Below, piece by piece: positions 1 to 64,000 of a DNA stretch of 64,000 bases. The translations under genes were made by a program, and so were the position numbers. The notes beneath the pieces were generated by a model. It was not told where the DNA came from, did no database searches, and saw only the letters and a list, made by a program, of their open reading frames with translations. Source of the stretch: Bacteroidetes bacterium RIFCSPLOWO2_12_FULL_35_15. GTDB taxonomy: Bacteria > Bacteroidota > Bacteroidia > 2-12-FULL-35-15. The stretch spans positions 12,241-76,240 of the forward strand of contig MEPB01000037.1 in the NCBI GenBank assembly GCA_001769385.1, written 5' to 3'. Position 1 is the stretch's first letter; each line of letters begins with the position of its first letter.

Positions 1-256
1 AGGATAAATAGAGTTTGCGGGGCGATATCTGTAATTTTACTTTAGACTCTGTTTGCATCAGTTTCCCTTTGATACGTTCATGACAGTGCAAGTTATAACG
101 TAAGGTTTTGATATTAGAAATAGATTCGAAAATTTTATTGATCAAATCACGGTTACTCGATATGCTTTCGGTTTTTTTAAAACGGAAAGATAACATCGTG
201 ATACTTAAGCCAATAAGGGTAAATAAAATATAAAAATGTTGTGCCTTTAATTTCAT
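1..256 (-). CDS. Hypothetical secreted protein, N-terminal part (gene runs off window start); paralog of the adjacent 283-aa protein
   Basis: Reverse-strand ATG at 254-256 gives MKLKAQHFYILFTLIGLSITMLSF... (hydrophobic signal-like N-terminus). The segment DLINKIFESISNIKTLRYNLHCHERIKGKLMQTESKVKLQ aligns with EIILHTLDSIKNIRTQSLHVKATERIGKRFLIAESYIKLN of the next ORF. Confidence 0.45.
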   Translation of the reverse strand, partial: MKLKAQHFYILFTLIGLSITMLSFRFKKTESISSNRDLINKIFESISNIKTLRYNLHCHERIKGKLMQTESKVKLQISPRKLYLS

Positions 257-329
257 TAGGATGCTAAAATAGTTTACAAAGATACTCTCATTTTTAATTT
301 AATGTTAATTAATTTATTTCCAATCTCTT

Positions 330-1181
330 TTAAAACCCATATCCTTTATAATTTTTTGAAAATTCATCCGATGTGAATGAATGGTTGATACGCATTTTTG
401 TAAACTCATACGCTTCAAATAATCCCTCATCATCATATACAGTTATGTTTATTGGCAGGTACATCTTTTTATCAATATACATAATAACTTTGCTGCAGTA
501 TGGGATGGGAATAATAAGTTTTTCCCCTTCTTTTATCGACCCAAAGTAACTGGATAGGTTGTTTTTATAACGGATTTTATAATCACTCGTATTTAGTTTA
601 TGTGCAATACTTGTAACGGTTTCACCTTTTTTTGTAATGTATTCGATAAATTTATACTCCGGATAATTGATAATTATTTGATAACATTCTTTATTATCCC
701 AGGTAAGTGTTCCGGCATAGGAAAAATGTTTGTCGAAATCTTTTGGAGAGCTTAAAATAGTATTTGCTATCGTTTTTCCAATATAAGAAGAGCCCAGATC
801 AAAAATGGTATGATGCTGGTCTTTTCTAACAATGCTTCCAAATGGGTCAAGATCAAAATTTATTAAAGGGATAGATTGGGAATGAACAATTGCATTTCCT
901 TTATTAGTGCCTTCTACCCATAATAATTCGATACCTTTTGCAGGACTGTGAAAATATATTTTTTTTGGACTTACATTTAGTTTGATATAAGATTCCGCAA
1001 TTAAAAAGCGTTTCCCAATTCGCTCAGTAGCTTTTACGTGTAAGCTTTGTGTTCTGATGTTTTTGATGCTATCAAGCGTATGCAAAATTATCTCTCTGCA
1101 TGTTATACTTTTTCTGTCTTTTGAACCGCCAATGAATATGGAGGATATTAAAATAATAGCTATCGCTATAGTTTTTTTCAC
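330..1181 (-). CDS. Hypothetical secreted protein (tandem paralog of the upstream partial gene)
   Basis: 283-aa ORF with N-terminal signal peptide (MKKTIAIAIILISSIFIGG). No catalytic motifs recognised. Confidence 0.6.
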   Translation of the reverse strand: MKKTIAIAIILISSIFIGGSKDRKSITCREIILHTLDSIKNIRTQSLHVKATERIGKRFLIAESYIKLNVSPKKIYFHSPAKGIELLWVEGTNKGNAIVHSQSIPLINFDLDPFGSIVRKDQHHTIFDLGSSYIGKTIANTILSSPKDFDKHFSYAGTLTWDNKECYQIIINYPEYKFIEYITKKGETVTSIAHKLNTSDYKIRYKNNLSSYFGSIKEGEKLIIPIPYCSKVIMYIDKKMYLPINITVYDDEGLFEAYEFTKMRINHSFTSDEFSKNYKGYGF

Positions 1182-1278
1182 GCAGCGAAATTAATAAAAA
1201 AAACAGCAAAAATTTCTAATATTTCAAAATGCAACAGGTGAAATTAATTCAGTAAATTCGTACAAATAAATAGTTTTT

Positions 1279-2016
1279 ATGAAAATTATTGGAATAATAC
1301 CAGCCCGTTTTGCATCATCCCGTTTTCCGGGGAAGCCTTTAGTTGAGATAGGAGGAAAGTCGATGATCCAGCGGGTATATGAGCAGGCAAAAAAATCAAG
1401 GTCATTGGCAGATGTTGTTGTTGCAACTGATGATGAACGAATTGTACAGCATGTAAAAACATTTGATGGGAAAGTGGTGATGACAAGTGGAAATCATCAA
1501 AGCGGTACCGACCGTTGTTTTGAGGCGATACAAACATTTTATCCTGCCGCTGATGTGGTGATAAATATTCAGGGAGACGAACCGTTTATTCATCCCGAAC
1601 AGATCGATCTTGTTGCATCCTGCTTCAATTCAGATAAAGTGCAAATTGCAACTTTGGTTAAAAAGATAATCAATAACGAAGAATTGTTTAATGCAAATAT
1701 TCCAAAAGTAGTGATCAATAAGGTTAAAGAAGCGATTTGTTTCAGCCGTCAGACCCTGCCGTTTATTAGGGGAAAGGAGCAATCCGAATGGCTGAACAAT
1801 TATACTTTTTACAAACACATTGGAATTTATGCCTATACAACCAAAGTTTTGAAGGAAATTACATCATTGACACAATCTCCGTTAGAACTGGCAGAAGCTT
1901 TAGAACAACTACGGTGGATTGAGAATGGATACAAAATAAATGTCGAAATAACTGATTTTGAAAGTGTTGCAATTGACTCTCCGGAAGACTTAAAAAAATT
2001 AACAAATTTTTTGTAA
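1279..2016 (+). CDS. kdsB: 3-deoxy-manno-octulosonate cytidylyltransferase (CMP-KDO synthetase)
   Basis: N-terminus MKIIGIIPARFASSRFPGKPLVEIGGKSMIQRV and length 245 aa are typical of KdsB. Confidence 0.9.
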   Translation: MKIIGIIPARFASSRFPGKPLVEIGGKSMIQRVYEQAKKSRSLADVVVATDDERIVQHVKTFDGKVVMTSGNHQSGTDRCFEAIQTFYPAADVVINIQGDEPFIHPEQIDLVASCFNSDKVQIATLVKKIINNEELFNANIPKVVINKVKEAICFSRQTLPFIRGKEQSEWLNNYTFYKHIGIYAYTTKVLKEITSLTQSPLELAEALEQLRWIENGYKINVEITDFESVAIDSPEDLKKLTNFL

Positions 2017-2032
2017 TTTAGCATTTCGATTC

Positions 2033-3061
2033 ATGCAGAAGATAGATTTACATATCAGCAATTTATTATATGATCACGATTGTGTGATTGTTCCTGAACT
2101 AGGAGGTTTTGTTGCTAATTATACCTGCGCAAAAATTCATTCTTCTCAACATTCATTTATACCACCATCAAAAAATATCGTTTTTAATAAGAATCTTAAA
2201 AATAATGATGGGCTTCTGGCAAATCAAATTTCTTCCGCTGAAAGTATTAATTATTCAAGTGCATTGCAGCACATCTCGGCTTTTGTCAATGATTCAAATT
2301 TACTATTGAAAAAAGGGGGCAAAGTAAAAATTGCAGATGTTGGCACCTTGTTTTTGGATGTAGAAAAAAACGTTCAGTTCGAGGCCGATACTACCAATTT
2401 TTTAATAGATGCATTTGGTCTTTCCCAATTTCAATCTCCTGCAATTAAGCGGGATAACATTGGCAAACGAATCGAAAAAGAGTTTAAAGACAGAGGAGCA
2501 GTTCCGGCAGAAAAACGAAAGATAAATATCAAACGATATGTTGCTTTAGCATTAGTGGCTCCTTTGATCTTTGGTATTATATGGATCCCTTTAAAAACAG
2601 ATTTGCTGAAAAATATTAATTATTCAAATTTAAATCCTTTTGCTTCAAAAGAAATTGCAAAACCGGAAATTAAGATTGAAGCAAAAAAATCAAATGCGAA
2701 AACTATCCTTATAAATAGTAGTGATACTTCTGCAATTAAACCAATAATCACACAATCACTTCCGGTTACTGCTAATTTAGTGGAGCCCGTGATAGCGGAC
2801 ACTACATCCGTTGCAAAACAAATAAGCAACAATGTGGATCTGAAATTTCATTTGGTGACAGGTTGTTTCCAAATTCAGGAGAACGCTGAAAAATTTGTTA
2901 TCGATTTACAAAGTCAACACATTTCTGCTTCCATTATCGGTCAAAATGATAGAGGGTTGTATGTTGTAAGTTGCGGTGACTATGCTTCTCGTAAAGAAGC
3001 AAATAGTGAATTAATAAATTTACGTAAACTTCAGCCTTACGCCTGGTTATTTAAAAAATAG
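2033..3061 (+). CDS. SPOR domain-containing protein with HU-like N-terminal domain
   Basis: C-terminal ~75 aa (FHLVTGCFQIQENAEKF...GLYVVSCGDYASRKEANSELINLRK) fits the SPOR peptidoglycan-binding fold. Internal TM segment (VALALVAPLIFGIIWIPL). Confidence 0.7.
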   Translation: MQKIDLHISNLLYDHDCVIVPELGGFVANYTCAKIHSSQHSFIPPSKNIVFNKNLKNNDGLLANQISSAESINYSSALQHISAFVNDSNLLLKKGGKVKIADVGTLFLDVEKNVQFEADTTNFLIDAFGLSQFQSPAIKRDNIGKRIEKEFKDRGAVPAEKRKINIKRYVALALVAPLIFGIIWIPLKTDLLKNINYSNLNPFASKEIAKPEIKIEAKKSNAKTILINSSDTSAIKPIITQSLPVTANLVEPVIADTTSVAKQISNNVDLKFHLVTGCFQIQENAEKFVIDLQSQHISASIIGQNDRGLYVVSCGDYASRKEANSELINLRKLQPYAWLFKK

Positions 3062-3128
3062 TCAGAAATTAGCTTGCTTTACCTCCAATGTTCCTTTGAT
3101 ATTTTATTTCTTAAAAATATAAAATAAA

Positions 3129-3974
3129 ATGATGCGAACGCTTTTCATACTTATTCTTGCTTCTTCTATCGCATCCTGCAAAGATCCTTTACCTGTATAT
3201 TTTGATAAACCAATTGGTGAAAAAATAGCCGTTTTCCCGGAAGACATGCGAGGGTATTATTATAGTTTGGATGACATTATCAATGAAGGGAAAAAAAAAG
3301 CAATGGGAAATTATTTTTTAAAAGAGGATCAAATTTCCATAAAGGATACCCTTAGTTTAGCAAATGCAACCGAGCCCAATAATGATATTTCAGATTCTAC
3401 AAAAAATGAAACAGGGAGTGCTTCTGTTTCAGTAGATTCGGCTCTTTCCATGACTCCCAAAAAAATAAATGATTTTTATAAAATTGCCCGTTTAAATAAA
3501 CTTTCATTTAATTATGTGGATACAATTATTAATAATATTGACAAAAAAGAAAAAATTGTTTTTGGTTTTTTAAAAATTGCTGCCGACAAAATTTCATTGC
3601 TCTATATTGATTCACTGGGTCACAATAATGAATCGACCTTATTAAAATTAGATGAACAATTACAATTAACCAGCTATTTAGGGGCAAATTACCTGAATTT
3701 TAAAACACCTTTTGGATGGGAAATTATGCAGATTGATGCTTGGGATAACGGAACATATTTAAATTTTGTACAATTTTATTTTACTGATTATGATGATCAA
3801 ACAGGAGATGAAAAGTGTTTTCTAAGTTCTACCCAAAATATTTACCCGAAGTTAAAGCCAATTTATAATTCAGAAAAATTGATAATAGGGGTGAAGGGAA
3901 ATACCAAACCGAACTTGTTAATAGAGAAGTTTAAAAAATCGGAATTTAGTCTTGTTCTTTTGAAAGTGGAGTAG
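3129..3974 (+). CDS. Hypothetical lipoprotein
   Basis: Signal peptide plus Cys (ILASSIASCKD). No recognised domains. Confidence 0.55.
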   Translation: MMRTLFILILASSIASCKDPLPVYFDKPIGEKIAVFPEDMRGYYYSLDDIINEGKKKAMGNYFLKEDQISIKDTLSLANATEPNNDISDSTKNETGSASVSVDSALSMTPKKINDFYKIARLNKLSFNYVDTIINNIDKKEKIVFGFLKIAADKISLLYIDSLGHNNESTLLKLDEQLQLTSYLGANYLNFKTPFGWEIMQIDAWDNGTYLNFVQFYFTDYDDQTGDEKCFLSSTQNIYPKLKPIYNSEKLIIGVKGNTKPNLLIEKFKKSEFSLVLLKVE

Positions 3975-4560
3975 GGTTGTCCTTCTTTGTTTCTACCACT
4001 TTTTTTTCAGTGTCATATTTCTCTCTGCTTTTCTTGTAAATTTTTATTGCCATCACCAACGTAAGCGAAAAAATTATCAATCCGAGAATACCCCAAACAA
4101 AGCCGCTGTTGTTCCTGTCTTGTAAAACAATTACAAAAACGATAGCCACTAAAAAAACGGTTGCTACTTCATTCCATAATCGTAATTTGAATGACGAATG
4201 TTTTACATAATCCCTTTGCAATTGTTTGAACATTACATGACATTCTACATGGTACAAAATGAGGCCACCAACAAAACACAGTTTAAGAATAAAAAAAGCT
4301 TTAAATAAATAAAGCTCAATCGGCATTACAAAAATTATCCACCATCCAAAAATCAATGTTAAAATCATGGAAGGCCATGTTATTCCATACCACAGTCGTT
4401 TTTCCATTAATTTATATTGTTTTTGCAAAATGCTTTTTTCCGGTTCTTCCTTCTCTTCTGCTTCGGTGTGATAAATGAACAAACGAACGATATAAAATAA
4501 ACCCGCAAACCAGGTTACAACAAATATGATATGTAATGCCTTTAGATAAAAGAAGCTCAT
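3946..4560 (-). CDS. hemJ: Protoporphyrinogen IX oxidase HemJ (CopD/UPF0093 family membrane protein)
   Basis: N-terminus MSFFYLKALHIIFVVTWFAGLFYIVRLFIYH matches the conserved HemJ start. Multiple TM segments. Confidence 0.75.
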   Translation of the reverse strand: MSFFYLKALHIIFVVTWFAGLFYIVRLFIYHTEAEEKEEPEKSILQKQYKLMEKRLWYGITWPSMILTLIFGWWIIFVMPIELYLFKAFFILKLCFVGGLILYHVECHVMFKQLQRDYVKHSSFKLRLWNEVATVFLVAIVFVIVLQDRNNSGFVWGILGLIIFSLTLVMAIKIYKKSREKYDTEKKVVETKKDNPTPLSKEQD

Positions 4561-4716
4561 CGTTAAATTGAAAAAATGTTTGCGTAAAGGTACAAGGAAA
4601 TTACAGATTATAAATGATAAAATGCATGTTTCGAAATGTGAATTTAAGATGGTGAATAGAAATATACCTGAATCATCAAACGAAATAATTCTGATTATCT
4701 TTGCAAAAAAAATATC

Positions 4717-5238
4717 ATGAAACCGAAAACAGCAAAAGAATCATTAACAATACAAACTCAAATCGTTATGCCTAATGATACCAACACTTTGGGTAATTTA
4801 TTTGGTGGAAGGTTATTGCAGTGGATGGATATTGTTGCATCCATTACTGCTCATCGTCATTGCAAGCGGGTGGTGGTTACAGCATCAGTAAATAGTGTTG
4901 CTTTTAATAATCCGATTAATCATTCAAGTATAGTAACATTGGAATCAAAAGTATCAAGAGCATTTACTTCATCCATGGAAATTTTTATTGATGTTTGGGT
5001 AGAAGATCATGTGACCGGAAAAAAAATGAAATGTAATGAAGCTATTTATACATTTGTTGCTGTTGATCAAAATGGTTCGCCATTGCCTGTTCCTGCACTT
5101 GTTCCCGAAACAGATGAAGAGAAACAGCGTTTCAGTAGCGCTTTGCGCAGACGACAATTGAGTTTAATTTTAGCAGGTAAAATGAAACCGGAGGATGCAA
5201 CTGAATTAAAAGCGCTGTTTGCTCCCGATGTGAAATAA
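4717..5238 (+). CDS. Acyl-CoA thioester hydrolase, hotdog fold (YciA-like)
   Basis: VMPNDTNTLGNLFGGRLLQWMDIVASI... resembles the YciA/BFIT thioesterase N-terminal region. Confidence 0.8.
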   Translation: MKPKTAKESLTIQTQIVMPNDTNTLGNLFGGRLLQWMDIVASITAHRHCKRVVVTASVNSVAFNNPINHSSIVTLESKVSRAFTSSMEIFIDVWVEDHVTGKKMKCNEAIYTFVAVDQNGSPLPVPALVPETDEEKQRFSSALRRRQLSLILAGKMKPEDATELKALFAPDVK

Positions 5239-5286
5239 TTAATCGGATTTTTTTCTGATGCGTTTGAATCTTTATGCAAAATGAAA

Positions 5287-6624
5287 TCAATGAAATTCAT
5301 AGTTGTAATTGATTACATCCGGCAGGGCATCCAACACATCATAAACTTCTTCTTTCATTTTATTCCCTTTAGTATCATACAGGTAGGTTTTTTTTGAGTT
5401 ACTGGAGTTTTCGTTAAAAAACCAGGCTTCTTCAGTAATTTTGTTGGAACTGTTGTAGGAATAGGTTTTCCTATACCCTTGGCTTTCATTTAATTTTACG
5501 CAGCTTTCCGTTGCTAAATTGCCATTTTCGTTATAGCTATAGGTTTTGGTCTCTTCAATTGCATTATCAGCATTGTGTCGTATTTCAAATTCAAGGTTTC
5601 CAAACTCATTGTACACATACTCAATATATCCGGCACTGGAAGGTGTTGATTGTTGTTCCTTAATTTCCAAAAGGTTGCCTTGTTCGTCATAAATACTTTG
5701 ATTGATGGAGGATATCGTTCCATGATCTTTGTACTCTTTACTTTCGATAGTGTTTCCATTGTGATCAAACCTATAGGTTGATTTTTGTATAATACTTCCA
5801 TCTACATTGTAGGATGTTTTTTCAATTTGCTCTCCTTTTGCACTGTATTTGTAGGTAGTCCTGTTGAATATACTTCCATCCTCATTCATAATATCTGCTT
5901 CCACCGAATTGTTGCTATTACTATTAATTTGTCCGTTGAACTCGCTACCAGAGGTAAATGATTTCTCTTCTATCCTGTTGTTTTTCTCATCATATTTAAA
6001 TGACTTTTCAGAATGTATGATGTAAAAGCGGAGCAAGTCTATTTCATTCAAAATGCCATTTTTGTCGTATTTATAATCTTTGCGGGACAATACGGTGCTA
6101 TCAGCATTGGTTTTTATTTCAAGCAATAATTTGTTTTCTTTTGTGTAAGCAAAAATGAATCTGCTTTTAATTTCTTCATCCGCATTGTATTTTATTTCTT
6201 CTGTTTTATTTCCTTTTAGATCATAATTCCTTCTGGTCCTGTTGTTGATTATCAAATCAGTTAATTCTATTGGTGTTTTTTTTCTGTCGTTTTTATCAAA
6301 ATAGCAGGAGCGAGGTTTTATTCTGGAGGAGAGTTTGTAATTTACTTCTTCGGTCATGTTGCCTAAATCGTCATAATTGTATAGGATTCGTTCTACAAAG
6401 GTTCCATCAGCATCGTAATTTTCGGTGATGGTTTTGTTGCCCTTTTTATTGTATTCCATATAGAAAACCATGGTTCCTTTCGTAGAATTAGGAGATTCCG
6501 ATTTCCATGCGATTACCGATTTAACGTCATTTTTGTTAATATTTTCCTCTGACAAAGCGGAACTGGCGAATATCGAATTGAAAAGTACGATGAATAACAG
6601 GATCAATGAAAAATGAATACGCAT
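5287..6624 (-). CDS. Secreted YD-repeat-like protein
   Basis: Signal peptide. Many repeats of the form (K)TYxYDxxGNxxEE (for example KTYSYNENGNLATE, KTYLYDTKGNKMKEE), resembling RHS/YD repeats. Confidence 0.6.
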   Translation of the reverse strand: MRIHFSLILLFIVLFNSIFASSALSEENINKNDVKSVIAWKSESPNSTKGTMVFYMEYNKKGNKTITENYDADGTFVERILYNYDDLGNMTEEVNYKLSSRIKPRSCYFDKNDRKKTPIELTDLIINNRTRRNYDLKGNKTEEIKYNADEEIKSRFIFAYTKENKLLLEIKTNADSTVLSRKDYKYDKNGILNEIDLLRFYIIHSEKSFKYDEKNNRIEEKSFTSGSEFNGQINSNSNNSVEADIMNEDGSIFNRTTYKYSAKGEQIEKTSYNVDGSIIQKSTYRFDHNGNTIESKEYKDHGTISSINQSIYDEQGNLLEIKEQQSTPSSAGYIEYVYNEFGNLEFEIRHNADNAIEETKTYSYNENGNLATESCVKLNESQGYRKTYSYNSSNKITEEAWFFNENSSNSKKTYLYDTKGNKMKEEVYDVLDALPDVINYNYEFH

Positions 6625-6761
6625 AATTTGGAGTAATTTTTGAGCCTACGAAAATACAAAAAAAAATGACATTTTTAATTATGACCGAAAACATTGAAAA
6701 TGTTTAAGTTTTTGGAAATTAGTTTGTTGGAAACTTAAATTATGAAACCCTATATCTTTCA

Positions 6762-6856
6762 TCTCTTCCATACATTTAAAATGTCCTTTCGGGCATTTAT
6801 CATAACCAATTATAGAGCAGGGACGACAGGAAAGATTTTTTACTTCTACCATTTTT
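6762..6856 (-). pseudogene. Orphan 3'-end fragment of a GT9 heptosyltransferase gene (near-identical copy of 9904-9993)
   Basis: ~90 bp identical except one base to the 3' end of the GT9 gene at 9878-10870. Reverse frame reads KMVEVKNLSCRPCSIIGYDKCPKGHFKCMEEM..., against ...KMVEVKNLSCRPCSKIGYDKCPKGHFKCMVDIDENLF in the intact gene. Confidence 0.75.
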
Positions 6857-6937
6857 GATTTTGAAACAGAGATGAAAGGTTTAATAGATATTGAAATTTG
6901 TATTCAAAATTTAACTCCTCAATTAAAACCCCAAAAT

Positions 6938-7438
6938 CTACTCGTAATTCAACGGAGCAACCTTTGAATTTTTAATCGTTGAAAGGATTACCATTGTCGT
7001 CATATTAGAGATCTCTTTAATATTTCTAATTGTGCCCATTGCCAAACGCTCGTAAGCTGCAATGTCCTCGACCATTATTTTTAAAACATAATCAGAAGAT
7101 CCTGTAACATGGTGACACTCGATGATTTCCGGAATAGAATTGATTTCTTTTATAAAATTCGGAACGGCATTACCCTGAGTCTGAGTAAGGGAAACCAGCA
7201 TAAAAGTCTGGATGCCCATCCCTAATGCAACCACATCCACTTCCGCATGATAGCTTTTTATGATTTTGGCTTTTTCGAGCTTTTTAACTCTTTCAAAGGT
7301 TGGGGTTGCAGAAAGGCCCACTTTAGTAGCAAGATCCAGGTTGCTCAGGCAACCATCCTTCTGAAGATGCTTTAAAATTTTAAGATCAATTTTGTCGAGC
7401 TCCTTAATTTTTCCCATTTCGTGTAGTTTTTTTTGCAA
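6938..7438 (-). CDS. Lrp/AsnC family transcriptional regulator
   Basis: N-terminal HTH (LDKIDLKILKHLQKDGCLSNLDLATKVGLSATPTFERVKKLE) plus C-terminal RAM domain. 166 aa. Confidence 0.85.
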   Translation of the reverse strand: MQKKLHEMGKIKELDKIDLKILKHLQKDGCLSNLDLATKVGLSATPTFERVKKLEKAKIIKSYHAEVDVVALGMGIQTFMLVSLTQTQGNAVPNFIKEINSIPEIIECHHVTGSSDYVLKIMVEDIAAYERLAMGTIRNIKEISNMTTMVILSTIKNSKVAPLNYE

Positions 7439-7728
7439 AGTAACATTAAAAAAGACAGATTAAGAATTTTTTTTAGTCCTGAGAATGAAAATATTAATTC
7501 CATGAGTTTGGTGGTAAATGTTTGTTTTTCAGGTATTATCAGTTATTTATTCTTGCTTTTGATAGCTTGTTAGTATTTTATTCTTCATAACTTTCCCTTA
7601 AATTATTTTGATTTGTAAAAAACAGAATATACATTCGCCACCGTTAAAATATCTAGTTATTTATTTATTAGCAGAATTTAATTTCTAGGTTTTGTAAAAC
7701 AGCAGAATAATAACCTTAAAAAATAAAA

Positions 7729-9825
7729 ATGAAAAAGAAAATACTTTGTTTATTGTTAGGAGTTTCTTTAGTTGGAACTTTGGCAAACGCACAAATCAGA
7801 CGTTGCGGGTCCATGGAAAATCTTGAAAGGTTAAAACTGGAAGATCCTTCTTTGGAAACCCGTATGCGACAAATTGAGAATGCAACACAGGAATTTATCA
7901 ATACTCCTGGGCGTGGCATGAATGCGATCATAAACATCCCGGTAGTGGTTCATGTACTTTATAATACAACATCCCAAAATATTAGTGATGCACAAATTCA
8001 ATCTCAAATTACTGTTTTAAACGAGGATTTCAGAAAATTAAATGCAGATAAAATAAATACTCCTTCTGCTTTTGCAACCACAGCCGCTGATGCTGAAATT
8101 AATTTCTGCCTTGCAGGAAAAGATCCAAACGGTGCTGCCACTACGGGTATTATTAGAAAGTACACTGCCGTAACTTCTTTCAGTGATAATGATGGGGTTA
8201 AATATAATTCCTCAGGAGGGGATAATGCATGGCCCTCAGGAAGTTATCTTAACCTTTGGGTTTGTAATCTGGGAGGCGGTTTACTTGGATATGCCCAGTT
8301 TCCGGGAGGTCCCGTTGCTACTGATGGCGTAGTGATTCTTTATAAGTCATTTGGCAGAGGATATTCAACTGTTGCACCTTATAATAAAGGACGTACTTTA
8401 ACACATGAAGTTGGTCATTGGCTAAACCTGAGACATATCTGGGGAGATGCTTCCTGTGGAAATGATCTTGTAACTGATACACCTACGCAGCAAACGTCCA
8501 ACTATGGCTGTCCTACATATCCACACAGAACCTGCTCAAATACAACCAGTGGAGATGAATTCATGAATTATATGGATTATACTGATGATGGTTGCATGAA
8601 CATGTTTTCTTTGGGACAAAAATCAAGGATGCAAGCATTATTTTCCGGAACCCGGGCAAGTTTACTTTCATCAACTGCTTGTGGCTCACCTGCAACAACA
8701 GCATGTAATGTTCCTGCAAGTTTAAATGCATCTGGTATTACAGCATCTGCCGCAACACTTAGCTGGGGCTCGACAGGCGCAACAAGCTATAATGTTAAAA
8801 TTAAAGCTACCTCAGCAACCACTTGGACAACCGCAACAGCTACCACAAATTCAAAAGGTTTTACGGGTCTTATGGCCTCCACTACTTATGAATTTCAAGT
8901 GCAAAGTGTTTGTTCAGGCAGCACAAGCGCTTATTCAGCTTCTGCAAATTTTACAACCACTTCCGGAACGACTACATCATCCACTTTGCTGGCTATAGGT
9001 AATGGAACCAACGTAATGAAAGCCCCATATGGCACTTATTATATGGATGAGAAAACACAATTTATTGTTACAAAAACAGAATTGTTAGCTGCCGGGTACA
9101 CTTCTGCGAATAGCTATATCAAGGCTCTTGCATTTAATGTTTATAATGCAAGCGGACAGGCAATGTACGGGTTCTCCATAAAAATGCGTCATACTACAGC
9201 AGCTTCTTTTTCATCCACTTCTTATTTAAGCAATACCTCAATGACAACGGTATATGCAGCAACTAAAACAGTAACTACAGGATGGAATACCCATACTTTT
9301 ACAACACCTTTCGCATATAATGGAGTGGATAATTTGTTGATTGAAATATGCTGGGATAATAATTCGTACACCACTGATTCAAAAGTATATTGTTCTACTT
9401 TGTCAACATACAACACCATTATGAAACAACAGGATGTTGCTTCAGGAGGTATATGTGCTGCAACTACGGGGACCCAAACTACTTCAAGACCGAATATCCG
9501 TTTAACAATGGGTTCTTCCACCATAGCAAAACGACTTGAAGCCGAAGAAGAAACAATTGAAACGTTTACGCTTTATCCAAATCCTGCATCATATTCTATC
9601 ACGTTAAAGTATGCAACAGAAGCTGAACATTCTGTTATTTCGGTTTATGTTTATAACATGATGGGAGCATTAATTGATCATATTGAACAAGGCGATTTAG
9701 AAAGCGGGGATCATGAATATACGATGGATCTTTCATCATATTCCAATATGCCTAATGGGATTTATTTACTTACGCTTAATATTAACGGTAAGTTAATGAC
9801 AAAGAGATTTGTTTTAACCCGATAA
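7729..9825 (+). CDS. Secreted zinc metalloprotease, M43 (pappalysin/ulilysin-like), with FN3-like domain and T9SS C-terminal sorting domain
   Basis: Signal peptide. HEVGHWLNLRHIWGD is an HExxHxxxxxH metzincin motif. FN3-like segment (ATLSWGSTGATSYNVKIKA...YEFQVQSV). C-terminus (TLYPNPASYSITLKY...GIYLLTLNINGKLMTKRFVL) is typical of the Por/T9SS CTD. Confidence 0.8.
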   Translation: MKKKILCLLLGVSLVGTLANAQIRRCGSMENLERLKLEDPSLETRMRQIENATQEFINTPGRGMNAIINIPVVVHVLYNTTSQNISDAQIQSQITVLNEDFRKLNADKINTPSAFATTAADAEINFCLAGKDPNGAATTGIIRKYTAVTSFSDNDGVKYNSSGGDNAWPSGSYLNLWVCNLGGGLLGYAQFPGGPVATDGVVILYKSFGRGYSTVAPYNKGRTLTHEVGHWLNLRHIWGDASCGNDLVTDTPTQQTSNYGCPTYPHRTCSNTTSGDEFMNYMDYTDDGCMNMFSLGQKSRMQALFSGTRASLLSSTACGSPATTACNVPASLNASGITASAATLSWGSTGATSYNVKIKATSATTWTTATATTNSKGFTGLMASTTYEFQVQSVCSGSTSAYSASANFTTTSGTTTSSTLLAIGNGTNVMKAPYGTYYMDEKTQFIVTKTELLAAGYTSANSYIKALAFNVYNASGQAMYGFSIKMRHTTAASFSSTSYLSNTSMTTVYAATKTVTTGWNTHTFTTPFAYNGVDNLLIEICWDNNSYTTDSKVYCSTLSTYNTIMKQQDVASGGICAATTGTQTTSRPNIRLTMGSSTIAKRLEAEEETIETFTLYPNPASYSITLKYATEAEHSVISVYVYNMMGALIDHIEQGDLESGDHEYTMDLSSYSNMPNGIYLLTLNINGKLMTKRFVLTR

Positions 9826-9846
9826 TCAAATTAATTTAATGAGAAA

Positions 9847-9876
9847 CCCCTGCAAAATTTTCATATTTTGCAGGGG
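9847..9876. terminator. Bidirectional rho-independent terminator between convergent genes
   Basis: Perfect 12-bp stem cccctgcaaaat / attttgcagggg with a 6-nt loop, flanked by T/A tracts on both strands. Confidence 0.7.
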
Positions 9877-9877
9877 T

Positions 9878-10870
9878 TTAAAATAAATTTTCATCAATAT
9901 CCACCATACATTTAAAATGTCCTTTCGGGCATTTATCATAACCAATTTTAGAGCAGGGACGACAGGAAAGATTTTTTACTTCTACCATTTTTGAATTCAG
10001 ATCAGCCAAGTAAGGAGTAAAACCAAACGCAGGAACTGTATTTCCCCAAACCGAAATAATTTCTTTTTTGAAGGCAGCGGCAATGTGCATTAATCCTGTA
10101 TCGTGTGTAATGATTTTTTTTGCATGTTTAATCAAGGATGCTGATTGATTCAAATTGTATTTTCCGCAAGCATTATAAATGTTCGTTCCGATAGCTTTTT
10201 CAATTTCATATGCTTTGGCAATATCTTCTTTCCCTCCTAATAAAATAATTGGTTGGTTAATTTTTTTACAGATTGAAATTATTTTTTCAGTTGGTAATTG
10301 TTTGGTAAAATGTTTCGCTCCGATCACAAAGCCAATGTACCCTTTTTGATGCACTGATGGAAGTGATGTAATTTGTATTTCATCTTTTTCAGGAATAAAA
10401 TAATCCAAACCTTTGTTATCATTGTTTATTCCGAGCTTTTCAACTGTCTGCATGTAGCGGTCAACAATATGTAATGCGGGCATTTTGTTGATCTTGAAAT
10501 TAACCAGGATCCATTTTTTGAAATTTAATTTTTTGAAAGAAGAGGAAGGTTTTCCTAAATTAATTTTTATACGCGAGGAACGTAAGTTGTTATGAAGATC
10601 GATCACAAAGTCAAATTTCTCTTTTTTTAATTCAGAAATTACATCCTTTACATTTTTTTCAAGGATATGAATTTTTGTGAGATAAGGATTGTTTTCTAAA
10701 ATCCCTTTAAACGATTTTTTAGTGAGGTAATGAATTTCAATCTCCGGCTTTTGTTCTTTGATACATCTGATTACGGGTGTAGTCAATACAATATCGCCAA
10801 TAGAACTAAAACGTATGATGAGTATTTTTTTCAAATTTATTTGATTTTTAAATCCGCTAGTCACCTCCAT
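9878..10870 (-). CDS. Glycosyltransferase family 9 (LPS heptosyltransferase-like)
   Basis: KILIIRFSSIGDIVLTTPVIRCIKEQ N-terminal motif typical of GT9. C-terminal Cys cluster CRPCSKIGYDKCPKGHFKC. Confidence 0.8.
   Translation of the reverse strand: MEVTSGFKNQINLKKILIIRFSSIGDIVLTTPVIRCIKEQKPEIEIHYLTKKSFKGILENNPYLTKIHILEKNVKDVISELKKEKFDFVIDLHNNLRSSRIKINLGKPSSSFKKLNFKKWILVNFKINKMPALHIVDRYMQTVEKLGINNDNKGLDYFIPEKDEIQITSLPSVHQKGYIGFVIGAKHFTKQLPTEKIISICKKINQPIILLGGKEDIAKAYEIEKAIGTNIYNACGKYNLNQSASLIKHAKKIITHDTGLMHIAAAFKKEIISVWGNTVPAFGFTPYLADLNSKMVEVKNLSCRPCSKIGYDKCPKGHFKCMVDIDENLF
9904..9993 (-). repeat. Second copy (in the intact gene) of the 90-bp repeat shared with 6762-6856
   Basis: Direct comparison of the two segments: one mismatch (ttatagag vs ttttagag). 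Confidence 0.75.
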
Positions 10871-10892
10871 TTTGGGAGGATTAGGGAGAGGT

Positions 10893-11885
10893 TTATTTCT
10901 CCGAATAAATTACTTCCAGCAATGTTTGTCCAACGGCTTTCAATGTAGTTTTATCAATTATGCTCATGTTGTCAGAATGTTTGTGATGGTAATCACCGAA
11001 TCCTCCTGTAGCTTGATTGTATTCAATTATATCAATACAAGGAACTCCTGCTTTATTAACCCAAATATGATCATCGATACCTACAAAAGATTTTGTTTGT
11101 GATGAAAAATAATTTCCATAACCAATATCGTTTGCTGTTTTCCAAACTTTATTAACGACTGCAGAAGCGAATTCAACAGAATTGCTTTCTTTTGGAAAAA
11201 TAGCATTTGCACCACCAACCATATCTAATAATACCCCAAAATTTGCTGTATAGTTCGGTATGTGTAAATTTTTTGACCAGTATTGTGAACCTAAGCACCA
11301 GGTGTTTTCATCTCCTCCGCTTTCGCCATAATCTTCCATATCAAAAAGTATAATATCAACTCCAATGTTTGGATTTTTCAAATTTACCTGACGGGCAATT
11401 TCCATTCCTATACCAACTCCACTGGGGCCATCATTTGCACTATCAAAAGGCTTGTCAGGGTCTTTTGTATCCGAGTCGGCCCAGGGACGTGTATCCCAGT
11501 GTGAGCAGATCATTATCCGACTTTGAAGTTCAGGTTTATAGGATGCGATAATGTTTTTCAAACTGAACTGTTTTTTATCGAAAGTTTGAACGGTTCCTTT
11601 TTGAATGATCACATTCATACCGAATGATCTTAATTTTGCTGCCAGATAATCTGCGCACCTAGCATGTGCTGAAGATCCCGGAATCCGCGGACCAAAATCA
11701 ACTTGTGCTTTTACATACGAGTAGGCTGAATCAGAATTAAAATCGGGAGCAGGTATTTTTTTTACTTCAACTTCAGGCACTATAACCTTTTCTTTAGGTT
11801 CAGTGCCGCAAGAACTAATAAACAGGACTATCGAAACAGCAATAATTAATTGAATTTTATTCTTCAATCGACCAGGTTGCACCAT
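10893..11885 (-). CDS. M28-family peptidase / glutaminyl-peptide cyclotransferase-like lipoprotein
   Basis: Lipoprotein signal (FISSCG). The region ICSHWDTRPWADSD...GPSGVGIGMEIARQ is M28 zinc-ligand-like, resembling bacterial glutaminyl cyclases. Confidence 0.65.
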   Translation of the reverse strand: MVQPGRLKNKIQLIIAVSIVLFISSCGTEPKEKVIVPEVEVKKIPAPDFNSDSAYSYVKAQVDFGPRIPGSSAHARCADYLAAKLRSFGMNVIIQKGTVQTFDKKQFSLKNIIASYKPELQSRIMICSHWDTRPWADSDTKDPDKPFDSANDGPSGVGIGMEIARQVNLKNPNIGVDIILFDMEDYGESGGDENTWCLGSQYWSKNLHIPNYTANFGVLLDMVGGANAIFPKESNSVEFASAVVNKVWKTANDIGYGNYFSSQTKSFVGIDDHIWVNKAGVPCIDIIEYNQATGGFGDYHHKHSDNMSIIDKTTLKAVGQTLLEVIYSEK

Positions 11886-13329
11886 CTTTTGTATCTTTAA
11901 TAGTAATATTGATCTTTTTTAAATCATCTCGTAATTTATCAGAAGAGGCAAAATCTTTTTTTGTTTTTATCTCTTTCCTGATCTCTAAAATAATTTCCAT
12001 AACACCTTGTAATGCTTTATCTTTCGATGTATTCGAACTTTCTGATTTTAATCCCAGAACATCAAATACAAAATTATGCATCAATTTTTTCAATCCTTTT
12101 ATGTCACTTTCAGAAAAAGAAATTTTACCATCATTGGCGGAATTAATTTCTCGAGTAATCTCAAATAATTCAGCAATTAAAACAGGTGAATTAAAATCAT
12201 CATTCATTGCATCGTAACATGCTTTTATTCGTTCATTAAGAAATATTCCTGAATTCGAGGAAGGCTTGATCTTTTCTAATGTTTTGATTGCAGTCATCAA
12301 ACGTGCATACCCTTTTTCGGATGCCTGAAGTGCTTCATTCGAAAAATCTAATGTACTTCGATAATGACTTTGCATCATAAAAAAACGTACCCCCATCGGG
12401 CTATATCCTTTTTCCAGTAAGGGATGATTTCCTGTAAACAGCTCGCCCGGTAAAAACCCATTTCCTGCTGTTTTCGACATGCGAACTCCATTAACAGTAA
12501 GCATGTTAGTATGCATCCAGTATTTTACAGGTGATTTGTGGTTGCAGGCTTGTGATTGTGCTATTTCGTTGGTATGATGGGTTGCCTGCAGATCCATTCC
12601 ACCGCCATGTATATCAAATGTGTTGCCTAAATATTTACTGCTCATCGCTGAACATTCAATGTGCCAACCTGGAAATCCCCATCCCCATGGAGAAGGCCAG
12701 CGCATTAATGTTTCTGGTTTTGCTCCTATCCACAATGCAAAATCCAGTCGGCCACGTTTTTCATCTTGCCCGCTTAGTTCACGGGTCCCTTCCAATAGAT
12801 CTTCTAATTTGCGATTGGTAAGCTGTCCGTAAGGAAATTCTTTATTGTATTTTTCAACATCAAAATATACAGTTCCATTTATTTCATAGGCATATCCTTT
12901 TGAAATAATTTCTTTTATCATTTCTATTTGCTCGCAAATATGTCCGGTTGCTGTAGGTTCGATGCTGGGAGGAAGCGTATTGAATGCTTGCATTACATCA
13001 TGAAAACCAAGCGTATATTTCTGAACAATTTCCATGGGTTCCAGTTGTTCGAGTTTTGCTTTTTTAGCAAATTTATCATCTCCTTCATCCCTGTCACCTT
13101 CCAAATGGCCAGCATCAGTTATATTTCGAACATAACGCACTTTAAACCCAAGGTGTAATAAGTAGCGATAAATTAGATCGAAAGAAATAAATGTTCGGCA
13201 GTTTCCTAAATGAACATCACTATATACGGTTGGTCCACAAACATATAAGCCAACTAATCCTGGATTTACAGGCTCAAATTTTTCTTTTGTTCTCGAAAGA
13301 GTATTGAATAATGTAAGTTGATTTTGCAT
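11857..13329 (-). CDS. cysS: Cysteine--tRNA ligase
   Basis: N-terminus LVGLYVCGPTVYSDVHLGNCRTFISFD (HIGH region) and KMSKS-like RMSKTAGN. 490 aa. Confidence 0.9.
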   Translation of the reverse strand: MQNQLTLFNTLSRTKEKFEPVNPGLVGLYVCGPTVYSDVHLGNCRTFISFDLIYRYLLHLGFKVRYVRNITDAGHLEGDRDEGDDKFAKKAKLEQLEPMEIVQKYTLGFHDVMQAFNTLPPSIEPTATGHICEQIEMIKEIISKGYAYEINGTVYFDVEKYNKEFPYGQLTNRKLEDLLEGTRELSGQDEKRGRLDFALWIGAKPETLMRWPSPWGWGFPGWHIECSAMSSKYLGNTFDIHGGGMDLQATHHTNEIAQSQACNHKSPVKYWMHTNMLTVNGVRMSKTAGNGFLPGELFTGNHPLLEKGYSPMGVRFFMMQSHYRSTLDFSNEALQASEKGYARLMTAIKTLEKIKPSSNSGIFLNERIKACYDAMNDDFNSPVLIAELFEITREINSANDGKISFSESDIKGLKKLMHNFVFDVLGLKSESSNTSKDKALQGVMEIILEIRKEIKTKKDFASSDKLRDDLKKINITIKDTKDGATWSIEE

Positions 13330-13338
13330 AAATAAAAA

Positions 13339-13363
13339 GGACTTATGAAATTTTCATAAGTCC
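13339..13363 (-). terminator. Rho-independent terminator downstream of the MORN-repeat gene
   Basis: Stem ggacttatga / tcataagtcc, followed on the minus strand by a T-tract. Confidence 0.55.
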
Positions 13364-13402
13364 AAAGATATTAAGTTTTTAAGATTAATTACGCTGTAAA
13401 AA

Positions 13403-14281
13403 TTATTCTTCAATTACAGCATCGCCAATATATTTTCCTGCTTTATAAATTGCAATACGAGTTAAGATACCGTCATTGCTATAATAGTACACTTTCCCTT
13501 CAACTAAGCGGTTTTTACTGAATGTACCATCTTTTGATACTTGTTTATTAGAGTTATATAATTTCCAATAACCTTCACCGTTAAACACTTTACCCAGATT
13601 ATCTTTTTCAGTTTTTTGAGGAATCACCGGTGGGGCTTCTACTACTTCATCCGGTTTTTTAGCTACAATAGGTTTTTTAGGTTCAAATGTCTTTGTAGTC
13701 GCAACATCAAGGGTTCCACCGTTAAAATTTTTCTCGGATTTTATGTCCCCATTTTCATAAAATTCCTTTAATACACCGGATTCTTTTCCTTCAGCCCAAC
13801 TTCCTTCAATCATAACCTGTCCGTTTTCATGAAAATATTGTTGCGTTCCTTCACGTTTTCCTGTTGCATTAAATTTGAATGCTTGCTGAACCTGGCCATT
13901 TTCATAGTAAAGTTTGTAATCTCCTACCCAACGGTTATTTTTCCATAAACCTTCTTCTTTGATCTTTCCATTATCATGGTACATAACAGCATAACCACTA
14001 GGACGATTGTTTTCATAAGTGATTTTACTTTTTACGTTGTTGTTAGGGTAATATTCTTTCCAGATACCAATCTTCTTGCTATCCGTATATTTTCCCTCTT
14101 CAACTTTTTGATCATCCTTGTATTCTGGTTTGTGAACCATTTTGTTGAAAATGATCCATTTACCTTGCTTTTTACCGGCTAGGTCAGTAAAATTTATAGT
14201 GTCATTATTGTTTAATTCAAAAGACTGAGCTATTACAATTTTACAAGTGATGAATAATAATATTAAAATAATTTTTTTCAT
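13403..14281 (-). CDS. Secreted MORN-repeat-variant (YwqK-like) protein
   Basis: Signal peptide, then repeated ~23-aa units of GxWKEYYxNGxxKSEGxY type. Confidence 0.65.
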   Translation of the reverse strand: MKKIILILLFITCKIVIAQSFELNNNDTINFTDLAGKKQGKWIIFNKMVHKPEYKDDQKVEEGKYTDSKKIGIWKEYYPNNNVKSKITYENNRPSGYAVMYHDNGKIKEEGLWKNNRWVGDYKLYYENGQVQQAFKFNATGKREGTQQYFHENGQVMIEGSWAEGKESGVLKEFYENGDIKSEKNFNGGTLDVATTKTFEPKKPIVAKKPDEVVEAPPVIPQKTEKDNLGKVFNGEGYWKLYNSNKQVSKDGTFSKNRLVEGKVYYYSNDGILTRIAIYKAGKYIGDAVIEE

Positions 14282-14408
14282 TGGAGTAGATAATTTTATT
14301 TTATATTTCTATGCTAAATTACTGCACTTTTTCTTTTATTAATGATTAATTAGACCAAAAGGAGTATTAAATCGACCAATCATAAATCCGATATTTTTAC
14401 GAATAGGT

Positions 14409-15374
14409 TTACATATAGGTTTCACTTTCCGTACACTTTTTTAAATTTTTTATCATATCATTTGTCATTCCAATTAAATCAAATTCAGGCTTCCAGTTCC
14501 AGTGTTCAGCAGCCATACTGGAATCAATGCTTTGAGGCCAGCTGTCAGCAATAAATTGGCGTGAATCCGATTTATAAGAAATACTAAAATTGGGAATATG
14601 TTTTTTTATTTCGATTGCGATATCTTTTGGTGAAAAACTTAAACCGGATAAATTATAACTCGAACGTATTTTTATTTTATCCGGATCGGCCTGCATAATT
14701 CCAATAGTTGCCTTTATTGCATCCGGCATATACATCATTGGTAAAGTAGTGTTCTCGGATAAGAAACACTCATAAGAGCCTGTTTTAATTGCTTCATGAA
14801 AAATATGAACGGCATAATCCGTAGTGCCACCACCAGGAGCTGATTTCCAGCCAATTAATCCGGGATAACGTAAACTCCTCACATCTACATTGTATTTGTT
14901 ATAATAATACTCGCACCAGCGTTCTCCAGCTTGTTTGCTAATTCCGTAAACCGTACTCGGTTCCATTATCGTGTATTGTGGTGTATTTACTTTTGGTGTA
15001 TTCGGTCCAAAAACAGCGATGGAGCTGGGCCAATAAACTTTGGAGATTATTTTTTCTTTCGCAAGATCCAAGACATTAAACAAGCCAATCATATTTAAAT
15101 CCCAGGCAAACTTTGGGTTTTTTTCCGCTGTTGCCGAAAGCAGTGCAGCTAATAAATACACTTGATTGATATTGTGCCGTTTGACGATCTCAAGTAAATT
15201 TTGAGTGTTTAAAACATCAATTACTTCAAAAGGCCCATCTTTTGCTTGTTCTGTGACTTTTATGTCAGAGGCAATTACATTGTCAATGCCATAAATGTTT
15301 CTTAGATTTTCAACCAGCTCAATTCCAATTTGTCCGGATGAACCAATTACCAATATTTTCTCGCTCGTTCGCAT
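14409..15374 (-). CDS. NAD-dependent epimerase/dehydratase family protein (L-threonine 3-dehydrogenase-like)
   Basis: Rossmann motif KILVIGSSGQIGIELV near the N-terminus. Probable true start at the internal Met (MRTSEK), not the ORF-track start at 15404. Confidence 0.75.
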   Translation of the reverse strand: MRTSEKILVIGSSGQIGIELVENLRNIYGIDNVIASDIKVTEQAKDGPFEVIDVLNTQNLLEIVKRHNINQVYLLAALLSATAEKNPKFAWDLNMIGLFNVLDLAKEKIISKVYWPSSIAVFGPNTPKVNTPQYTIMEPSTVYGISKQAGERWCEYYYNKYNVDVRSLRYPGLIGWKSAPGGGTTDYAVHIFHEAIKTGSYECFLSENTTLPMMYMPDAIKATIGIMQADPDKIKIRSSYNLSGLSFSPKDIAIEIKKHIPNFSISYKSDSRQFIADSWPQSIDSSMAAEHWNWKPEFDLIGMTNDMIKNLKKCTESETYM

Positions 15375-15472
15375 ACCAAATATAATTGAGAGGCTAAATA
15401 TCACTATTATATTTTAATCTGAAAAATTTGTATTGCTGACATAAATCATGATTTCGCTCATTATCCTTATAT

Positions 15473-16546
15473 TTGCTATGTTTTAAACAGCTGAAATTTA
15501 TGTTATTACAAAACAGAGTTAATAAAAATGAACTGAAAAAGAGGATTAAGGAAGACGATACAAAGCGTATCACTGTTTCTTTTTACCGATATGTAATTAT
15601 TGAGAATCCACAGGAACTAAGGGATAATTTATTTGCTCAATGGACCAATTTAAAGATATTAGGTCGCATATATATTGCACAGGAAGGAATTAATGCACAA
15701 ATGTGTGTGCCTTTAGAAAATTGGGAATTATTCAAAGAAAATTTATTTAAGGATAAACGTTTTTATAGTATTCCATTTAAGATAGCGATAGAGGATGATG
15801 GTAAATCATTTTATAAACTGACACTAAAAGTGCGTCCGAAAATTGTTGCCGATGGCTTGGATGATAATGCATTCGATGTTACTAATGTCGGAAATCATTT
15901 AACTGCGAAAGAATTTAATGATGCAATGGAAAGTCCCGACTCGATTGTTGTGGATATGCGTAACCATTATGAAAGCGAAGTTGGTAAATTCATTGGTGCT
16001 ATTTGTCCGGATGCGGATACTTTTCGTGAAGAGTTGCCAATAGTGTTAGAAGAATTAAAAGACAAGAAGGATAAGAAGATCGTGATGTATTGTACGGGTG
16101 GTGTGCGTTGCGAAAAGGCAAGTGCCTATCTCAAACATCATGGTTTTAAAGATGTAAATCAATTGCATGGTGGAATTATTGATTATGTTCGACAAATAAA
16201 GGCGGAAGGCTTGGAATCAAAATTTATAGGAAAAAACTTTGTATTTGATGAAAGAGTTGGTGAACGAATTACGGAAGATGTGATCGCACAATGTCATCAA
16301 TGCGGTTCTCCATGCGATACACATGTAAATTGCGCAAATGATGATTGCCATTTATTATTTATACAATGTGAGAGATGTGTTGAAAAAATGAAAGGTTGTT
16401 GCACTCCGGAATGTATGGATATTGCTTTGTTACCGGTTGAAGAACAGCGTGCTTTGAGAAAAGGAAGAAAAAAACAAGATTCATTAGCTGTTTATAAAAG
16501 TCGGTTACGACCTAATTTGAAAGAAATCTTAGATAAAAGAGCTTAA
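15473..16546 (+). CDS. trhO: Rhodanese-domain tRNA uridine(34) hydroxylase-like protein (UPF0176/TrhO)
   Basis: [13 protein letters not shown]... and rhodanese active-site loop [16 protein letters not shown]-terminal Cys-rich tail. Confidence 0.75.
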
Positions 16547-16625
16547 ATGAAATTATTTATTAAATGTTTAAATTTTTGTTTTTTTTGAAAAATGTATCAA
16601 AGAATATTTTTCAAAAAAAAGCTTC

Positions 16626-16641
16626 TTTCAACATGTTGAAA
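16626..16641. promoter_or_regulatory. Perfect 16-bp palindrome upstream of the MMPL transporter gene (candidate operator)
   Basis: tttcaacatgttgaaa is its own reverse complement. It lies ~95 bp upstream of the 16735 start. Confidence 0.35.
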
Positions 16642-16734
16642 ATCAAGCACTAAATTTCCCCGGATTTCTCTTTTTGTCAGTATTATTATTATGATTAATT
16701 TCGATGTTCTATACTAAAGAAGAGCATTAGAAAT

Positions 16735-19134
16735 ATGTGGGCATCAATAGCACGATTTATTTTACGTAACAGAATAAAAATAATTATTGTATTAGGTCTA
16801 ATTACTGCTGTAATGGGCTATTTTGCACGTACTGCAGAAATTAAATACGAATCTCCCAAATTATTACCCGATCACGATACCACTGCTATTGAATATAAAG
16901 AATTCAAAAAACGTTTTGGGCAAGATGGAAGTGTCATGTTTATTGGTATCAGTGATAATGGATTATATAAATTAGATCGTTTCAATCAATGGTACGATCT
17001 CGGGAATGCAATAAAAGAAGTTTATGGTGTTAAAGCTGTTGTTTCAGTGGCTCGTCTTCAAAATCTTCGTAGAAATGATAGTTTAGGTAAATTCGAAAAT
17101 TTACCAATCATCACTCATCGTCCCACAAAACAAACAGAAGTTGATAGTATCAGGCAGGTTGTTCAAAGTCTTCCATTTTATCAAGGCATCATTTATAATG
17201 ATTCGGCCCATGCTACTTTAATGGCAATTACATTTGATGACAAACAATTAAATACAAAAAAAAGATTTGATATAGTTGATAATATCAAAAAGGAAGTAGA
17301 TAAATTTGTTGGGCTTTCTCGTGTGGAGGTACATTATTCAGGAATGCCCTATATTCGAACAGCTGTAGCCAGAAAGATAAAGGATGAAACCACATTGTTT
17401 ATGGTTCTTGCTTTTATTGTCACCGCAATTATCTTGTTTTTCTTTTTTCGCTCATTTTTACCCGTTATTTTTTCACTGGCTGTAGTATTTGTGGGTGTTA
17501 TCTGGTCGGTCGGGTTGTTGGTTCTGGTCGGCTATCAGATTTCTGTATTAACAGGATTGATACCTCCTTTACTCATTGTTATTGGTGTCCCCAATTGTAT
17601 CATGCTGCTCAACAAGTATCATACGGAATACAAAAAGAACGGGAATAAAATGCGATCCTTATCACGATCCATTGAAAAGGTGGGTGTTTCTTTATTTTTA
17701 GCGAACATTACAACAGCTATTGGGTTTGCCGTGTTTTGTTCGACCGATAGTACCTTGCTGTTTGAATTCGGATTGATATCTTCTATCAGCGTAATATTTA
17801 CCTACCTGGTTTCAATGATGCTTATTCCAATTGTTTTTAGTTTTTTGCCTGCCCCATCTGTAAAACATACCAAACATTTACAAGCAAAATCTATTACAAA
17901 ACTCCTGGAAAAAATAGATTATTCGGTACATCATCACCGAAAGATAATTTATATAACAGTCATTATCATAATAGGCATTTCAATTTTCGGGATCACTAAA
18001 ATAAAACCATTGGGTTATGTGGTGGATGATTTACCTAAGAAAGATCCTGTACTCCTTGATTTAAAATATTTTGAGAAAGATTATCGTGGGGTATTACCTT
18101 TTGAAATTAGTATTGATACAAAAAAACCAAATGGAGTTTTTTCTGATGGAGGCCGTACACTCTATAAGATCAATAAACTTCAAAAGCTGATGGCGCAGGA
18201 TTCTGTTTTTTCAAGAGCTGTTTCGGTAGTAGAAGGAATTAAGTTTTTTAATCAGGCATATAATGACGGAGAGAAAAAATCGTACCGCCTTCCCGGGGCT
18301 ATCGAATTACAAAAGATCGCTGATTTTGCAGGTAATGATGTAAAAGGACGACAAGGACAGTTTGCAGCTTTTATTGATAGTACAAAACGATATACACGGG
18401 TAAGCATTGCAATGGCAGATATAGGGTCGCTGGAAATGGCAAAATTGATAAATAAGCTTCAACCGCGCATTGACAGTCTTTTCAATTTTGATTATGAAAC
18501 AAATACCTGGTTAAGCGCAGATAAAAATTTTAAAGTGGTAATGACAGGGAGCAGCTTAATGTTTTTAAAAGGGAATCAATTTTTGGTGGAAAATCTTTTG
18601 GAGAGTGTTTTGCTGGCAATTATTCTGATTGCTATTGTCATGTACACCTTATTTATGTCGCCACGAATGATCATTATTTCGGTAGTTCCCAGTTTGATCC
18701 CTCTGATTATTACAGCAGGCTTGATGGGTTTCTTTGATATTCATTTAAAACCAAGTACCATTTTAATTTTTAGTATTGCCTTTGGTATAGCATCAGATGG
18801 GACATTGTATTTTCTTACAAAATACAGGCAGGAATTTAAACAGAATAAAAATAATATTTCAAAAACGGTGTCATTAACTATTCGCGAAACAGGAGTGAGT
18901 ATGATCTATACTGCAATTATTTTATTCTGCGGTTTTGGAATTTTTACTGCATCAAGTTTTGGTGGAACCAAAGCCTTGGGATATTTAATTTCTTTAACAC
19001 TACTGATCGCATATTGCTCAAACTTACTGTTATTGCCATGTTTTTTGCTGTCATTAGAAAAACGGTTAACTAATAAAGCATTTTTACAAGAACCGCTTAT
19101 TGAAGTAGATGACGAGGAAGAGACACTAATTTAA
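16735..19134 (+). CDS. MMPL/RND-superfamily membrane transporter (two 6-TM bundles)
   Basis: 799 aa. Two hydrophobic blocks separated by large loops, the SSD-like architecture typical of MMPL exporters. Confidence 0.75.
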   Translation: MWASIARFILRNRIKIIIVLGLITAVMGYFARTAEIKYESPKLLPDHDTTAIEYKEFKKRFGQDGSVMFIGISDNGLYKLDRFNQWYDLGNAIKEVYGVKAVVSVARLQNLRRNDSLGKFENLPIITHRPTKQTEVDSIRQVVQSLPFYQGIIYNDSAHATLMAITFDDKQLNTKKRFDIVDNIKKEVDKFVGLSRVEVHYSGMPYIRTAVARKIKDETTLFMVLAFIVTAIILFFFFRSFLPVIFSLAVVFVGVIWSVGLLVLVGYQISVLTGLIPPLLIVIGVPNCIMLLNKYHTEYKKNGNKMRSLSRSIEKVGVSLFLANITTAIGFAVFCSTDSTLLFEFGLISSISVIFTYLVSMMLIPIVFSFLPAPSVKHTKHLQAKSITKLLEKIDYSVHHHRKIIYITVIIIIGISIFGITKIKPLGYVVDDLPKKDPVLLDLKYFEKDYRGVLPFEISIDTKKPNGVFSDGGRTLYKINKLQKLMAQDSVFSRAVSVVEGIKFFNQAYNDGEKKSYRLPGAIELQKIADFAGNDVKGRQGQFAAFIDSTKRYTRVSIAMADIGSLEMAKLINKLQPRIDSLFNFDYETNTWLSADKNFKVVMTGSSLMFLKGNQFLVENLLESVLLAIILIAIVMYTLFMSPRMIIISVVPSLIPLIITAGLMGFFDIHLKPSTILIFSIAFGIASDGTLYFLTKYRQEFKQNKNNISKTVSLTIRETGVSMIYTAIILFCGFGIFTASSFGGTKALGYLISLTLLIAYCSNLLLLPCFLLSLEKRLTNKAFLQEPLIEVDDEEETLI

Positions 19135-19247
19135 ATGGGTGAAAATTAAAAATAAAGTTGAATGAATTAATTAGGTTGATTGAGGTGTTTAATATTCTTA
19201 ATTTTCAATAATTAACTTTTTGACTCCATTAACTTAATAACTATTTT

Positions 19248-20111
19248 ATGAAAGGAATAATCTTAGCAGGAGGTTCAGGAACACGCTTACATCCTCTTAC
19301 ACTCGCAGTAAGTAAACAATTAATGCCGGTATATGATAAACCAATGATTTATTATCCACTATCTGTATTAATGATGGCAGGTATTTCAGAGATATTGATC
19401 ATTTCAACTCCACATGATCTGCCAAACTTTGAACGATTATTGGGAGATGGAAAAAATTTGGGTTGCAAATTTAGTTATGCTGTTCAGGAAATTCCAAATG
19501 GTCTGGCGCAAGCATTTGTAATTGGCGAAAAATTTATCGGGAAGGATAAGGTTGCATTAATATTAGGTGATAATATTTTTTACGGAGCAGGTTTAGGAAG
19601 GTTGTTACAACAACATCAAAATCCTGATGGAGGAGTTGTTTTTGCATACCATGTTTCTGATCCCGAAAGATATGGTGTTGTAGAGTTTGATGAGAATGAA
19701 AAAGCAATTTCCATTGAAGAAAAACCTTCTCATCCGAAATCAAATTATGCTGTTCCCGGATTATATTTTTATGATAACAGTGTGGTGCAAGTTGCTAAAA
19801 CCTTAAAGCCGAGTGCAAGAGGGGAATATGAAATTACAGATGTAAATAAATATTATTTGCAACAAGGAAAATTAAAAGTTGCTATTTTGGATCGAGGAAC
19901 AGCTTGGCTGGATACCGGAACATTTGCATCACTTACTCAAGCAGGGCAGTTTGTTCAGGTAATTGAGGAGCGACAAGGATTGCGTATTGGCTGTATAGAA
20001 GAAGTTGCCTATCGGATGAAATATATTAATAAGGAACAATTAAAACAACTTGCCGAGCCGTTAATGAAAAGTGGTTATGGTAATTATTTAATGAAACTCG
20101 CAGATAATTAG
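19248..20111 (+). CDS. rfbA: Glucose-1-phosphate thymidylyltransferase
   Basis: [41 protein letters not shown] is canonical RmlA. Confidence 0.9.
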
Positions 20112-20150
20112 TGTTTTTTTTAATGCGATTTCATACTAAAATTTAATATT

Positions 20151-21095
20151 ATGATTGATAAAATTAAAATTCTAATAACAGGTGGTGCAGGATTTATTCC
20201 AAGTGCATTAGCTGAAAAGCTGGCTGAAAGTCCTGAAAATTATATTGTTATAGTGGATAGTTTGTTAACAGGAAGTCTTGAAAAAGTACCTGTTTCAAAA
20301 CACAATAACATTAAGTTTATTAAATGCGATGTTAATGAATTTCGGGACATATCAAGCGTGTTTTATGCTTATTCGTTTGATTATGTTTTTCATTATGCTG
20401 CAATGGTTGGGGTAAAAAGAACCTTAGAAAACCCTGTTAAAGTATTAAATGATATTTCGGGTATCAAGTACATATTAAATTTATCGAAAAATTCAGGTGT
20501 TAAAAGAGTGTTTTATTCATCCTCATCTGAAGTATATGGTGAACCTGTGGAGTTTCCTCAGAATGAACATACAACTCCATTGAATTCTCGTTTACCTTAT
20601 GCGATCGTAAAAAATGTGGGGGAGGCTTATTTAAAATCATTTAAAAAAGAATACGATCTGGATTATACTATTTTTAGATTTTTCAATACATTCGGACCTA
20701 AACAAAGTAAAGACTTTGTTGTTTCGAAATTTATTTCGGCAGCTTTGAATAATAATGATATTACCTTATATGGTGATGGAAAGCAAACCCGGACATTCTG
20801 TTTTATAGATGATAATATTGAAGCAACTACAAATGCATTTTATAAAAAATTAGTTGTGAATGATGTAGCGAATATTGGCGGGGATATTGAAACAACTATT
20901 TTGGAGTTGGCACAAATAATCATCAGATTAACCAATTCCAAATCAAAAATAATTTATTTACCTTCTCTTGAAGAGGGTGATATGACACGAAGAAGACCCG
21001 ATACTACAAAAATGAAACAATTGCTTCATCGTGATCCAATTCTATTGGAAGCAGGGTTAAAGAAAGTGTTGGAAAATACCAAATTTATTTTATAA
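20151..21095 (+). CDS. NAD-dependent epimerase/dehydratase (nucleotide-sugar modifying, SDR family)
   Basis: KILITGGAGFIPSAL Rossmann motif, a YxxxK-type catalytic segment (YAIVKNVGEAY), 314 aa. Adjacent to rfbA. Confidence 0.8.
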   Translation: MIDKIKILITGGAGFIPSALAEKLAESPENYIVIVDSLLTGSLEKVPVSKHNNIKFIKCDVNEFRDISSVFYAYSFDYVFHYAAMVGVKRTLENPVKVLNDISGIKYILNLSKNSGVKRVFYSSSSEVYGEPVEFPQNEHTTPLNSRLPYAIVKNVGEAYLKSFKKEYDLDYTIFRFFNTFGPKQSKDFVVSKFISAALNNNDITLYGDGKQTRTFCFIDDNIEATTNAFYKKLVVNDVANIGGDIETTILELAQIIIRLTNSKSKIIYLPSLEEGDMTRRRPDTTKMKQLLHRDPILLEAGLKKVLENTKFIL

Positions 21096-21101
21096 TACAT
21101 T

Positions 21102-22082
21102 TTGGACTCAATCAAAAAATATCAAGAGAAAATTGAACAGGCTTTAATAAAAAAAAGCTATGGCTCACATCCAAAAGAACTTTACGATCCAATCGAATAT
21201 ATTATGTCTCTTGGCGGAAAGAGAATGCGGCCGGTATTGGTTTTTATCGGATGCGATTTTTTTGGAGGTAATGTTGAAAAGGCTTTGCATCCGGCATTAG
21301 CCATTGAATTGTTTCACAACTTCACCTTGATGCATGATGATATCATGGATAATGCCCCATTACGCAGAAATCAAACAACAGTTCACGAAAAATGGAATAA
21401 CAATGTTGCTATTTTAAGTGGAGATGCTATGTTGGTAAGAGCGTATCAGGAATTGTGTAAGTCTGATGTGGCAGTGCTCCCGCAGCTCTTAAATGTTTTT
21501 AGCGATATTGCAATTAAGGTATGTGAAGGACAACAATTGGATATGAATTTTGAAAAACTTCAAAAAGTAGCTATTCCGGAATACCTGAAAATGATAGCAT
21601 TAAAAACTTCAGTATTGCTTGGCGGAAGTTTAAAAATAGGAGCTCTTTTGGCAGATGCAACTGAAAGTGATGCTCAAAAACTTTACGACTTTGGTAAACA
21701 TATTGGTATCGCATTTCAATTGCAGGACGATATTTTGGATGTATATGCAGATGCAGAAAAATTCGGGAAGCAAGTAGGAGGAGATATCATTGCCAATAAA
21801 AAAACATTTCTTCTTTTGAAAGCTTTGGAAATGGTTGAAGGTAATCGATTCATGAAGGAAGAATTACAGTTGTGGTTGAATGCACCACATTTTGATCCTG
21901 CCGAAAAAGTTGCAGCAATAACTTCCATCTATAATTTTTTAAATGTTCGTGAAATTGCACGTCATGAAATGCAAAAGCATTATGATATAGCTTTGACTTT
22001 CCTAAATGATATTTCTGTTGAGCAGAATAAAAAAAATGAACTGATTGCTTTCGCGGATAGTTTAATGGTGAGAGAAGTGTGA
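21102..22082 (+). CDS. Polyprenyl diphosphate synthase (trans-isoprenyl diphosphate synthase family)
   Basis: First aspartate-rich motif LMHDDIMD and second FQLQDDILD. Confidence 0.8.
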   Translation: MDSIKKYQEKIEQALIKKSYGSHPKELYDPIEYIMSLGGKRMRPVLVFIGCDFFGGNVEKALHPALAIELFHNFTLMHDDIMDNAPLRRNQTTVHEKWNNNVAILSGDAMLVRAYQELCKSDVAVLPQLLNVFSDIAIKVCEGQQLDMNFEKLQKVAIPEYLKMIALKTSVLLGGSLKIGALLADATESDAQKLYDFGKHIGIAFQLQDDILDVYADAEKFGKQVGGDIIANKKTFLLLKALEMVEGNRFMKEELQLWLNAPHFDPAEKVAAITSIYNFLNVREIARHEMQKHYDIALTFLNDISVEQNKKNELIAFADSLMVREV

Positions 22083-22115
22083 CCTACCTATCAATATAAA
22101 TTACTTCTCAGATTT

Positions 22116-23090
22116 TTAAATTTTAAATCCCAATTTTTCTCGTACTCTTTTTAAAGTTGTTTTTGCAATTACACGTGCTTTGCTTGCTCCTACTTGCAGT
22201 TTAGCATCCAACTCTGAACGGTTATTCATGTAATAAGTATAGGTTTCACGTTGTATTTTAAATTTATCTAATAGCAATTCATACAAAGCTGTTTTTGCAT
22301 GTCCATAACCATAATTCCCTTTCAAATAATTTTCGTGCATTGTTGCAACTTGCTCTTCCGTTGCGATTAATTTATACAATGCAAATACATTACAAGTGGT
22401 AGGGTTTTTAGGTTCTTCTAATGGAGTGCCATCCGTAATGATACCCATCACCACTTTTTTTAATTCTTTTTCAGGAAGAAAAATATTGATGAAATTATTT
22501 AAAGATTTACTCATTTTTTTTCCATCTGTTCCAGGAACAAGCATTGTCACTTCATCTGTTTTTCCTTCCGGAATAACGAATACTTCACCATAGTGATGAT
22601 TGAATTTTTCAGCAATATCACGGGTCATCTCCAGATGTTGCATTTGGTCCTTTCCGACTGGAACAAAATTTGCATCATACAAAATAATATCCGCAGCCAT
22701 CAAAACAGGATACGTAAATAAACCTGCATTTACATCCGCCAAACGATCTGATTTATCTTTGAAAGAATGTGCATTTGCCAACATGGGAAAGGGAGTAAAA
22801 CAATTCAAATACCAGGTCAGTTCACACACTTCCGTAACATCACTTTGACGATAGAAAATATTCTTATCAGTATCGAAACCAAAAGCCAACCAAGTTGCTG
22901 CAACTGCATCAGTACTTTCTTTTATGAAAGCAGGATCTTTAATTGTTGTTAAGGAATGAAGATCAGCAATAAAAAATAATGATTCATTTCCTTCTTGTTT
23001 TGACAATTCAATTGCTGGAACAATGGCCCCTAAAATGTTTCCTAAGTGTGGGATATTGGTACTTTGAATTCCCGTAAGTATTCTTGACAT
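22116..23090 (-). CDS. trpS: Tryptophan--tRNA ligase
   Basis: TGIQSTNIPHLGNILGA (HIGH-like) and KMSKSL. 324 aa. Confidence 0.9.
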   Translation of the reverse strand: MSRILTGIQSTNIPHLGNILGAIVPAIELSKQEGNESLFFIADLHSLTTIKDPAFIKESTDAVAATWLAFGFDTDKNIFYRQSDVTEVCELTWYLNCFTPFPMLANAHSFKDKSDRLADVNAGLFTYPVLMAADIILYDANFVPVGKDQMQHLEMTRDIAEKFNHHYGEVFVIPEGKTDEVTMLVPGTDGKKMSKSLNNFINIFLPEKELKKVVMGIITDGTPLEEPKNPTTCNVFALYKLIATEEQVATMHENYLKGNYGYGHAKTALYELLLDKFKIQRETYTYYMNNRSELDAKLQVGASKARVIAKTTLKRVREKLGFKI

Positions 23091-23282
23091 ATATATTTAA
23101 AATTAAGAGCAAAAAACGAATAAAAAAAATTTTGCCAAAGATAAGTTTATTTAAATAATTGACTAGATGAATAGTTTTTTGTTTGAGTTTAAAGCCAGTT
23201 TAAATTGTACTCAAACCTCTCCCGCTAAATCTTCTACTTATAATAAATAATTAATGTTTGGTTTTTAGTACATTTGCGTTAG

Positions 23283-24035
23283 ATGCAGTATTTGTTTATT
23301 ATCCCTCGAACTCTTTGGAAGATCTTATTTATGCTCAATTTTGCATTGGCATTGATCATTCTTTCCCCGTTGATTTATTTGTTTTTTAATAAAAAAGAAT
23401 TTTTTAAAAAATCGTATAACCTGACAAGATTTTTAAGTCATTGGTTAGTTTTTGTTCCCGGAATAATTTTGAACATAAAGAGAGAGACTCCTGCAAACCA
23501 ATTACCCAAAACAGCAATTTATTGTTCTAACCATTCATCCTATCTTGATATTATTTTAGCCTTTGTTGTGATAAAAAATCATTTTATTTCATTAGGGAAA
23601 AAACAATTAGAAAAAGTTCCAATTTTGAGAATGTTTTTTAAGAATGTTCATATTTTAGTGGACAGAAAAAGTGTGTCGAGCTCGCATCGGGCTTTTTTGA
23701 GATTGGCAAAATATCTTGACAATGGTACCAGCATTTTAGTTTTTCCGGAAGGAACCATTTCGAATTCAGGACAACTACTTGCTTTCAAAAATGGTGCATT
23801 TAAATTAGCGATCGATAAACAAGTTCCTATTGTACCCATTACATTTTTGAATAATTGGAAGCTTTTGCAAAATGGAGGGTTTTTGAAAGCAAAAGGGCGA
23901 CCGGGAATTTGTCGTATTGTTGTTCACAAACCAATTTATACTACCGGAATGAGTGAAAAGGATTTATTATCTTTGAGAACACAAGTTTACGATGTTATTT
24001 CTAAAGAATTAAACAACTATAACGCTGGGAATTAG
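23283..24035 (+). CDS. 1-acyl-sn-glycerol-3-phosphate acyltransferase-like (lysophospholipid acyltransferase)
   Basis: N-terminal TM, HxxxxD motif (NHSSYLDII), and FPEGT motif. Confidence 0.75.
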   Translation: MQYLFIIPRTLWKILFMLNFALALIILSPLIYLFFNKKEFFKKSYNLTRFLSHWLVFVPGIILNIKRETPANQLPKTAIYCSNHSSYLDIILAFVVIKNHFISLGKKQLEKVPILRMFFKNVHILVDRKSVSSSHRAFLRLAKYLDNGTSILVFPEGTISNSGQLLAFKNGAFKLAIDKQVPIVPITFLNNWKLLQNGGFLKAKGRPGICRIVVHKPIYTTGMSEKDLLSLRTQVYDVISKELNNYNAGN

Positions 24036-24061
24036 TAGCTTGAATAAAAAACAATTTTGCC

Positions 24062-24352
24062 ATGAAAATAGATAATGAAACGGTAGATAAAATTGCTCAT
24101 TTAGCTCGTTTAGAATTTGAGAATGAAGCAAAAGAACAAATTATTAAGGATATGAATAATATGCTTGCTTTTGTGGAAAAGCTGAATGAATTAGATACTT
24201 CTAATGTGGAGCCTTTGATTTACATGAATGAGGAAGTAAATGTTTTGCGTGAAGATGAAGTGAGGCACTATATTACCCAAGACGAAGCATTAAAGAATGC
24301 ACCAAAACATGATTCGGATTATTTTAAAGTGCCAAAAGTTATTGAAAAATAA
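24062..24352 (+). CDS. gatC: Asp/Glu-tRNA amidotransferase subunit C
   Basis: 96 aa. VDKIAHLARLEFENEAKEQIIKDMNNMLAFVEKL is typical GatC. Confidence 0.85.
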   Translation: MKIDNETVDKIAHLARLEFENEAKEQIIKDMNNMLAFVEKLNELDTSNVEPLIYMNEEVNVLREDEVRHYITQDEALKNAPKHDSDYFKVPKVIEK

Positions 24353-24373
24353 AAAATAATCTGAATCTTTAAC

Positions 24374-26776
24374 TTACACTTCAAATCCCCATTCGTCATT
24401 AAATAATTTATCAGGAGAAGAAGGTTTTTTAGGGATCTGTGTCTCTGCGCTTGGAAACGTTTTTTTGATTTCTATGTTTTTCTCAGTTGCCTCTTTCATC
24501 TTCTCTTTAAAGTTTTTGTTTTTAGGCCGTTCTGTTCGCTTCGTTTGTTCCTGTTTTGTGGAAGTTGAAACATTATTTTTCTTTCTCTCTTCGATTACTT
24601 CAACCAATGCAAAATCCAGTTGTTTTTTTACCAGGTCGGCACGTTTTACTTCTATTCTAACAGTATCACCCAGTGTAAGCACTTTGCCATATTTTCGTCC
24701 TCTTAAGCAATAATTATCTTCATCAAAAAAATAATTATCGTCATTCAGATCGCGTAAGCGAATCATGCCTTCGCAATGATTTTCAATAATTTCAACAAAA
24801 ATTCCCCATTCGGTAACACCGGAGATTTTTCCGTCATATTCTTGCCCTATTTTATCCTGTAGAAATTGTACCTGTTTGTATTTTATGGATGCCCGTTCAG
24901 CATCAGCAGCAAGTTTTTCCATGTCGGAAGAATGTTTGCATTGCTCCTCTAGTTTTTCAATATCCGGATTTTTTCCTCCATCTAAATAATGTTGTAATAA
25001 ACGATGAACCATTACATCGGGATATCTGCGGATAGGAGAAGTAAAGTGAGTATAATATTCAAATCCTAAACCATAATGTCCAATATTTTTTGTAGTATAA
25101 ATAGCTTTTGCCATGGTTCGAATGGCAAGCATTTCTATCATTCCTGATTCTTTTTTCTGATTCACTTCTTTCAATAAATTATTCATTGAATCAGCAACCA
25201 TTTTTTCGTTTTTGATATTTAATTTGTAACCGAATTTTGCAACAAATTCAGCAAAATTATTTAGTTTGTCTGGATTTGGTTTGTCATGGATCCTATAAAC
25301 AAATGGTTTTTGCGAATCCTGACTTTTATTTTTTGATTCTTGATTCTTGGTTCTTGATTCTTTCTCTTGCTTCTTCTTACCAACAAATTCAGCTACTTTT
25401 CTATTAGCCAACAACATAAAATCTTCTATCAATTGATTGGAATCTTTTGCAATTTTAAAAAATACGCCTGTTGGATTTCCTGCTTCATCCAAATGAAATT
25501 TTACTTCCATTTTTTCAAATGCGATGCTTCCTTTTTTAAACCTGTTGGCTCGTAGTGTTTTTGCTAATCTATCAAGTGTTAAAATTTCTTCTTTGAAATC
25601 GCCTTCCTCGGTTTCAATAACTTGTTGAGCTTCTTCGTATGTAAATCGTCTGTCGGAATTAATGATTGTTCTTCCAAACCACTCCTCAACTACTTCTGCA
25701 TCCTCCGTCATTTCAAAAACAGCGGAGAAACATAATTTTTCTTCGTGCGGACGAAGGGAACACACATTATTTGATAAAACTTCCGGAAGCATCGGAACAA
25801 CTCTATCAACAAGGTAAACAGAGGTGGCACGGGAAATTGCCTCCTGGTCTATCATGGAAGAAGTTTTTACATAATGACTTACATCGGCAATGTGAACACC
25901 GATTTCCCAGTTGCCATTGTTTAATTTTTGTATAGATAAAGCATCATCAAAATCTTTTGCATCAACCGGATCGATGGTAAATGTAGTGATAGTTCTAAAG
26001 TCACGTCTTTTTGAAATTTCTTCTTCCGTAATTTTGATAGGGATCAGGTCCGCGGCTCTTTCAACATCTTTAGGAAACTCATACGGTAAACCATATTCAG
26101 CAAGAATAGCATGCATTTCGGTATTGTTTTCTCCCACATCACCAAGTACTTCAATAATTTCACCAATCGGATTCACGCCATTTTTCGGCCATTCAACAAT
26201 TCTGGCAATTGCTTTTTGCCCATTTTTTGCACCATTTAATTTATCAAGTGGAATATATATATCAACATGAACTTTAATGTTGCTTGGAACTAAAAAGGCA
26301 AAACGGGGAGAAATTTGTATGGTACCTACAAATTTTATTTTTGCACGTTCAATAACCTCTATAATTTCTCCTTCTTGTTTGCCACTTCGTTTTGGAAATA
26401 AAAGAACTTTTACAATATCGCCATGCATGGCGTTTAGTGTTTTCTTTGGAGAAATCAGCACATCATCGGTTGTTTCTTCAGAAACAATATAAGCTGTTCC
26501 TGTGCTGGTCATATCAACCCGCCCGGTAATGTATTTTTGGATAGATTTTATTTTAAATTTACCTCTTTCCGGTTCAGATATAGAATCGGAATTTTTTAAT
26601 TCGGATAAGATCGTATTAATTAACAAGCGCTGAGAATGATCTGTAACAGATAATTCTGCAGCAATTTGTTTGTAATTTAGAGCTTTGTTAGGGGTTTTCG
26701 ATAATACTTTTAAAATTTCTTCGAAAAAAAAACTTTTGTTCTTTCCCTGAGTTTTATTTTTGAACTTTTTTGGCAT
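24374..26776 (-). CDS. rnr: Ribonuclease R
   Basis: 800 aa with RNB catalytic region, S1 domain and Lys-rich C-terminal tail. Confidence 0.9.
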   Translation of the reverse strand: MPKKFKNKTQGKNKSFFFEEILKVLSKTPNKALNYKQIAAELSVTDHSQRLLINTILSELKNSDSISEPERGKFKIKSIQKYITGRVDMTSTGTAYIVSEETTDDVLISPKKTLNAMHGDIVKVLLFPKRSGKQEGEIIEVIERAKIKFVGTIQISPRFAFLVPSNIKVHVDIYIPLDKLNGAKNGQKAIARIVEWPKNGVNPIGEIIEVLGDVGENNTEMHAILAEYGLPYEFPKDVERAADLIPIKITEEEISKRRDFRTITTFTIDPVDAKDFDDALSIQKLNNGNWEIGVHIADVSHYVKTSSMIDQEAISRATSVYLVDRVVPMLPEVLSNNVCSLRPHEEKLCFSAVFEMTEDAEVVEEWFGRTIINSDRRFTYEEAQQVIETEEGDFKEEILTLDRLAKTLRANRFKKGSIAFEKMEVKFHLDEAGNPTGVFFKIAKDSNQLIEDFMLLANRKVAEFVGKKKQEKESRTKNQESKNKSQDSQKPFVYRIHDKPNPDKLNNFAEFVAKFGYKLNIKNEKMVADSMNNLLKEVNQKKESGMIEMLAIRTMAKAIYTTKNIGHYGLGFEYYTHFTSPIRRYPDVMVHRLLQHYLDGGKNPDIEKLEEQCKHSSDMEKLAADAERASIKYKQVQFLQDKIGQEYDGKISGVTEWGIFVEIIENHCEGMIRLRDLNDDNYFFDEDNYCLRGRKYGKVLTLGDTVRIEVKRADLVKKQLDFALVEVIEERKKNNVSTSTKQEQTKRTERPKNKNFKEKMKEATEKNIEIKKTFPSAETQIPKKPSSPDKLFNDEWGFEV

Positions 26777-26891
26777 ACATCAAAAGTGCTAAGATTTAAG
26801 GGAAAAGCAAAAACTTTTTAAGAAAAACTTATTTTTTTATTATGGATGCAACCAAATAATGCAACTTTGCATCTAAACAACAGAAACGATT

Positions 26892-27419
26892 ATGACTGAT
26901 GAGCAAATAGTAAATGGCTGTATTCAAAAGAATGCTCTTGCTCAGGAATATTTGTATAAAAAGTTTTCACGAAAAATGATGGGCGTTTGCCTTCGTTATT
27001 CAGATAGTCAGGAGGAGGGAGAGGATGTTTTACAAAACGGGTTTATAAGTGTTTTTGAAAATATTGGATCATTTAAAGGAACGGGGTCGTTGGAAGGGTG
27101 GATTCGGAAAATAATGACCAATACAGCACTGACAAATATTAGAAAGAATAAAAAATTAAAACAAAATATAGCTTTGGATAGTGTAGAGTTCGCACTCCCC
27201 TCGGCCAATTATACGAATGAAAATTTTGCGGTAAAGGATTTGTTAAAAATAATACAAACATTACCACCTGGTTTTAGAACAGTTTTTAACTTGTATGCGA
27301 TCGAAGGATATTCCCATAAAGAAATAGGTGATATGTTGGATATTTCTGAGGGAACTTCAAAATCGCAATATTCAAGAGCAAAAGCACATTTACAAAAAAT
27401 AATATCAATTGACAGATAG
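26892..27419 (+). CDS. ECF-family RNA polymerase sigma-70 factor
   Basis: Region 2 (YKKFSRKMMGVCLRYSDSQEEGEDVLQNGFI) and region 4 HTH (YSHKEIGDMLDISEGTSKSQYSRAK). Confidence 0.85.
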   Translation: MTDEQIVNGCIQKNALAQEYLYKKFSRKMMGVCLRYSDSQEEGEDVLQNGFISVFENIGSFKGTGSLEGWIRKIMTNTALTNIRKNKKLKQNIALDSVEFALPSANYTNENFAVKDLLKIIQTLPPGFRTVFNLYAIEGYSHKEIGDMLDISEGTSKSQYSRAKAHLQKIISIDR

Positions 27420-28426
27420 TGATCAACATGAAAAATAACAATTTAGAAGATTTATTTAAAGATTCGTTCGAAAATTTTGAAGCGGATATTAATCCAAACG
27501 TTTGGAAAAATATTAAGGCTGGAATAAAAGAAGGGGATTCAGGAGTTGTAGCAAAGTTCAAATTTAACAAAATTGGCGTTAATGCTATTGTTGCCATAGT
27601 TTCGTCTATTGCCGCAATTATAGGAACTGTTTTGGTGATGAATATTGGATCTGATGACAGCAGCAGATCAAAACCGGTTAATACCACCCACGATGCCGAA
27701 TTAAACAAAACGGTTATTTCACCACAACAATCAGCAACAACTGAAAAAGGAGCTCCTGTTAAGGAAATTGAGCAAAAAGCGAACTGTTCGAACATTCAAA
27801 ATACAAATAATTCAGGAATAACAACTGATCAAATAACGAGTGAGAATATCGGAAATATCAAAAAAGACAAACAAAAGATCAACTCTATTATCAACACATT
27901 GTCTGAAGAACCAGTTGCATTAATCAATGCTTATCCAATTGGTGGAACAGTTCCTTTATTTGTGAATTTATCAAACAAAGGAATTGGAAAGACAAATAAA
28001 TGGACATTTAATGATGGGAAAAAATCAACCACATCAGCCAACCCTGTCCATGTTTTTGAAAATCCGGGTGTTTATACCGTTATTCTTACGTCTGTAAGTG
28101 CGGAAGGGAAAACATCAATTGACAGTGTGGAGGTGGAAGTAACAGGCAATTCATCTATTTCTCCAATTCCAACAGAGTTTTCGCCTAATGGTGATGGAAT
28201 AAATGATGAGTTTGTTTTTAAAAGCCAGTTTATTGCCAATATGAGCGCTGTTATATTTGATAAAAACGGCAATATTATTTATACATGGGAAGGTGAAGGA
28301 AAATGGGATGGAAAGGATTCAAAAGAAAAAAATGCGAAAATCGGGACCTATTTTTATTTGATTTCAGCGGTAGGTGTTGACGGAAAGAAGTTTGAACAAA
28401 AAGGATCAATAAATCTTACCAGATAA
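27419..28426 (+). CDS. Anti-sigma-like single-pass membrane protein with periplasmic PKD-like domain and gliding-motility-type (T9SS type B) C-terminal domain
   Basis: Start overlaps the sigma gene stop by 1 nt. ~50-aa N-terminal segment, TM (AIVAIVSSIAAIIGTVLVM), Ser/Thr-rich linker, PKD-like segment (PVHVFENPGVYTVILTSVSAEG). C-terminal FSPNGDGINDEF...GTYFYLISAVG block typical of the CHU_C/T9SS type B CTD. Confidence 0.65.
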   Translation: MINMKNNNLEDLFKDSFENFEADINPNVWKNIKAGIKEGDSGVVAKFKFNKIGVNAIVAIVSSIAAIIGTVLVMNIGSDDSSRSKPVNTTHDAELNKTVISPQQSATTEKGAPVKEIEQKANCSNIQNTNNSGITTDQITSENIGNIKKDKQKINSIINTLSEEPVALINAYPIGGTVPLFVNLSNKGIGKTNKWTFNDGKKSTTSANPVHVFENPGVYTVILTSVSAEGKTSIDSVEVEVTGNSSISPIPTEFSPNGDGINDEFVFKSQFIANMSAVIFDKNGNIIYTWEGEGKWDGKDSKEKNAKIGTYFYLISAVGVDGKKFEQKGSINLTR

Positions 28427-28565
28427 TATTTAAATGTTTTATTGTTGAAAATACGTAAAAAGCTCAAAAAAGATTATAAAACTGAAGAGGAAATATAAAA
28501 TCCCTCTTCAGTTTTTTTATTTTGAAACTATAAATTATATTATATTAGCATCAAAAAAATTTAGG

Positions 28566-31500
28566 GTGAAAAAAAATAAAATTTGTATTTTCTTTTTATT
28601 GGGATTGTTGCTAACTCAAAACCTAAGGGCATCACATATCGCAGGCGGTGATTTGAGTTATGTTTGTTTAGGAAATAACCAATATCAGATCAATCTTAAT
28701 TTGTTTGTTGATTGTTTGGGTTTTGACCCTGGAGCTAACCAAACCATAACTTTTACAAGTTCGTGTGGAGGAAGTGCAACTGCAACGGTAAATGTAATTA
28801 ATCCCGGTGGTACAGAAATTTCTCAATTATGTCCTGCACAAATAAATAATAGTACATGTAATGGAGGAACCCTGCCCGGCATGTGGGGTTTCCATTTCAC
28901 CGGGACAGTAACACTCGCTCCTGCATGTGATACCTGGACAATGAGCTGGACCACCTGTTGCAGAAATGCAGCAATTTTAAATCTTCAGACTCCTGATGTT
29001 TTCGGAAGTTATATTCAAGCGACCCTCAATAGTGTCACGGCTCCATGTAATAGCTCTCCATCATTTACTTCTCAGCCAATCCCTTATGTTTGCGTTAATC
29101 AGCAAGTAAATTATAATTATGGTGTTGTTGAAACAGATGGTGATTCTATGTATTATTCATTGATAAATGCAATGGATGCAAATGCTGTTAATCTTGCTTA
29201 TGTTGCAGGGTATTCAGCTAGTTCTCCAATTCCCGGAATCACCATTAATCCGATAACAGGGGTGCTTACTTTTACCCCAACCATGCTTGGGAATTTTGTA
29301 GTAGTTGTTTTGGTTCAGGAATATGATAGCAATGGAAATTTGATTGGAACAGTTATGCGTGACATTCAGTTTATCGTACAAAGTTGTTCCAATATTGTTC
29401 CTGATCCTACTGCCGGTGCAATTTCAAATTTAACAGGAACAGCTGTTCAAACAAGTCCTTTTTCTATTGAAATGTGCGAGGGATCTTCTTTTACATTTGA
29501 TGCTACTTATACTGATGCAAATGCAGGAGATGTTTTAACATTGGTTTCAAATATTTCAACTGTACTGGCCGGGTCAACACTTACCACAACAGGAGCAAAC
29601 CCGCTTGTAGCAACTATAACCTGGACTGCTCCTGGCGGAAGTGCAAATACAAATACCAGTTTTAGTGTTACCGTTAATGACGGAGCCTGCCCTGTTATGG
29701 GGCAACAAACATTTGTTTATGACATTAATGTTCAGCCTCGAACTCTAGCGGGCCCCGACCATATTATTTGTGGAATACAAAGTGTAACATTAACCGGAAC
29801 AGGTGGAAGCCTTTTTACATGGAACGTAATAAGTGGTCCTGCAATGATTGTTGGAACAAATTTCTCTTGCAATCCTTGTGCAAATCCTATTGCATCTCCA
29901 AATGCTACCACCACTTATGAAGTGGTAAGTAATCTGAGCGGAACCTGCGTAAATAAAGATACAGTTACTGTTACTGTTGTTCCCGATTTTTCTTTTGTCA
30001 CCATTCAGACTACTGATACCTTGTGTTTGCAGCAACTTGTGCAGTTAAATATTACAGGTTCTCCTGCCGGAGCATATACCTATTTATGGTCTCCACCAAC
30101 GTATCTGAATAATATTACAATTGCCAATCCTACAGCAAATGTTACTGTTCCGGGAACCTATAGCTATTATGTTGATATTACAAGCCCTTTGGGTTGCCTT
30201 AAAAAAGATACTGCAACTATAACAATTCTCCCGGACATCAGAACCCGAGTTGGACCGGATACAGTATTGTGTATTTCCCAAAGTGCCCAATTAAATGCGA
30301 CAAGTGGAAGTTCTTTTTCCTGGAATGTATTAAGCGGTACTCCAATGGTTGTTGGAACAAATTTTTCCTGTAACCCATGCGCCAATCCTATTGCTACACC
30401 AACTGTAACAACGGTATATCAGGTAACGAGCAATTTAAACGGTACTTGTATAAATAAAGACACCATTACTGTTACTGTTGTTCCAAATTTTTCCTATGTA
30501 ACAAGTCAGAGTTCAACGAGCTCATGCTTGTTGCAGCCAATACAATTTAATGCAGTGGGTTCTCCTGCCGGGACATATACCTATGACTGGTCTCCTTCCA
30601 CGTATCTAAACAATACAACAATCGCAGACCCTGTTGCAACAATTTCTTCTCCCGGAACCTATACGTATTATGTGAATATAACAAGTCCTTTGGGTTGCGT
30701 GAAAATTGATACTGCTTCCATTACAATAACTGCAAGTTATCCTCCAAATCCGGTTTCAACTGTAACGGATACGGTTGTTTGTGTAGGCGATACAGTTTTA
30801 CTTGGGGTAACTTTTGGAACTTCAGTTCCATCAGTATGTGGTACAAATCCGATAGGTTGTAGTGCTGCTTTAGTTGGAACTGTGGGAACAGGAACAACCT
30901 CCAACTCTACTACCAGCTATCCCGCACCTTACGGAAATTGGTACACTTCTGCAAAGCATCAGTTTTTGTTTAAAGCTTCAGAGTTAATTGCTGCAGGAAT
31001 TACCGGAGGAAAAATTGATCAGATCGATTTTAATGTCTCTACAATTACTGGAATAACAGCATATCACGAATATACAATAAATATGGGTTGTACAAATCTG
31101 ACTACTTTAACGAATTGGGTGACCGGCTTATCAAATGTTTACACTCCAAAAACCTATAATGTTGCAAGTGGATGGAACGGCCATGTTTTTGATCTGGCTT
31201 ATGAATGGGACGGAATATCAAATGTGGTAGTTGAAATTTGTTTTAGTGAAATGCCACCAACATCAAATTACACTAACAATTGTTCTTCCCCTTATACAAC
31301 AACAACATTTACATCTTGTTTATATTCAATAAGTGATGTTACACCACAATGTCCAAATCTGGGTCTGCCAACTACAACTAATAACAGACCAAATGTTCGT
31401 TTTCATTATTGTGGATCTGCTCCAGACTCAACAAAATATACATACACCTGGATGCCGCTAAGCGGAGTTTTTAATCCGCATACACAAACTACAGGTGCGA

Positions 31501-32363
31501 TAGTTAGCGGGAATACAAATTATTATGTTATTGTTACTGATACAGTTAGTGGTTGTTTAGATACTGCATTTATTAATATTTATGCCGGCACTAACTCTAT
31601 TAATGTGAATGCGGGGAATGATGTAACTATTTGCCCGGGTGCATCTACAACATTACAGGCAACAGGCGCATCTCAATTTATATGGAGCCCGCCTACAGCA
31701 TTATCAAGCACAACGATTGCAAATCCTAGCGCAAATCCAACAACTACAATTACTTATACCGTTACAGGGACCAGCCAATGTGTTTCGGGGCAGGGAATGG
31801 ATAGTGTAAAAGTTATTGTTCCTATTGTTTCTCCTTTAACAATATCTGCAGGGGATAATCAGGAGGTTTGTGTTTCAACAGTATATGGATTGAATGTTGC
31901 TTCCTCAGGAGGTTATGGAAATAACACCTATGCCTGGACCTTATTATCAGGTGCAGCTATTGATCCAATAAATAATGCGAACACAGCAAATGCTTCGGTG
32001 ACTCCGACATTAGAAGGAACAAATACATATCAGATTACAACAATAGATGCATGTGGTAATTCAGTTACAGATACAGTTCTCGTTAATGTTCTACCGGATT
32101 GCGATCTGGAAATTCCAAATATTTTTACACCGAATGGCGATGGGGAAAATGATTATTTTATTGTGAATGCGAAGCATCTCAACTCTTATTCAATTGTTAT
32201 TTATAATCGCTGGGGGAAAAAGGTATTTGAGTCAAACGATGTTAATCAAAGTTGGGACGGAAAAAATAATGAGGACGGAACTTATTTTTACATCATTAAA
32301 GCGGAAGGAATTGATAAAATGCTTTATGATAAAAAAGGCTATCTTCAACGATTAGGAAAATAA
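28566..32363 (+). CDS. Large secreted T9SS type B cargo protein (1265 aa) with Ig-like tandem repeats and gliding-motility-associated C-terminal domain
   Basis: Signal peptide. Two ~161-aa tandem repeats. C-terminal FTPNGDGENDYF...GTYFYIIKAEG CTD. A mid domain (YGNWYTSAKHQFLFKASELIAAG...) resembles one in the M43 protease at 7729. Confidence 0.75.
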   Translation: MKKNKICIFFLLGLLLTQNLRASHIAGGDLSYVCLGNNQYQINLNLFVDCLGFDPGANQTITFTSSCGGSATATVNVINPGGTEISQLCPAQINNSTCNGGTLPGMWGFHFTGTVTLAPACDTWTMSWTTCCRNAAILNLQTPDVFGSYIQATLNSVTAPCNSSPSFTSQPIPYVCVNQQVNYNYGVVETDGDSMYYSLINAMDANAVNLAYVAGYSASSPIPGITINPITGVLTFTPTMLGNFVVVVLVQEYDSNGNLIGTVMRDIQFIVQSCSNIVPDPTAGAISNLTGTAVQTSPFSIEMCEGSSFTFDATYTDANAGDVLTLVSNISTVLAGSTLTTTGANPLVATITWTAPGGSANTNTSFSVTVNDGACPVMGQQTFVYDINVQPRTLAGPDHIICGIQSVTLTGTGGSLFTWNVISGPAMIVGTNFSCNPCANPIASPNATTTYEVVSNLSGTCVNKDTVTVTVVPDFSFVTIQTTDTLCLQQLVQLNITGSPAGAYTYLWSPPTYLNNITIANPTANVTVPGTYSYYVDITSPLGCLKKDTATITILPDIRTRVGPDTVLCISQSAQLNATSGSSFSWNVLSGTPMVVGTNFSCNPCANPIATPTVTTVYQVTSNLNGTCINKDTITVTVVPNFSYVTSQSSTSSCLLQPIQFNAVGSPAGTYTYDWSPSTYLNNTTIADPVATISSPGTYTYYVNITSPLGCVKIDTASITITASYPPNPVSTVTDTVVCVGDTVLLGVTFGTSVPSVCGTNPIGCSAALVGTVGTGTTSNSTTSYPAPYGNWYTSAKHQFLFKASELIAAGITGGKIDQIDFNVSTITGITAYHEYTINMGCTNLTTLTNWVTGLSNVYTPKTYNVASGWNGHVFDLAYEWDGISNVVVEICFSEMPPTSNYTNNCSSPYTTTTFTSCLYSISDVTPQCPNLGLPTTTNNRPNVRFHYCGSAPDSTKYTYTWMPLSGVFNPHTQTTGAIVSGNTNYYVIVTDTVSGCLDTAFINIYAGTNSINVNAGNDVTICPGASTTLQATGASQFIWSPPTALSSTTIANPSANPTTTITYTVTGTSQCVSGQGMDSVKVIVPIVSPLTISAGDNQEVCVSTVYGLNVASSGGYGNNTYAWTLLSGAAIDPINNANTANASVTPTLEGTNTYQITTIDACGNSVTDTVLVNVLPDCDLEIPNIFTPNGDGENDYFIVNAKHLNSYSIVIYNRWGKKVFESNDVNQSWDGKNNEDGTYFYIIKAEGIDKMLYDKKGYLQRLGK
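29740..30725 (+). repeat. Intragenic tandem duplication (2 x ~483 bp) in the large cargo gene
   Basis: Protein repeats RTLAGPD...TGTGGSLFTWNVISGPAMIVGTNFSCNPCANPIASP... and RTRVGPD...ATSGSSFSWNVLSGTPMVVGTNFSCNPCANPIATP.... The nucleotide copies have diverged (~80% identity by eye). Confidence 0.6.
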
Positions 32364-32398
32364 AGGAAACGGTTATTCAAAAAATGGGCCCTAAGAAA

Positions 32399-34120
<1,722 letters not shown>

Positions 34121-34241
34121 TTATCTTTTGGTTGGGTTTTTGAAAATTCAATAATGCCATTAGAATTGAAAATTCCCCTTTGTTTCCAAAAAAATAGTTT
34201 AATTTTATTTCTGTCAAAAAATAAATCAACAGTTTCCGATT

Positions 34242-37200
34242 GTGTTTTTAAACTTTTTTATGAATAAACTTTTTCACGCTTTCTTATTAGTTTTCTTTGC
34301 TTTAATAATTCAGCAAAAATTGGAGGCGCAGTACAATGGCTATCCAATAAGAAATTATACTTCAAAGGAAAACAAAGGTTTTACTCAAAACTGGGTTTGT
34401 GTACAGGATAAAAGGGGTGTGCTTTATTTTGGAAATAGCAGTGTTATTTTAGAATATGATGGAAAAGTATGGCGAAAAATACCCGTTACAAGCAGTGTGG
34501 CAATACGGTCGTTATACATTGATAGTTTAGGAACTATTTATGTTGGTTCAGTTGGCGATTTCGGCCTTTTAGTTCCTCAAAAAAATGGCGAACTTGTTTT
34601 TCAATCCTTAACAAAAGGACTAACAGAAAAAGAAAAAAACTTTTCAGATGTATGGAAAATCCACAATAATAAAGGGGCTGTAATTTTTCAATCAAGCGAG
34701 AATTTATTTTTTCTGAAGGATAACAAAATAACTACGATCAGTCCTGAATTTTCTTTTGCTTCCCTTTCTTTTATTGCAAATGATGATTTTTATATCCGGC
34801 AACGCATGGTTGGTCTGATGAAATTAGAAGGTAATAAACTTCATCTGATTCCTGAAGGTGAAAAGCTGAAAGATGATGGAATATTGGGAGTTATTCCATT
34901 TCCAAAACATTCAAAAAATAAATATCTGGTGCTTACCGGTGATAATGGATTTTTTTTAATTGATGATATTAAAAAAAATATAACACCTGTTTTGTCAACT
35001 TCAGCAAAACAGTTGAATGATATTGGAGTACTGGGAATGAACTGGTTTAATGATTCAACAATTTTTATAAACTCCCGTGGAGGTATTATTTCCCTGAATC
35101 AAAAACTGGAGCTGCAAAAAATTATAAATAAAAGCGATGGATTAAATGATGAATCAATTGCAAATATGTTTGTTGATAAACAAAAAGAATTATGGCTATG
35201 TACAAATAATGGTATTAGTAAAATATCTATCAATTCACCACTTTACTTTTACAATAATTCCTCCGGATTAAAAGGCAACATATTTAAAATTTCTATTTAT
35301 AATAATAAAATATTTGTAGGAACTACTGCAGGTATATTTCAGGCAGAATTAAACAACCAGAATAAAAGCAGCACCGCTGAAAAATTGATTTTTAAGAATA
35401 TTGAAGGAACCTATTTTGAGGTATGGGATTTTAATCAAAATAAAAATCAATTGTTAGCAGCAACAAGTGATGGAGTTTTTGAAATAGCCAATAATAAAGC
35501 AAATAGAATAACGAAAGCCTATTCAAATATTATTTTTAATTCGGTAAATAGCGAAAATAGAATGTATGTAGGAGAAAAAGATGGACTGAAAATTCTTGAA
35601 AAAAATAAAAGTTTAAAATGGGAAGTAAAACATTTTCTTGATTTCCCAACAGATGATATTGTAAGTATTGTTGAAATACCCAATGATTCAATCGATCCAA
35701 AGGAAGTTGTTTTGTGGATGACTACAAGAAATAAGGGTGCAATGAAAGTATCATTTGATGGAACATTTAATTATAAACTGACAAGATACGATACTACAAG
35801 AGGTTTACCCAATGAATTAATAAATCTGGAGATATATAATGGTAAAGTATATTTCTGTAATGCTGTTGGTTCATTTGTCTATGATAAAAACAAAATATCC
35901 GCATTTACTCCCGCTCTTAATTGGGGTACCGGAAATATATTTTTATATGATAAAAACAAAGATGAGGGAAAGAAAAAGTGTTTTACAGAAATTCCGATGA
36001 ATTCTATTTGGAATGAAAAGGAAACACTAATTTCTGATGATTCTATTTCAGGCGATGGAAAAAATTTATTAAATGCTTTGATGGTGATGGAAGAAAAGGG
36101 ATACACGTATTATCAGAATAATCCGGATATCTTATGGATTGGACTTTCTGATATCCTTATCAGGTATGATTCGCATGTTAAAAAAGATTATCAAACAGCA
36201 TTTAATACCTTGATCAGGAAAGTATCGATAGGAAAAGATTCAACTGTTTTTTTTGGCACCTATTCCAATCCAATTAGCGAAACAAAAAGAATTGTTTCAT
36301 TAGATCAGGGAAGCGACCAGTTTCTTCAACTGCCTTATAAATATAATAGTTTGACATTTGAATATGCTGCGCCATTTTTTGAACGTGAGGAACAGACTCA
36401 ATTCAGTTACAAACTAATCGGCTTTGATACAGCATGGTCTGCATGGTCAATAAGTTCGTCTAAACAATTTACTAATTTATTCGAAGGGGAATACATATTT
36501 ATTGTAAAAGCTAAAAGTGTTTATCAAAACGAAAGCCGGGTTGCTCACTATAAATTTACAATTCTCCCGCCTTGGTATAGAACTTTTTGGGCTTATATAT
36601 TTTATTTATTGATATTCGTTTTATTAATTGTTATTGCCGTAAAAATTAGTGTAAGGCGATTAACCCTTGCCAAAATTAAACTGGAAAAAATTGTGACAGA
36701 ACGCACGACAGAAGTAGTAAAACAAAAAGAAGAACTTCAGCAAAAAAGTGCAATCATTGAAATCGCTTATGATGATATTAAATCAAGTATTAATTATGCC
36801 AAACGTATTCAGGAATCTATTCTGCCATTAAAGAATGAAATAAAAAAATCATTCCCTGAGTCATTTGTTTTATTTAAACCCCGTGATATTGTGAGTGGCG
36901 ATTTTTATTGGTTTTCAAAACATGAGAATAGGAATATAATTGCTTGCGTTGATTGCACCGGACATGGCGTTCCGGGGGCTTTTATGAGCATGATCGGCAA
37001 CACCATACTGAACGAAATAATAAATGAAAAAGGAATAGAAACACCTTCAGAAATATTAAATTTATTGCATGAACGTGTTCGTCAATCTCTTAAACAGGAT
37101 CTGGAAAACGCTGAAACGAGGGATGGAATGGATATATCGCTTTGCGTTATTGATACTTTAAATAGCAAAATACAGTATGCCGGAGCAAACCGGCCCTTGT

Positions 37201-37529
37201 ACATTATCCGCAAAAACAAGCTGGAAGAAATAAAACCAAACAAAATGCCAATTGGGGGTTATCAGATGGAGGAGGACAGGCGCTTTCTTAATCATGAAAT
37301 TTCATTGAATAGTGGTGATACAATTTATTTAACTACTGATGGCTATGCCGATCAGTTTGGCGGAGAAAAAGGGAAGAAATTTATGGTGAAACGGTTTCAC
37401 CAACTGTTAATGGAGATTCAAGATCAAACCATGGAACATCAGGCTGAAACGCTTAGATCTACTATTGAAAAATGGCAAGGGTCGTTAGAACAAGTAGATG
37501 ATATACTTTTGATCGGTATAAAAGTTTAG
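34242..37529 (+). CDS. Membrane-anchored PP2C/SpoIIE-family protein phosphatase with periplasmic beta-propeller (two-component-regulator-propeller-like) and Y_Y_Y-like sensor domains
   Basis: Signal peptide, ~750-aa periplasmic region, Y_Y_Y-like segment just before the TM (WYRTFWAYIFYLLIFVLLIVIAV), coiled coil. C-terminal PP2C block (DIVSGDFYW...CTGHGVPGAFMSM...DGMD...TDGYADQFGG...DDILLIG). Confidence 0.8.
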   Translation: MFLNFFMNKLFHAFLLVFFALIIQQKLEAQYNGYPIRNYTSKENKGFTQNWVCVQDKRGVLYFGNSSVILEYDGKVWRKIPVTSSVAIRSLYIDSLGTIYVGSVGDFGLLVPQKNGELVFQSLTKGLTEKEKNFSDVWKIHNNKGAVIFQSSENLFFLKDNKITTISPEFSFASLSFIANDDFYIRQRMVGLMKLEGNKLHLIPEGEKLKDDGILGVIPFPKHSKNKYLVLTGDNGFFLIDDIKKNITPVLSTSAKQLNDIGVLGMNWFNDSTIFINSRGGIISLNQKLELQKIINKSDGLNDESIANMFVDKQKELWLCTNNGISKISINSPLYFYNNSSGLKGNIFKISIYNNKIFVGTTAGIFQAELNNQNKSSTAEKLIFKNIEGTYFEVWDFNQNKNQLLAATSDGVFEIANNKANRITKAYSNIIFNSVNSENRMYVGEKDGLKILEKNKSLKWEVKHFLDFPTDDIVSIVEIPNDSIDPKEVVLWMTTRNKGAMKVSFDGTFNYKLTRYDTTRGLPNELINLEIYNGKVYFCNAVGSFVYDKNKISAFTPALNWGTGNIFLYDKNKDEGKKKCFTEIPMNSIWNEKETLISDDSISGDGKNLLNALMVMEEKGYTYYQNNPDILWIGLSDILIRYDSHVKKDYQTAFNTLIRKVSIGKDSTVFFGTYSNPISETKRIVSLDQGSDQFLQLPYKYNSLTFEYAAPFFEREEQTQFSYKLIGFDTAWSAWSISSSKQFTNLFEGEYIFIVKAKSVYQNESRVAHYKFTILPPWYRTFWAYIFYLLIFVLLIVIAVKISVRRLTLAKIKLEKIVTERTTEVVKQKEELQQKSAIIEIAYDDIKSSINYAKRIQESILPLKNEIKKSFPESFVLFKPRDIVSGDFYWFSKHENRNIIACVDCTGHGVPGAFMSMIGNTILNEIINEKGIETPSEILNLLHERVRQSLKQDLENAETRDGMDISLCVIDTLNSKIQYAGANRPLYIIRKNKLEEIKPNKMPIGGYQMEEDRRFLNHEISLNSGDTIYLTTDGYADQFGGEKGKKFMVKRFHQLLMEIQDQTMEHQAETLRSTIEKWQGSLEQVDDILLIGIKV

Positions 37530-37530
37530 C

Positions 37531-37560
37531 AAAAAGCCCACAATCTGTGGGCTTTTTCTT
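37531..37560. terminator. Bidirectional rho-independent terminator
   Basis: Hairpin agcccaca-atct-gtgggct flanked by A and T tracts (aaaaagcccacaatctgtgggctttttc). Confidence 0.7.
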
Positions 37561-37561
37561 T

Positions 37562-37771
37562 TTATGCATTTTTAATCTCTGTAATGATCACTTTTCCGGT
37601 AGGGGTAGTTACTTTAACGTAAACAAATCCATCCCCGATTTTTCTATCAATGGTAGCACCCGGTTGGAAAAATTCCCATTTGTTGGCTGTACCTGCTTCG
37701 GTTAAACGTCCGGAATCACTGTCATAGATATCTGCAAGTGTTCCGCTTTTGTCTTCTCTAATTGCTGCCAT
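37562..37771 (-). CDS. Small hypothetical protein (69 aa)
   Basis: ORF directly bounded by the terminator hairpin. No hydrophobic segments. No recognised motif. Confidence 0.4.
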   Translation of the reverse strand: MAAIREDKSGTLADIYDSDSGRLTEAGTANKWEFFQPGATIDRKIGDGFVYVKVTTPTGKVIITEIKNA

Positions 37772-37913
37772 AAATTTTTTTTATAGGTTAATATTAATTT
37801 TATTAAGCTAAGTAACTAAATATTAATTAGAACAACAAACTTTAAAACGATTTCCTCCGTAAGATTTTATAACCATATTTTGATATATTTGTCTTACTAA
37901 ATAATACTACTCC

Positions 37914-39893
37914 ATGGTACGTTTCGTTTTTATCTTTCTCTTAGCGATCTGTTTAACATTTCCGGGTTTTGGAAATAATAAATTAGATTCATTAATAAAC
38001 CAAATCGAAACATTTAAAGAAGATACCTCAAAGGTTAATGAGATATTGAAAGTATGTGCTCTTATCCGAGAAAATGACCCTGACAGAACGATTGAGATCG
38101 CTGAGAAAGGGATTAAACTTTCGCAAAACCTGGATTATAAATTAGGCTTAGCAAAGTGTATTCAAAATGTGGGTATTGCATATCATAACAAAGGCAATTA
38201 TGAAAAGGCGGTAGATAATTATCTGAAAGCATTAAAATATTTTGATGAACTAAAAGATGACAATGGTATAGGAACAACTTATAATTTGTTGGGGATCGTA
38301 TGTCGTTTACAAGGTAATTATAAACAGGCAATTGAATATTATAAAAAAGCGCTTCAATTGTCAAAGGAAAGCGGGGATAAAAAAAGTTATGCCGGTACAC
38401 TTTTAAATATTGGAAATGTGTTTTATTTTTCTAATGATTTTGAATCTGCAATTGATTATTATCAACAAGCAAATGCAATATTTCTTGAATTAGGAAAAAA
38501 AAATGAAGCTGCAACTTGTCTGCAAAATATTGGAAGTATTTATTTTTCGCTAAGTAAATTTGATCTTGCTCTTGAAAACTATACAAAAGTATTGGATGTA
38601 AGACTTGGAGATAATGATCAATCGCTTATTGCTGTGGCTTTAAATAATATCGGGGAGGTTTATAAAGAGAAAGGAGATTTTCATAAAGCAATTGAATTTA
38701 TAAATAAGAGCATAATTATTTCTAAAAAAACTGATGCTAAAGAAACACTCCGGATTAATTACGAAAACATGTTAGATCTTTATTCTAAACAAGGAAATTA
38801 TAAAGAAGCCATCAACTATTTTAAATTAGTTTCAGATTTAAAAGACACTATTTTTAATATCGAAAGCAATAAGCATTTGCAAGGACTTTCGGTAAAATAT
38901 GAATCTGAAAAAAAAGAATCTGAAAATAAAATTCTTCGTTCGGAAACAGAACGGCAAAAAATTATTAATTGGTCAATAAGTACAGGATTGTTTTTATTGG
39001 CAGTGCTAACATTTTTCATTTTCAGAGGATACAAAAACAAGAAACGTGCACACCTGATCATCAGCGATCAAAAAAAAGAAGTGGAACGGCAAAAATTAAT
39101 TGTTGAAAATCAAAAAGAATTAGTTGAAGAAAAAAACAAAGAAGTATTGGATAGTATTTATTATGCCCGTAGGATCCAACGGGCACTTTTAACAAGTGAA
39201 GGATATATTAAAAAACATTTGAATGCCGATTTTTTTATTCTCTTTAAACCAAAAGATATTGTTAGCGGTGATTTTTATTGGGCCGTGGAGCACAATAATT
39301 TATTTTTTATAATGACCGCAGATTGTACAGGGCATGGTGTTCCGGGAGCATTCATGAGTATGTTGGGGATTAATTTTTTAAATGAGATTATTATTGAACG
39401 GAAAATAAAAAATCCTGCTCTTATATTGGATATTTTACGCGAAGAGATCATTCGTAACTTGAATCCGGAAGGTGCCGAAGAAGCAAAAGATGGAATGGAT
39501 GCCGTAATATGTGTGTACGATATGCAAAACAAAAGGATGGATTTTGCTGCGGCCAACAATCCTTTGTGGTTAAATAGAAATGGAGTGATAACTGAATACA
39601 AAGCTGATAAAATGCCTGTGGGAAAATATTATGAAAATGCCTTGGGTTTTACCAAACAAAGTATTGAATTAGAAGCCGGCGATACCATTTACACCTTTAC
39701 AGATGGTTATGCTGATCAGTTTGGTGGCGACAAAGGAAAAAAATTTAAATATAAACCATTGAAAGAAATGTTCCTGGAAAACAGCAACAGATCAATGAAA
39801 GAGCAAAAAGATATATTTGACAAAACATTCGAAAGCTGGCGTGATAAATTAGAACAAGTGGATGATATTTTAGTGATTGGAATAAAAGTTTAA
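37914..39893 (+). CDS. Membrane-anchored PP2C/SpoIIE phosphatase with periplasmic TPR sensor domain
   Basis: Signal peptide, ~8 TPR-like units (GNYEKAVDNYLKALKYF...), TM (WSISTGLFLLAVLTFFIF). C-terminal PP2C block homologous to the 34242 and 39895 proteins. Confidence 0.8.
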   Translation: MVRFVFIFLLAICLTFPGFGNNKLDSLINQIETFKEDTSKVNEILKVCALIRENDPDRTIEIAEKGIKLSQNLDYKLGLAKCIQNVGIAYHNKGNYEKAVDNYLKALKYFDELKDDNGIGTTYNLLGIVCRLQGNYKQAIEYYKKALQLSKESGDKKSYAGTLLNIGNVFYFSNDFESAIDYYQQANAIFLELGKKNEAATCLQNIGSIYFSLSKFDLALENYTKVLDVRLGDNDQSLIAVALNNIGEVYKEKGDFHKAIEFINKSIIISKKTDAKETLRINYENMLDLYSKQGNYKEAINYFKLVSDLKDTIFNIESNKHLQGLSVKYESEKKESENKILRSETERQKIINWSISTGLFLLAVLTFFIFRGYKNKKRAHLIISDQKKEVERQKLIVENQKELVEEKNKEVLDSIYYARRIQRALLTSEGYIKKHLNADFFILFKPKDIVSGDFYWAVEHNNLFFIMTADCTGHGVPGAFMSMLGINFLNEIIIERKIKNPALILDILREEIIRNLNPEGAEEAKDGMDAVICVYDMQNKRMDFAAANNPLWLNRNGVITEYKADKMPVGKYYENALGFTKQSIELEAGDTIYTFTDGYADQFGGDKGKKFKYKPLKEMFLENSNRSMKEQKDIFDKTFESWRDKLEQVDDILVIGIKV

Positions 39894-39894
39894 T

Positions 39895-42015
39895 ATGAAA
39901 ATGAAAAAGACAATCAATTATTTTTTTTCTTACCGCTTGATCATACTTTGTTTTGCAATAGGGGGCAGCGGTAAACTGTTGCAAGCTCAAAACTCAAATA
40001 AAATTGCAGATAGCTTAATTGTTTTGCTGAAATCAGCAACAGATACAACACGTATAAATATATTGAATGAAATCGCTTATGAATATATTTCTGATGCTCC
40101 TGAAACAGCAACAAAATATGCAAATGAAGCTTTGCAGCTGGCGCAGAATGTTGATTTTTTAATGGGAGAAATAAATGCAAATAATAATTTGGGATTGGCT
40201 CAGTATTACAGCAATAATTATGATGCTGCACTTGACTATTACAATAAGGTGCTTTTGTTAGCTAGGAAAAATGGGGATAAATTAAAAGAAGCGAGCGCCA
40301 TAAATAATATTGGATTGGTATATGATGATAAAGCAGACTATACTAAAGCACTGGAAAATTATTTAAAGGCATTACAAATAGTAGAAAAAATAAATGGCAA
40401 ACGACTTATTGCCAGCACCACTAATAATATAGCATTGATTTATCAAAATCAGGGAAAATATGAACAAGCACTCGCTTTTCATCACAAAGCATTAAAAATA
40501 AAGGAAGAAATTAAAAATACAAAAGGGGTAGGAAACTCCTTGCATAATATTGCCCTGGTCTATAAACTAAAAGGTGATTACGAAAAAAGTTTAGAATATA
40601 ATTTTAAAGCTTTAGCCATTCGGGAATCAGTGAATGATATGAACGGGAAAGCTCTTACATTAAATAATATTGGTAGCGTATATGAATCGATGGAAGAATT
40701 TGATAAAGCGCGTACCTATTTTGAGGAGTCCCTTGAAATACGAAAACAATTAAAGGACCAATATGGTTTAGCGGTTACTATATTTAGCCTGGGCTCCAAC
40801 TATTTTAGCCGGAAACAATATGAAAAAGGTTTTGAATACATGCAGGAAGCGATCGAAATATCAAAAAAAATCGGGGCAAATGAGTTACTTAAAAAAGAAT
40901 ACCAAACAATGGCAGAAGTGTTTGCTGACCGGCAAAATTTTTCAAAAGCATACGAATATCAAAAACTATATATTAACGTAAAAGATTCTATTTTAAATGC
41001 TGAAACAGAAAAACAAATTAATGAACTACAAACAAAATACGAAACAGAGAAAAAGCAAAAGGAAATTGAACTGATCACTAAAAATAATGAGATCCAGGCG
41101 CTCGAACTTAATAAAAATAAATTATGGATATGGATGCTCGTTGTAGCTGTTTTATTAGTGTTTACGCTTGCAGGATTGTTTTACAACAGGTCTAAATTAA
41201 AACAAAAGGCAAATGTATTGCTAGAGCATCAAAACACGGAAATAACGCAGCAGAAAAAAGAAATTACCGATAGTATCAATTATGCAAAACGCATACAGGA
41301 ATCTATTCTTCCACCATCTGAACATTGGAAAAAATTACTGCCGGATAGTTTTATTTTTTATCGTCCCAAAGATATTGTCAGCGGTGATTTTTATTGGATA
41401 GAACAAAAAAACCAAACTGTTTGTTTTGCCGCTGTGGATTGCACCGGACATGGTGTTCCGGGAGCCCTCATGTCGGTAGTTGGATTTAATTTACTGACAC
41501 AAGCCGTGAACGAAATGAATTTAACAAAACCTTCAGAAATACTAAAACATTTAGATGCAGGGGTTACAAAAACATTACGACAATCAAATGACGGAAAAGG
41601 TGTGAAGGATGGAATGGATCTTTCCTTGTGTTCATTAAATAAGGAAACAAATGAATTGCAATATGCCGGAGCATTTAATTCATTGTACTACATTAATAAT
41701 GGAGTATTTATTGAAATAAAAGCGGATAAATTTCCAATAGGTGTTAATCTTGATGGTATTGTGGATAATTATACCAATCATACTATTCAACTTCAAAAAG
41801 GAGATGCTGTTTATTTATACAGTGATGGTTATGCCGACCAGTTTGGAGGAGCAAAAGGAAAAAAATTCAAATACAACCAATTGAAAAACTTGCTTGTTTC
41901 AATTTCAGAAAAGCCAATTGAAGAACAGCAAAAATTAATTGCAGATGCTTTTGATAATTGGAAAGGGGAGCTGGAACAAATAGATGATGTGTTGATAATC
42001 GGGGTGAGGGTGTAA
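39895..42015 (+). CDS. Membrane-anchored PP2C/SpoIIE phosphatase with periplasmic TPR sensor domain (third paralog)
   Basis: Starts 2 nt after the previous stop. TPR array, TM (LWIWMLVVAVLLVFTLAGLFY), PP2C block (DIVSGDFYWIEQ...CTGHGVPGALMSV...SDGYADQFGG). Confidence 0.8.
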   Translation: MKMKKTINYFFSYRLIILCFAIGGSGKLLQAQNSNKIADSLIVLLKSATDTTRINILNEIAYEYISDAPETATKYANEALQLAQNVDFLMGEINANNNLGLAQYYSNNYDAALDYYNKVLLLARKNGDKLKEASAINNIGLVYDDKADYTKALENYLKALQIVEKINGKRLIASTTNNIALIYQNQGKYEQALAFHHKALKIKEEIKNTKGVGNSLHNIALVYKLKGDYEKSLEYNFKALAIRESVNDMNGKALTLNNIGSVYESMEEFDKARTYFEESLEIRKQLKDQYGLAVTIFSLGSNYFSRKQYEKGFEYMQEAIEISKKIGANELLKKEYQTMAEVFADRQNFSKAYEYQKLYINVKDSILNAETEKQINELQTKYETEKKQKEIELITKNNEIQALELNKNKLWIWMLVVAVLLVFTLAGLFYNRSKLKQKANVLLEHQNTEITQQKKEITDSINYAKRIQESILPPSEHWKKLLPDSFIFYRPKDIVSGDFYWIEQKNQTVCFAAVDCTGHGVPGALMSVVGFNLLTQAVNEMNLTKPSEILKHLDAGVTKTLRQSNDGKGVKDGMDLSLCSLNKETNELQYAGAFNSLYYINNGVFIEIKADKFPIGVNLDGIVDNYTNHTIQLQKGDAVYLYSDGYADQFGGAKGKKFKYNQLKNLLVSISEKPIEEQQKLIADAFDNWKGELEQIDDVLIIGVRV

Positions 42016-42025
42016 TTTCTTTCAC

Positions 42026-45000
42026 CTAAAAATAAGCCCTCACTTGCGCACCACCTGTATGAATAATTTTTGTGCCTTCTGATTTACGTCCATCATACGT
42101 AATACTCAATTGCATATTGTTTGATAAATTACGCTGGTAAGCTAAGCCCCAGGTAATATTTTCTCCTGCTTTTAAGGCATCTAACATTTCAAAAGCGAGG
42201 GAGGTATTTTGACTTCCATTAAATTTAATTTGAATAAAATTGGCTTTTAAATTTAAACTTCCTTTTTGTAAAACATTGTATTTGATTTCAGCACCATAAT
42301 CTTGCAATATGGCAGTTTGTCCGCCAAATTCAGCTTTATTTTTTTTATCGGTGTATTTAAAAGAAACACTTACGCGGAAAGAAGTGTTGGGTTGATAACT
42401 AAATTTTGGCTCCAATTCATAATAGGAGATAGCATAATCTCTTGTGTTGAAATATGCTGATTTGCTTGATTTAACACCATTCTTGCCATCTAAGATCCAC
42501 GTTAATTGTTGCACAATGTTCCAACGTAAATGTGCTTCTTCATACGTGTTTTGGTGGGTGTCAAAGCCATTCACCAATAAAATTTTATTCCGGACATCCT
42601 GATAAGAAATATCAAGACCAAATACGGAGCTTAACTGGTTGATGAATAATGTATTTCTGAATGAAGAACTGAGTGTAATTAATGTGCTGTCATTTGTTTC
42701 TGATAAAAACGGATTGTATGCTTTTGTGAGATCGTCTTCATTTGATTTCCGATCCACACGATACGTTGTTTGATTTGCAAATCGGGAAATAAATTTCCGG
42801 AATCCTGTTTTAGTTGCCCATAATGCGGATGGTTTTAACATCAGCATTTCAGAAAACTGATTGCTATACGTTTTTACATAATCACTGGTAGGCGTGTAAA
42901 CTTTAATATAAATTGCCTGATCTTGAAAAGCTGCTATTTCAAACTCGTTTAATTCTTTTATTCCATTGTTGTTATAATCATTCCATGTGTAAACACCTTG
43001 TCCGGGTGCGACAGCAATGTACGAGAATTCTTTTTTTACTTCCAACCCCGAACCAATTTCATAAAAAGTATTGGAGTAAATTATTCCTTTCCATAATTTA
43101 AAATTGTATTCAATTCTTGAAACTAAGGAGTTGTCTGTTAAAGCAGAATCTCCAATTTTTAATCTTCGATAAGCAGCATTTATTTTTAATTGATTGTTTG
43201 GATTTTTAAGAAGTTCTAAAAAGGCGCCATAATTTTCAGCAAATGCGGCTTCATTTAATTTGGGTTTCCCGGAATTGTTTTTCACATTATAATCTGTTCG
43301 TTGCTTGTAATTTATTCCATAATGATTTTTTGTAGAATCTGAATTTTGTGCATACGCTTGCCATTCCCAGAATTGATAACTGTTGGAGAGGATTGAATCT
43401 TTATTGTTTAAGGCGAATTTGTTTTGCTCAAACTCATCTTTTAATCCAAGAGTCAGCCATTTTATTTTTTGAGAAACGCCACTTTTGTGCCTGTAAAAAT
43501 TAGTGTTGGTAGTGCTAGCTGAATTTAATAAACTTCCATCGTATAAAATTGCAACCCCTTTAACAGCAAGGTTAATGTTGGCATTGTGTTTTGTTGCATT
43601 GTATCTTGTTCCTTCCAAAAGCGCATTGAATCTGTATATTGCTGCTCCAATTTCTTTTTTAGACACACCTATAGCAGCTCCTACAACATGTTGATCATCA
43701 GCAAGAGTCGTGTTTCCACGATTCCAGTCTCTTTCAAATTCGATGCTACGGTAACGTTCGACCGGAGAAAAGTATTTCTGAACATATTCGTAATTTAAAT
43801 TAGTAAGCAGTGTAAGTGGACTATAGGTTGAGTCTTTCGCTTTAGTTCGGTTAAACGGGGAAGCATTATCAAAATTCATTTTCAAAGCATAACCAACATC
43901 ATCATTGCTATTCGCAGATGAAAATGTATTAATATCATTATTGCTCGCAGCAGCTTCTATTGATAATTTGCTGTATTTGTTGAATAAATAGTCAGCACCA
44001 ACGGTGAGCATTTGTTTTTTCTTAGGTGCTATCAATTGGATCACAGGCTCGTAGCTCCCGTGTAGCGTATCGCCCGTTATACTTGGTGCAACCCACTGAA
44101 AAACTTTTCCGTTTGCACTTGAAGTAATTTGATTGTAATGGCCTTTTCCTACTCCAACATTACTGAAGGTGACACGAAAATGAGCGGTGCTATCCGTCCT
44201 GTAAACAAAAATATTCTTATAGATAGTTGCTCCAATTAAGGTATCTTTTTTTTGATATAATACTTCACTGTTCGAAAAAGGGATACTGTCATAGCTTGGA
44301 CTGATAGCAAGTGATAAAGTATCGCCAACATCAGATAATATTTTTTTCTGAGCTGTTGTCAGATCTTGTTGCAAGGGTTGGTTTTTGCTGTCTTGTTCAG
44401 AATATACATTTACATGTAATTTTAATTTCCCTTGTTCATAATCATTTCCAAAATGCACCAGGGAACGTGCATAATTTTTATCGGAATATTGAAATTCCAC
44501 AACAATGCGTTTATCTTTTGTGATAAGTTGTTTAGCTGTAAATGTAAGTTCTGAAGTATTATAATTAATTACATAATCATTCTCTTGCCCTCTGTCCATA
44601 AGTCGTCCATCGACATACACTTTTTCTGTTCCGGATAATACACTGATGTACGTTTCGTTTTCTGCGCCATGTAATCGATAGGGTCCTTGATTACTCTCCA
44701 CACCTTGAATTTGATTTCGTGCAAATTTTCCTCTCGAAACTGCCGCACTCAAACTGGTTTTGTAAAGTCCTTGTTTGGAAATATCTTTATTACTTCCATT
44801 AATTTTTTGTGTCGTTGAAAAACTTACTCCTTGTGCTTTTTTATTGAAATTCATAAAATAAGACCTGGGCCGGGTCAATTGAAAATCACCTGCAATCAAT
44901 TTTGTATTCATAGTTGATAATTGAATAAATACTTTATCAAACTCTTGCAATTGCTGAGTATTTCCTTCGGGTTGAATAGGAATATTATTATCTGTTGCCG

Positions 45001-45550
45001 CTAATAATATATCAATATTATTACTCAAATGTCCGGATAGTTGCAAATTTAAATTTGAATTTACTACTACATCCTGATTATTTCCAAACGAAATTCCACG
45101 CGAAATACTTCCGCTTTTATTCAAACCATCCATTTTAAATATGTCATCATTTTTTGATTCGATATTATAACTGAAAGGGTTAGTTTTTCCGAATAAATCT
45201 GCCTTTATTCGGTTTACATCTTTATGTTTTGTTTCTTGTGAAAATAGATAGGGAAATGTTTTGTAGGAAGAAAAAATAATATCTGCTTTTATATTTTCTT
45301 CAAGTAATTTTTTTCGATTTAAAATGACCAACCCCTCTGCATAATTTATTTTATAATAGGAGGTATCAAGTAAAGTTCCATTTATGGTGGAAAGTTTTAT
45401 TGAACCCGGAACAATACTTAAGGAGTCGAGTTTAACAGTATCAGAAATTACCGAAAAGGATTTAGTTCGATTATTGACGGTGTTTTGCGCAAATCCGCCA
45501 ATACACATAAATAGTATAGCTAAGAGCAATATTTTTTTTCGAACCATCAC
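42026..45550 (-). CDS. Large (1174 aa) predicted outer-membrane beta-barrel protein of unknown function
   Basis: Signal peptide. Alternating amphipathic beta-strand-like composition rich in N/S/T/Y. C-terminal ...VRAYF, an aromatic terminal residue typical of OM beta-barrels. Confidence 0.55.
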   Translation of the reverse strand: MMVRKKILLLAILFMCIGGFAQNTVNNRTKSFSVISDTVKLDSLSIVPGSIKLSTINGTLLDTSYYKINYAEGLVILNRKKLLEENIKADIIFSSYKTFPYLFSQETKHKDVNRIKADLFGKTNPFSYNIESKNDDIFKMDGLNKSGSISRGISFGNNQDVVVNSNLNLQLSGHLSNNIDILLAATDNNIPIQPEGNTQQLQEFDKVFIQLSTMNTKLIAGDFQLTRPRSYFMNFNKKAQGVSFSTTQKINGSNKDISKQGLYKTSLSAAVSRGKFARNQIQGVESNQGPYRLHGAENETYISVLSGTEKVYVDGRLMDRGQENDYVINYNTSELTFTAKQLITKDKRIVVEFQYSDKNYARSLVHFGNDYEQGKLKLHVNVYSEQDSKNQPLQQDLTTAQKKILSDVGDTLSLAISPSYDSIPFSNSEVLYQKKDTLIGATIYKNIFVYRTDSTAHFRVTFSNVGVGKGHYNQITSSANGKVFQWVAPSITGDTLHGSYEPVIQLIAPKKKQMLTVGADYLFNKYSKLSIEAAASNNDINTFSSANSNDDVGYALKMNFDNASPFNRTKAKDSTYSPLTLLTNLNYEYVQKYFSPVERYRSIEFERDWNRGNTTLADDQHVVGAAIGVSKKEIGAAIYRFNALLEGTRYNATKHNANINLAVKGVAILYDGSLLNSASTTNTNFYRHKSGVSQKIKWLTLGLKDEFEQNKFALNNKDSILSNSYQFWEWQAYAQNSDSTKNHYGINYKQRTDYNVKNNSGKPKLNEAAFAENYGAFLELLKNPNNQLKINAAYRRLKIGDSALTDNSLVSRIEYNFKLWKGIIYSNTFYEIGSGLEVKKEFSYIAVAPGQGVYTWNDYNNNGIKELNEFEIAAFQDQAIYIKVYTPTSDYVKTYSNQFSEMLMLKPSALWATKTGFRKFISRFANQTTYRVDRKSNEDDLTKAYNPFLSETNDSTLITLSSSFRNTLFINQLSSVFGLDISYQDVRNKILLVNGFDTHQNTYEEAHLRWNIVQQLTWILDGKNGVKSSKSAYFNTRDYAISYYELEPKFSYQPNTSFRVSVSFKYTDKKNKAEFGGQTAILQDYGAEIKYNVLQKGSLNLKANFIQIKFNGSQNTSLAFEMLDALKAGENITWGLAYQRNLSNNMQLSITYDGRKSEGTKIIHTGGAQVRAYF

Positions 45551-45579
45551 AGATTTAAAAGTACTAATTATACCGAAAC

Positions 45580-45611
45580 AAAATACCCGAACGAATGAAC
45601 GAATTCATTCG
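45580..45611. promoter_or_regulatory. 14-bp-stem inverted repeat in the divergent intergenic region between the large OMP gene and xth
   Basis: cccgaacgaatgaa-cgaa-ttcattcgttcggg is a perfect 14-bp stem with a 4-nt loop, upstream of both flanking genes. Confidence 0.4.
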
Positions 45612-45770
45612 TTCGGGAGGTGGTTTCAGAAAATGAACTTGTGTTAACCCAGACTATACAAATATCGATCACATAATCTTTTCGGAACCACCATAAATAA
45701 AACATCTTTGATATAGGTTCATAACAAATGCATTTTATACATTTGTTGCACCTAATTAATACGCAAAAAA

Positions 45771-46538
45771 ATGACAAAAATTATAACATACAATCTAAAT
45801 GGTATTCGTTCTGCAATGAGCAAAGGATTAATGGAATGGTTAAAAGCCGCTGATCCGGATATTTTATGTGTTCAGGAATTAAAAGCAGAACCGGGACAAT
45901 TGGATGTAAGCATTTTTGAAGAAGCCGGTTATCATCATTTTTGGTTTCCTGCGCAAAAGAAAGGATACAGTGGAGTGGCTATTTTTACCAAACAAAAACC
46001 GGATCATGTTCAATATGGTTGTGGTATCGAAAAATACGATTTTGAAGGCCGTGTTATCCGCGCTGATTATGGTGATGTATCTGTATTGAGCGTTTATCAC
46101 CCCAGCGGTAGCAGTGGTGAGGAAAGGCAGGCATTCAAGATGCAATGGCTGGAAGATTTTGAAAATTATATTATTAAATTAAAAAAGGAGCGGCAAAAAC
46201 TAATTATCTGTGGCGATTACAACATTTGCCATCAACCGATCGATATTCATAATCCTAAAAGTAATGCGAACAGCAGTGGTTTTTTGCCCGAAGAGCGGGA
46301 CTGGATCGATAAATTCATGAAATCGGGGTTTGTAGATAGTTTCCGGCATTTTAATAAAGAGCCACATAATTACAGTTGGTGGAGTTTTAGAGCGAATGCC
46401 CGTGCAAAAAATTTGGGTTGGCGTATTGATTACAATTTGGTTAGTTCTAATCTGGAGTCAAAAATGAAGCGGGTGGCTATATTGCCGGAAGCAAAACATT
46501 CAGATCATTGTCCTGTAGTTCTGGAGATAGATTTATAA
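45771..46538 (+). CDS. xth: Exodeoxyribonuclease III (AP endonuclease)
   Basis: MTKIITYNLNGIRSAMSKGLMEWLKAADPDILCVQELKA and C-terminal SDHCPV are canonical ExoIII/EEP motifs. Confidence 0.9.
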   Translation: MTKIITYNLNGIRSAMSKGLMEWLKAADPDILCVQELKAEPGQLDVSIFEEAGYHHFWFPAQKKGYSGVAIFTKQKPDHVQYGCGIEKYDFEGRVIRADYGDVSVLSVYHPSGSSGEERQAFKMQWLEDFENYIIKLKKERQKLIICGDYNICHQPIDIHNPKSNANSSGFLPEERDWIDKFMKSGFVDSFRHFNKEPHNYSWWSFRANARAKNLGWRIDYNLVSSNLESKMKRVAILPEAKHSDHCPVVLEIDL

Positions 46539-46647
46539 AAAAACGCTATAAATACCTCAAAGAACTTTTTCTTGTTATTTTTAAAGAAATTTACAGATAT
46601 TCTATATATTTGTGCTTCTTGAAATAAATAAAATATATCTTTCAAAT

Positions 46648-48399
46648 ATGAAAAAAGTAATTTATTCATTATTGGTTGTTGGTTTTTTGTCATCTTGTGG
46701 TGGCGGAAATAACACTACAGGTGAATCTCGTAAAGCCAACGGAGGCGTATATTACGGAGGTGTTTTTAGAATGAATGAAGTAGAGGATTTTCGTAACCTT
46801 TTTCCTTTAAACATTACTGAAGTAACTTCACATCGTATCGCAAATCAGGTTTATGAAGGCTTGGTTAAGCTTTCGCAGGATGATTTAACGATTTTAGCCT
46901 CTTTAGCTGAAAAATGGGAAAAAAATGCTGATGCATCACAATGGACATTTCATATTCGTAAAGGTGTAAAATTCCATGATGACCCTTGTTTTTCTGATGG
47001 AAAAGGCAGAGAAGTTACGGCAAAAGATTTTAAATATTGTTTCGACCGACTTTGCACTTCAAGTCCTGAAAATCAGCAGTTTAATGGCTCATTTAAGGAT
47101 CGGGTAGTGGGCGCTAATGAATATTACCAATCTACGATTGATAAAAAACCTTTAGCAGGAGGTGTTTCAGGAGTTAAGGTAATTGATGATTATACAATTG
47201 AAATTGATCTGATTCATTCATTTGCCGGATTTCTTAATATTTTGAGTACTCCCGGTTGTTGGGTATATCCACAAGAAGCACAAGAAAAGTATGGAGTTGA
47301 TATGCGTGTAAAATGTGTTGGTACGGGTGCTTTTCAAGTGAAAAACATAAAAGAAGGAGACAATGTTATTTTAGAAAGAAATCCTAATTATTGGAATGTT
47401 GATGAATTTGGAAATCAACTACCTTACTTAGATGCAATAAAGTTTACGTTCATCAAAGAAAAAAAAGCTGCATTGTTAGAATTTAAACGCGGAAATCTTG
47501 ATATGATGTTCAGTTTACCGATCGAAATGATTCCCGATATTTTAGGAGAACTGGATCATGCAAAAGAAGGAAATACTCCTTTCGAAATGCAGGTAGTACC
47601 CGCTATGAGCACATTCTATTTAGGTTTTCAGAATCAAGGGGAAATATTCAATAAAAAAGAAGTTCGTTTAGCATTTAACTATGCTATCGATCGCGAAAAA
47701 ATTGTTAATTACACGCTGCAAGGTGAAGGAATCCCGGGGATTTATGGTATCGTACCTCCTTCATTTAAGGAATATGACATCAAACGTTTAAAAGGGTTCT
47801 CATTTGATGTGGATAAAGCTCGTAAATACATGGCTGCAGCAGGTTATCCTGATGGGAATGGTTTTCCAAAATTAACATTGCAAATAAATAGTGGTGGCGG
47901 GGATAGAAATATTCAAACAGCTGAAGTAATTCAAAAAATGTTAAAAGAGAATCTTAACATTGATGTGGAAATAAATGTGATGCCTTTTGCAGAACATCTG
48001 GAGAGTTTAGAAACTGGCAAGGCTCAGTTTTGGAGATCTGCCTGGGTAGCAGATTATCCGGATCCTGAAACTTTTTTATCTTTATTATATGGTAAAAATG
48101 TTCCTGAAAAAATAACAGATAAATCCTATTTAAATTCGGTTCGTTATAAAAGTGCCAAATTTGATTCGTTATTTTCCGCTGCATTAAGAGAGGTGGATGA
48201 CAAAAAACGTTTTGATTTATATCTTCAGGCAGACCAGGTTGCAATTGATGACGCAGCAATTATGCCTGTTTTTTATGATGAAAATTATCGATTAATTCAA
48301 ACCAATGTTAAAAATTTTACCGCCAATGCAATGGAATACAGAGATTTGTCTCATGTGTATTTTGAATCAAAAGAAGCAAAAGCAGAATCTAAAAAATAA
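46648..48399 (+). CDS. ABC-transporter solute-binding lipoprotein, family 5 (peptide/nickel type), orphan
   Basis: Lipoprotein signal (LLVVGFLSSCGG). Length and composition typical of SBP_bac_5. No permease or ATPase genes adjacent. Confidence 0.75.
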   Translation: MKKVIYSLLVVGFLSSCGGGNNTTGESRKANGGVYYGGVFRMNEVEDFRNLFPLNITEVTSHRIANQVYEGLVKLSQDDLTILASLAEKWEKNADASQWTFHIRKGVKFHDDPCFSDGKGREVTAKDFKYCFDRLCTSSPENQQFNGSFKDRVVGANEYYQSTIDKKPLAGGVSGVKVIDDYTIEIDLIHSFAGFLNILSTPGCWVYPQEAQEKYGVDMRVKCVGTGAFQVKNIKEGDNVILERNPNYWNVDEFGNQLPYLDAIKFTFIKEKKAALLEFKRGNLDMMFSLPIEMIPDILGELDHAKEGNTPFEMQVVPAMSTFYLGFQNQGEIFNKKEVRLAFNYAIDREKIVNYTLQGEGIPGIYGIVPPSFKEYDIKRLKGFSFDVDKARKYMAAAGYPDGNGFPKLTLQINSGGGDRNIQTAEVIQKMLKENLNIDVEINVMPFAEHLESLETGKAQFWRSAWVADYPDPETFLSLLYGKNVPEKITDKSYLNSVRYKSAKFDSLFSAALREVDDKKRFDLYLQADQVAIDDAAIMPVFYDENYRLIQTNVKNFTANAMEYRDLSHVYFESKEAKAESKK

Positions 48400-48571
48400 A
48401 AAAATTACAGAATAAGTATAAAAACCATTCTTCAAAAGAGGAGTGGTTTTTTTTGTTTCATAATTATTAACAAAATGCAGGTGTTGATTTGTGCATAAAG
48501 TTTCTTTAGGATCCTAAAACCAGCGTACATTTTTAATAATATTGTACTGATAATCATAAATAATTTTACAA

Positions 48572-49579
48572 ATGAAAAACGGCATAAAGTATTTTACAGT
48601 TTTGTTGTTAAGCACTGCACTATTTTCATGTGTACCTCAGCGCAAACTCGAAGAGGAACAAGCAAAACGTGACAATTGTGAAAAAGAGCTTGCAGCTTTA
48701 AAAACAAGCAGTCAGGGTTGCGATACAAAGTTGAATGAAGCCACAACCAAATTAATTGAAGGAGAAAAAATAGTAGCAGGCTTAAAAAAAGATACATCTA
48801 TTACCGGGACAAGCTATCGAAATCTAACAGCAAAATATGATAAATTAAATCAGATCAATGAACAATTGCTGGATAAATACAATCGTTTGCTGGAGGGGAA
48901 TTTAGCAGATACTAAAAAAATTTCCGGGGAACTGCAAGGAACTCAGGAACAGCTTTTGAAAAAGCAGGATGAACTTAAACAACTCGAGGCACAATTAAAT
49001 GTTCAAAAGAAAAACTTAGATGCACTTACTGCTGAATTGCAAAAGCGCGAGGCACGTGTTGCCGAATTAGAAGGAGTGTTGAAAAAGAAGGATGAGGCGG
49101 TAAATGATTTAAAGAAAAAACTTTCTGACGCATTATTTGGCTTTGAGGGAAAGGGCCTGACAATTACCCAGAAAAACGGAAAAGTGTATGTTTCTATGGA
49201 AGAAAGTTTACTATTTGCTTCCGGAAGCACTACCGTTGAAACAAAAGGGGTGGATGCGTTAAAGAAAGTAGCAAAAGTGTTGGAGCAAAATACAGATATC
49301 AATATTTTAATTGAAGGTCATACGGATGATGTTCCAATGATAGGAAAAGGGGATATAAAAGATAATTGGGATCTAAGCGTAATGCGGGCAACTTCAATTG
49401 TAAAAATTATTACTAAAAACAGTACAGTTGATCCTAGGCGACTAACTGCTGCCGGAAGAGGTGAATATTTCCCTATCGACCCTGTTAAAACAACAGATGC
49501 AAGGAAAAAAAACAGGAGAACAGAAATTATTTTGACTCCCAAATTGGATGAACTTTTCAAAGTTCTTGAAACAAACTAA
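48572..49579 (+). CDS. OmpA-family lipoprotein with long coiled-coil region
   Basis: Lipoprotein signal (ALFSCV), heptad-rich middle. C-terminal OmpA-like block (ILIEGHTDDVPM...NWDLSVMRATSIV...RRTEIIL). Confidence 0.8.
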   Translation: MKNGIKYFTVLLLSTALFSCVPQRKLEEEQAKRDNCEKELAALKTSSQGCDTKLNEATTKLIEGEKIVAGLKKDTSITGTSYRNLTAKYDKLNQINEQLLDKYNRLLEGNLADTKKISGELQGTQEQLLKKQDELKQLEAQLNVQKKNLDALTAELQKREARVAELEGVLKKKDEAVNDLKKKLSDALFGFEGKGLTITQKNGKVYVSMEESLLFASGSTTVETKGVDALKKVAKVLEQNTDINILIEGHTDDVPMIGKGDIKDNWDLSVMRATSIVKIITKNSTVDPRRLTAAGRGEYFPIDPVKTTDARKKNRRTEIILTPKLDELFKVLETN

Positions 49580-49599
49580 AAATTATTTTTTTTATCTCA

Positions 49600-49635
49600 A
49601 GAGCTGAAGCAATAAAAACTTCAGCTCTTTTTTTG
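49600..49635 (+). terminator. Rho-independent terminator after the OmpA-family gene
   Basis: agagctgaag-caataaaaa-cttcagctct followed by ttttttt. Confidence 0.65.
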
Positions 49636-49700
49636 AAAAATTTTCAGACTTTGTATCTTTTTGAAAAAATTACGTTAAAAACATAACAAATAAAAAGAAA

Positions 49701-51431
49701 ATGAAAAAATGGATTCTTTTATTATTAATTACAACTATCGGTAATAGTGTGTTTTCACAACTTGTTACAGAATATTGGGATGTTGCTCAAACGAAAAAGA
49801 AAAGTGAACAACAAATGAAAAATGGTATGCAAGATGGAAAATTTGTTGCTTGGTTTGAAAACGGTGACATAGCCAGAGAAGGAGCTTTTGTGGAAGGAAA
49901 AGAGAATGGAAAATTTAGTTCGTTTTATCCCGGTAAAAAAGTTAAAGCGGAGGAAAATTATTCAAACGGGAAAAAGAACGGAACATGGAAATATTGGTAT
50001 ATAAATGGAAATAAAGCACAAGAAAATTTTTTTAAAAATGATCAACCGGACAGTACCTGGACCGGATGGTATGAAAGCGGGAAGCTAAAAAGTTCAGAAA
50101 GCTATAAAAACGGGAAAAAAGAGGGCACCTGGACTTATTATTATGAAAACGGACAAAAAGAAAGTGAAGGTAGTTTTAAAAATAATTTTGCAGAAGGTTT
50201 GTATTCCGCTTGGTATTCAAATAATGTAAAGCAACAGGAAGGACAATTTAAAAACGGAAAAAAAACCGGGCTGTGGAGGGATTGGTTTAAAAATGAAAAG
50301 CCAAAGCAAGAATTGCTCTATGAAAACAATGAAGCATTATTAATGAATTTATGGTTAGAAACAGGAGAGCACATTGTAATCAATGGAAATGGAAAATTTA
50401 CTATGGTTTATGATAATGGCACAAAAAAAGGGGAAGGATATTATAAAGATGGTCGCTTAGATGGAGATTGGTTGTTTTACGCTCCTTCCGGTGAAAAGGA
50501 TTATCAGGTTACCTACCAAAAAGGAAAAAAAAACGGGCCATGTATCAATTGGTTTAAAAATGGAAAAGTAAAAAGTGAAGGGCCTTTTCTGGATGACAAA
50601 AAAAATGGAACATGGAAATGGTATAATGAGAATGGAAAACAGGTGATGGAAGGCTTATTAAAGGATGATTTACGAACCGGAAAATGGATGTACTGGTTTG
50701 AAACCGGTATTAAGGAATCAGAAGGTTTTTATAAAAATGATTTACAAGACAGTATTTGGAAATATAATTATAAAGATGGTTCAAAATGGAAAGAAGGAAA
50801 ATTTAAAAATGGTTTGAAGGAAGGGTTTTGGACAATTTGGTTTGAAAGCGGGCAAAAACTTCAGGAAGGAAATTATGTTTCCGGAAAAGAAGAAGGAGTT
50901 TGGTTCTCTTGGTATGACAATGGAATAAAAAAAGATGAAGGAAGTTTTAAATCAGGGAAAATGGATGGAACATGGAAAGGTTGGTTTCCCAATAATAATC
51001 CAAACTATACAGGCTACTATAAAGATGAACTAAAAGATGGAGCATGGAAATATTATTTTGATTCGGGAAAAATAAAAGAAGAAGGCGGCTATAAAAAAGG
51101 CAAAAAAGATGGGCATTGGATATTCTGGACGCCCTTTGGTTTTAAAGATAGCGAAGGAAATTACAAAGAGGAAAAACCTGATGGTCTTTGGACCTATTAT
51201 TTTGAAACCGGTGGAAAATCCATGGAGCAGAGGTTTAGCGATGGAAAATTAAATGGAGATTGCAGCTCTTGGTATGAAAATGGAAAATTAAAAAGTAAGA
51301 CTTCTTATACTTTGGTAAAAGATAAAAATGGCCGGGTTGAAAGTAAGCCTAATGGGGAATGGCTGTATTATGACGAAAATGGTAATGTTATGATGCAGAC
51401 AACCTATAAAAAAGGAATTAAAGTAAAATAA
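49701..51431 (+). CDS. Secreted MORN-repeat-variant (YwqK-like) protein, ~20 tandem repeats
   Basis: Signal peptide, then repeated GKKxGxWxxWYENGxKxxEGxFKNG units throughout the 576 aa. Confidence 0.7.
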   Translation: MKKWILLLLITTIGNSVFSQLVTEYWDVAQTKKKSEQQMKNGMQDGKFVAWFENGDIAREGAFVEGKENGKFSSFYPGKKVKAEENYSNGKKNGTWKYWYINGNKAQENFFKNDQPDSTWTGWYESGKLKSSESYKNGKKEGTWTYYYENGQKESEGSFKNNFAEGLYSAWYSNNVKQQEGQFKNGKKTGLWRDWFKNEKPKQELLYENNEALLMNLWLETGEHIVINGNGKFTMVYDNGTKKGEGYYKDGRLDGDWLFYAPSGEKDYQVTYQKGKKNGPCINWFKNGKVKSEGPFLDDKKNGTWKWYNENGKQVMEGLLKDDLRTGKWMYWFETGIKESEGFYKNDLQDSIWKYNYKDGSKWKEGKFKNGLKEGFWTIWFESGQKLQEGNYVSGKEEGVWFSWYDNGIKKDEGSFKSGKMDGTWKGWFPNNNPNYTGYYKDELKDGAWKYYFDSGKIKEEGGYKKGKKDGHWIFWTPFGFKDSEGNYKEEKPDGLWTYYFETGGKSMEQRFSDGKLNGDCSSWYENGKLKSKTSYTLVKDKNGRVESKPNGEWLYYDENGNVMMQTTYKKGIKVK

Positions 51432-51446
51432 CTTTTGAATGCTCTC

Positions 51447-51806
51447 TTATCTTCGGGCTCTGGTTACTTTTGGCCTTCTTCGAGGGTCGTGTGGATGTTT
51501 TATGTAATGGCGATGGTGATTTGTTTCAACCACAACTTTTTTGTTTTTTCTTGCATAAACAGTGCTAAACCATGCAATGCCTATTACAAATGCCAAACCT
51601 AAAAACATATACAGGTAACTCATTTTTTCCTGAAAGGCTTGATGCTCCTGCTCTGCTTTTATCTGTGCCAAAGAGTTTTTAATGTTACTTACATCTTGTG
51701 CAAAAGAATTAATACTTAATAAAACCGTTGATAAGAAAAATAAGGCACAAGATTTCCAATAAGTTTTTCTTTCTTTTCCTGCGGATTTTTTTGTTAAAGT
51801 TTTCAT
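51447..51806 (-). CDS. Hypothetical small membrane protein with basic His/Arg-rich C-terminus
   Basis: Signal/TM segments and HHRHYIKHPHDPRRRPKVTRARR tail. No homolog recognised. Confidence 0.4.
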   Translation of the reverse strand: MKTLTKKSAGKERKTYWKSCALFFLSTVLLSINSFAQDVSNIKNSLAQIKAEQEHQAFQEKMSYLYMFLGLAFVIGIAWFSTVYARKNKKVVVETNHHRHYIKHPHDPRRRPKVTRARR

Positions 51807-51996
51807 AATCGTTTAATAAAATGAAACATTTTTTTGATTGCTATAAAGAAATATTCCATAAAAGTACAAAAAATGTCGATAAGCAACCATTTTTTTTCTA
51901 TTAATACGTAATTGGGGTTCAGAAAGTTGCGAAAAAATATTTGGTAATTTGTAAATATTGACGTACATTTGCATCTGTAATAGAAGAATAATTTAT

Positions 51997-52018
51997 AGAG
52001 GGGACCATTGTCCCCTCT
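51997..52018 (+). promoter_or_regulatory. GC-rich hairpin plus T-tract 18 nt upstream of the rimP start (terminator/attenuator-like leader element)
   Basis: agaggggac-catt-gtcccctct followed by ttcttttgcc, then the rimP ATG at 52037. Confidence 0.45.
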
Positions 52019-52036
52019 TTCTTTTGCCTCATTGAT

Positions 52037-52501
52037 ATGATTACTGTTGAAAAAATCAAAAAATTAGCAGACGCTAAAATTGCCGAAGGGACTAATTTTA
52101 TTGTTGATATTAGCGTTAAGCCGGGTAATAAAATTATCGTTCTGTTAGATAATGATCATGGGATTTCTGTTGTTGATTGCGTAGAAATGAGCCGTCACAT
52201 TGAGTTTAGTTTAGACAGAGAATCAGAAGATTTTGAATTGAATGTTATGTCCCCTGGACTTACAGAGCCTTTTAAAATTTTACGGCAGTATCAAAAAAAT
52301 ATTGGCAAATATGTAGATATCACAACCAAAGAAAATAAAAAAATATCGGGAAAATTAATTTCAGTAGATGAAACAGCCATACTTCTTGAAACCAAAACAA
52401 AAGAAAAAGTAGAGGGTAAAAAAGGAAAACAACAAATTATCAATAATATCAATTTAACATTTAATCAAATCAAAGAAACAAAAATTGTAATATCATTTTA
52501 A
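52037..52501 (+). CDS. rimP: Ribosome maturation factor RimP
   Basis: 154 aa. Position immediately upstream of nusA-infB. N-terminal IVDISVKPGNKIIVLLD... is RimP-like. Confidence 0.85.
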   Translation: MITVEKIKKLADAKIAEGTNFIVDISVKPGNKIIVLLDNDHGISVVDCVEMSRHIEFSLDRESEDFELNVMSPGLTEPFKILRQYQKNIGKYVDITTKENKKISGKLISVDETAILLETKTKEKVEGKKGKQQIINNINLTFNQIKETKIVISF

Positions 52502-52512
52502 TACTAAAAAAA

Positions 52513-53763
52513 ATGGAAAGCATTAATTTAATTGAATCGTTCTCAGAATTTAAAGAAATAAAAAACATTGATAGAGCTACATTGATGAGCATTATTGAAG
52601 ATGTATTTCGAAGCATGTTAGTAAAAAAATATGGATCAGATGAAAACTTCGATATTATCGTAAATCCTGACCGTGGTGATATTGAGATATGGCAAAATCG
52701 TACGATCGTTGATGATGAATTTGCAGAGGATAGTTTTGATTACGAGGAAGGAAAACATATCAGTTTAACCGAAGCCAGAAAAATTGAACCTGATTTCGAA
52801 CTGGGCGAGGAAGTAACTACTCCTGTAAAGTTGAATGACTTTGGAAGAAGAGCGGTGTTAGCAGTACGTCAAAATTTGGTTTCAAAAATTCTTGAACTGG
52901 AAAAAGATAGTTTGTATAAAAAATACAAGGAAAGAGTTGGCGAAATAATGACCGGTGAAGTATATCAGATCTGGAAAAAAGAATTATTAATACTTGATGA
53001 AGAAGGTAACGAACTTTTGTTGCCTAAATCAGAGCAAATTGCTTCCGACTTCTTTAAAAAAGGAGATACTATTCGTGCAGTTGTTCAGCGTGTTGAAATG
53101 AAAAATAACTCACCTGTAATTATTTTATCAAGAACATCATCCGCATTTTTGGAACGCTTATTTGAATTAGAAGTTCCTGAGGTATTTGATGGTCTTATCA
53201 CTATTAAAAAAATTGTGCGTGAACCGGGTGAAAGAGCTAAGGTTGCAGTAGAATCATATGATGACAGAATTGATCCTGTTGGTGCTTGTGTTGGAATGAA
53301 AGGATCCCGTATTCATGGAATTGTTCGTGAGTTACGTAATGAAAACATCGATGTTATTAATTACACCAGTAATCCAACATTATTTATTACCAGAGCATTA
53401 AGTCCGGCAAAAATCACTTCTGTTAAAATTGATGAAGAAACAAAACGAGCTGAAGTATTTTTAAAACCGGATCAGGTTTCTTTAGCAATAGGAAAAGGTG
53501 GACATAATATTAAATTAGCAGGTAAATTAACCGGTTATGAGATAGATGTTTATCGTGATACGGATATTGATCTTGAAGATGTGGATCTTGAAGAATTTGC
53601 AGATGAGATCGAAAGCTGGATCTTGGATGAGCTAAAAAATATTGGTTGTGATACTGCAAAAAGCGTATTGGAACTATCAACCGAAGAGCTTGTTAAGCGT
53701 ACCGATTTAGAAGAAGTAACAGTAAATGAAGTAAAAGCAATTTTGCAATCAGAGTTTGAATAA
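52513..53763 (+). CDS. nusA: Transcription termination/antitermination factor NusA
   Basis: S1 and tandem KH regions (GACVGMKGSRIHGIVRELRNENIDVI). 416 aa. Confidence 0.9.
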   Translation: MESINLIESFSEFKEIKNIDRATLMSIIEDVFRSMLVKKYGSDENFDIIVNPDRGDIEIWQNRTIVDDEFAEDSFDYEEGKHISLTEARKIEPDFELGEEVTTPVKLNDFGRRAVLAVRQNLVSKILELEKDSLYKKYKERVGEIMTGEVYQIWKKELLILDEEGNELLLPKSEQIASDFFKKGDTIRAVVQRVEMKNNSPVIILSRTSSAFLERLFELEVPEVFDGLITIKKIVREPGERAKVAVESYDDRIDPVGACVGMKGSRIHGIVRELRNENIDVINYTSNPTLFITRALSPAKITSVKIDEETKRAEVFLKPDQVSLAIGKGGHNIKLAGKLTGYEIDVYRDTDIDLEDVDLEEFADEIESWILDELKNIGCDTAKSVLELSTEELVKRTDLEEVTVNEVKAILQSEFE

Positions 53764-53851
53764 AGTAGTTAATTAGTTGATTGGGCTAATTTAGGGTTAG
53801 CCTGATTTGACCCAATTGACCCAATTAACCAGTCAACCATTACACAATTAT

Positions 53852-56770
53852 ATGTCAGAAAATACAGTACAACGATTAAGTAAAGTAGCCAAGGAACTCA
53901 ATGTTAGTGTTTCTACAATAACAGAATTTCTTAAAGGTAAAGGACATGTCATAGAAAATAATCCTATGGCAAAAATTTCAGAAGAACTGTATTCAATTCT
54001 TTCAAAAGAATATCAATCAGAAAAGGCGGCTAAGGAAGAAGCGAAACAAGTAACATCCAGCTCTCGCGCAAAAAAAGAAAGTATAACCCTGGACGAAGAA
54101 GCAAAAGTTTCTAATGTTAAAAAAGTTGAAGAGGAAGAAGATATAATAATTAAAAACGTGCAGAATATTCCTCCTCCGGAAAAAATAAAGGAGAAGCCTG
54201 TAGAAATTGTTTCTAAAAAAACTGAGCCGGAGGAAGAAAAAGAAGTTATTAAATCGGATGTTAAGTTTACGGTAGTTTCTAAAATTGATCTGGATGCTCT
54301 GAACACAAAAACTAAACCGGCCAAAAAAACGAAATTAACAAAGGAAGAAGAGAAAGCTGCAAAAGAAGAAGAGAAAAAAGCTAAAGCTAAACCAACAAAA
54401 GGAAAAGCAAAAGCAAAAAAAGAAGATGAGGTTGTAGAAGAACAAAAAGAAGTTCAAGAAATTAAAGCACCTGTTGTTGAAGCTGAAGTAATTCCTGAAA
54501 TAAAATCAAGCGATCTTCCTCAAGAAGATTTTCTTGCAACAAAAGTTGAAAAATTAGAAGGACCCAAAATTATGGGTAAAATAGATTTACCTGTAAAAGA
54601 AGAACGAAAAAAACCGGTTGCTTCATCAACCCCGGCAACCCCGGCAAACGATAACAAGAAAAAACGTAAACGCATTAAAAAGAGTTATGGCGGTGCTACG
54701 CTTGGCGATACCTGGAATGCAAATAAAAAACCTGGAACACCTGGTGCCACGGGAACAACAGGTGGTACCGGAACCCCTGTAAATAATGCTCCAAGAAAAC
54801 AATATCCGAATAACACCTTTACACCACAAACACCAAGAGGTAAATATGTTAAACCGGGAAAAGTAGTATTAACTCCTGAAGAAATTCAGGCACAAATAAA
54901 AGAAACGCTTGCTCGTTTAAGCGGAGCAGGAAAATCCAAAGCTTCCAAACACCGTAAATCTAAACGGGATATGGTGAGTGAACGTATTCAGGAAGCTGCA
55001 GATCAGCAAGAGGCAGAGAAAAAAGTAATTAAGGTTACTGAATTTGTTTCTGCAAATCAATTAGCGCAGATGATGGATATTTCGGTAAACGAAATCATTT
55101 CCACATGTATGAGTTTAGGAATGTTTGTTTCCATTAATCAACGTTTAGATGCCGAAACAATAGCTATTGTGGCTGAAGAGTTTGGATACTCGCTGGAGTT
55201 CGTCAGTGTTGAAGTGCAAGAGGCAATAAAAGAAGAAGAAGATACAGAAGATCAATTATTATCCCGTTCACCAATTGTAACAGTAATGGGTCACGTTGAC
55301 CATGGTAAAACATCCTTATTGGATTATATCCGTAAGGCGAATGTTATTGCGGGTGAAGCAGGTGGTATCACACAACATATTGGTGCATATAACGTAAAAT
55401 TAGAAAACGAAAAAACAATTACATTCCTTGATACACCGGGTCACGAAGCCTTTACTGCGATGCGTGCCCGTGGTGCCCAGGTAACTGATATTGCAATTAT
55501 TGTTGTAGCAGCCGATGATAGTGTAATGCCTCAAACCATTGAAGCGATAAATCATGCGCAGGCTGCAGGTGTTCCAATTGTTATTGCAATTAATAAAATT
55601 GACAAACCCGGAGCTAATCCTGATAAGATTCGCGAAGCATTATCGCAATTAAATATTTTGGTGGAAGAATGGGGAGGAAAGGTTCAGTGTCAGGAAATTT
55701 CTGCGAAAAAAGGAAGTAACATTGAAACATTGCTTGAAAAAGTGTTGTTGGAAGCAGAGATGCTTAATTTGAAAGCGAATCCGAATAAAAATGCAACAGG
55801 AACGGTTATTGAATCGGAGCTGGATAAAGGCCGGGGATATGTTAGTACCATACTTGTTGAAGCAGGCACATTGAAAGTTGGAGATATTGTATTAGCAGGT
55901 TGTTTCAGCGGTAAAGTAAAAGCACTGCATAATGAACGCGGACAAGTTGTAAAAGAAGCAGGACCAGCAATGCCGGTAATATTACTGGGTTTGAGTGGTG
56001 CGCCTCAAGCGGGTGATAAATTTCATGTAATGTCAGATGAACGTGAAGCTCGTGAAATTGCTGCGAAACGTTTGCAATTACAACGTGAACAAGGTATCAG
56101 AACAAATAAGCATATTACATTAGATGAAATTGGAAGACGATTAGCGATTGGTGATTTTAAAGAATTGAATGTAATTGTAAAAGGTGACGTGGATGGTTCT
56201 GTGGAAGCATTAGCAGATTCATTGCAAAAACTATCGACTGAAAAAATTCAGATAAAAATTATTCATAAATCTGTTGGTGCCATCAGTGAATCGGATGTAT
56301 TATTAGCTTCGGCATCCAATGCTATCGTTGTTGGTTTCCAGGTTCGCCCTTCAGCAGGTGCCCGTAAAATAGCGGAAACAGAACAAATTGATATTCGTTT
56401 ATATTCTATTATTTATGATGCGATCAATGAAATAAAAGCGGCAATGGAGGGAATGTTAGCCCCTGAATTTGAAGAAAAAATTGTTTGCAACATTGAGATT
56501 CGTGAAGTATTTAATATTACCAGAGTCGGTACAATTGCAGGATGTTTTGTGTTAGACGGAAAAGTGACCCGTAATACCAAAGTACGTGTGATAAGTGATG
56601 GTATTGTTGTTCATACCGGTGAGCTGGGTTCTTTAAAACGTTTTAAAGATGATGTGAAAGAAGTAAACAAAGGTTTTGAATGTGGATTGAACATCAAAAA
56701 TTTCAACGGTATCAAAGTTGGTGATATTATTGAAGGATATGAATTAGTGGAAGTAAAAGCGAAATTATAA
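53852..56770 (+). CDS. infB: Translation initiation factor IF-2
   Basis: Low-complexity K/E-rich N-terminal region, G-domain ([24 protein letters not shown]). Start likely at the internal Met MSENTVQRL, not the ORF-track start at 53807. Confidence 0.9.
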
Positions 56771-56845
56771 TATTCTCTTTTTTAATGAAAGGCTCTGCAG
56801 TATTGCTTTAACTACACAAGTCTAAGGTGGGAGGAAAAAAATGAG

Positions 56846-56876
56846 AAAGGACGCTAGTTTTAGCGTCCTTTTTGTT
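56846..56876. terminator. Rho-independent terminator shared by infB (+) and the convergent minus-strand operon
   Basis: ggacgcta-gttt-tagcgtcc with aaa upstream and tttttg downstream. Confidence 0.7.
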
Positions 56877-56894
56877 CTTTGGTAAGAGCTGTAT

Positions 56895-57641
56895 TTACGA
56901 TCTAAGCCAAGTAAATACCATTTTTAAGTAGCTATTTAAGTAATCATCCAAGTTCTGTGATTTCAAGCCAAAATCAGCTAGCTTTCTGTAAGGACTGCCT
57001 GGGGAAGGAGTCGCAAAGCATTCTATTGAACCGCCATTACTACATTCAATAACCCTCAAAAAAGGTTTTTTTACTAAATCGGGATTGCCATTTATACTTT
57101 GAAGCAATGTGTTTTGAAGTTCAAATGATTTGCTTTCATTCATACTTAATGTTGGATGCTTATTAAAAAAGGCACTATTTAGAAACATTTCATTCATTAC
57201 ACCCTTAGAAGAACACAATATTTTAATCGTTTGTCCCTTTTGGGGGTATTTAAAAAAAAGATGATTGTATGTCCTTTCCGTTAAATGTTTGTCTAAAGCA
57301 GATTTATCCTTCCTGTTGCAGCTGAATATCATATCAGTAATACCAATTGAATTTTTTTCAAGGCTATTTTTTATTGAAGCGACATTTTCAAGAAAGATTT
57401 CTGAGTCGAAAAATGTTTGATACCAATACCAAAACCTATTATTTGAACTTCCATAATAGAATTGGATGTCGCCATTTTTGACTCTTTCAATGGTCTTAAG
57501 CGCATTTAATTTCCCATCATTAGAAAAGGTCAATGACCACGTAGGAAAGCTACCTAGAATTATTTTTGAATGGTTTAAGGTAGGACTATCGAAATCTATT
57601 CTCGGATGAAATTCCCGTAAATTATTTGAAGTATTTTTCAT
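56895..57641 (-). CDS. Hypothetical protein, last gene of the operon; weak resemblance to UDG-superfamily motifs
   Basis: Overlaps the upstream gene by 20 nt. N-terminal ILGSFPTWS resembles UDG motif A (GxxPG-type). C-terminal FATPSPGSPYRKL resembles motif B (HPSPLS / NPSGLS). Not confirmed. Confidence 0.5.
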   Translation of the reverse strand: MKNTSNNLREFHPRIDFDSPTLNHSKIILGSFPTWSLTFSNDGKLNALKTIERVKNGDIQFYYGSSNNRFWYWYQTFFDSEIFLENVASIKNSLEKNSIGITDMIFSCNRKDKSALDKHLTERTYNHLFFKYPQKGQTIKILCSSKGVMNEMFLNSAFFNKHPTLSMNESKSFELQNTLLQSINGNPDLVKKPFLRVIECSNGGSIECFATPSPGSPYRKLADFGLKSQNLDDYLNSYLKMVFTWLRS

Positions 57642-59400
57642 ACAGATCTTCTCCCATTTTTCTGTAGTGACTGGACTTATATCCTTTGAAAGGGAAATTG
57701 CTTACATCGGCAAATTTACTCTTATATAACTCAATGTCTCCATGTTTTTTATTTTCGATCAGAATCCTTAAGCAATTAATAACACCGTTGATAGTAGTGA
57801 CACTCAGAATAGTATTTCCAGCAACTCTATTCACTTTCCAATTTTCATTGTCAATATTGGCTTTCAAACCGATAAAAATGTTTCGAATTTGCTCGACACA
57901 AAAAGCTCGATATTCATCAAGAAGTTTATAGTCATCCTTCTTTTTTTTCAAGTCCTCCTTATTCTTTTTTACCCAAAAACTGAATAAGCTATCTACACCT
58001 TCAAATTTCACTAGTGGTTTTAGGCCAAAGCTTATTATAGTGGTGGTTTTCAATTTAGATTTTTCAAACCAATATTCTTCAAATAGACCACCTAATGGAC
58101 CGGACTCGTTCAATTTGCTAATTATATATTTTGAAATTGATGCCGTTGAAAACGGATTCATCATAAACTCAATTTCATACTTTAATTGTGGAGAAGCCCC
58201 AGACTGATTAGAGTTAATTTCCAAAAATAATTTAGCTTCAAATTTTATCCTTTTTTCTTCAGGTTCGTCTTTGGGATAAAGGATACCTGTAATCAATAAA
58301 TTCTGAATTCCCCTCAAGCCTGCAATAGATTTTTCATAAACATCATCTCCTTCATGATATGAATATGTCCTATGCTGGCCATCAATAATTCCTATAATAT
58401 TCGCTTTACTTGATATTTTAATGGTGGCTGGCTGTACCCTTGTAATACCTGGATTTGTGAAATTTCCTTTATTGTCTATTGACAATTCGCTACCTCCTTC
58501 ATCTAATATTCTAATCTCATTAATTGGTAAAGTTGTTATAATATTATTGATGAATACACGTTTTTCATCGTGCAAATATTTGCGCATACTTTTTATTTTT
58601 TGGGCAACAAACATCCGCTGATAAAATCCAATGTTATCCTTATTTCTCCAACCATCCCTTCTCAAGACGTAGGCTCGTTTAATTAAAGATTCAGCATCAA
58701 TATAAAATGAAACAATCTTATAGCCCTCTTTGAAAGAACTATGTTCTTCAGGCAATATATGCCCAGAGAATTCATCTACAGTACTCTTTGACGCTTGTTT
58801 TATATTGTCACCGATCTTCGAAAAGTCAATTCCAAGAAAATCAAAAAACTCATGTTTTGTGGACTTCTTTATGATTTTGGCGATGCTCACAAAATACTTT
58901 ACAACAGGGTAATCAAAATAATGAATGTTTGTTACCAAAACCTTATGTTCATTAACTACCTTGCGTTTTGAAGCATACAGAATTCGAATTTGCAATTGAT
59001 TTGCAGTGTATTTATTGCTGGTAACGCTTTCAAAGACTTGTTTTAAGGACTTAAACTTGTCCTCAGTCAAAAGGAATTTGAAAAAATTAGCGGGATTTAA
59101 ATTTATTTTATCGTAAATAATTTTCTTTTCCTTCAAATGGATTCCTGGATCACCAATGGTGTATTCAGTAAGTACAAAGATATTTTCATAATAGAAGATG
59201 TCATCGATTTCTGACTCACGGCTGTCATAAGTAAAATGTTTGCCATCAATCCCTGGGACTCTTGAAAATCCGATATTCGTCATCAAGGTTCTTATCTCTC
59301 TGGCTTGTTGATCTTGTTCTCTTTTTTGTTCCTTTTCTTGATCACTGAGTTTTTTCTTCCCCTTCTTTTTACCTTTCGCTTTTGTTTTTTTTGTTTTCAT
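57622..59400 (-). CDS. DGQHR-motif protein (DndB-like, ParB/Srx-fold superfamily) with Lys-rich N-terminal tail
   Basis: Contains ANIIGIIDGQHRTYSYHEG, the diagnostic DGQHR motif of the DndB family. N-terminus MKTKKTKAKGKKKGKKK. 592 aa. Confidence 0.7.
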   Translation of the reverse strand: MKTKKTKAKGKKKGKKKLSDQEKEQKREQDQQAREIRTLMTNIGFSRVPGIDGKHFTYDSRESEIDDIFYYENIFVLTEYTIGDPGIHLKEKKIIYDKINLNPANFFKFLLTEDKFKSLKQVFESVTSNKYTANQLQIRILYASKRKVVNEHKVLVTNIHYFDYPVVKYFVSIAKIIKKSTKHEFFDFLGIDFSKIGDNIKQASKSTVDEFSGHILPEEHSSFKEGYKIVSFYIDAESLIKRAYVLRRDGWRNKDNIGFYQRMFVAQKIKSMRKYLHDEKRVFINNIITTLPINEIRILDEGGSELSIDNKGNFTNPGITRVQPATIKISSKANIIGIIDGQHRTYSYHEGDDVYEKSIAGLRGIQNLLITGILYPKDEPEEKRIKFEAKLFLEINSNQSGASPQLKYEIEFMMNPFSTASISKYIISKLNESGPLGGLFEEYWFEKSKLKTTTIISFGLKPLVKFEGVDSLFSFWVKKNKEDLKKKKDDYKLLDEYRAFCVEQIRNIFIGLKANIDNENWKVNRVAGNTILSVTTINGVINCLRILIENKKHGDIELYKSKFADVSNFPFKGYKSSHYRKMGEDLYEKYFK

Positions 59401-59415
59401 CGAGAAAGAAAAATT

Positions 59416-60318
59416 TTATGGTTTTGCCTTATTTATATCAGTAATTGTACTCATTGCACTAACTACATCCTTGGCATAGATAATGTTTTCTTGTCCAGCC
59501 TTGCCTTCATAAGTAAAATTAAACAAGAGAGAAATAATTCGTTTCCTTCCTCCTACAGACAATTTCTCATCTCCGTAGACGTAGAACTCATGTTTGTTCA
59601 GAGTATAAAGGTTTTGAGAGGCCTTTTTTATTACAACCTTAGTAACACCTATAATAGACTTTTGCTCATATTTAAGCTTGTCAATAGTTCCAACACTTGC
59701 TTCAAATGAAGCTTTAAATTTAAGCGCAGCTGGATCATTCAAATTGCCTTCAATAACATCGTGTAATAGGGTTTTATATTCATTTAAATCTTCACCTTCT
59801 GCAACTGGCCAAGTGAGAAATAATGAAAAATTTCTGCTATATTTTTTTTGAAACTCAAAAACAGATTTGATTGTGGCATCGAAAGGATACTTTACACTGG
59901 CTTGCATTCTCCCATCAAAATCCAAATTTACTACATCGACAGGAAAGGTTTTATTTTTTCCACTAATTATGAAACTATAATTGGCTGCAATGTATGGGAT
60001 GAAGTCCGCTTCCACTTTGGCTTCGATGAGTTTTTCACTTAACTTTCTTTGAATTTTTGGATCTTTTTCGAAACATCTCACATTTCCTTTGATAATTCTA
60101 AAATTAGGGGTTCCATCAACGGATTTTGATTCTGCTTCTTCCCAATCAATCAGGCCTTCATCTTTGAACAGATGCAAATCTTGCATTGCCTCCGCTGGAA
60201 ATGTTAAAATACTGAAGTCACGTTCCTGGTCACCGAATATTTCTTTGGCGAAGGCAACCCACTTTTTTCTAATAAAGTCTTTTGGGCTGGAGTTATGTTT
60301 ATAGACGGCTTTAGGCAT
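59416..60318 (-). CDS. Hypothetical protein (300 aa) in the operon
   Basis: Tightly spaced between the GHKL ATPase and DGQHR genes. VDVVNLDFDG is faintly Rossmann/MTase-motif-I-like but unconvincing. Confidence 0.5.
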   Translation of the reverse strand: MPKAVYKHNSSPKDFIRKKWVAFAKEIFGDQERDFSILTFPAEAMQDLHLFKDEGLIDWEEAESKSVDGTPNFRIIKGNVRCFEKDPKIQRKLSEKLIEAKVEADFIPYIAANYSFIISGKNKTFPVDVVNLDFDGRMQASVKYPFDATIKSVFEFQKKYSRNFSLFLTWPVAEGEDLNEYKTLLHDVIEGNLNDPAALKFKASFEASVGTIDKLKYEQKSIIGVTKVVIKKASQNLYTLNKHEFYVYGDEKLSVGGRKRIISLLFNFTYEGKAGQENIIYAKDVVSAMSTITDINKAKP

Positions 60319-60324
60319 ACAGTA

Positions 60325-61974
60325 TTACTTGGCTTTCCATTCATCTATTTTTTTATAAAATAGCTCCTTTAGTTTTTTTGCATCACCTCGACTTTCATTG
60401 AAAGAATTTTCGAATATGATAAAAATGGTTTGCAAATATTCCCAATCACTTTTTTTAAACTTATTTTTAGCAACAGAATCAATCTCAATTACAGTCCCTT
60501 TATTTTTTGTCGTAACAATTTTAACAGGAGAAACTTCTTCTTCCTCCTTCTTTTTTTTACTTCCTTTTTGGGGAGTTGCAGGTTTAGGCTTTGATGAATA
60601 CGTAACCTTCTTAGCTTTTAAAATTCGCTTTGTGGCATCCTTCTTAACCTTATCCTTTTTGGCATCTCTAACATTTTTCCCGTCATCATATAATTTAAAA
60701 GCAATCTTAAAGATGTCCTCCTTCAAATATTCATGTAAAAAGTTCTGTAAAGCAATATAATCTGGGTGGGTTACCCTGAACGATTTTCGATCAATATTCA
60801 TTGCATCCTCAAGACCCTGTTCGATATATAATTCTCCTGAGATCCAGTTCCTAAATATCTGTTCCATATAAACAGGATATCTTAAAAAAGTGCCGTCAAA
60901 CCCAAATCGCTCTGCAATAGGAATGTTTTTTATTCTAATAGCTACACCATTTAGTTCACGAGGAATTAACAAACTGTTTTGTATGTAAAAATATCCCTTG
61001 AGAGCAATGAAATTATCACTATCGCCAATTCTGATTTTCTTTTTAAATGATGTATGCTCTGCTCTCTTATTTTTATCCTTGGGAAAGTAAATTGGCTTTT
61101 TAAGATACATGCCATCAAAATCCACCTTGAAGTTGAATTTTTTATGAAGAGAAACAATTTCATCAATTGTTTTATCCTTAACTCCTTCAATCGGCCCACC
61201 ATCAATATATTCAACGGGAATGTAAGATGCTAAATCAATAATGAACTGCATATACTCACTATCGTTTTCCCAAGAGTAGACGCTTTTGCTAGCGTGATGT
61301 GCAAGCAGATCTTTCATAGTTTTAAATGAAAGCTTAGCAAAGCCCTTGTTTTTTTCTTTTACCGCTTGAGCTTTATATGTCTCATCATTAAATATCTTTA
61401 AAACAGGCTCTTTTAATCCTACCAGCCTGATTGCTGTAAAGTGTTCGTTCTTATCTTCTTTTTCATTTACTAGGGTAAACTTCCCTTTCAAATAAGTATC
61501 TTCATCATCGCTTTTAGATGGCTTACTATCAAGAATTTCTTTGAAATCAATCCTTGCAGTAAACTTTATCGCTTCACCTTTCTTTGAAGATACAACTTCT
61601 AATACATCACATATCTCATTTACTGCAATAAAACCGATACCTATTTTTCCAATCAATGGTCTGCCAGCTGCAGAAAATTCACCTCTGTTTCGTTTGTTAG
61701 ATTTACTAATCCATGCAAAATTGTTATCAAAATCCTCTGCATTCATTCCATTTCCATCATCTAAGATCGTTATGCTATCTTCGATAGGTTTCATTCTAAT
61801 AATCACATTTTGCGCATCAGCATCAAATGAATTATTTACTAATTCTTTGATACAACTTGCAGGAGAGCTGTAAATACCAGAGCTCAGATCATTTATAATC
61901 TGAGAATGTACTTTAATCTCTCCAACTTGTTCGATGTCCAGAGCAAGAGTTATGTCATTATTTTTATCGGTCAT
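60325..61974 (-). CDS. GHKL-superfamily ATPase (MORC/MutL-like Bergerat fold) with Lys-rich C-terminal tail
   Basis: N-box IKELVNNSFDADAQNV, G1 ILDDGNGMN, G2 GKIGIGFIAV within the first 120 aa. C-terminal KKDKVKKDATKRILKAKK...KGSKKKKEEEE. Confidence 0.7.
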   Translation of the reverse strand: MTDKNNDITLALDIEQVGEIKVHSQIINDLSSGIYSSPASCIKELVNNSFDADAQNVIIRMKPIEDSITILDDGNGMNAEDFDNNFAWISKSNKRNRGEFSAAGRPLIGKIGIGFIAVNEICDVLEVVSSKKGEAIKFTARIDFKEILDSKPSKSDDEDTYLKGKFTLVNEKEDKNEHFTAIRLVGLKEPVLKIFNDETYKAQAVKEKNKGFAKLSFKTMKDLLAHHASKSVYSWENDSEYMQFIIDLASYIPVEYIDGGPIEGVKDKTIDEIVSLHKKFNFKVDFDGMYLKKPIYFPKDKNKRAEHTSFKKKIRIGDSDNFIALKGYFYIQNSLLIPRELNGVAIRIKNIPIAERFGFDGTFLRYPVYMEQIFRNWISGELYIEQGLEDAMNIDRKSFRVTHPDYIALQNFLHEYLKEDIFKIAFKLYDDGKNVRDAKKDKVKKDATKRILKAKKVTYSSKPKPATPQKGSKKKKEEEEVSPVKIVTTKNKGTVIEIDSVAKNKFKKSDWEYLQTIFIIFENSFNESRGDAKKLKELFYKKIDEWKAK

Positions 61975-61976
61975 TC

Positions 61977-62927
61977 TTAATATAAAAAGTGTTCTGGTTT
62001 TCTGGCAACAGCCATGTTAGCGGTAGGCACAAACACAGGTTTTCCCATTTCACGAATTTTTAAATTTCCTATTTTGTACTGACTCATTCTTTCTTCGCCA
62101 ACTCGAATGAATTTTATATACTTTTCTATTCCTAATGAATTTCTTTTGTTCTTGAGAGCCGCGATCATTGTTGACCCAACTCCCGCAAATGGATCCAAAA
62201 TCCAATCATTTTCTTTTGTTAAAGCAAGAACACACCTTTCTACAAGTTCTATTGGGTACTGGCAAGGATGAATTGTTTTTTCTTTATGATTAGCCTTAAC
62301 GTTAGGGATTTCCCAAATGTCCTTCTCCCATTCACTTCGTACAATTTTCCAAACATCAGAAGGATTCTTTCCTTTAGGATTACCCGAAATCTGCCCTTTC
62401 TTTTCACCTTTGTAATATGTTTTTCCAGGATACTTTGCTGGCACTCTAACATCATCAAGATTAAATGTATATTTATCCGATTTCGAATACCACATTATAG
62501 TTTCATATCGCCCAGAAAATCTTTGCGAAGCATGAAGTCCATGCTCAAAATGCCAAATAATTCGATTGCGAAGAATCAGTTTTTCTTTAGCGAAAATATC
62601 GTGATAAAAAATATCCAAAGGCACAACCTCTTTTGTTTTCGGATTTATATAATTACCAACCTGCCAGCAGATGCTGCCTTTTTTATCAAGTAGAGTAACT
62701 AATTTTTTAATAATTGATTCAATTTCCAGTTTATAATTTTCTAAGGAATTAGACTTTTCATATTCCTTATCCATATTATAAGGCGGGGAAGTCATAATAA
62801 GTTTAAACTTCTTTTTCTGCGCAATCAATTTATCCAAATTTTTATCCGCTACTCCATGAATATAATCTGCAGCAACAACCCTGACCCTTCTTTTAGCCTT
62901 TGCTTGTTTTTTTACTGCCTTCGCCAT
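61977..62927 (-). CDS. Beta-class amino DNA methyltransferase (N4-cytosine or N6-adenine)
   Basis: Motif IV IMTSPPYN precedes motif I ILDPFAGVGST (beta-class order), plus HPCQYP motif. Lys/Arg-rich N-terminus MAKAVKKQAKAKRR. Confidence 0.8.
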   Translation of the reverse strand: MAKAVKKQAKAKRRVRVVAADYIHGVADKNLDKLIAQKKKFKLIMTSPPYNMDKEYEKSNSLENYKLEIESIIKKLVTLLDKKGSICWQVGNYINPKTKEVVPLDIFYHDIFAKEKLILRNRIIWHFEHGLHASQRFSGRYETIMWYSKSDKYTFNLDDVRVPAKYPGKTYYKGEKKGQISGNPKGKNPSDVWKIVRSEWEKDIWEIPNVKANHKEKTIHPCQYPIELVERCVLALTKENDWILDPFAGVGSTMIAALKNKRNSLGIEKYIKFIRVGEERMSQYKIGNLKIREMGKPVFVPTANMAVARKPEHFLY

Positions 62928-62949
62928 AATTTTAATTTTATATCCTTTT

Positions 62950-62966
62950 TTTGCAGTTTTACTGCA
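62950..62966. promoter_or_regulatory. 17-bp palindrome immediately upstream of the methyltransferase start (candidate operator)
   Basis: ttgcag-tttta-ctgcaa, 23 nt upstream of the ATG at 62927 on the transcribed strand. Confidence 0.35.
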
Positions 62967-63064
62967 AGAGCAAATATAAGTTAAAAAGAGCGAATGGAGT
63001 AGGTAAAAATTTCAATCATCTTCCACTACAGCTATCGGTGGTAAAAGAATGCCATAAGCCATAT

Positions 63065-63325
63065 CTAGTTCACGTGTAAGGTATCTAGGAAACTCCCTTT
63101 TAACTTTAACCCGAATTCCTTTATGAGATCACCCAAGTTCATTTCAAATTCTTCAGCCAGTTTATAACACCAAAACAATGTTGGACTAATCTCCCCACGC
63201 TCAAGACGAGATATGTTTTGGTAATTATTCCCGACTTTAGAAGCCAGATGTGCCTGTGGCCAATCCTTTTCAAGTCTCTTTTTTGCACAGTTAAGGCAGG
63301 AAAGGAATGCAAGGCCTTTTTGTTT
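63065..63325 (-). CDS. XRE-family HTH reading frame (controller-like), with no in-frame ATG/GTG/TTG start; possibly frameshifted or degraded
   Basis: Minus-strand frame reads CAKKRLEKDWPQAHLASKVGNNYQNISRLERGEISPTLFWCYKLAEEFEMNLGDLIKEFG, a textbook XRE helix-turn-helix layout. The ORF-track ATG at 63369 is in a different frame. Confidence 0.4.
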   Translation of the reverse strand, partial: KQKGLAFLSCLNCAKKRLEKDWPQAHLASKVGNNYQNISRLERGEISPTLFWCYKLAEEFEMNLGDLIKEFGLKLKGSFLDTLHVN

Positions 63326-63405
63326 TTACATATATTTAAACAAATGATTAAATATATTGTTTTAATCAAAATATAAATTTAATTTTGTTATGCTATTTTG
63401 TAATC

Positions 63406-64000
63406 ATGAAAGTTAAAAAAGAAATAATAGATCCTTCAACGGAAGAAAAGATTAAGAATGCTGCCCGGAAAGTATTTACTCAAAAAGGCTATGCCGGTAC
63501 CAAAACAAGAGATATAGCGGAGGAGGCTGGAATTAATCTGGCATTGCTCAATTATTATTTCAGAAGCAAGGAAAAACTTTTTGACATTATCATGTTGGAG
63601 AGTTTTCAGGAATTTATGCGATCAATGATCTCTGTTTTCAATGACGAAAAAACTTCGCTAGAGAAAAAAATTGAATCGATGGTGAGTAACTACATTGATT
63701 TATTAATAAAACAACCCGATATTCCGCTTTTTATTCTTAGCGAATTGAGAAATAATCCGAATGAAATAGTTAAAAAAATGAGTTTAGATAATAACCTGAT
63801 GAAATCATTTTTTATGAAGCAAATTCAACAAGCAATTAAAGAGGAGAAAATTTCAGACATAAGTCCGGTACATTTTTTTATGAATATGATGAGTTTGACC
63901 GTTTTTCCATTTGTCGCAAGTCCGATGCTTAAAAATTTAGGAGATCTACAGCAAAAAGATTTTGACAAATTAATGCAAGAACGTAAAAAATTAATTCCCA
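63406..64000 (+). CDS. TetR/AcrR family transcriptional regulator (3' end beyond window)
   Basis: ATG at 63406. N-terminal HTH KIKNAARKVFTQKGYAGTKTRDIAEEAGINLALLNYYFRSKEKLF is a canonical TetR signature. No stop before the window end. Confidence 0.75.
   Translation, partial: MKVKKEIIDPSTEEKIKNAARKVFTQKGYAGTKTRDIAEEAGINLALLNYYFRSKEKLFDIIMLESFQEFMRSMISVFNDEKTSLEKKIESMVSNYIDLLIKQPDIPLFILSELRNNPNEIVKKMSLDNNLMKSFFMKQIQQAIKEEKISDISPVHFFMNMMSLTVFPFVASPMLKNLGDLQQKDFDKLMQERKKLIP

Follow-up and report, generated by a model that had tools for sequence, protein, structure and literature searches.

A near-perfect gene-end repeat around an Lrp-M43 module in an uncultured groundwater Bacteroidota: evidence for an old insertion and a probable later gene conversion

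The question raised by this locus is whether a near-perfect direct repeat of a gene 3' end, placed on both sides of a small insert, marks the integration of a mobile element. The locus was identified in Bacteroidetes bacterium RIFCSPLOWO2_12_FULL_35_15 and was analysed within a stretch of 64,000 nucleotides (GCA_001769385.1 MEPB01000037.1:12241-76240), referred to here as the window. The preferred reading, to which a probability of about 0.7 is assigned, is that the tail of a GT9 glycosyltransferase gene long ago received a pair of genes encoding an Lrp regulator and an M43 protease, that a dead copy of the tail was left behind, and that 91 bases of this copy were later overwritten by the live gene. 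On this reading, the history of the GT9 locus is one of ordinary genome housekeeping and involves no active mobile element.

The direct repeat of 91 nt was identified by repeat search, pairwise alignment and direct comparison. Copy A (6768-6858, minus strand) and copy B (9904-9994, minus strand) are identical at 90/91 positions and have a start-to-start spacing of 3136 bp. The first-pass annotation had described a near-perfect repeat with one differing base; its placing of one copy at 9904-9993 stands, whereas that of the other at 6762-6856 is off by about 6 nt at the left end. The sole mismatch is A at 6814 in copy A versus T at 9950 in copy B; in the gene sense, GT9 reads AAA (Lys) and the orphan copy reads ATA (Ile). 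The window contains exactly two occurrences of a 44-mer taken from the repeat, and 100 shuffles contain none. The same GT9 stretch in 60 relatives shows only 74-92% identity to the window core (86% in L040, the closest genome in the genome collection), and coding conservation therefore cannot explain an identity of 99%. Copy B is a conserved Cys-rich block (SKMVEVKNLSCRPCSKIGYDKCPKGHFKCM) within the live GT9, and copy A is the core of an orphan GT9 3' fragment.

A chimeric joining or a collapse of strain variants during assembly could also produce such a repeat. The source is a metagenome-assembled genome, and in the ENA scaffold L081 the orphan copy is interrupted by an N gap and by foreign sequence. 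However, the JGI contig L082, from a separate assembly, is 100% identical to window positions 6433-11221 (4789 bp) and contains both copies and the same mismatch. The exact GT9 protein is present on seven contigs, and the same architecture is found in L094 and L088 at 92% identity. The arrangement is genuine, and an assembly artefact, an alternative already raised in the first-pass annotation, can be given next to no weight.

The GT9 (heptosyltransferase-family) gene (9878-10870, minus strand) is an open reading frame (ORF) of 330 aa with a Pfam match to Glyco_transf_9 (8.7e-31). It is intact, its tail is consensus-like (VDIDENLF followed by the stop), and its true start may be a TTG at 10834. 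Copy B lies inside this ORF and is, as had been proposed, the real GT9 3' end. The other copy belongs to an orphan GT9 3'-end pseudogene fragment with an approximate full extent of 6740-6890 (minus strand). The tail remnant of the orphan (6740-6767) is decayed and frameshifted; it is collinear with the tail of L092, from which it differs by a 1-nt deletion and the lack of an in-frame stop. The upstream remnant, from 6859 to about 6890, is likewise decayed, of uncertain extent and statistically not secure (17/33 matches to GT9 in register; P = 0.95 in a local-alignment shuffle test on the window alone), which makes the size of the original duplication uncertain.

A 57-aa ORF (6679-6852, minus strand) lies over the orphan and keeps the CxxC...CxxxxxC motif, as first reported, with no Pfam match. 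It starts at an internal Met of the GT9 block, runs on through the frameshifted tail and is probably not a real gene. The orphan core is also bracketed by an 11-nt perfect inverted repeat with arms at 6756-6766 (CTTTCATCTCT) and 6869-6879 (AGAGATGAAAG) (empirical P = 0.0008), which has a counterpart in L094 with one covarying pair. The orphan core could be kept intact by selection instead of conversion, either for a Cys-rich peptide of 57 aa or for an RNA or DNA stem formed by the inverted repeat. In the window the ORF is unbroken, one JGI assembly lists it as a gene, and both the bracketing repeat and its covarying pair fit a stem. Selection on a peptide, however, would not keep synonymous sites at 99%, and the orthologous stretch of L094 is broken by indels, frameshifts and a premature stop. 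No stand-alone homologue with the tail of the orphan ORF was found among 167 short matches, the inverted repeat is unused in the consensus fold, and no promoter or terminator signal was detected above shuffles. A functional orphan is regarded as very improbable.

The DNA between the repeats contains the gene for an Lrp/AsnC-family regulator (6938-7438, minus strand; 159 aa from a downstream ATG in other assemblies) and, as its divergent partner, the gene for a secreted M43 (pappalysin-type) metalloprotease with an fn3 domain and a T9SS C-terminal sorting domain (7729-9825, plus strand), in agreement with the first description of the bracketed genes. An inverted repeat (hairpin, 9833-9890) is located between the convergent M43 and GT9 genes, and its right arm overlaps the last GT9 codons. 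This hairpin is conserved along with the module in L084, L088 and L094. The Lrp-M43 pair is a conserved two-gene module that is found in at least four other chromosomal contexts without flanking repeats, which does not fit the earlier interpretation of the two genes as the cargo of an element. The insert is bounded precisely by gene ends, and no element DNA is left over.

An unoccupied form of the site, with the order GT9-YD445-4HBT, has been identified in two relatives, L092 and L098, at 91-94% DNA identity. YD445 is an RHS/YD-repeat protein of 445 aa with a signal peptide (5287-6624, minus strand), whose gene lies directly downstream of intact GT9 in both relatives. The gene for a 4HBT thioesterase (4717-5238, plus strand) abuts GT9 in about 20 relatives and forms the far edge of a variable slot. 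Bases 1-3149 of L092 align to window positions 13042-9880 and bases 3024-9889 to positions 6869-3; both alignments include 126 nt of the single GT9 3' end of L092. L098 shows the same pattern at 93-94% identity. The DNA 3' of GT9 in L040 matches the DNA 3' of the window orphan, and GT9 is probably directly beside the YD-repeat gene in that genome as well, so that the neighbourhood that had been suggested for related genomes was found. The BLAST boundaries place the DNA missing at the unoccupied site of L092 and L098 at 6870-9879, a segment that comprises the Lrp-M43 module with its hairpin and a spacer of about 50 nt beside the orphan. Because the single GT9 3' end of these relatives aligns to both copies, the approximately 3.0 kb between the repeats is, on this comparison, an insertion into the GT9 3' end. 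By the same alignments, the orphan is the displaced GT9 end, still contiguous with its native downstream DNA and YD445.

Flexible genomic islets are found at conserved hot spots between core genes. The slot between GT9 and 4HBT resembles them in having at least six alternative contents among relatives, which include nothing, a DUF7619 T9SS protein, YD445, Lrp-M43 with either remnant, and an M48 peptidase. It differs from them in that one replacement left a diagnostic GT9-end remnant, from which the topology of the replacement can be reconstructed. In L094, the orphan stands directly against 4HBT without YD445 and has a native-looking tail.

The orphan is common to three lineages, those of the window, L088 and L094, and the DNA of the latter two has diverged from the window by about 8%. 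The contig of L088 runs from within the orphan core to within the GT9 core. The upstream flanks of the orphan are near-identical in the three lineages (TGAATACAA..CAATATCTAT.AAACCTTTCAT.TCTG) and unlike those of every live GT9. By this comparison, the orphans are orthologous and predate the divergence of the genomes compared. The flanks of the orphan are 45-47% identical in register to GT9 of relatives, whereas those of the live copy are 59-64% identical. Outside the repeat tract, the flanks of the two copies are 43-52% identical in register, and the tract boundaries are sharp.

A young duplication or integration would leave two copies that are near-identical from recency alone, with nothing converted, and both the identity of 90/91 and the empty site in relatives at 91-94% identity agree with such an event. 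The flanks of a young duplicate would be intact, whereas those of the orphan are heavily diverged up to the sharp boundaries. Recency as the cause of the near-identity is also contradicted by the presence of the same orphan and upstream flank in L088 and L094, and the orphan core of L094 has decayed to 77/92 matches with its own GT9, with indels. This explanation is judged highly unlikely, and the near-identity does not indicate that an element is young or active. A diverged fragment in relatives, which the first-pass annotation had named as the mark of an ancient non-mobile duplication, was found in part, namely in the orphan core of L094.

The old insertion favoured here leaves the identity of the two copies in the window to be explained. 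The core of the window GT9 matches the window orphan at 90/91 positions, GT9 of L094 at 87/91 and GT9 of L092, L093 and L098 at 84-86/91. Two core positions, 30 and 36, carry the derived states C and T, respectively, in GT9 of both the window and L094. The L094 orphan keeps T and G there, as in L092, L093 and L098, whereas the orphan of the window shows the derived states, as does the live gene. Only these two core sites are cleanly diagnostic; position 33 (T) is ambiguous, as it is also T in the L094 orphan. The best reading of the identity of 90/91 is a recent gene conversion that transferred about 91 nt of GT9 to the orphan, and we infer both the mechanism and its direction from the pattern of lineage-specific identity. 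The match of an orphan to its own GT9 was shown directly for the window only. The orphan of L088 has L092-type states (ATAATA), and its identity starts 12 nt further upstream, which points to a separate conversion with a different boundary. On these comparisons, the near-identity marks neither a recent integration nor a conserved att site.

Concerted evolution by gene conversion is well known in bacteria, the classical cases being tufA/tufB, the rRNA operons and donor cassettes of the pilE/pilS type. The GT9 locus resembles these systems in that copies within a genome are more alike (90/91) than orthologues between genomes (84-87/91), in that the tract has sharp boundaries and diverged flanks, and in that the orthologous fragment of L094 escaped homogenisation and decayed. 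It differs from them in that the converted tract, of about 91 nt, is very short, the orphan that received it is non-functional, no benefit is evident, and conversion is deduced from comparison only.

The mode of the original insertion is inferred more weakly. The ancestral order would have been CysS-M28-GT9-YD445-4HBT, and the incoming DNA would have come from a relative that had the Lrp-M43 pair just 3' of GT9. One end of this DNA would have been joined by homologous recombination within or upstream of GT9, and the other end by an illegitimate joint inside the last 130-170 nt or so of the recipient GT9. On the donor DNA, the M43 terminator hairpin would have been joined to a complete GT9 3' end; GT9 would thereby have stayed intact, and the old 3' end of the recipient would have been left between Lrp and YD445 as an orphan. 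Decay as a pseudogene fragment would have followed, and the tail of the orphan is now frameshifted. In the window lineage, a later RecA-type conversion would have copied about 91 nt of the live Cys-rich block onto the orphan, in a patch bounded on both sides by already decayed homology, and this conversion would account for the near-perfect direct repeat. One substitution (Lys to Ile) would have occurred in the orphan since.

The junction formed by the GT9 stop, the hairpin and M43 is collinear in the window, L088, L094 and L084, so the working GT9 end plausibly arrived with the insert as a replacement end. The Lrp-side junction is variable. In the window, L088 and L094, it falls within the GT9 3' end. 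L084, which has no second GT9 repeat, has it within the 43 final codons of a DUF7619 T9SS gene. In L084, the Lrp side abuts a 43-aa C-terminal remnant of this T9SS protein (67% identity, E = 4e-17), which is located 3' of GT9 in L093. A different truncated gene at this junction, although documented by two independent junctions only, favours GT9-anchored homologous plus illegitimate recombination over site-specific integration, as it is not expected of a site-specific integrase. The illegitimate joint lies within 6870-6925, where the sequence is too decayed for exact placing; a TTTGGGG match there is window-specific and probably due to chance. No recombination breakpoint was visible inside GT9 by sliding-window identity.

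Homology-facilitated illegitimate recombination, which combines one homologous anchor with one illegitimate joint, is outlined for naturally transformable bacteria and E. coli conjugation in PMC3240628. The GT9 locus is similar in that four lineages share a fixed, collinear GT9-side junction, the far junction varies and cuts a resident gene (the GT9 end in the window lineage and the T9SS protein in L084), and no recombinase was found at the occupied GT9 loci. It is unlike the described process in that the joint lies upstream of the end of GT9, and the GT9 end of the recipient was for this reason kept as a direct repeat instead of being deleted.

Integrative elements such as ICESt1 and ICESt3 are found in the 3' end of a gene (fda). 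The insert could be a decayed element of this kind, in which a tyrosine or serine recombinase element entered the GT9 3' end site-specifically, supplied a replacement end and later lost its integrase and transfer genes. The repeats would then be attL and attR, on which the integrase of a related element could still act in trans. Cis-mobilizable elements (CIMEs) have by definition lost their integration and transfer genes and keep attL and attR (PMC5704250). The GT9 locus is like such elements in its discrete insert at the 3' end of a protein-coding gene, in the direct repeats of that end, in the intact GT9 contiguous with the insert DNA and in the empty site in relatives. The L094 locus is, moreover, a mosaic, with a block 90-96% identical to the window and a left flank only 78-87% identical, and the block has therefore moved between lineages.

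However, no integrase, relaxase or remnant of either was found in the window, L088, L094 or L084. Recombinase domains were absent from the window ORFs between 3946 and 11885 and from the Pfam matches of called genes in L081-L084, L088 and L094; no recombinase was found among ten genes sampled beside GT9 in relatives, and no circular junction was seen in assembled contigs. The remark that no integrase remains is borne out at every occupied locus, where no trace of one was found either. The putative att core is not conserved in relatives, as the indels in L094 demonstrate, and conversion best explains the identity of the 91-nt repeat. L084 has the same GT9-side junction with no second repeat and another truncated gene opposite, and the insert is a chromosomal regulator-protease pair, known from four other contexts without repeats, that ends exactly at gene ends. 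A decayed element is considered improbable; of the original proposal, the insertion stands, the replacement end is plausible and the mobile element is not upheld.

Beside the history of old insertion and later conversion, it is conceivable, if rather unlikely, that the Lrp-M43 pair between the live GT9 end and the orphan core is a portable cassette without an integrase. As the cassette is bracketed by two pieces of the same highly conserved gene end, it could be carried by an ordinary double crossover into any related genome at its GT9 locus, whatever lies downstream; gene conversion, acting now and then, would maintain the short homology arm in a usable state. A transfer of this kind would be seen in the mosaic L094 locus, the orphan tail of which looks like a native "tight-type" GT9 tail that abuts 4HBT.

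The 91-nt repeat now present could loop out the Lrp-M43 module, at the cost of an altered GT9 C-terminus. The case leaves the current understanding of these processes unchanged. Its main value is a caution for genome scans, in which a near-perfect repeat of a gene 3' end around a small insert resembles fresh att sites; comparison with relatives indicates an old insertion scar, the central block of which was recently re-homogenised by gene conversion. The locus is also an example of the truncated gene ends that illegitimate joints leave, and a clean natural example, from an uncultured groundwater Bacteroidota, of a regulator-protease module entering a hypervariable slot without any recombinase.

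The near-perfect direct repeat involving the 3' end of the GT9 gene that was reported in the first-pass annotation is real. The repeat comprises 91 nt (6768-6858 and 9904-9994), 90 of which are identical, with a single mismatch at 6814 (A) and 9950 (T), and the two copies are 3136 bp apart (start to start). The window contains exactly two occurrences of a 44-mer derived from the repeat, and 100 shuffles contained none. The GT9 gene (9878-10870, minus strand; 330-aa ORF; Pfam Glyco_transf_9 match, 8.7e-31) holds copy B at its 3' end, and copy A lies in an orphan ORF of 57 aa (6679-6852, minus strand) that has no Pfam match. Two genes lie between the copies, encoding an Lrp/AsnC regulator (6938-7438, minus strand) and an M43 protease with fn3 and T9SS-CTD domains (7729-9825, plus strand). 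On the far side of the orphan is the gene for a 445-aa RHS/YD-repeat protein (YD445; 5287-6624, minus strand), followed by the 4HBT thioesterase gene. The identity of the two copies drops sharply beyond the 91 nt, to 52% in register over 33 nt upstream and 43% over 30 nt downstream. The DNA identity of the window core to the GT9 genes of 60 relatives is only 74-92%; therefore, coding conservation cannot account for the 99% identity between the copies. No second copy of the GT9 core was found in the 80 related genome loci searched. The true start of GT9 is probably further downstream than the ATG of the 330-aa ORF (10832-10870); the orthologues (319 aa) start with MKKILIIRF, and the aligned codon in the window is a TTG at 10834-10832, 36 nt past the ATG. 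The neighbouring CysS and M28 peptidase ORFs, both on the minus strand, share 29 nt (11857-11885), and this junction is equally tight in relatives.

The exact GT9 protein is present on seven public contigs. A JGI contig from another assembly (L082) is 100% identical to window positions 6433-11221 and carries both copies with the same mismatch, which rules out the assembly artefact considered in the first-pass annotation. The ENA scaffold of the same strain (L081) has a run of Ns that breaks the orphan copy, which resembles the behaviour of assemblers at true repeats. Three gaps of Ns in this scaffold (1923-1972, 4483-4600 and 6914-7014) lead into unrelated sequence that is GC-rich, and one of them is within the orphan repeat. 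They have the appearance of artefacts introduced into the public record by scaffolding or gap filling.

A GT9 scan with one genome per species gave 80 loci, with a top protein identity of 83%. GT9 is followed directly by a convergent 4HBT gene and then by UPF0093-SPOR-KdsB in about 20 of the 80, the same order as in the left flank of the window. Lrp, M43 and YD445 are absent from the vicinity of GT9 in all 80 loci, and the contents of the DNA downstream of GT9 differ widely. No integrase was present among ten adjacent genes sampled in relatives; the sampled neighbours include MoaA, MeaB, tryptophan dioxygenase, an ORF6N protein, an M48 peptidase, T9SS cargo and an AcrB-type pump. Closer relatives (L092, L098, L040 and L093) were located by exact-protein look-ups. 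L092 and L098 (DNA identity 91-94%) have the order CysS-M28-GT9-(112 nt)-YD445-4HBT; GT9 does adjoin the YD-repeat gene elsewhere, and these two loci represent the unoccupied site. Bases 1-3149 of L092 align with window 13042-9880 and bases 3024-9889 with window 6869-3, and the single GT9 3' end of L092 and L098 matches both window copies. The closest GTDB genome (L040) has the same sequence downstream of GT9 up to the contig end, and in L093 (about 90%) a DUF7619 T9SS protein occupies the slot after GT9.

The slot between GT9 and 4HBT (window 5239-9877) is hypervariable among the related loci (L001-L098). It may be empty or contain a DUF7619 T9SS protein (L093, L030 and L039), YD445 (L092 and L098) or an M48 peptidase (L026), and Lrp-M43 occurs there with a GT9 remnant (window, L094 and L088) or a T9SS-gene remnant (L084). 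Inversions with a breakpoint in this slot were found in L018 and L027. The occupants are enriched in secreted and T9SS proteins.

Homologues of the M43 protease (76-93% identity) always have a divergent Lrp gene adjacent, in neighbourhoods that differ. The pair adjoins asparaginase in L085, L090 and L091, a C1 peptidase in L089 and GT9 in L084, L088 and L094, and in L086 and L087 it is flanked by a thioredoxin gene and an SLT-domain (transglycosylase) gene. Homology among these contexts stops at the Lrp stop codon and within the M43 terminator hairpin, and no direct repeats flank the pair in L084, L085, L086, L089 or L090. Lrp-M43 is a conserved chromosomal module and not recognisable element cargo. 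A metagenome collection scanned with M43 yielded only three distant loci (68-74% identity). The G+C fraction of the M43 ORF (7800-9300) is 0.40-0.43 versus 0.30-0.35 in the neighbouring genes; this rise may reflect a Thr/Ser/Ala/Gly-rich composition rather than foreign origin, because the same clade has orthologues with 76-93% identity. The 793-aa homologue in L090 contains a tandem 273-nt duplication (10973-11518, 88% identity) giving a second fn3 domain, a domain-level expansion inside the M43 protease family.

The orphan is found in two other loci. L088 is 92% identical to the window over exactly 6840-9980, starting in the orphan core and ending in the GT9 core, and L094 has the order 4HBT-(24 nt)-orphan-Lrp-M43-GT9, without YD445. 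The upstream flank is nearly identical in the orphans of the window, L088 and L094 and unlike that of every live GT9, which indicates that the three stem from one event. The L094 orphan core matches the L094 GT9 at 77 of 92 positions, with indels, and this decay implies that the core is constrained neither by an att role nor by a peptide product. The orphan is old and common to three lineages. The insertion topology read in the first-pass annotation stands, and a decayed, CIME-like integrase element (PMC5704250) would share it, although such an origin is improbable; an orphan shared in this way and decayed in L094 lends no support to an integrative element that arrived recently or is still active.

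L094:1-8160 is a mosaic relative to the window. Its KdsB, SPOR, hyp281, UPF0093 and 4HBT genes are 78-87% identical, versus 96%, 92% and 90% for Lrp, M43 and GT9, with the switch located at the 4HBT/orphan boundary, and the block has passed between lineages by recombination. After removal of a 2-nt insertion, the L094 orphan tail reads MEINESRFI followed by a stop and abuts the 4HBT stop, as where GT9 and 4HBT adjoin.

Two simpler origins of the orphan were rejected. A core-only filler patch is ruled out by the GT9-like flank of the L088 orphan (KPFISDPKSKIIEV) and by an orphan tail that is collinear with a GT9 tail and with the native DNA downstream. A simple Campbell model predicts that the original tail survives unaltered in the orphan; the frameshift and divergence of that tail rule this out, so the insertion event must be old. 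A shuffle test gave no significant homology to GT9 beyond 30 nt upstream of the core. A protein database search with the extended orphan peptide, which apparently favoured short proteins, returned only short or partial GT9 C-termini, none bearing the orphan tail, and no full-length GT9 with that tail, a weak negative result given this bias.

The window, L088, L094 and L084 share a collinear junction of GT9 stop, hairpin and M43. L084 differs at the opposite junction, where the Lrp side meets the 43 C-terminal codons of the T9SS protein found after GT9 in L093 (67% identity, E = 4e-17). A homologous side that is fixed, another side that varies and truncates genes, and the lack of a recombinase fit homology-anchored illegitimate recombination, for which an earlier paper (PMC3240628) provides a comparison. 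In the window lineage, the illegitimate joint would lie within GT9; the gene would stay intact through the GT9 end brought by the donor, and the recipient's end would be stranded. Sliding-window identity against L092, L093, L094 and L098 gave no clear breakpoint inside GT9 for the left crossover, and no donor of the insert or microhomology at the joint was found.

The orphan core is surrounded by a perfect 11-nt inverted repeat (6756-6766, CTTTCATCTCT; 6869-6879, AGAGATGAAAG). For two 40-mers that lie 91 nt from each other in this window, the empirical P of a match of 11 nt or more is 0.0008. In the L094 counterpart (CTTTCATTTCT and ATAAATGAAAG), one pair covaries (C:G to T:A) and one is mismatched. 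Correction of a quasi-palindrome by template switching may account for the repeat. No convincing conserved RNA structure was obtained in the consensus fold of the window and L094 orphans, which does not include the inverted repeat.

At core positions 30 and 36, GT9 has the derived C and T in both the window and L094. The L094 orphan retains T and G, the states of L092, L093 and L098; the window orphan carries the derived pair. The 90/91 identity in the window is best explained by a recent conversion in which a patch of about 91 nt from GT9 replaced the corresponding orphan sequence. The patch is bounded by the two ends of the best-conserved peptide block, where orphan-GT9 homology had survived. 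The L088 orphan has the L092-type states (ATAATA), and its GT9 identity begins 12 nt further upstream, which points to an independent conversion event bounded elsewhere. The sole difference between the orphan and GT9 cores loses a Lys that is invariant in the orthologues, in keeping with a copy that has no function. Overall, this is an ordinary insertion scar, partly re-homogenised by gene conversion.

What the first reader, a model, noticed from the sequence alone, without database searches (positions are those of the whole stretch)
26892..32363. ECF sigma factor translationally coupled to an anti-sigma-like protein that carries a T9SS type-B C-terminal domain, followed by a 1265-aa type-B cargo
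The gene after the ECF sigma overlaps it by 1 nt. It has a short cytoplasmic N-region plus one TM, like an anti-sigma factor. Its periplasmic part is a PKD-like domain ending in the gliding-motility-associated C-terminal domain, the same CTD class as the giant protein encoded 140 bp downstream. A T9SS sorting signal on an inner-membrane-anchored regulator is topologically paradoxical. This suggests that engagement or proteolysis of the anti-sigma by the type-B T9SS pathway could couple sigma activity to secretion status.
Basis: partly seen in the sequence, partly recalled or inferred. Interest (0 to 1): 0.55.

Follow-up and report, generated by a model that had tools for sequence, protein, structure and literature searches.

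The report
Sigma factor partner with secretion-tag domain
A stress-type sigma factor in uncultured Bacteroidota is always paired with a membrane-anchored partner whose outer end is an altered copy of a type IX secretion tag. This suggests an undescribed way of wiring gene expression to the secretion machinery or the outer membrane.

Summary
An ECF sigma gene (26892-27419) is followed within 8 nt by a 332-aa protein (27428-28426). That protein has a conserved 48-aa N-terminal module, one strongly hydrophobic TM, a variable ~75-aa linker, a PKD domain and a C-terminal CHU_C/type-B CTD. A 1265-aa type-B cargo gene follows.

The pairing is not chance. In 50 of 50 related loci examined, a homologous ECF sigma lies directly upstream. 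These include distant relatives with 36-60% identical sigmas. A conserved ECF-type promoter (26847-26874) precedes the operon.

The N-terminal module matches no Pfam, NCBIfam or PDB entry. It defines 436 protein clusters, most of which end in CHU_C.

Three corrections:
- The 1-nt overlap depends on a GTG start that homologues do not support.
- A strong terminator separates the operon from the cargo gene. The cargo has no ECF promoter and is adjacent in only about half of the loci.
- The partner's CTD is a distinct subclass. The tryptophan of the (R)WG motif is present in 47/47 ordinary type-B CTDs and in 0/190 sigma-linked ones.

Best reading: an anti-sigma factor whose tethered, CTD-like domain probes the type IX pathway or the outer membrane. 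Sigma binding and T9SS coupling are inferred, not shown.

The parts
26847..26874 (+). ECF-type promoter-like element TGCAACC-N15-GCATCT (17 nt between AAC and CAT), ending 17 nt before the sigma ATG
   Evidence: It is the only strict match in the 64-kb window; 0.26 are expected by chance. It is conserved upstream of sigma in 38/42 loci by strict pattern, and the other four differ by one base. The two hexamers are kept while the spacer varies (L016, L017, L023, L037, L040).
26892..27419 (+). ECF (group 4) sigma factor, 175 aa
   Evidence: Pfam r2 and r4_2, and TIGR02937. The closest solved relatives are SigE, AlgU, SigW and RpoE. Identity to the sigma is 68-96% in 41 close MAG loci and 36-60% in 9 distant loci.
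27428..28426 (+). Anti-sigma-like single-pass membrane protein, 332 aa. An alternative GTG start at 27419 is unlikely.
   Evidence: More than 500 full-length homologues. It lies directly downstream of the sigma in 50/50 loci.
27428..27571 (+). Cytoplasmic N-module, residues 1-48. Motif: LEDLFKxSFENFEAxVxPxVWKNIQ.
   Evidence: F10, K11, F14, E18, W26 and N28 are invariant in 121 sequences. A profile search finds 436 cluster representatives. There is no match in Pfam, NCBIfam or PDB. AF2 predicts two short helices (residues 7-15 and 23-34) at low confidence.
27572..27640 (+). Transmembrane helix, residues 49-71
   Evidence: Kyte-Doolittle 19-residue window maximum 2.6, 23 uncharged residues. The sequence is conserved (majority fraction 0.71). 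G50 and S60 are invariant, and S59, T67 and N72 are at least 90% conserved.
27641..27859 (+). Variable, low-complexity periplasmic linker, residues 72-144
   Evidence: Majority fraction 0.31, and 12% identity to homologues. pLDDT is below 50.
27860..27922 (+). Conserved juxta-PKD segment, residues 145-165 (KKDKQKINSIINTLSEEPVAL)
   Evidence: Majority fraction 0.62. A helix is predicted at residues 148-159.
27923..28162 (+). PKD Ig-like domain, residues 166-245
   Evidence: PKD_4 E=4e-9. pLDDT is about 90.
28163..28423 (+). Divergent type-B CTD-like domain (CHU_C), residues 246-332. It lacks the (R)WG motif and has IFDKNG instead.
   Evidence: CHU_C E=1.3e-14; TIGR04131 35.0 bits, equal to its cutoff. 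It is 34% identical to the cargo CTD over 116 aa. W at the RWG position occurs in 0/115 family members and 0/75 distant members, against 25/25 and 22/22 cargo CTDs.
28478..28526 (+). Intrinsic-terminator-like hairpin plus U-tract, ending the sigma/partner operon
   Evidence: -19 kcal/mol, z=-5.3. The hairpin is also present in L001.
28566..32363 (+). 1265-aa type-B CTD cargo with a cleavable-type signal peptide. It is a neighbour rather than an obligate part of the system.
   Evidence: CHU_C E=1e-20 and K319L-like PKD. The orthologue is directly downstream in 7 loci. Some large CTD gene occupies this slot in at least 19 of 41 loci. There is no ECF promoter motif upstream.

Best explanation
The locus is an autoregulated two-gene ECF sigma / anti-sigma module.

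Proposed anatomy of the partner protein:
- It is a type II (N-in) single-pass inner-membrane protein.
- Its 48-aa cytoplasmic N-module holds the sigma factor at the membrane (inferred).
- A disordered linker of about 75 variable residues follows the TM. At roughly 0.36 nm per residue its contour length is about 26 nm (about 34 nm if the conserved pre-PKD segment is counted), which is comparable to or longer than the width of the periplasm.
- The linker carries a PKD domain and a type-B-CTD-like domain towards the outer membrane.

Proposed mechanism:
- The CTD-like domain keeps most hallmarks of a T9SS type-B sorting domain but has lost the otherwise universal (R)WG motif.
- I therefore read it as a tethered probe or decoy rather than a cargo signal.
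- It would dock on a periplasm-facing component of the type-B T9SS route, such as a PorP/SprF-type shuttle, the translocon or the GldKLMN-type core, or it would compete with cargo CTDs for that component.
- A change in that engagement would lead to cleavage in the linker or juxta-PKD region, then intramembrane proteolysis of the conserved TM, then release of the sigma factor.
- The free sigma would amplify its own operon from the conserved TGCAACC-N15-GCATCT promoter.

Shown here: the architecture, the universal pairing, the promoter conservation and the CTD subclass. Inferred: sigma binding, the docking partner, the proteolysis and the sign of the response.
For: 1. Pairing. A homologous ECF sigma lies immediately upstream in 42/42 close loci and 8/8 distant loci. 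Overlaps of 4-11 nt are common.
2. Core-genome location. The pair sits next to rnr in most of the 42 close loci and has the base composition of its surroundings.
3. N-module and TM. They are as conserved as the folded domains, whereas the linker is not. The module travels with this sigma clade even when the C-terminal domain differs (OMP_b-brl_2 in P0257/L089; no CTD in P0164/L090).
4. Topology. There is a single strongly hydrophobic 23-aa segment at residues 49-71 and no N-terminal signal peptide. PKD and CTD domains are extracytoplasmic, so the N-module must be cytoplasmic.
5. Promoter. A bipartite ECF-like promoter is conserved with a variable spacer and is unique in the window.
6. Module-CTD association. 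Of 123 distant N-module proteins, 76 carry CHU_C. Many of the rest are fragments.
7. CTD subclass. W at the RWG position occurs in 0/190 sigma-linked CTDs against 47/47 cargo CTDs. In SprB each of five conserved type-B motifs is needed for secretion (PMC12618676).
8. Precedent. In P. gingivalis the CTD of PorA binds the sensor PorY in the periplasm and drives the PorXY-SigP cascade. An inner-membrane-tethered PorA is not surface-exposed yet still signals (PMC12152298).
9. Neighbourhood. Large type-B cargo genes are enriched directly downstream: 22 CTD ORFs downstream against 3 upstream in about 265 kb each.
10. Co-evolution (weak). The sigma distance matrix correlates best with that of the N-module (partial r=0.35, p=0.001), compared with 0.24 for PKD-CTD and 0.13 for the TM.
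Against: - There is no sequence similarity of the N-module to any known anti-sigma domain, and no complex model could be made. AF2 gives pLDDT below 50 for residues 1-144.
- No T9SS component or PorP/SprF-like gene was seen beside the pair in the loci inspected.
- The only promoter match is the operon's own. The neighbouring cargo genes carry housekeeping-like -7 boxes and no ECF motif. No regulon links the sigma to T9SS.
- I could not map RWG onto the five published motifs. Loss of RWG might simply reflect a dedicated shuttle.
- The OMP beta-barrel variants suggest that the common theme may be outer-membrane association in general rather than T9SS specifically.
- The positive-inside bias at the TM is weak (net +2.6 on the N-terminal side against +1.5 on the C-terminal side).
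Confidence: 0.42

Rival explanations
1. Secreted anti-sigma, in the manner of FlgM or BtrA. The ectodomain is a genuine T9SS type-B substrate. When the T9SS is assembled and free, it captures the CTD. The PKD-CTD is cut from the membrane anchor and exported to the cell surface. The remaining stub is degraded and the sigma is freed, so secretion competence itself switches on the regulon.
For: - There is a full-length CHU_C match above the Pfam threshold, at the extreme C-terminus as in cargo.
- The PNGDGxND, WDG, GxYxY and terminal KG..L.R motifs are invariant or nearly invariant.
- The CTD is 34% identical to the neighbouring cargo CTD.
- Cargo genes are enriched next door. They are separated by only 14-51 nt in L024, L030 and L019, which would allow co-transcription there.
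- A conserved juxta-PKD segment could be the release site.
Against: - The W of the (R)WG motif is missing in all 190 sigma-linked CTDs but present in all 47 ordinary ones.
- Single-motif mutations abolish secretion of the SprB CTD (PMC12618676).
- TIGR04131 scores only at its cutoff.
- A CTD protein tethered to the inner membrane in P. gingivalis was not exported (PMC12152298).
- No cognate PorP/SprF-like gene is adjacent.
Confidence: 0.2
2. Envelope-spanning tether, in the manner of FecR-type cell-surface signalling. The C-terminal domain is permanently anchored at or in the outer membrane, through a PorP/SprF-type barrel for the CTD versions and by direct insertion for the OMP-barrel versions. 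The protein then reports outer-membrane or envelope state (distance, integrity or a surface ligand seen by the PKD domain) rather than T9SS activity as such.
For: - The same N-module and sigma clade is joined either to CHU_C (76 of 123) or to OMP_b-brl / OMP_b-brl_2 domains (5 and 4 of 123; P0257 in L089). What these share is outer-membrane association.
- The linker is long, disordered and variable in length, as expected of a periplasm-spanning tether.
- Type-B CTD proteins are known to stay bound to PorP-like proteins (PMC9143113; title and abstract).
Against: - There is no evidence for any ligand or for outer-membrane anchoring.
- A polypeptide cannot easily stay threaded across the outer membrane after T9SS transport.
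- The beta-barrel variants are a small minority.
- The PKD domain is highly conserved, which is not expected of a diversifying surface receptor.
Confidence: 0.15
3. Not an anti-sigma at all. The second gene is simply a membrane-anchored or signal-anchored PKD/CTD surface protein that is the main regulon member of the sigma factor. The conserved N-terminal region would have another role, such as targeting or an unusually long cleaved leader.
For: - The N-module has no similarity to known anti-sigma domains.
- All public annotations call these proteins 'gliding motility-associated C-terminal domain-containing protein'.
- The only identified target of the promoter is this operon.
Against: - The N-module is conserved as strongly as the folded domains. 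It is duplicated in tandem ahead of the TM in relatives.
- It follows the sigma clade irrespective of the C-terminal domain.
- A 48-aa net-neutral leader followed by a 23-aa hydrophobic core is unlike a Sec signal.
- The sigma has no other conserved neighbour that could regulate it, and no C-terminal extension.
Confidence: 0.1

Closest known systems
RseA-RpoE / MucA-AlgU type ECF sigma with a single-pass anti-sigma controlled by regulated intramembrane proteolysis
   Same: - An ECF sigma, whose closest solved relatives include AlgU and RpoE, is co-transcribed with a downstream single-pass, N-in membrane protein.
- The operon has an autoregulated ECF-type promoter.
- The partner has a periplasmic sensing part.
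- The TM sequence is conserved and contains small or polar residues.
   Different: - The cytoplasmic part is only 48 aa and is unrelated in sequence to RseA_N, zf-HC2 or other anti-sigma domains.
- The periplasmic part is PKD plus a T9SS-type CTD rather than an RseA_C or RseB-binding domain.
- Proteolysis was not tested.
PorA - PorXY - SigP circuit of Porphyromonas gingivalis (PMC7712824, PMC12152298)
   Same: - A T9SS CTD acts in the periplasm as a regulatory signal that ends at an ECF sigma factor.
- An inner-membrane-tethered CTD protein still signals.
- A CTD has a dual or alternative use beyond sorting.
   Different: - PorA has a cleavable signal peptide and a type-A CTD. It is a real cargo and acts through a separate two-component system.
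- Here a type-B-like CTD is covalently joined, through a TM, to the presumed sigma-binding module. No kinase or response regulator is involved.
FlgM-sigma28 (flagellar T3SS) and BtrA-BtrS (Bordetella T3SS): secreted anti-sigma factors. This comparison is from my own knowledge and was not checked in the paper library.
   Same: The logic is the same: an anti-sigma carries the export signal of a secretion machine, so that machine status sets sigma activity. BtrS is also an ECF sigma.
   Different: - FlgM and BtrA are soluble cytoplasmic proteins exported whole across the envelope.
- Here the protein is membrane-anchored, and only its periplasmic end carries an outer-membrane-translocon signal. 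Release would need proteolysis.
- The signal itself is degenerate (no RWG).
T9SS type-B CTD cargo (SprB and others; TIGR04131 / PF13585)
   Same: - The C-terminal domain matches CHU_C over its whole length and lies at the extreme C-terminus.
- It is preceded by an Ig-like PKD domain, as in many cargo proteins.
- It is 34% identical to the CTD of the neighbouring cargo.
   Different: - There is no cleavable signal peptide.
- The (R)WG motif is absent in 190/190.
- No PorP/SprF partner gene is adjacent.
- The protein is small (332 aa) and obligately linked to a sigma factor.
FecR-type cell-surface-signalling anti-sigma factors of Bacteroidota (ECF239-243; PMC7826278)
   Same: A single-pass anti-sigma whose periplasmic end communicates with an outer-membrane machine.
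   Different: There is no FecR or DUF4974 domain, no TonB-dependent transducer next door, and the sigma is of a different type.

Membership tests
ECF (group 4) sigma-70 factors | Sigma-2 and sigma-4 domains only, about 170-200 aa, matching ECF profiles above threshold | tested here: met
   PF04542 48.8 bits (cutoff 24), PF08281 54.8 bits (cutoff 25.7), TIGR02937 93.6 bits (cutoff 42.9); 175 aa
ECF (group 4) sigma-70 factors | Membership of a named subgroup (Sig70_bacteroi1 TIGR02985; PG0214/GFO_1088 NF058625) | tested here: not met
   82.3 bits against a cutoff of 126.4, and 73.1 bits against a cutoff of 130. The ECF-Hub group could not be assigned because the supplementary tables are not held.
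ECF (group 4) sigma-70 factors | Autoregulatory bipartite promoter (-35 with AAC, -10 with CGT-like, spacing of about 16-17 nt) | tested here: met
   TGCAACC-N15-GCATCT (GCGTCT in several loci) at 26847-26874. It is conserved in 38/42 loci by strict pattern, and the others are one base off. Function as a promoter is inferred.
Membrane-bound anti-sigma factors (general) | Gene adjacent to and co-oriented with the ECF sigma gene, conserved across relatives | tested here: met
   50/50 loci, with junctions from about -11 to +90 nt
Membrane-bound anti-sigma factors (general) | Single TM with a cytoplasmic N-terminal domain | tested here: met
   One segment, residues 49-71, KD maximum 2.6. There is no N-terminal signal peptide, and the C-terminal PKD/CTD is extracytoplasmic by nature. 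SignalP and DeepTMHMM were not available.
Membrane-bound anti-sigma factors (general) | Recognisable anti-sigma domain (class I ASD/zf-HC2, RskA, RseA_N, FecR, NepR/CnrY-like) | tested here: not met
   No Pfam, NCBIfam or PDB-sequence hit for residues 1-91 or for the 75-position profile, even at E<=10
Membrane-bound anti-sigma factors (general) | Physical binding and inhibition of the cognate sigma | not testable with these tools
   No multimer prediction is available. The only hint is the weak distance-matrix correlation (partial r=0.35).
T9SS type-B CTD cargo (TIGR04131 / PF13585) | C-terminal domain matching the family profile at or above threshold | tested here: met
   PF13585 54.6 bits (cutoff 27). 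TIGR04131 35.0 bits (cutoff 35), which is borderline.
T9SS type-B CTD cargo (TIGR04131 / PF13585) | Cleavable Sec signal peptide at the N-terminus | tested here: not met
   A 48-aa conserved, net-neutral N-region followed by a 23-aa hydrophobic core, with no conserved AxA-type site. Compare gene 3: MKKNKICIFFLLGLLLTQNLRA/SH.
T9SS type-B CTD cargo (TIGR04131 / PF13585) | Full set of conserved CTD motifs, including (R)WG | tested here: not met
   W is present in 25/25 neighbouring and 22/22 diverse type-B CTDs, but in 0/115 family members and 0/75 distant sigma-linked CTDs. The other motifs are kept.
T9SS type-B CTD cargo (TIGR04131 / PF13585) | Cognate PorP/SprF-like shuttle gene nearby (frequent, not obligatory) | tested here: not met
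   None was found among the genes flanking the pair in the window or in the loci whose neighbours were examined. Whole genomes were not searched.
T9SS type-B CTD cargo (TIGR04131 / PF13585) | T9SS-dependent export | not testable with these tools
   This needs experiment. The organism does encode type-A and type-B CTD proteins (7729-9825; 28566-32363).
Secreted anti-sigma factors (FlgM, BtrA) | Soluble protein exported whole by the secretion machine it reports on | tested here: not met
   The protein is membrane-anchored. Only the logic is comparable.

The most novel reading that the evidence does not exclude
[quoted passage not shown] This would be a FlgM-like secretion checkpoint for an outer-membrane secretion system, built on a regulated-proteolysis chassis and spread over hundreds of Bacteroidota lineages.
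Probability: 0.2. Interest if true: 0.85.

Novelty: new variant of a known kind. Interest (0 to 1): 0.62.

Why it matters
How Bacteroidota match gene expression to the state of the type IX secretion and gliding apparatus is largely unknown outside the PorXY-SigP-PorA circuit of P. gingivalis. This locus points to a much more direct design: a secretion-tag-like domain joined in one polypeptide to the presumed sigma-binding module.

The design is not a one-off. The N-terminal module defines 436 clusters at 50% identity. Most end in a type-B CTD, all ten members whose names were looked up (and every named homologue in the search tables) are annotated only as 'gliding motility-associated C-terminal domain-containing protein', and every one examined sits behind the same clade of ECF sigma.

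The finding gives three concrete handles:
- a new candidate anti-sigma domain of about 30-45 aa that can occur in tandem;
- a diagnostic signature (no RWG) that separates regulatory from cargo type-B CTDs, which should improve T9SS cargo prediction;
- a defined promoter motif for reporter assays.

If the coupling is real, it would make the question 'does the cell sense T9SS load or competence?' directly testable.

Tried and rejected
- Word-indexed search with the N-module profile returned only 8 short fragments. The exhaustive HMM search was needed instead.
- ECF promoter upstream of the giant cargo gene or its orthologues: not found. Only a GAAAC...GCATC pair with a 19-nt spacer is present, and it is not conserved. 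I therefore dropped the idea that the cargo is demonstrably in the regulon.
- Promoter pattern scan of metagenome contigs to find regulon members: 120 hits, essentially all chance matches in unrelated GC-rich or GC-poor contigs. Only one (L149) was the sigma's own promoter.
- Fold search of the AF2 model against the PDB: only generic tandem Ig, FN3 or PKD folds (GhpA, SiiE, PorU). It gave no functional discrimination.
- AF2 of the full protein: the N-module, TM and linker have pLDDT below 50, so there is no structural clue to sigma binding.
- ECF group assignment from Casas-Pastor et al.: the supplementary tables are not held, and the main text does not describe a CHU_C- or beta-barrel-linked group.
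- Mapping RWG to motifs A-E of Paillat et al.: the sequences are only in figures.
- Literature searches for an anti-sigma with a T9SS CTD found nothing.
- Signal-peptide reading: rejected for the reasons given in the interpretation check.
- Mobile element or horizontal transfer: rejected. GC content is uniform and synteny with rnr is conserved.
- Rfam: no hits in the window.

Full report
**1. What is there**

- Gene 1 (26892-27419, 175 aa) is an ECF sigma factor. It matches Sigma70_r2 and Sigma70_r4_2, and TIGR02937 at 93.6 bits against a cutoff of 42.9. It falls below the cutoffs of the named Bacteroidota subfamilies. Its closest solved relatives are SigE, AlgU, SigW and RpoE.
- Gene 2 matches PKD_4 and, at its extreme C-terminus, CHU_C (E=1.3e-14, profile positions 3-85 of 86). 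The NCBIfam type-B model TIGR04131 scores 35.0, exactly its cutoff.
- Gene 3 (28566-32363, 1265 aa) has a textbook signal peptide and a stronger CHU_C match (E=1e-20).

The sigma stop codon is TAG at 27417-27419. The 1-nt overlap arises only with a GTG start at 27419. Homologues begin in register with the ATG at 27428, so the likely arrangement is an 8-nt gap. That is still a tight operon.

Between genes 2 and 3 there is a 13-bp hairpin followed by U7AU4 (28478-28526; -19 kcal/mol, z=-5.3). Base composition is uniform across the region.

**2. The N-terminus is not a signal peptide**

- The only hydrophobic segment is residues 49-71. It is 23 uncharged residues long, with a Kyte-Doolittle 19-residue maximum of 2.6. 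It follows 48 residues carrying 8 acidic and 8 basic side chains.
- In an alignment of 121 family members, the N-module and the TM have majority-residue fractions of 0.72 and 0.71. This matches the PKD domain (0.75) and the CTD (0.71). The linker (residues 72-144) scores 0.31.
- F10, K11, F14, E18, W26, N28, K48, G50 and S60 are invariant.
- In more distant relatives the roughly 30-aa motif (IExLFKxxFxNFEAxVxPxVWxNIQ) occurs 2-6 times in tandem before the TM. This cannot be reconciled with a Sec leader.
- With one TM and an extracytoplasmic PKD/CTD, the N-module must be cytoplasmic.

SignalP and DeepTMHMM were not available, so this rests on hydropathy, conservation and architecture.

**3. The sigma/partner pair is a conserved unit**

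- A scan of one genome per GTDB species found 42 loci encoding a full-length or nearly full-length relative of gene 2, all in uncultured Bacteroidota MAGs.
- In 42 of 42, an ECF sigma sits directly upstream. It is 68-96% identical to the window's sigma in 41 loci and 49% identical in the Flavobacteriales MAG L042. RNase R is divergently transcribed beyond it in most of the 42 loci.
- A profile of the 75 N-terminal residues, run against 1.84 billion cluster representatives, gave 436 hits at E<=1e-3.
- Of 123 hits outside the close family, 76 carry CHU_C and 43 carry PKD. OMP_b-brl is found in 5 and OMP_b-brl_2 in 4. Many of the remainder are fragments.
- I looked up eight of these distant members: P0152, P0241, P0234, P0188, P0167, P0282, the beta-barrel variant P0257 and the five-module protein P0164. 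All eight lie immediately downstream of an ECF sigma that is 36-60% identical to the window's sigma, often with 4-11 nt overlaps.
- The tally is therefore 50 of 50. The N-module follows this sigma clade whatever the C-terminal domain.
- The distance matrix of the sigma correlates somewhat better with that of the N-module (partial r=0.35 controlling for RNase R, p=0.001) than with PKD-CTD (0.24) or the TM (0.13). This is weak support only.

**4. Promoter**

Aligning the region upstream of sigma in 41 sequences shows one sharply conserved block ending 17 nt before the ATG. In the window it is TGCAACCAAATAATGCAACTTTGCATCT (26847-26874).

- The two ends, TGCAACC and G[CT][AG]TCT (GCGTCT in several loci), are kept.
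- The spacer is replaced in divergent lineages (L016, L017, L023, L037, L040). This is the pattern expected of a bipartite ECF promoter of the AAC...CGT type.
- It is the only strict match in the 64-kb window; 0.26 are expected by chance.

Autoregulation is thus likely, but it is inferred.

**5. Relation to the giant cargo**

- The orthologue of gene 3 is directly downstream in only 7 of the 42 loci (L001, L014, L022, L027, L029, L035, L039). It lies one gene further in two loci and upstream in one.
- Some large (1100-1400 aa) CTD-bearing gene, from at least two or three unrelated families, does occupy the downstream slot in at least 19 of 41 loci that have enough sequence.
- CTD ORFs number 22 downstream against 3 upstream, in about 265 kb on each side.
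- Gaps range from 14 to 480 nt. They are short enough for co-transcription in L024, L030 and L019.
- Neither gene 3 nor its orthologues have the ECF motif upstream. Several of these cargo genes have boxes resembling the Bacteroidota housekeeping -7 element TAnnTTTG. That consensus is from my own knowledge.

The association with cargo is therefore real as a neighbourhood tendency. It is not obligate, and it is not demonstrably regulatory.

**6. The CTD is a separate subclass**

- Gene 2's CTD aligns with gene 3's CTD at 34% identity over 116 residues and shares PNGDGxND, WDG, GTYFY and the terminal KG...L motif.
- Where cargo CTDs have I[FY]NRWG, gene 2 has IFDKNG.
- In a joint alignment, the W is present in 25 of 25 neighbouring cargo CTDs. 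It is present in 0 of 115 family members and 0 of 75 distant sigma-linked CTDs.
- In 22 further type-B CTDs from diverse Bacteroidota (L043-L080), 20 have RWG and 2 have TWG.
- The total is 47 of 47 against 0 of 190. This probably explains the borderline TIGR04131 score.
- Paillat et al. [quoted passage not shown] I could not establish which motif corresponds to RWG.

**7. Structure**

AF2 with 121 sequences gives confident PKD and CTD beta-sandwiches (pLDDT about 90). Residues 1-144 are not confident. Short helices are predicted at 7-15, 23-34 and 148-159. PDB fold matches are generic tandem Ig-like domains. The N-module profile hits nothing meaningful among PDB sequences.

**8. Interpretation**

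What is shown:
- a conserved, probably autoregulated sigma/partner operon;
- a new cytoplasmic module tied to one sigma clade;
- a single TM with a conserved sequence;
- a periplasm-length disordered linker;
- a terminal domain that is a type-B CTD minus one universal motif.

What is inferred:
- the N-module sequesters the sigma;
- the CTD-like domain engages the T9SS type-B route, or the outer membrane, from the periplasmic side;
- a change in that engagement leads to proteolytic release.

I favour a tethered probe or decoy over a secreted substrate for three reasons: RWG is lost throughout the family; in P. gingivalis a CTD is already known to act as a periplasmic ligand for the PorXY-SigP cascade; and an inner-membrane-tethered PorA signals without being exported (PMC12152298).

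The FlgM-like alternative, in which the ectodomain is actually secreted, remains open. So does a more general outer-membrane tether model, which is suggested by the beta-barrel variants. So does the null model, in which gene 2 is simply the sigma's main target. The sign of the response is unknown: engagement could activate or silence the sigma.

**9. Novelty**

Four full-text searches found no paper describing an anti-sigma factor with a T9SS CTD. The main text of the ECF reclassification paper does not mention such a group. Every source name recorded for these proteins is a generic one such as 'gliding motility-associated C-terminal domain-containing protein'. No cultured organism was seen among the carriers, which limits immediate testing.

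I classify this as a new variant of a known kind. ECF sigma with a single-pass anti-sigma is the known kind. The cytoplasmic module and the CTD-derived sensor are new.

**10. Verdict**

Interest is 0.62. Confidence in the preferred mechanism is 0.42. Confidence that this is a genuine sigma/regulator pair with a CTD-derived periplasmic domain is considerably higher, about 0.8.

Noticed in passing
L014:7958-8234, L021:7982-8287, L027:7988-8277, L029:5358-5629, L035:7964-8241, L039:7964-8244 (not in the window): A conserved intergenic element of about 230-270 nt lies between the partner gene and the cargo orthologue. It has a 10-bp closing helix (GGGGCATCGG/CCGGTGTCTC), inner hairpins with compensatory changes (10 of 67 predicted pairs) and a 3' hairpin plus T-run. 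It looks like a small RNA gene. There is no Rfam match.
   Followed up: partly
Proteins P0150, P0153, P0157, P0158, P0164, P0169, P0171, P0218, P0226, P0241, P0246; L090: The N-terminal module of about 30 aa occurs in 2-6 tandem copies before the TM in some relatives. Some of these proteins (about 600 aa) have long C-terminal regions with no Pfam match. P0164 still follows a homologous ECF sigma.
   Followed up: partly
P0257 / L089:472-1971, and a few other representatives in alignment A5: The same N-module and TM are fused to an outer-membrane beta-barrel domain (OMP_b-brl_2) instead of PKD-CTD, again behind a homologous ECF sigma. This is a second topologically odd inner-membrane anchor joined to an outer-membrane domain.
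   Followed up: partly
window 34242-42015 (+): Three consecutive large sensor proteins end in SpoIIE/PP2C phosphatase domains. One has a Y_Y_Y domain and a TM, and two have TPR arrays. This suggests a partner-switching type regulatory cluster just beyond the ABC-F gene.
   Followed up: no
window 42026-45550 (-): A 1174-aa ORF with no Pfam match at E<=1e-5.
   Followed up: no
window 7729-9825 (+): An M43 metallopeptidase with an fn3 domain and a type-A T9SS sorting domain (Por_Secre_tail). The organism therefore has both type-A and type-B cargo.
   Followed up: no
window 28566-32363 (+): The giant cargo contains an internal duplication of about 200 aa (…AGPD.I.C…FSCNPCANPIA.P…TTY.V.SNL.GTC.NKDT.TVTVVP.FS.VT…, seen twice). 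Only its last ~170 residues match Pfam families (K319L-like PKD and CHU_C). The conserved N-terminal 'ASHIAGGDLSY' region is unassigned.
   Followed up: no
L081:3322-4706: In one distant locus, a second sigma-like gene (199 aa, 34% identical, only region 4 detected) and a 260-aa protein of unknown function directly follow the partner gene. L040 also has a second paralogous sigma about 2 kb downstream.
   Followed up: no
L008:12027-12096 (-): A Flavo-1 sRNA (Rfam RF01705, 55 bits) lies downstream of the cargo gene in that locus.
   Followed up: no
window 13403-14281 (-) and 49701-51431 (+): Two MORN-repeat-variant proteins lie in the window. An OmpA-family protein is at 48572-49579.
   Followed up: no

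Follow-up and report, generated by a model that had tools for sequence, protein, structure and literature searches.

PP2C enzymes act on serine and threonine, not on tyrosine, and in Pseudomonas, unphosphorylated SiaC binds a diguanylate cyclase as its effector. In Bacteroides hybrid two-component systems (HTCS), double-propeller/Y_Y_Y modules bind oligosaccharides. The partner switch formed by SiaA, SiaB, and SiaC works on T68 of SiaC (PMC7647112, PMC8457831). In RsbU, RsbP, and SpoIIE of Bacillus subtilis, which follow a partner-switch logic and have canonical STAS proteins as substrates, control of the PP2C domain has been proposed to act through a dimer and the helical linker that precedes the domain (PMC12143880). 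The HTCS type of sensor is reused with other outputs, as in the HTCS-like one-component regulator BguR (bioRxiv 10.64898/2026.01.10.698779), and the sensing part of FimS, a histidine kinase of Porphyromonas gingivalis, is a periplasmic TPR domain (PMC11053733).

Here, we analyzed a 64-kb stretch of DNA (hereafter, the window) containing three intact genes, A, B, and C (Table 1), whose products share a common plan, in which a signal peptide precedes an extracytoplasmic sensor, and one transmembrane (TM) helix and a helical linker connect this sensor to a PP2C domain. The source of the locus is an uncultured groundwater Bacteroidia bacterium. The product of A is identical to the NCBI "hypothetical protein A3F72_10910" of the MAG Bacteroidetes bacterium RIFCSPLOWO2_12_FULL_35_15; public gene calls start it at the ATG, and the ORF reaches upstream to a GTG at 34242. 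The initial annotation of this DNA had described three same-strand genes for membrane-anchored PP2C proteins with N-terminal sensors, and this description proved correct, as did the motifs quoted (SGDFYW, DCTGHGVPGA, DGMD, (T/S)DGYADQFGG, and EQ(V/I)DD...(K/R)V), each of which recurs in A, B, and C. The placement of the N-terminal modules outside the cytoplasm holds as a prediction, consistent with the signal peptides, the AQ cleavage sites (A and C), and the net positive charge following the TM helix.

Table 1. Positions of the features of the phosphatase locus within the window
Feature	Position	Strand	Description and basis
Gene A	34260-37529	+	1089 aa; HTCS-type sensor, TM helix, SiaA-type PP2C
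A signal peptide, predicted	34260-34328	+	MNKLFHAFLLVFFALIIQQKLEA, cleaved before Q; hydropathy and consensus
A extracytoplasmic sensor	34329-36584	+	Hybrid two-component type; Reg_prop propeller repeats and Y_Y_Y (Pfam, profile); Y_Y_Y at 36384-36563 (Pfam)
A single TM helix	36585-36641	+	FWAYIFYLLIFVLLIVIAV, then KISVRRL; positive-inside
A helical linker and SINYAKRIQESILP helix	36642-36893	+	SINYAKRIQESILP aligns to helices at the N terminus of the crystallized SiaA PP2C construct
A PP2C catalytic core	36894-37526	+	Alignment to SiaA
Bidirectional intrinsic terminator	37531-37557	none	12-bp stem, A-run and T-run; ends A and the convergent small ORF
Intervening 69-aa ORF	37562-37771	-	Gene call on the identical JGI contig too
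Candidate -7 promoter box	37884-37891	+	TATATTTG; fits TAnnTTTG; 23 nt 5' of the B ATG
Gene B	37914-39893	+	659 aa; TPR sensor, TM helix, PP2C
B signal peptide	37914-37973	+	Hydropathy
B TPR sensor	37974-38960	+	Pfam
B TM helix	38961-39023	+	Hydropathy
B linker	39024-39263	+	
B PP2C core	39264-39890	+	
Gene C	39895-42015	+	706 aa; TPR sensor, TM helix, PP2C
C signal peptide	39895-39987	+	Cleavage site LLQA/Q; hydropathy
C TPR sensor	39988-41121	+	Pfam
C TM helix	41122-41184	+	Hydropathy
C linker	41185-41379	+	
C PP2C core	41380-42012	+	

The genes had also been called consecutive; the shared strand stands, but strict adjacency does not, as A is followed by a strong terminator and then by an ORF of 69 aa on the minus strand before B begins. 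This ORF has no family match and no counterpart in the related phosphatase arrays, and it lies outside the phosphatase system. The gap between B and C, previously given as 2 nt, is 1 nt (TAA at 39891-39893, ATG at 39895), a spacing that makes co-transcription probable; B and C would thus form an operon, and A is a transcription unit of its own, transcribed alone. The sequence preceding B matches the Bacteroidota -7 promoter box consensus, TAnnTTTG, but is weak evidence because this pattern is present ~1.2 times per kb of the window.

At the C terminus, all three proteins match the Pfam SpoIIE family (PF07228; 86.4, 71.3, and 77.8 bits for A, B, and C, respectively, vs. a cutoff of 25). Their PP2C blocks, initially considered "almost superimposable," are 41 to 47% identical in pairwise comparisons, and the similarity among the three proteins cannot be due to chance, with pairwise BLASTP E values between 1e-75 and 1e-130. 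The sole strong match in the PDB is P. aeruginosa SiaA of the SiaABCD pathway (6K4E), likewise a membrane-anchored sensor phosphatase, which tops the matches for A, B, and C singly (E = 4e-41, 3e-32, and 5e-37; 115 to 144 bits), with homology covering the PP2C domain and the helices that precede it. A PP2C profile matched 6K4E with 244 bits, as opposed to 24 to 28 bits for SpoIIE, 20 for RssB, and 19 for Rv1364c, among PDB matches that include no RsbU or RsbP chain. The sole PP2C model matched in NCBIfam is also that of SiaA (NF038263), with scores of 223 (A), 169 (B), and 207 (C) bits that are far under the equivalog cutoff of 700 and a match limited to model positions ~385 to 657, i.e., the linker and PP2C.

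Comparison with the metal and active-site residues reported for P. aeruginosa SiaA (PMC7647112), namely, D457, D474, C475, G477, D534, D600, G601, D604, and D653, showed that all nine, including the M1, M2, and M3 metal ligands, are kept in each protein (in the same order, D881, D898, C899, G901, D958, D1027, G1028, D1031, and D1080 in A; D453, D470, C471, G473, D529, D597, G598, D601, and D650 in B; and D498, D515, C516, G518, D575, D644, G645, D648, and D697 in C). The initial annotation had named loss of the metal-binding aspartates as the sign of pseudo-phosphatases; with these aspartates intact in the alignment, its proposal survives its own test. In a neighbor-joining tree, constructed without support values, A, B, C, and their orthologs sit within the SiaB/SiaC-linked phosphatases of Bacteroidota, with the Pseudomonas and Azospirillum SiaA falling outside the group that contains A, B, and C. 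Judged by sequence, the PP2C domains belong to the SiaA subfamily and are not generic SpoIIE/STAS-type enzymes, so that, of the earlier designation as SpoIIE-type phosphatases, the PF07228 match is retained but the generic reading is not. Similarly, of the proposed Ser/Thr/Tyr dephosphorylation, Ser/Thr is kept and Tyr is dropped, given the specificity of PP2C enzymes. Unlike SiaA, however, A, B, and C are three paralogs in series that carry propeller/Y_Y_Y or TPR sensors, with no Pfam match to a HAMP domain between the membrane and PP2C, and are not adjacent to siaB, siaC, or siaD.

Among the three proteins, only A contains a Reg_prop and Y_Y_Y sensor preceding the TM helix, and its AQ cleavage site is kept in the consensus of 40 sequences. 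The sensor shares 27 to 33% identity, over 73 to 80% of the query, with HTCS, LuxR-type, and cyclase proteins and is homologous end to end to the extracytoplasmic domains of Bacteroides HTCS sensors (4A2L/4A2M, 3V9F, and 3OTT/3VA6), its profile matching 4A2L, 3V9F, and 3OTT across profile positions 38 to 763 (E ~1e-57 to 1e-64; 1.5e-64 for 4A2L and 7e-57, whole sensor, for 3V9F). This whole-domain match to solved periplasmic structures bears out the hybrid two-component type assigned earlier, and, as in HTCS, one TM helix follows the Y_Y_Y domain. In contrast to HTCS and BguR, the output of A is PP2C rather than HisKA/HATPase/REC/AraC or a LuxR HTH; Pfam searches detected no HisKA, HATPase, receiver, or AraC-type HTH domain in A. 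A borrows the HTCS sensor type, yet it is not an HTCS. No polysaccharide utilization locus was found beside A.

In B and C, Pfam detects large TPR arrays, and hydropathy places each array, as an extracytoplasmic module, between the N-terminal hydrophobic segment and the TM helix. The N-terminal modules had been said to differ among all three proteins, which is true of the propeller/Y_Y_Y module of A, but B and C do not carry two distinct arrays: their TPR modules are homologous over their full length (33% identity) and of one FimS-like type. The FimS model covers the TPR array and TM region of both (positions ~118 to 393), with 102 bits for B and 153 bits for C, far short of the equivalog cutoff of 600, and neither contains a HisKA/HATPase domain (Pfam); the output is PP2C, unlike the histidine kinase of FimS. 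The membrane-to-PP2C linkers of A, B, and C comprise 29 to 48 residues, and, in a crude heptad test, coiled-coil character was significant in A alone (p ~0.01).

The array is conserved, with A, B, and C each having its own ortholog (60 to 82% identity vs. 41 to 47% between paralogs) and mixed arrays of these genes recurring in relatives. Phosphatase-only arrays elsewhere comprise four genes (L001), three genes (L002), and four genes (L101); one gene of L002, B-like, is truncated and breaks off where the PP2C domain begins. As stated in the initial annotation, partner genes are absent nearby: no STAS, RsbW-like, SiaB, or SiaC gene was detected in the window (ORFs of at least 150 aa and tblastn of the whole window), nor a siaD or Pkinase gene. 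No SiaB, SiaC, or STAS gene was present in the 10 kb past its right end (on a 317-kb contig), and no SiaB/SiaC gene adjoins the orthologous arrays or the paralog P0039.

In other Bacteroidota, the linkage was observed directly. Genes for a SpoIIE phosphatase, a SiaB-family kinase, and DUF1987 are consecutive on Persicobacter pPP7, as are those for a RegProp/Y_Y_Y-PP2C protein, DUF6272, and SiaC on a Cesiribacteraceae contig. Across GTDB genomes, contiguous same-strand SiaA-like PP2C genes were found at 36 of 79 SiaB/SiaC loci (TPR sensors at 24 and RegProp sensors at 6), with at least two PP2C genes at 15 of the PP2C-bearing loci and no adjoining PP2C gene at the other 43. A recurring operon has the order (RegProp- or HAMP/GAF/PAS-PP2C)-SiaB-SiaC-(TPR-PP2C)-SiaC; the operon at L044 was borne out by NCBIfam. 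The operon-embedded TPR-PP2C proteins are 30 to 34% identical to B and C in full-length alignments. By name, the 80 SiaC loci retrieved are from Cytophagales/Bacteroidales, and none is visibly of the uncultured Bacteroidia lineage of the source. At least one subfamily member is located within a che cluster, indicating that the wiring is not uniform. Orphan modules thus exist on both sides, as SiaB/SiaC loci without PP2C and phosphatase arrays without partners, and this family of sensor phosphatases is very common and unstudied.

We consider it moderately probable that A, B, and C are orphan SiaA-type sensor phosphatases that most likely act on a partner switch of the SiaB/SiaC type encoded elsewhere. 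They appear to be paralogs that span the membrane once, are competent for catalysis, and belong to the SiaA subfamily of PPM/PP2C phosphatases, with sensors predicted to face outside of the cytoplasmic membrane, namely, a double-propeller/Y_Y_Y module in A and FimS-like TPR arrays in B and C. The sensor state, presumably set by ligands, would be relayed through the one TM helix and the helical linker, reaching a PP2C domain that is cytoplasmic and probably forms dimers; linker control of PP2C dimers has been proposed (PMC12143880). As for the presumed substrate and output in the source organism, the phosphatases would most likely dephosphorylate a conserved threonine on at least one SiaC-type (DUF1987, STAS-like) protein, on which a SiaB-family kinase would maintain the phosphate; several envelope signals would thereby feed into a single partner switch. 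Genes for the kinase and the substrate, being outside the window, would have to reside elsewhere in the genome. The substrates, initially listed as unknown, can be narrowed by SiaA-subfamily membership to a phosphothreonine protein of the SiaC/DUF1987 type, paired with a kinase of the SiaB family, both operon-linked to the two architectures in other Bacteroidota. Weighing against this reading are the absence of SiaB and SiaC genes from the window, from the 10 kb past its right end, and from the surroundings of the orthologous arrays and P0039, the Cytophagales/Bacteroidales names of the SiaC loci, the subfamily member in a che cluster, and a coiled-coil signal confined to the linker of A.

A different possibility is that A, B, and C act in the manner of RsbU and SpoIIE, dephosphorylating a STAS anti-anti-sigma factor of the RsbV/SpoIIAA type and thereby freeing sigma from an RsbW-type kinase encoded elsewhere. 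They share with these proteins the PPM fold and PF07228, the best-studied members of which target STAS proteins, homologs are labeled "serine phosphatase RsbU" by JGI, and one homolog lies within a che cluster; moreover, SiaC is structurally STAS-like (PMC8457831), so the SiaC and STAS readings are mechanistically close. We nevertheless regard this possibility as unlikely, considering the wide separation of SiaA from SpoIIE (at most 28 bits), RssB, and Rv1364c in the profile comparison, the absence of STAS and RsbW genes both from the window and from nine annotated PP2C-centered loci, and the repeated adjacency of SiaB/SiaC pairs to homologs. In addition, the regulatory domains of RsbU, RsbP, and SpoIIE are cytoplasmic or otherwise different from propeller or TPR sensors.

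General Ser/Thr phosphatases that oppose Hanks-type kinases on many substrates, like PstP/PrpC, would have the same PP2C chemistry and could do without the dedicated partner gene that was not found nearby. However, PstP/PrpC-type enzymes belong to the PP2C families PF00481/PF13672, which A, B, and C do not match, hitting the SpoIIE and SiaA models only; together with the lack of a Pkinase gene in the window and neighborhoods in other Bacteroidota that favor SiaB/SiaC, this renders such a role quite improbable. Still less probable is that at least one of the three is a non-catalytic pseudo-phosphatase (an adaptor or scaffold, like RssB) or a decaying duplicate: decaying copies are frequent in paralogous arrays, as the truncated gene in L002 illustrates, but A, B, and C are full-length ORFs with intact catalytic residues and conserved orthologs.

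Many Bacteroidota might, as we tentatively suggest, run an envelope route in which arrays of extracytoplasmic HTCS-like, glycan-type and TPR sensors act through SiaA-type phosphatases on a shared SiaB/SiaC threonine switch with an effector other than the diguanylate cyclase of Pseudomonas; the window would then represent an "input-only" node. Such a many-to-one network would constitute an envelope-signaling route beside hybrid two-component systems and ECF/anti-sigma pairs.

All the motifs listed in the initial annotation were recovered in the products of the three sensor-phosphatase genes, here called A, B and C, and in Pfam the SpoIIE domain (PF07228) was matched at the C-terminus of each well over threshold; further Pfam matches are Y_Y_Y and Reg_prop in A, and B and C carry large TPR arrays. 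The product of A is identical to a protein from the same metagenome-assembled genome (MAG), NCBI 'hypothetical protein A3F72_10910', and public calls for the identical protein start at the ATG at 34260, giving 1089 aa. The three proteins share one order of parts, namely a signal-peptide-like hydrophobic N-terminus (with a cleavage-type site between Ala and Gln in A and C), a large hydrophilic module, one hydrophobic helix, a Lys/Arg cluster, a linker of 29-48 residues without Pro or Gly, and the PP2C domain; from this layout, an N-out/C-in topology is predicted for all three. A crude heptad test for coiled-coil linkers was significant in A but not in B or C.

To assign the phosphatase domains, A, B and C were aligned to the crystallized PP2C sequence of Pseudomonas aeruginosa SiaA (6K4E), the metal and active-site residues of which are D457, D474, C475, G477, D534, D600, G601, D604 and D653 (PMC7647112). 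All nine are kept in A, B and C, so that the metal-binding aspartates, the loss of which would have marked pseudophosphatases, are retained, and the catalytic centers are intact. The sole NCBIfam PP2C match was the SiaA model NF038263, over model positions ~385-657 (223, 169 and 207 bits for A, B and C, respectively); the equivalog cutoff of 700 bits is not reached because the N-terminal half differs. Similarly, 6K4E was the only strong PDB match for each protein, and a profile of A together with 39 homologues scored 244 bits against 6K4E, compared with 24-28 bits for SpoIIE, 20 for RssB and 19 for Rv1364c. Judged by sequence, the PP2C domains are thus specifically SiaA-like. The three proteins are likened to SiaA in their working but differ from it in equivalog score, HAMP domain and operon context.

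The profile of A and its homologues matched solved periplasmic sensors of Bacteroides hybrid two-component systems (HTCS), including 4A2L (E 1.5e-64), 3V9F (E 7e-57, positions 38-763, that is, the whole sensor), and 3OTT and 3VA6 (E ~1e-41). HTCS proteins, LuxR-type 'triple tyrosine' regulators and one adenylate cyclase in the protein database have the same sensor and share 27-33% identity with A over 73-80% of its length. These matches bear out the HTCS-type reading of the sensor of A (hereinafter RegProp). A as a whole is not an HTCS, given that the defining HTCS output domains are absent: A has the sensor in common with these systems but lacks their kinase output. In B and C, the TPR and transmembrane regions match the model of the Porphyromonas gingivalis sensor kinase FimS (102 and 153 bits, respectively), the periplasmic TPR domain of which is its sensing part (PMC11053733); here too, the TPR sensor is common to both and the kinase output of FimS is absent.

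Features of the window in window coordinates, with helix positions given in residues of the product
Feature	Position	Strand	Remarks
ECF sigma factor gene	26892-27419	+	followed directly by the two cargo genes
CHU_C/PKD type IX secretion cargo gene	27419-28426	+	
CHU_C/PKD type IX secretion cargo gene	28566-32363	+	
ABC-F ATPase	32399-34075	-	upstream neighbor of A
Gene A	34242/34260-37529	+	intact ORF; strongly hydrophobic (TM) helix 776-794
Bidirectional terminator	37531-37557		12-bp stem, directly 3' of the A stop codon
69-aa ORF	37562-37771	-	between A and B, convergent
TATATTTG box	37884		upstream of the B ATG
Gene B	37914-39893	+	intact ORF; strongly hydrophobic (TM) helix 350-370
Gene C	39895-42015	+	intact ORF; strongly hydrophobic (TM) helix 410-430
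1174-aa ORF	42026-45550	-	downstream, convergent on C, 10-nt gap
Five-gene block	56895-62927	-	resembles a restriction-modification or defense island
HATPase_c_3 protein	60325-61974	-	in the block; matches type II REase models
N6/N4 DNA methylase	61977-62927	-	in the block

The terminator and the convergent 69-aa ORF that shares it separate A from the downstream genes, and only 1 nt lies between the TAA stop of B and the ATG of C; A therefore forms a separate transcription unit, and B and C are probably an operon. The 69-aa ORF, which is also called as a gene by JGI on an identical contig, matches no Pfam family, and the related phosphatase arrays contain no homologue of it. An Rfam scan of the A-C region yielded no match, and a promoter scan of the region did not rise above shuffled background with the sigma-70 model, which is ill-suited to Bacteroidota.

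Sequence comparison indicates that the paralogy of A, B and C is old. The proteins are related far beyond chance (BLASTP E = 1e-75 to 1e-130), with 41-47% identity between the PP2C blocks and 33% between full-length B and C, and related metagenomic contigs contain a separate orthologue of each; two of these contigs, L001 and L002, carry comparable arrays. Over the PP2C region, A is 72 and 71% identical to its orthologues L001_RP2 and L002_RP, B 60% to L001_TPR1, and C 80 and 82% to L001_TPR2 and L002_TPR. Recent tandem duplication or gene conversion, which was considered as the origin of the three genes, is ruled out by these values, the paralogues being 41-47% and the orthologues 60-82% identical. 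In L001, four sensor phosphatases, arranged as TPR, RegProp, RegProp, TPR, come after the same ABC-F neighbor; L002 carries a truncated B-like gene, a RegProp-PP2C gene and a C-type TPR-PP2C gene; and L101, an unrelated metagenome contig, has four tandem genes (TPR, TPR, RegProp, TPR). Together with the gene-by-gene orthology, these loci argue that mixed RegProp/TPR phosphatase arrays are recurrent and maintained rather than products of recent duplication. A metagenome scan with A recovered six loci only, all distant, and the source MAG encodes at least one further RegProp-PP2C paralogue elsewhere (P0039). The B-like TPR gene of L002 (8725-9987) stops just past the SIQYAKRIQQSLLP helix, so that the PP2C core is missing, which marks it as either a truncated sensor or a copy in decay.

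Partner genes were sought in the window by comparing all its ORFs of 150 aa or longer, across the 64 kb, with Pfam or NCBIfam and by whole-window tblastn with SiaB (kinase) and SiaC (DUF1987, STAS-like phosphoprotein) seeds. No STAS, RsbW-like, SiaB, SiaC, Hanks kinase or GGDEF gene was detected within the window, and no partner genes were found in the 10 kb past its right end or in the neighborhoods of the orthologues and paralogues of A (P0014, P0015, P0039 and P0040). Searching proteins with a SiaC seed from Bacteroidota gave 94 candidates, none named from the source MAG, which was likewise absent from the 80 loci that a SiaC alignment retrieved from a genome collection. The 1174-aa ORF downstream of C had no match in Pfam, NCBIfam or PADLOC. 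Elsewhere in the window, no anti-sigma gene was recognized in the segment holding the ECF sigma factor and cargo genes (26892-32363), and the block resembling a defense island, the other members of which are a 300-aa PP_RS20740-like, a 592-aa DndB/DpdB-like and a 248-aa protein, also adjoins infB-nusA-rimP on three other contigs (L105-L107).

Because the PP2C domain is SiaA-like, SiaB and SiaC partners were looked for beside homologues in other genomes. On Persicobacter psychrovividus pPP7, genes annotated as 'SpoIIE family protein phosphatase', 'SiaB family protein kinase' and 'DUF1987 domain-containing protein' are adjacent, and with the Persicobacter DUF1987 protein as seed, a Cesiribacteraceae contig was retrieved in which a RegProp/Y_Y_Y-SpoIIE protein (1185 aa), DUF6272 and SiaC are adjacent; in the proteobacterial version, on an Azospirillum plasmid, siaC is accompanied by genes for a histidine kinase and a diguanylate cyclase. 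For a wider sample, GTDB representative genomes were scanned with the SiaC alignment, in which the Thr of the LTYFNT(S/A)S motif is invariant. The resulting 80 loci are nearly all Cytophagales or Bacteroidales by name, with a few MAG records otherwise labelled; the uncultured 'Bacteroidia bacterium' group of the source organism is not visibly among them. ORF and BLAST analysis of these loci identified 79 with SiaB/SiaC ORFs, a SiaB-like gene being detected in 69 and one or more contiguous same-strand SiaA-like PP2C genes in 36. Within these 36, TPR-type sensors occur in 24 loci, RegProp-type in 6 and other types (HAMP/GAF/PAS, 7TM and more, assigned by eye) in 19, and 15 loci have two or more PP2C genes. 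The remaining 43 of the 79 have no adjacent phosphatase, so that orphan modules exist on both sides.

A repeated operon form is [sensor-PP2C]-SiaB-SiaC-[TPR-PP2C, ~650 aa]-SiaC, and in three loci (L042, L044 and L047) its first gene is a RegProp-PP2C, so that both architectures of the window flank the kinase and its substrate there. In L044, the SiaB-family kinase scores 142 bits (NCBIfam cutoff 85) and the two SiaC-like proteins 85 and 67 bits. Against the SiaA model, its pair of PP2C genes reaches 178 and 195 bits, no better than the 169-223 bits of the window proteins. B and C are 30-34% identical over their full length to operon-embedded TPR-PP2C genes. In a neighbor-joining tree of PP2C domains, calculated without support values, A, B and C fall together with their orthologues and one SiaB/SiaC-linked RegProp-PP2C, as a sister group to the linked TPR-PP2C clade, with Pseudomonas and Azospirillum SiaA outside all Bacteroidota sequences. 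Linkage of both window architectures to SiaB/SiaC is established in other Bacteroidota.

No conserved output or effector gene was found beside the Bacteroidota SiaB/SiaC pairs, only lineage-specific synteny. Several variants were observed among the loci. A five-gene Cytophagales cluster (L041, L050, L081 and L096, ~1.6-10.4 kb; L008, 1-9782) encodes an FN3-repeat protein, a TonB-dependent-receptor-like protein, a TPR-PP2C, a SiaB-family kinase and SiaC, hinting at an outer-membrane receptor that feeds a sensor phosphatase. SiaB and SiaC are fused in a single ORF in L024 (9359-10402; 347 aa) and L029 (329 aa), a double-SiaB ORF (375 aa) is convergent with a TPR-PP2C gene in L103 and L104, and two or more SiaC paralogues are present in 26 of the 79 loci. 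On P. psychrovividus pPP4 (L011, 4741-6783), cheA and cheB of a che cluster flank a SiaA-like PP2C gene; the subfamily is wired to chemosensory pathways too, and the wiring can accordingly differ.

We propose that the sensors of A, B and C are extracytoplasmic, with A probably binding an oligosaccharide-like ligand, by analogy with the HTCS and with BguR, in which this type of sensor is coupled to other outputs for glycan sensing (preprint, bioRxiv 10.64898/2026.01.10.698779), and with B and C sensing a partner through their TPRs. The signal would travel from the transmembrane helix along the helical linker to a dimer of PP2C domains, as has been suggested for bacterial PPM phosphatases in general (PMC12143880); the homodimeric PP2C of SiaA (PMC7647112) is consistent with this route. 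The phosphatases would then remove phosphate from the conserved Thr of a SiaC-type protein phosphorylated by a SiaB-type kinase (PMC7647112), and unphosphorylated SiaC would bind an effector, which in Pseudomonas is the diguanylate cyclase SiaD (PMC8457831). With three or more sensors per genome, several signals may converge on one switch.

At E <= 1e-30, the PP2C domain family comprises 22,330 cluster representatives (50% identity), and the lengths of its top matches cluster at TPR-type and RegProp-type sizes. Existing database labels are generic ('SpoIIE family protein phosphatase', 'RsbU', 'two-component regulator propeller domain-containing protein'), and our results suggest that 'SpoIIE family/RsbU' proteins of this kind are better renamed SiaA-like sensor phosphatases. 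The Pseudomonas SiaA/SiaB/SiaC switch controls a diguanylate cyclase and biofilm formation; to our knowledge, the switch has been studied in Pseudomonas only, and no functional study of these phosphatases or of SiaB/SiaC in Bacteroidota was found in the searchable literature. The family is ordinary in abundance and functionally uncharacterized, and a specific substrate hypothesis can now be attached to it, for which the RegProp-PP2C/SiaB/SiaC/TPR-PP2C operons of cultured Cytophagales relatives offer testable pairs. Regulation in Bacteroidota is known mainly as HTCS, SusR and ECF systems; if HTCS-type (probably glycan) and TPR sensors feed a SiaC switch, carbohydrate or envelope sensing would be tied to Ser/Thr phosphorylation in this phylum.

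Follow-up and report, generated by a model that had tools for sequence, protein, structure and literature searches.

Domains of the COG1479/DGQHR type are known as fusions to PD-(D/E)xK nucleases with ties to restriction-modification (R-M) (PMC3632139), and the R-M association of nucleases fused to ParB domains of the DGQHR/DUF262 type is known in general terms (PMC3632139, PMC4619093). In the DUF262-nuclease Type IV enzymes GmrSD, SspE, BrxU and GrwAB the nuclease is under the control of the NTPase domain (PMC4619093, PMC12137116), DUF262 NTPases gating the nucleases of the GmrSD family (PMC12137116). GHKL ATPases have already been described in R-M operons (PMC2292703), and a GHKL domain gates the nuclease of VcSduA (PMC12137116). 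Single-gene antiphage glycosylases of UDG fold also exist (PMC11078745; bioRxiv 10.1101/2025.10.29.685425). The locus described here, at 56895-63325 of the window (the whole stretch of 64,000 nucleotides analysed, from Bacteroidetes bacterium RIFCSPLOWO2_12_FULL_35_15, GCA_001769385.1 MEPB01000037.1:12241-76240), has likenesses to all of these around one DNA methyltransferase (MTase). Its features are:

53807-56770, plus strand, infB, flanking the operon beyond p5
56844-56873, both strands, bidirectional hairpin terminator common to infB and the operon (11-13 pairs, then T runs)
56895-57641, minus strand, p5 gene (putative UDG-like protein), 248 aa
57622-59400, minus strand, DGQHR protein gene, 592 aa
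58081-58728, minus strand, ParB/Srx-like DGQHR domain of the DGQHR protein (about residues 225-440)
58756-59343, minus strand, N-terminal restriction-endonuclease-fold (PD-(D/E)xK-like) domain of the DGQHR protein (about residues 20-215)
59416-60318, minus strand, p3 gene, 300 aa
60325-61974, minus strand, GHKL ATPase gene, 549 aa
61977-62927, minus strand, MTase gene (beta-class amino-DNA methyltransferase), 316 aa
62951-62967, minus strand, 7-bp palindrome TTGCAGTaaaACTGCAA, after the TAnnTTTG element and 24 nt 5' of the MTase ATG
62971-62978, minus strand, promoter-like TAnnTTTG element TATATTTG, read directly from the sequence
63065-63331, minus strand, XRE/HTH_3 pseudogene (HTH_3 frame, E = 4.4e-7, stop at codon 2)
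from 63409, divergent to the operon, TetR gene (TetR_N, E = 1.4e-15)

An earlier note on this DNA had described five packed minus-strand genes between the infB terminator and a divergent TetR gene, and had proposed them as a defence system of novel composition. Packing and borders are as it described, with gaps of 2, 6 and 15 nt in the order MTase, GHKL, p3, DGQHR, and a 20-nt overlap between the DGQHR and p5 genes; the defence or R-M-like nature of the locus is likewise upheld. The partners of the Dnd system are absent as claimed, none of the five ORFs matching the DndACDE, SspABCD or DpdA/C families. The novelty of the combination stands in part: PADLOC-DB v2.0 has no model for p3, the p3 superfamily, p5 or the entire operon, and gave for the non-MTase genes only generic REase_II (at the GHKL N-terminus) and weak DpdB matches, but the R-M ties of nuclease-ParB and GHKL proteins had been described before.

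The MTase is the shared hub modification gene of the locus. Its assignment as a beta-class amino MTase is confirmed by the matches to PF01555 (N6_N4_Mtase, E = 7e-51) and PADLOC MTase_II (1e-63), and by the motif order, SPPY (residues 47-50, motif IV) lying ahead of DPFAGVGS (FxGxG). The SPPY motif, found in 89 of the 91 MTases adjoining DGQHR genes, suggests N4-cytosine (m4C) specificity. The window MTase shares 78% identity with that of a locus with only the GHKL and p3 genes besides, 77% with that of a locus with only the DGQHR gene, and 57% with that of locus L092, whose partner is a BglII-family endonuclease. The same MTase clade serves DGQHR genes alone in L008 and L011, the GHKL and p3 pair alone, and a BglII-like/SNF2/NOV_C module in L092, L047 and L057.

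The DGQHR protein carries the motifs QR (261-262), DGQHR (340-344) and FxxxN (392-396) on a ParB/Srx fold, as the earlier note had proposed. That note had also seen no restriction endonuclease in the operon, which is not confirmed: a restriction-endonuclease fold sits within the N-terminus of this same protein. The acidic and Lys residues of this domain are invariant, with a candidate active site formed by E64, D66, E79-x-T81, H88 and K92, and the C-terminal region is all-helical. No match was found to the restriction endonuclease sequence families searched, nor to DUF1524 or GmrSD_C. The protein is predicted to be an NTP-regulated restriction endonuclease with a putative nuclease activity. 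It resembles GmrSD, SspE, BrxU and GrwAB in joining a ParB/Srx-like domain (QR, DGQ(Q/H)R, FxxxN) and a nuclease in one polypeptide, but its nuclease is an N-terminal domain of PD-(D/E)xK type, theirs a C-terminal one of His-Me (DUF1524) type. The DGQHR domain weakly matches DndB, DpdB and TIGR04172 (19-27 bits, far under the family cutoffs of 29-450); among named DGQHR families these two, DndB and DpdB, come closest, and the protein differs from them by its extra N-terminal nuclease-fold domain and its operon by having no DndA/C/D/E, DpdA or Ssp partners.

Co-occurrence was counted over 80 species-level DGQHR loci. By inspection, about 75 of these have an SPPY-type beta-class MTase gene adjoining the DGQHR gene (70 by strict criteria), typically 5' of it in the same orientation and touching or overlapping it, and in about 90% of the loci the two genes stand without GHKL, p3 or p5. 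The pair is spread over Bacteroidota, Proteobacteria, Firmicutes, Fusobacteria, an archaeon and a CPR bacterium, and occurs on plasmids and in a temperate Akkermansia phage, within its lysogeny module. This arrangement recalls Type II R-M of the BglII/BamHI type, in which an SPPY beta-class MTase also lies directly 5' of a PD-(D/E)xK-fold gene; here, however, the putative endonuclease joins nuclease and ParB domains in 590 aa, has NTPase-type motifs and is far more conserved than usual Type II endonucleases. Identity exceeds 50% across phyla, and the protein partners two MTase families, short and long, of low mutual similarity; the two features together are atypical for sequence-specific Type II enzymes.

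The same features raise the possibility, which we regard as doubtful, that the DGQHR protein is an analogue of Type III Res without specificity of its own, the Mod-like MTase (PF01555) recognising the site; the ParB-like NTP switch would then stand in for the helicase-type ATP switch by which long-range DNA communication is licensed ahead of cleavage. ParB proteins are NTP-gated DNA clamps, the genes overlap in a Mod-then-Res-like order, the DGQHR protein is highly conserved across phyla while its MTase partner may be of the short or the long family, and the MTase shows weak matches to PADLOC MTase_III. Against this, the MTases nearest to the short one also partner a classical BglII-like Type II endonuclease, so the MTase can act independently, and the MTase and DGQHR genes are not co-directional in L059 or in the Akkermansia phage.

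The GHKL protein is a Bergerat-fold ATPase of the MORC/paraMORC-like R-M type. It matches HATPase_c_3 above cutoff (E = 5.5e-19), bearing out the earlier assignment, and the N-domains of Hsp90 and MutL in PDB; its motifs ExxxN, DxGxG and GxxGxG are invariant in nine homologs, in whose alignment no nuclease motif was recognised. The N-terminal 170 aa are homologous to the named endonuclease family BbrUII/HgiDII (NF050001, 1e-25), but the match is N-terminal only (residues 20-191 on positions 3-171 of 659; 90.4 bits against a cutoff of 550). The p3 gene follows the GHKL gene in every GHKL locus seen, the p3-centred contexts being a small sample of three, and p3 is read as the obligate partner of the ATPase. 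The p3 protein matches NF047698 (PP_RS20740; E = 4e-7), which its distant relatives also reach, and it is a distant member of this uncharacterised superfamily. Its family is small (1.84 billion proteins yielded only 103 representative clusters); no match was found in Pfam, PDB, PADLOC or PHROG, and no nuclease was recognised in it. An intact-motif GHKL ATPase in an MTase operon is shared with the MORC/paraMORC R-M systems (Iyer et al. 2008; PMC2292703); unlike those and the GHKL-Shedu protein VcSduA, the ATPase has here neither an SF2 helicase nor a fused nuclease, its partner being p3.

Alternatively, the DGQHR protein, GHKL with p3, or both might regulate or load the MTase rather than act as restriction effectors, the locus being mainly an epigenetic modification module, by analogy with DndB (a repressor), DpdB (an ATPase cofactor) and MtsA/MtsB of MANTIS (MTase-loading ATPases). 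The kinship of the DGQHR domain to DndB and DpdB, the lack of a recognisable nuclease in GHKL and p3, and the precedent of MANTIS, in which methylation needs an ATPase (bioRxiv 10.64898/2026.09.23.753747), are consistent with this. We nevertheless consider it improbable: acidic and Lys residues are invariant in the restriction-endonuclease fold of the DGQHR protein, each short MTase is a full Type II-like enzyme, and the loci lie in defence-island, integrative-element or prophage surroundings (GmrSD, AbiE, Type I R-M and toxin-antitoxin neighbours).

The suggestion that p5 is UDG-like is partly borne out. It matches TIGR04274 (family-6 hypoxanthine-DNA glycosylase) at E = 1e-5 with 25.7 bits against an 80-bit cutoff, its profile reaches 2l3f in PDB at E = 0.05, and the two best Foldseek matches of its AF2 model (pLDDT 93.8) are 2l3f (putative UDG, probability 0.91) and 2c2p (MUG, 0.89); these UDG-superfamily matches are weak (E about 0.02, TM 0.35-0.52) and no Pfam UDG match was found. 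Its invariant motifs GSFP.W (30-35) and PSPGSP.R (212-219) may, by eye, correspond to UDG motifs A (G-x-x-P) and B (PS...). These concordant signals weakly suggest a divergent UDG-superfamily (MUG or family-6-like) protein. The family comprises 88 homologs, confined to Bacteroidota, and every p5 context seen, three of them unbiased p5-centred ones, adjoins an N6_N4-MTase operon, with three MTase subfamilies and four kinds of partner genes; p5 is an accessory gene of such operons. Brig1 and Brig2 are likewise small UDG-superfamily proteins beside methylation-based defence genes, such glycosylases often adjoining BREX or R-M loci; p5 differs in its restriction to Bacteroidota and its constant N6_N4-MTase neighbours, the likeness being one of fold and context rather than of compared sequences.

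By analogy with Vsr-Dcm, or with ALKB2 and C5-MTases, p5 could be a repair companion of the amino-MTase and no defence effector, clearing a deamination or mis-alkylation product of N4-cytosine methylation; we hold this as a tentative second choice, nearly as likely as antiphage base excision. The nearest folds of p5 are repair glycosylases, its association with N6_N4-MTase operons spans subfamilies and partners, and linkage of Vsr to MORC/MTase operons was reported (PMC2292703). The analogy with Vsr-Dcm goes as far as a repair-type enzyme genetically tied to a cytosine MTase, since the folds (UDG against Vsr endonuclease) and the chemistry (N4 against C5) differ. Moreover, 74 of the 80 MTase-DGQHR loci have no p5, the family is small and limited to one phylum, and the unbiased p5-centred contexts number only three. 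Deamination of m4C yields uracil, which is already handled by the general UNG.

The five genes might act together as one obligate, integrated defence system, as the earlier note had it; for example, the glycosylase or the ATPase complex would make or sense lesions at unmethylated sites, which the DGQHR nuclease would then cut. We regard this as unlikely. The full set of five genes is seen in at least three orders: that of the window, also in L094; that of Mucilaginibacter (L009/L012); and that of a Flavobacteriaceae MAG (L051). Winogradskyella (L093) has a variant with a shorter DndB. All three of the 80 loci with GHKL and p3 also have p5, itself present in only six (C(6,3)/C(80,3) = 2.4e-4, two of the three being congeneric), which hints at cooperation over independence, and the window genes are tightly packed or overlapping. 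The expected co-conservation of all five genes nevertheless largely fails: the MTase-DGQHR pair mostly stands alone, the MTase-GHKL-p3 set occurs with neither DGQHR nor p5 in L096 and L097 (whose contigs stop 1-2 kb downstream of p3), and p5 adjoins unrelated MTase operons in L091 and L092 and often lies on the opposite strand (L013, L049, L051, L056, L091, L093).

The XRE-like HTH remnant noticed upstream is real, its frame opening with an ATG (63331-63329) directly followed by TAA. The idea of C-protein control derived from it is not sustained, given this stop and the lack of any homolog upstream of the MTase in 97 loci; the pseudogene is no conserved part of the system. A TATTTG-like element, resembling the TAnnTTTG element that we take to be promoter-like from the Bacteroidota -7 consensus, is seen again 5' of related MTases. 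The palindrome TTGCAGTaaaACTGCAA does not recur in the upstream regions of related MTases, and comparison of the upstream regions of related loci showed no conservation, hence no conserved operator.

From the genes present, their assigned domains and folds, and the patterns of co-occurrence established here, the five genes are best read as separable restriction-type modules around one MTase rather than as a single five-part machine: with modest confidence, we consider the locus a mosaic methylation-based R-M island in which a hub MTase is shared by two restriction modules and joined by an accessory glycosylase. The MTase would mark host DNA, probably with N4-methylcytosine. In the first module, the DGQHR protein (nuclease, ParB/Srx-like NTP-binding switch and helical C-terminal domain) should cleave DNA without the methyl mark, and by analogy with GmrSD, SspE and BrxU its nuclease would be gated by the ParB-like domain as this binds or hydrolyses NTP; unlike those enzymes the DGQHR protein is strictly MTase-paired, and therefore cutting blocked by modification, not dependent on it, is expected. 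The second module, GHKL with p3, would be a paraMORC-like ATP-driven clamp with its partner, the role of p3 being conjectural, and p5, also conjecturally, would most likely add a base-excision layer against phage DNA with modified pyrimidines, as in Brig1/Brig2. With the five-gene set recurring in shuffled order in a few Bacteroidota, these modules may cooperate. The commonest of them, the MTase with its nuclease-ParB protein, is apparently uncharacterised and widespread.

The five genes proposed in the earlier note as a tightly packed block were confirmed as open reading frames spanning 56895-62927 on the minus strand, separated in operon order by 2, 6 and 15 nt and then overlapping by 20 nt. 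As described there, infB flanks the block at one end, with a bidirectional hairpin terminator at 56844-56873; at the other end is a TetR gene (TetR_N, 1.4e-15) that runs divergently from position 63409.

Genes of the operon, in operon order.
61977-62927, minus strand, DNA methyltransferase (MTase), 316 aa
60325-61974, minus strand, GHKL ATPase, 549 aa
59416-60318, minus strand, p3, partner protein of the GHKL ATPase, 300 aa
57622-59400, minus strand, DGQHR protein, 592 aa
56895-57641, minus strand, p5, UDG-like protein, 248 aa

Base composition gave no sign of foreign origin (GC is even across the operon, 0.32-0.35, compared with 0.33-0.40 in nearby DNA), and a sigma-70 promoter scan, with fewer matches than in shuffled sequence, was uninformative. 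The XRE-like HTH remnant and the palindrome noted upstream are both present. The XRE-like frame (63065-63331, minus strand) encodes a nearly complete HTH_3 domain (E=4.4e-7) that is otherwise intact but has a TAA stop codon directly after its ATG (63331-63329), so the gene is either a recent pseudogene or a sequencing or assembly error of the MAG. Positions 62951-62978 hold TATATTTG (TAnnTTTG-like), then the 7-bp palindrome TTGCAGTaaaACTGCAA (62951-62967), 24 nt upstream of the MTase start. Upstream regions of related MTases have in common only the Bacteroidota-type TAnnTTTG-like element: the palindrome is absent from them, the AT-rich inverted repeats near 63330-63357 are not conserved, and none of the related loci has an HTH homolog upstream of the MTase. 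With an interrupted HTH gene and no conservation of these elements, the C-protein-style control suggested from them is unsupported.

The MTase belongs to the beta class and matches PF01555 (E=7e-51); its motif IV, SPPY (residues 47-50), is N-terminal to DPFAGVGS. SPPY is a hallmark of N4-cytosine MTases, not of N6-adenine ones, and from this motif the window enzyme is probably m4C-specific. The MTases partnering DGQHR proteins fall into two families, short (about 300-320 aa, the window's type) and long (about 420-430 aa), and 89 of 91 carry SPPY. The window MTase is 78% identical to the MTase of a locus containing only MTase, GHKL and p3, 77% identical to that of a locus containing only MTase and DGQHR, and 57% identical to a BglII-associated MTase.

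The DGQHR protein, currently annotated only as "DGQHR domain-containing protein", scores 58.1 bits against TIGR03187 (cutoff 58.85) and weakly against the DndB and DpdB models. The domain is defined by three motifs, the QR pair, DGQHR and FxxxN (PMC4619093); all three are invariant across 77 species-level homologs, which upholds the original assignment. An AlphaFold2 model built from a 34-sequence alignment (pLDDT 82.5, pTM 0.78) gave no significant Foldseek match in the PDB; the top matches were nearly all PD-(D/E)xK nucleases, together with a ParB-N domain. A sequence-level PDB search with the DGQHR profile found no match.

Structure comparison of the DGQHR model (value for each match).
AF1548, 8.0
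N.BspD6I, 7.6
NucS, 7.5
XisH-like, 7.1
Upx restriction endonuclease, 7.0
FokI, 6.8
HamA, 6.7
SduA, 6.7
NgoMIV, 6.7
BstEII, 6.7
ParB-N (5k5d), 6.0
PadC, 5.1

Apart from the ParB-like segment, residues ~20-215 form the sole alpha/beta region of the model and the C-terminus is all-helical, placing the predicted nuclease fold at the N-terminus. Six residues, E64 (E or D), D66, E79, T81, H88 and K92, are conserved in 77/77 homologs (37-75% identity) and would fit a variant E-D-ExK site with the lysine supplied by the following helix. Given this modelled PD-(D/E)xK-like fold and its conserved candidate site, the claim that the operon lacks a restriction endonuclease appears unsupported. Fusions of COG1479/DUF262/DGQHR ParB-like domains to HNH, PD-(D/E)xK or HEPN nucleases are common, and these domains are linked to restriction-modification (R-M; PMC3632139); a DUF262 NTPase domain gates the nuclease in GmrSD, BrxU, SspE and GrwAB (PMC12137116). 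The window protein is unusual in its domain order (nuclease first), in its nuclease type and in its strict pairing with an MTase; this pairing implies an enzyme blocked by modification, not one that depends on it.

Homologs of the DGQHR protein with more than 50% identity number in the hundreds and extend across phyla, and scanning a single genome for each species turned up a relative in 285 species. For the best 80 loci, open reading frames were called and searched with the five window proteins. A PF01555 MTase lies directly upstream on the same strand in 70/80 by strict criteria, and in about 75/80 after inspection of five borderline cases; three more have an MTase that is divergent or lies no more than 6 kb away, one locus runs into a contig end and one lacks an MTase. 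GHKL+p3 occur in three of the 80 and p5 in six. The MTase-DGQHR pair alone was seen in look-ups from Pseudomonas, Bacteroides xylanisolvens, a deltaproteobacterium, Dyadobacter and a metagenome, where it mostly lies in an integrative element or a defence island alongside genes for AbiE, Type I R-M, GmrSD or toxins; it also occurs on rhizobial plasmids, annotated as "site-specific DNA-methyltransferase" plus "DGQHR domain-containing protein". The literature searched contains no description of the pairing, and defence-finding tools probably score the partner MTase as an orphan methylase. Conservation of the DGQHR protein is high even though the family of its partner MTase changes, an awkward pattern for a Type II enzyme with sequence specificity; the DGQHR protein may depend on the MTase in a Type III-like manner.

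Pairs with 39-52% identity were also found in a Thermoplasmatota archaeon, a Parcubacteria (CPR) MAG, Fusobacterium and a Bacilli MAG (L044, L078, L036 and L032, respectively), indicating wide horizontal spread. In the temperate Akkermansia phage Chantilly (L099, ON453895.1 32270-35376), genes for a DGQHR homolog (33.5% identity, 94% coverage) and a site-specific MTase converge in the interval from integrase to repressor, where a prophage-borne defence cassette would be expected. A plasmid-borne DGQHR gene (L098, NZ_CP017943.1 308941-310767) is labelled "lmrP MFS antibiotic efflux pump" by PLSDB/RGI, evidently a false-positive resistance prediction.

The GHKL assignment proved solid: the ATPase matches HATPase_c_3 above the cutoff (5.5e-19), it matches the Hsp90 and MutL N-domains in the PDB, and its ATP-binding motifs are invariant. 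Its N-terminal 170 residues also match a BbrUII/HgiDII restriction-enzyme model at 90 bits against a 550-bit cutoff, reflecting ATPase-domain homology only. Its partner p3 has no match in Pfam, PADLOC or PHROG and weakly matches NCBIfam NF047698 ("PP_RS20740 family"). Fold searches with PDB profiles (20 and 64 sequences), with Pfam on all members, and by hhalign versus the alignments of the MTase and the DGQHR protein yielded nothing; on reading the sequence, LT(F/L)P..D, CE and DV(V/I)NLDF.G give an impression of class-I methyltransferase motifs. The protein is rare: it has 22 close homologs, and a set of 1.84 billion proteins yields 103 representative clusters, of which the distant ones fall in the PP_RS20740 family. 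Viral contigs and plasmids gave no matches.

GHKL and p3 are always adjacent. Two of three p3-centred look-ups (L096, L097) contain short MTase-GHKL-p3 with housekeeping genes on both sides, DGQHR and p5 being absent within the available flanks, and a metagenome scan returned a single locus (L094) with MTase-GHKL-p3 in the window's order up to the contig end. The third look-up (L095) combines a divergent long MTase with GHKL-p3, p3 being truncated by an IS element; there (L095:10001-11875) the p3 homolog is broken by a rve-family transposase insertion and two GmrSD_N genes follow. A recurrent accessory protein of ~430 aa beside GHKL was considered and rejected, the L009 and L093 proteins being unrelated. 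The GHKL+p3 module contains no recognisable nuclease, and p3 could be a nuclease, a specificity/reader subunit or one component of a device that loads the MTase, as in MANTIS.

The possible UDG fold of p5 was accepted as a divergent superfamily fold, since three weak lines of evidence agree: a match to the model for family-6 hypoxanthine-DNA glycosylases (1e-5; 25.7 bits, cutoff 80); a structure model (pLDDT 93.8) whose two best Foldseek matches, both with probability ~0.9 and E ~0.02, are 2l3f (a putative Methanosarcina UDG) and 2c2p (Deinococcus MUG), the lower ones being unrelated Rossmann-type enzymes of low probability; and a 45-homolog profile that finds 2l3f in the PDB at E=0.05. GSFP.W and PSPGSP.R, both invariant in p5, are similar to motifs A and B of UDGs. 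No assignment to a defined UDG family was accepted. Every taxon-assigned member among its 88 homologs is from Bacteroidota, with no matches in viral contigs, plasmids or phages. Brig1 and Brig2 are UDG-fold single-gene antiphage glycosylases found beside methylation-based systems (PMC11078745; bioRxiv 10.1101/2025.10.29.685425), and candidate roles for p5 are Brig-like defence, MTase-companion repair or restriction by base excision. In three p5-centred look-ups, p5 always adjoins an N6_N4 MTase operon, of three kinds.

Operons beside p5.
L091, 10918-15933 (minus strand) and 7989-9611 (plus strand), MTase and proteins of 346, 233 and 660 aa
L092, MTase, BglII-like, 417-aa protein, SNF2, NOV_C
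L093, MTase, DndB (343 aa), 430-aa protein, GHKL, p3; p5 divergent

The L091 operon is headed by an HTH_3 gene, its MTase is a divergent N6_N4 enzyme (432 aa, 19% identical to the long type), and its 660-aa protein weakly matches AAA_23. In L093 a short DndB-like protein (7503-8534, minus strand, 343 aa, PF14072 5.9e-14), without the N-terminal nuclease domain, replaces the long DGQHR protein.

A further operon recurs on the short SPPY MTase clade: MTase, BglII-like endonuclease (~150 aa), a protein of ~380-426 aa, SNF2 helicase and NOV_C protein.

Occurrences of the BglII-like/SNF2/NOV_C operon.
L092:4499-10032
L057:11781-17056, minus strand
L047:4596-9860

In L057 and L047 this module, with its short MTase, adjoins a DGQHR gene; split SNF2 and NOV_C genes in L047 suggest decay there.

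The simplest account of these loci is a hub MTase, probably m4C-specific, surrounded by separable effector modules. The modules would be the nuclease-ParB DGQHR protein (by far the commonest), GHKL+p3, the BglII-like/SNF2/NOV_C set and the UDG-like p5, with the window holding all but the BglII-like set. This account agrees with published comparative work (PMC2292703, PMC3632139), in which MORC/paraMORC GHKL ATPases are parts of R-M operons (PMC2292703); a GHKL domain gates the PD-(D/E)xK nuclease of VcSduA (PMC12137116). The proposal of a new defence system is partly supported: the window locus is best read as an R-M-type mosaic and not as a categorically new five-component system, given that the modules also occur separately. 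That the five genes form one integrated system is decidedly unlikely; all three GHKL+p3 loci among the 80 also have p5, and the five-gene set is seen in at least three gene orders, so the modules may cooperate functionally.

A speculative extension of the hub-and-module account, which we consider rather unlikely, is that MTase plus DGQHR constitutes a widespread unrecognised R-M class (at least 285 species-level genomes), in which the Type I/III helicase motor would be replaced by an NTP-gated switch of ParB/Srx type, joined to a PD-(D/E)xK nuclease in one protein, the same m4C methylase licensing interchangeable effectors that include GHKL+p3 and a UDG-fold glycosylase dependent on cytosine N4-methylation state. 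The widespread, uncharacterised pair of MTase and nuclease-ParB protein and the orphan families p3 and p5 merit follow-up: p3 (PP_RS20740 superfamily) and the Bacteroidota UDG-like p5 are two uncharacterised families and tractable targets, and a cultured strain, Mucilaginibacter frigoritolerans ATCC BAA-1854, has all five genes. The locus illustrates how several effector modules may share one methylase as their hub. The DGQHR family reaches across many phyla, with members on plasmids and in a prophage; were the DGQHR protein a methylation-sensitive nuclease, it would define an architecture for restriction enzymes that combines a nuclease with a ParB-like NTPase.
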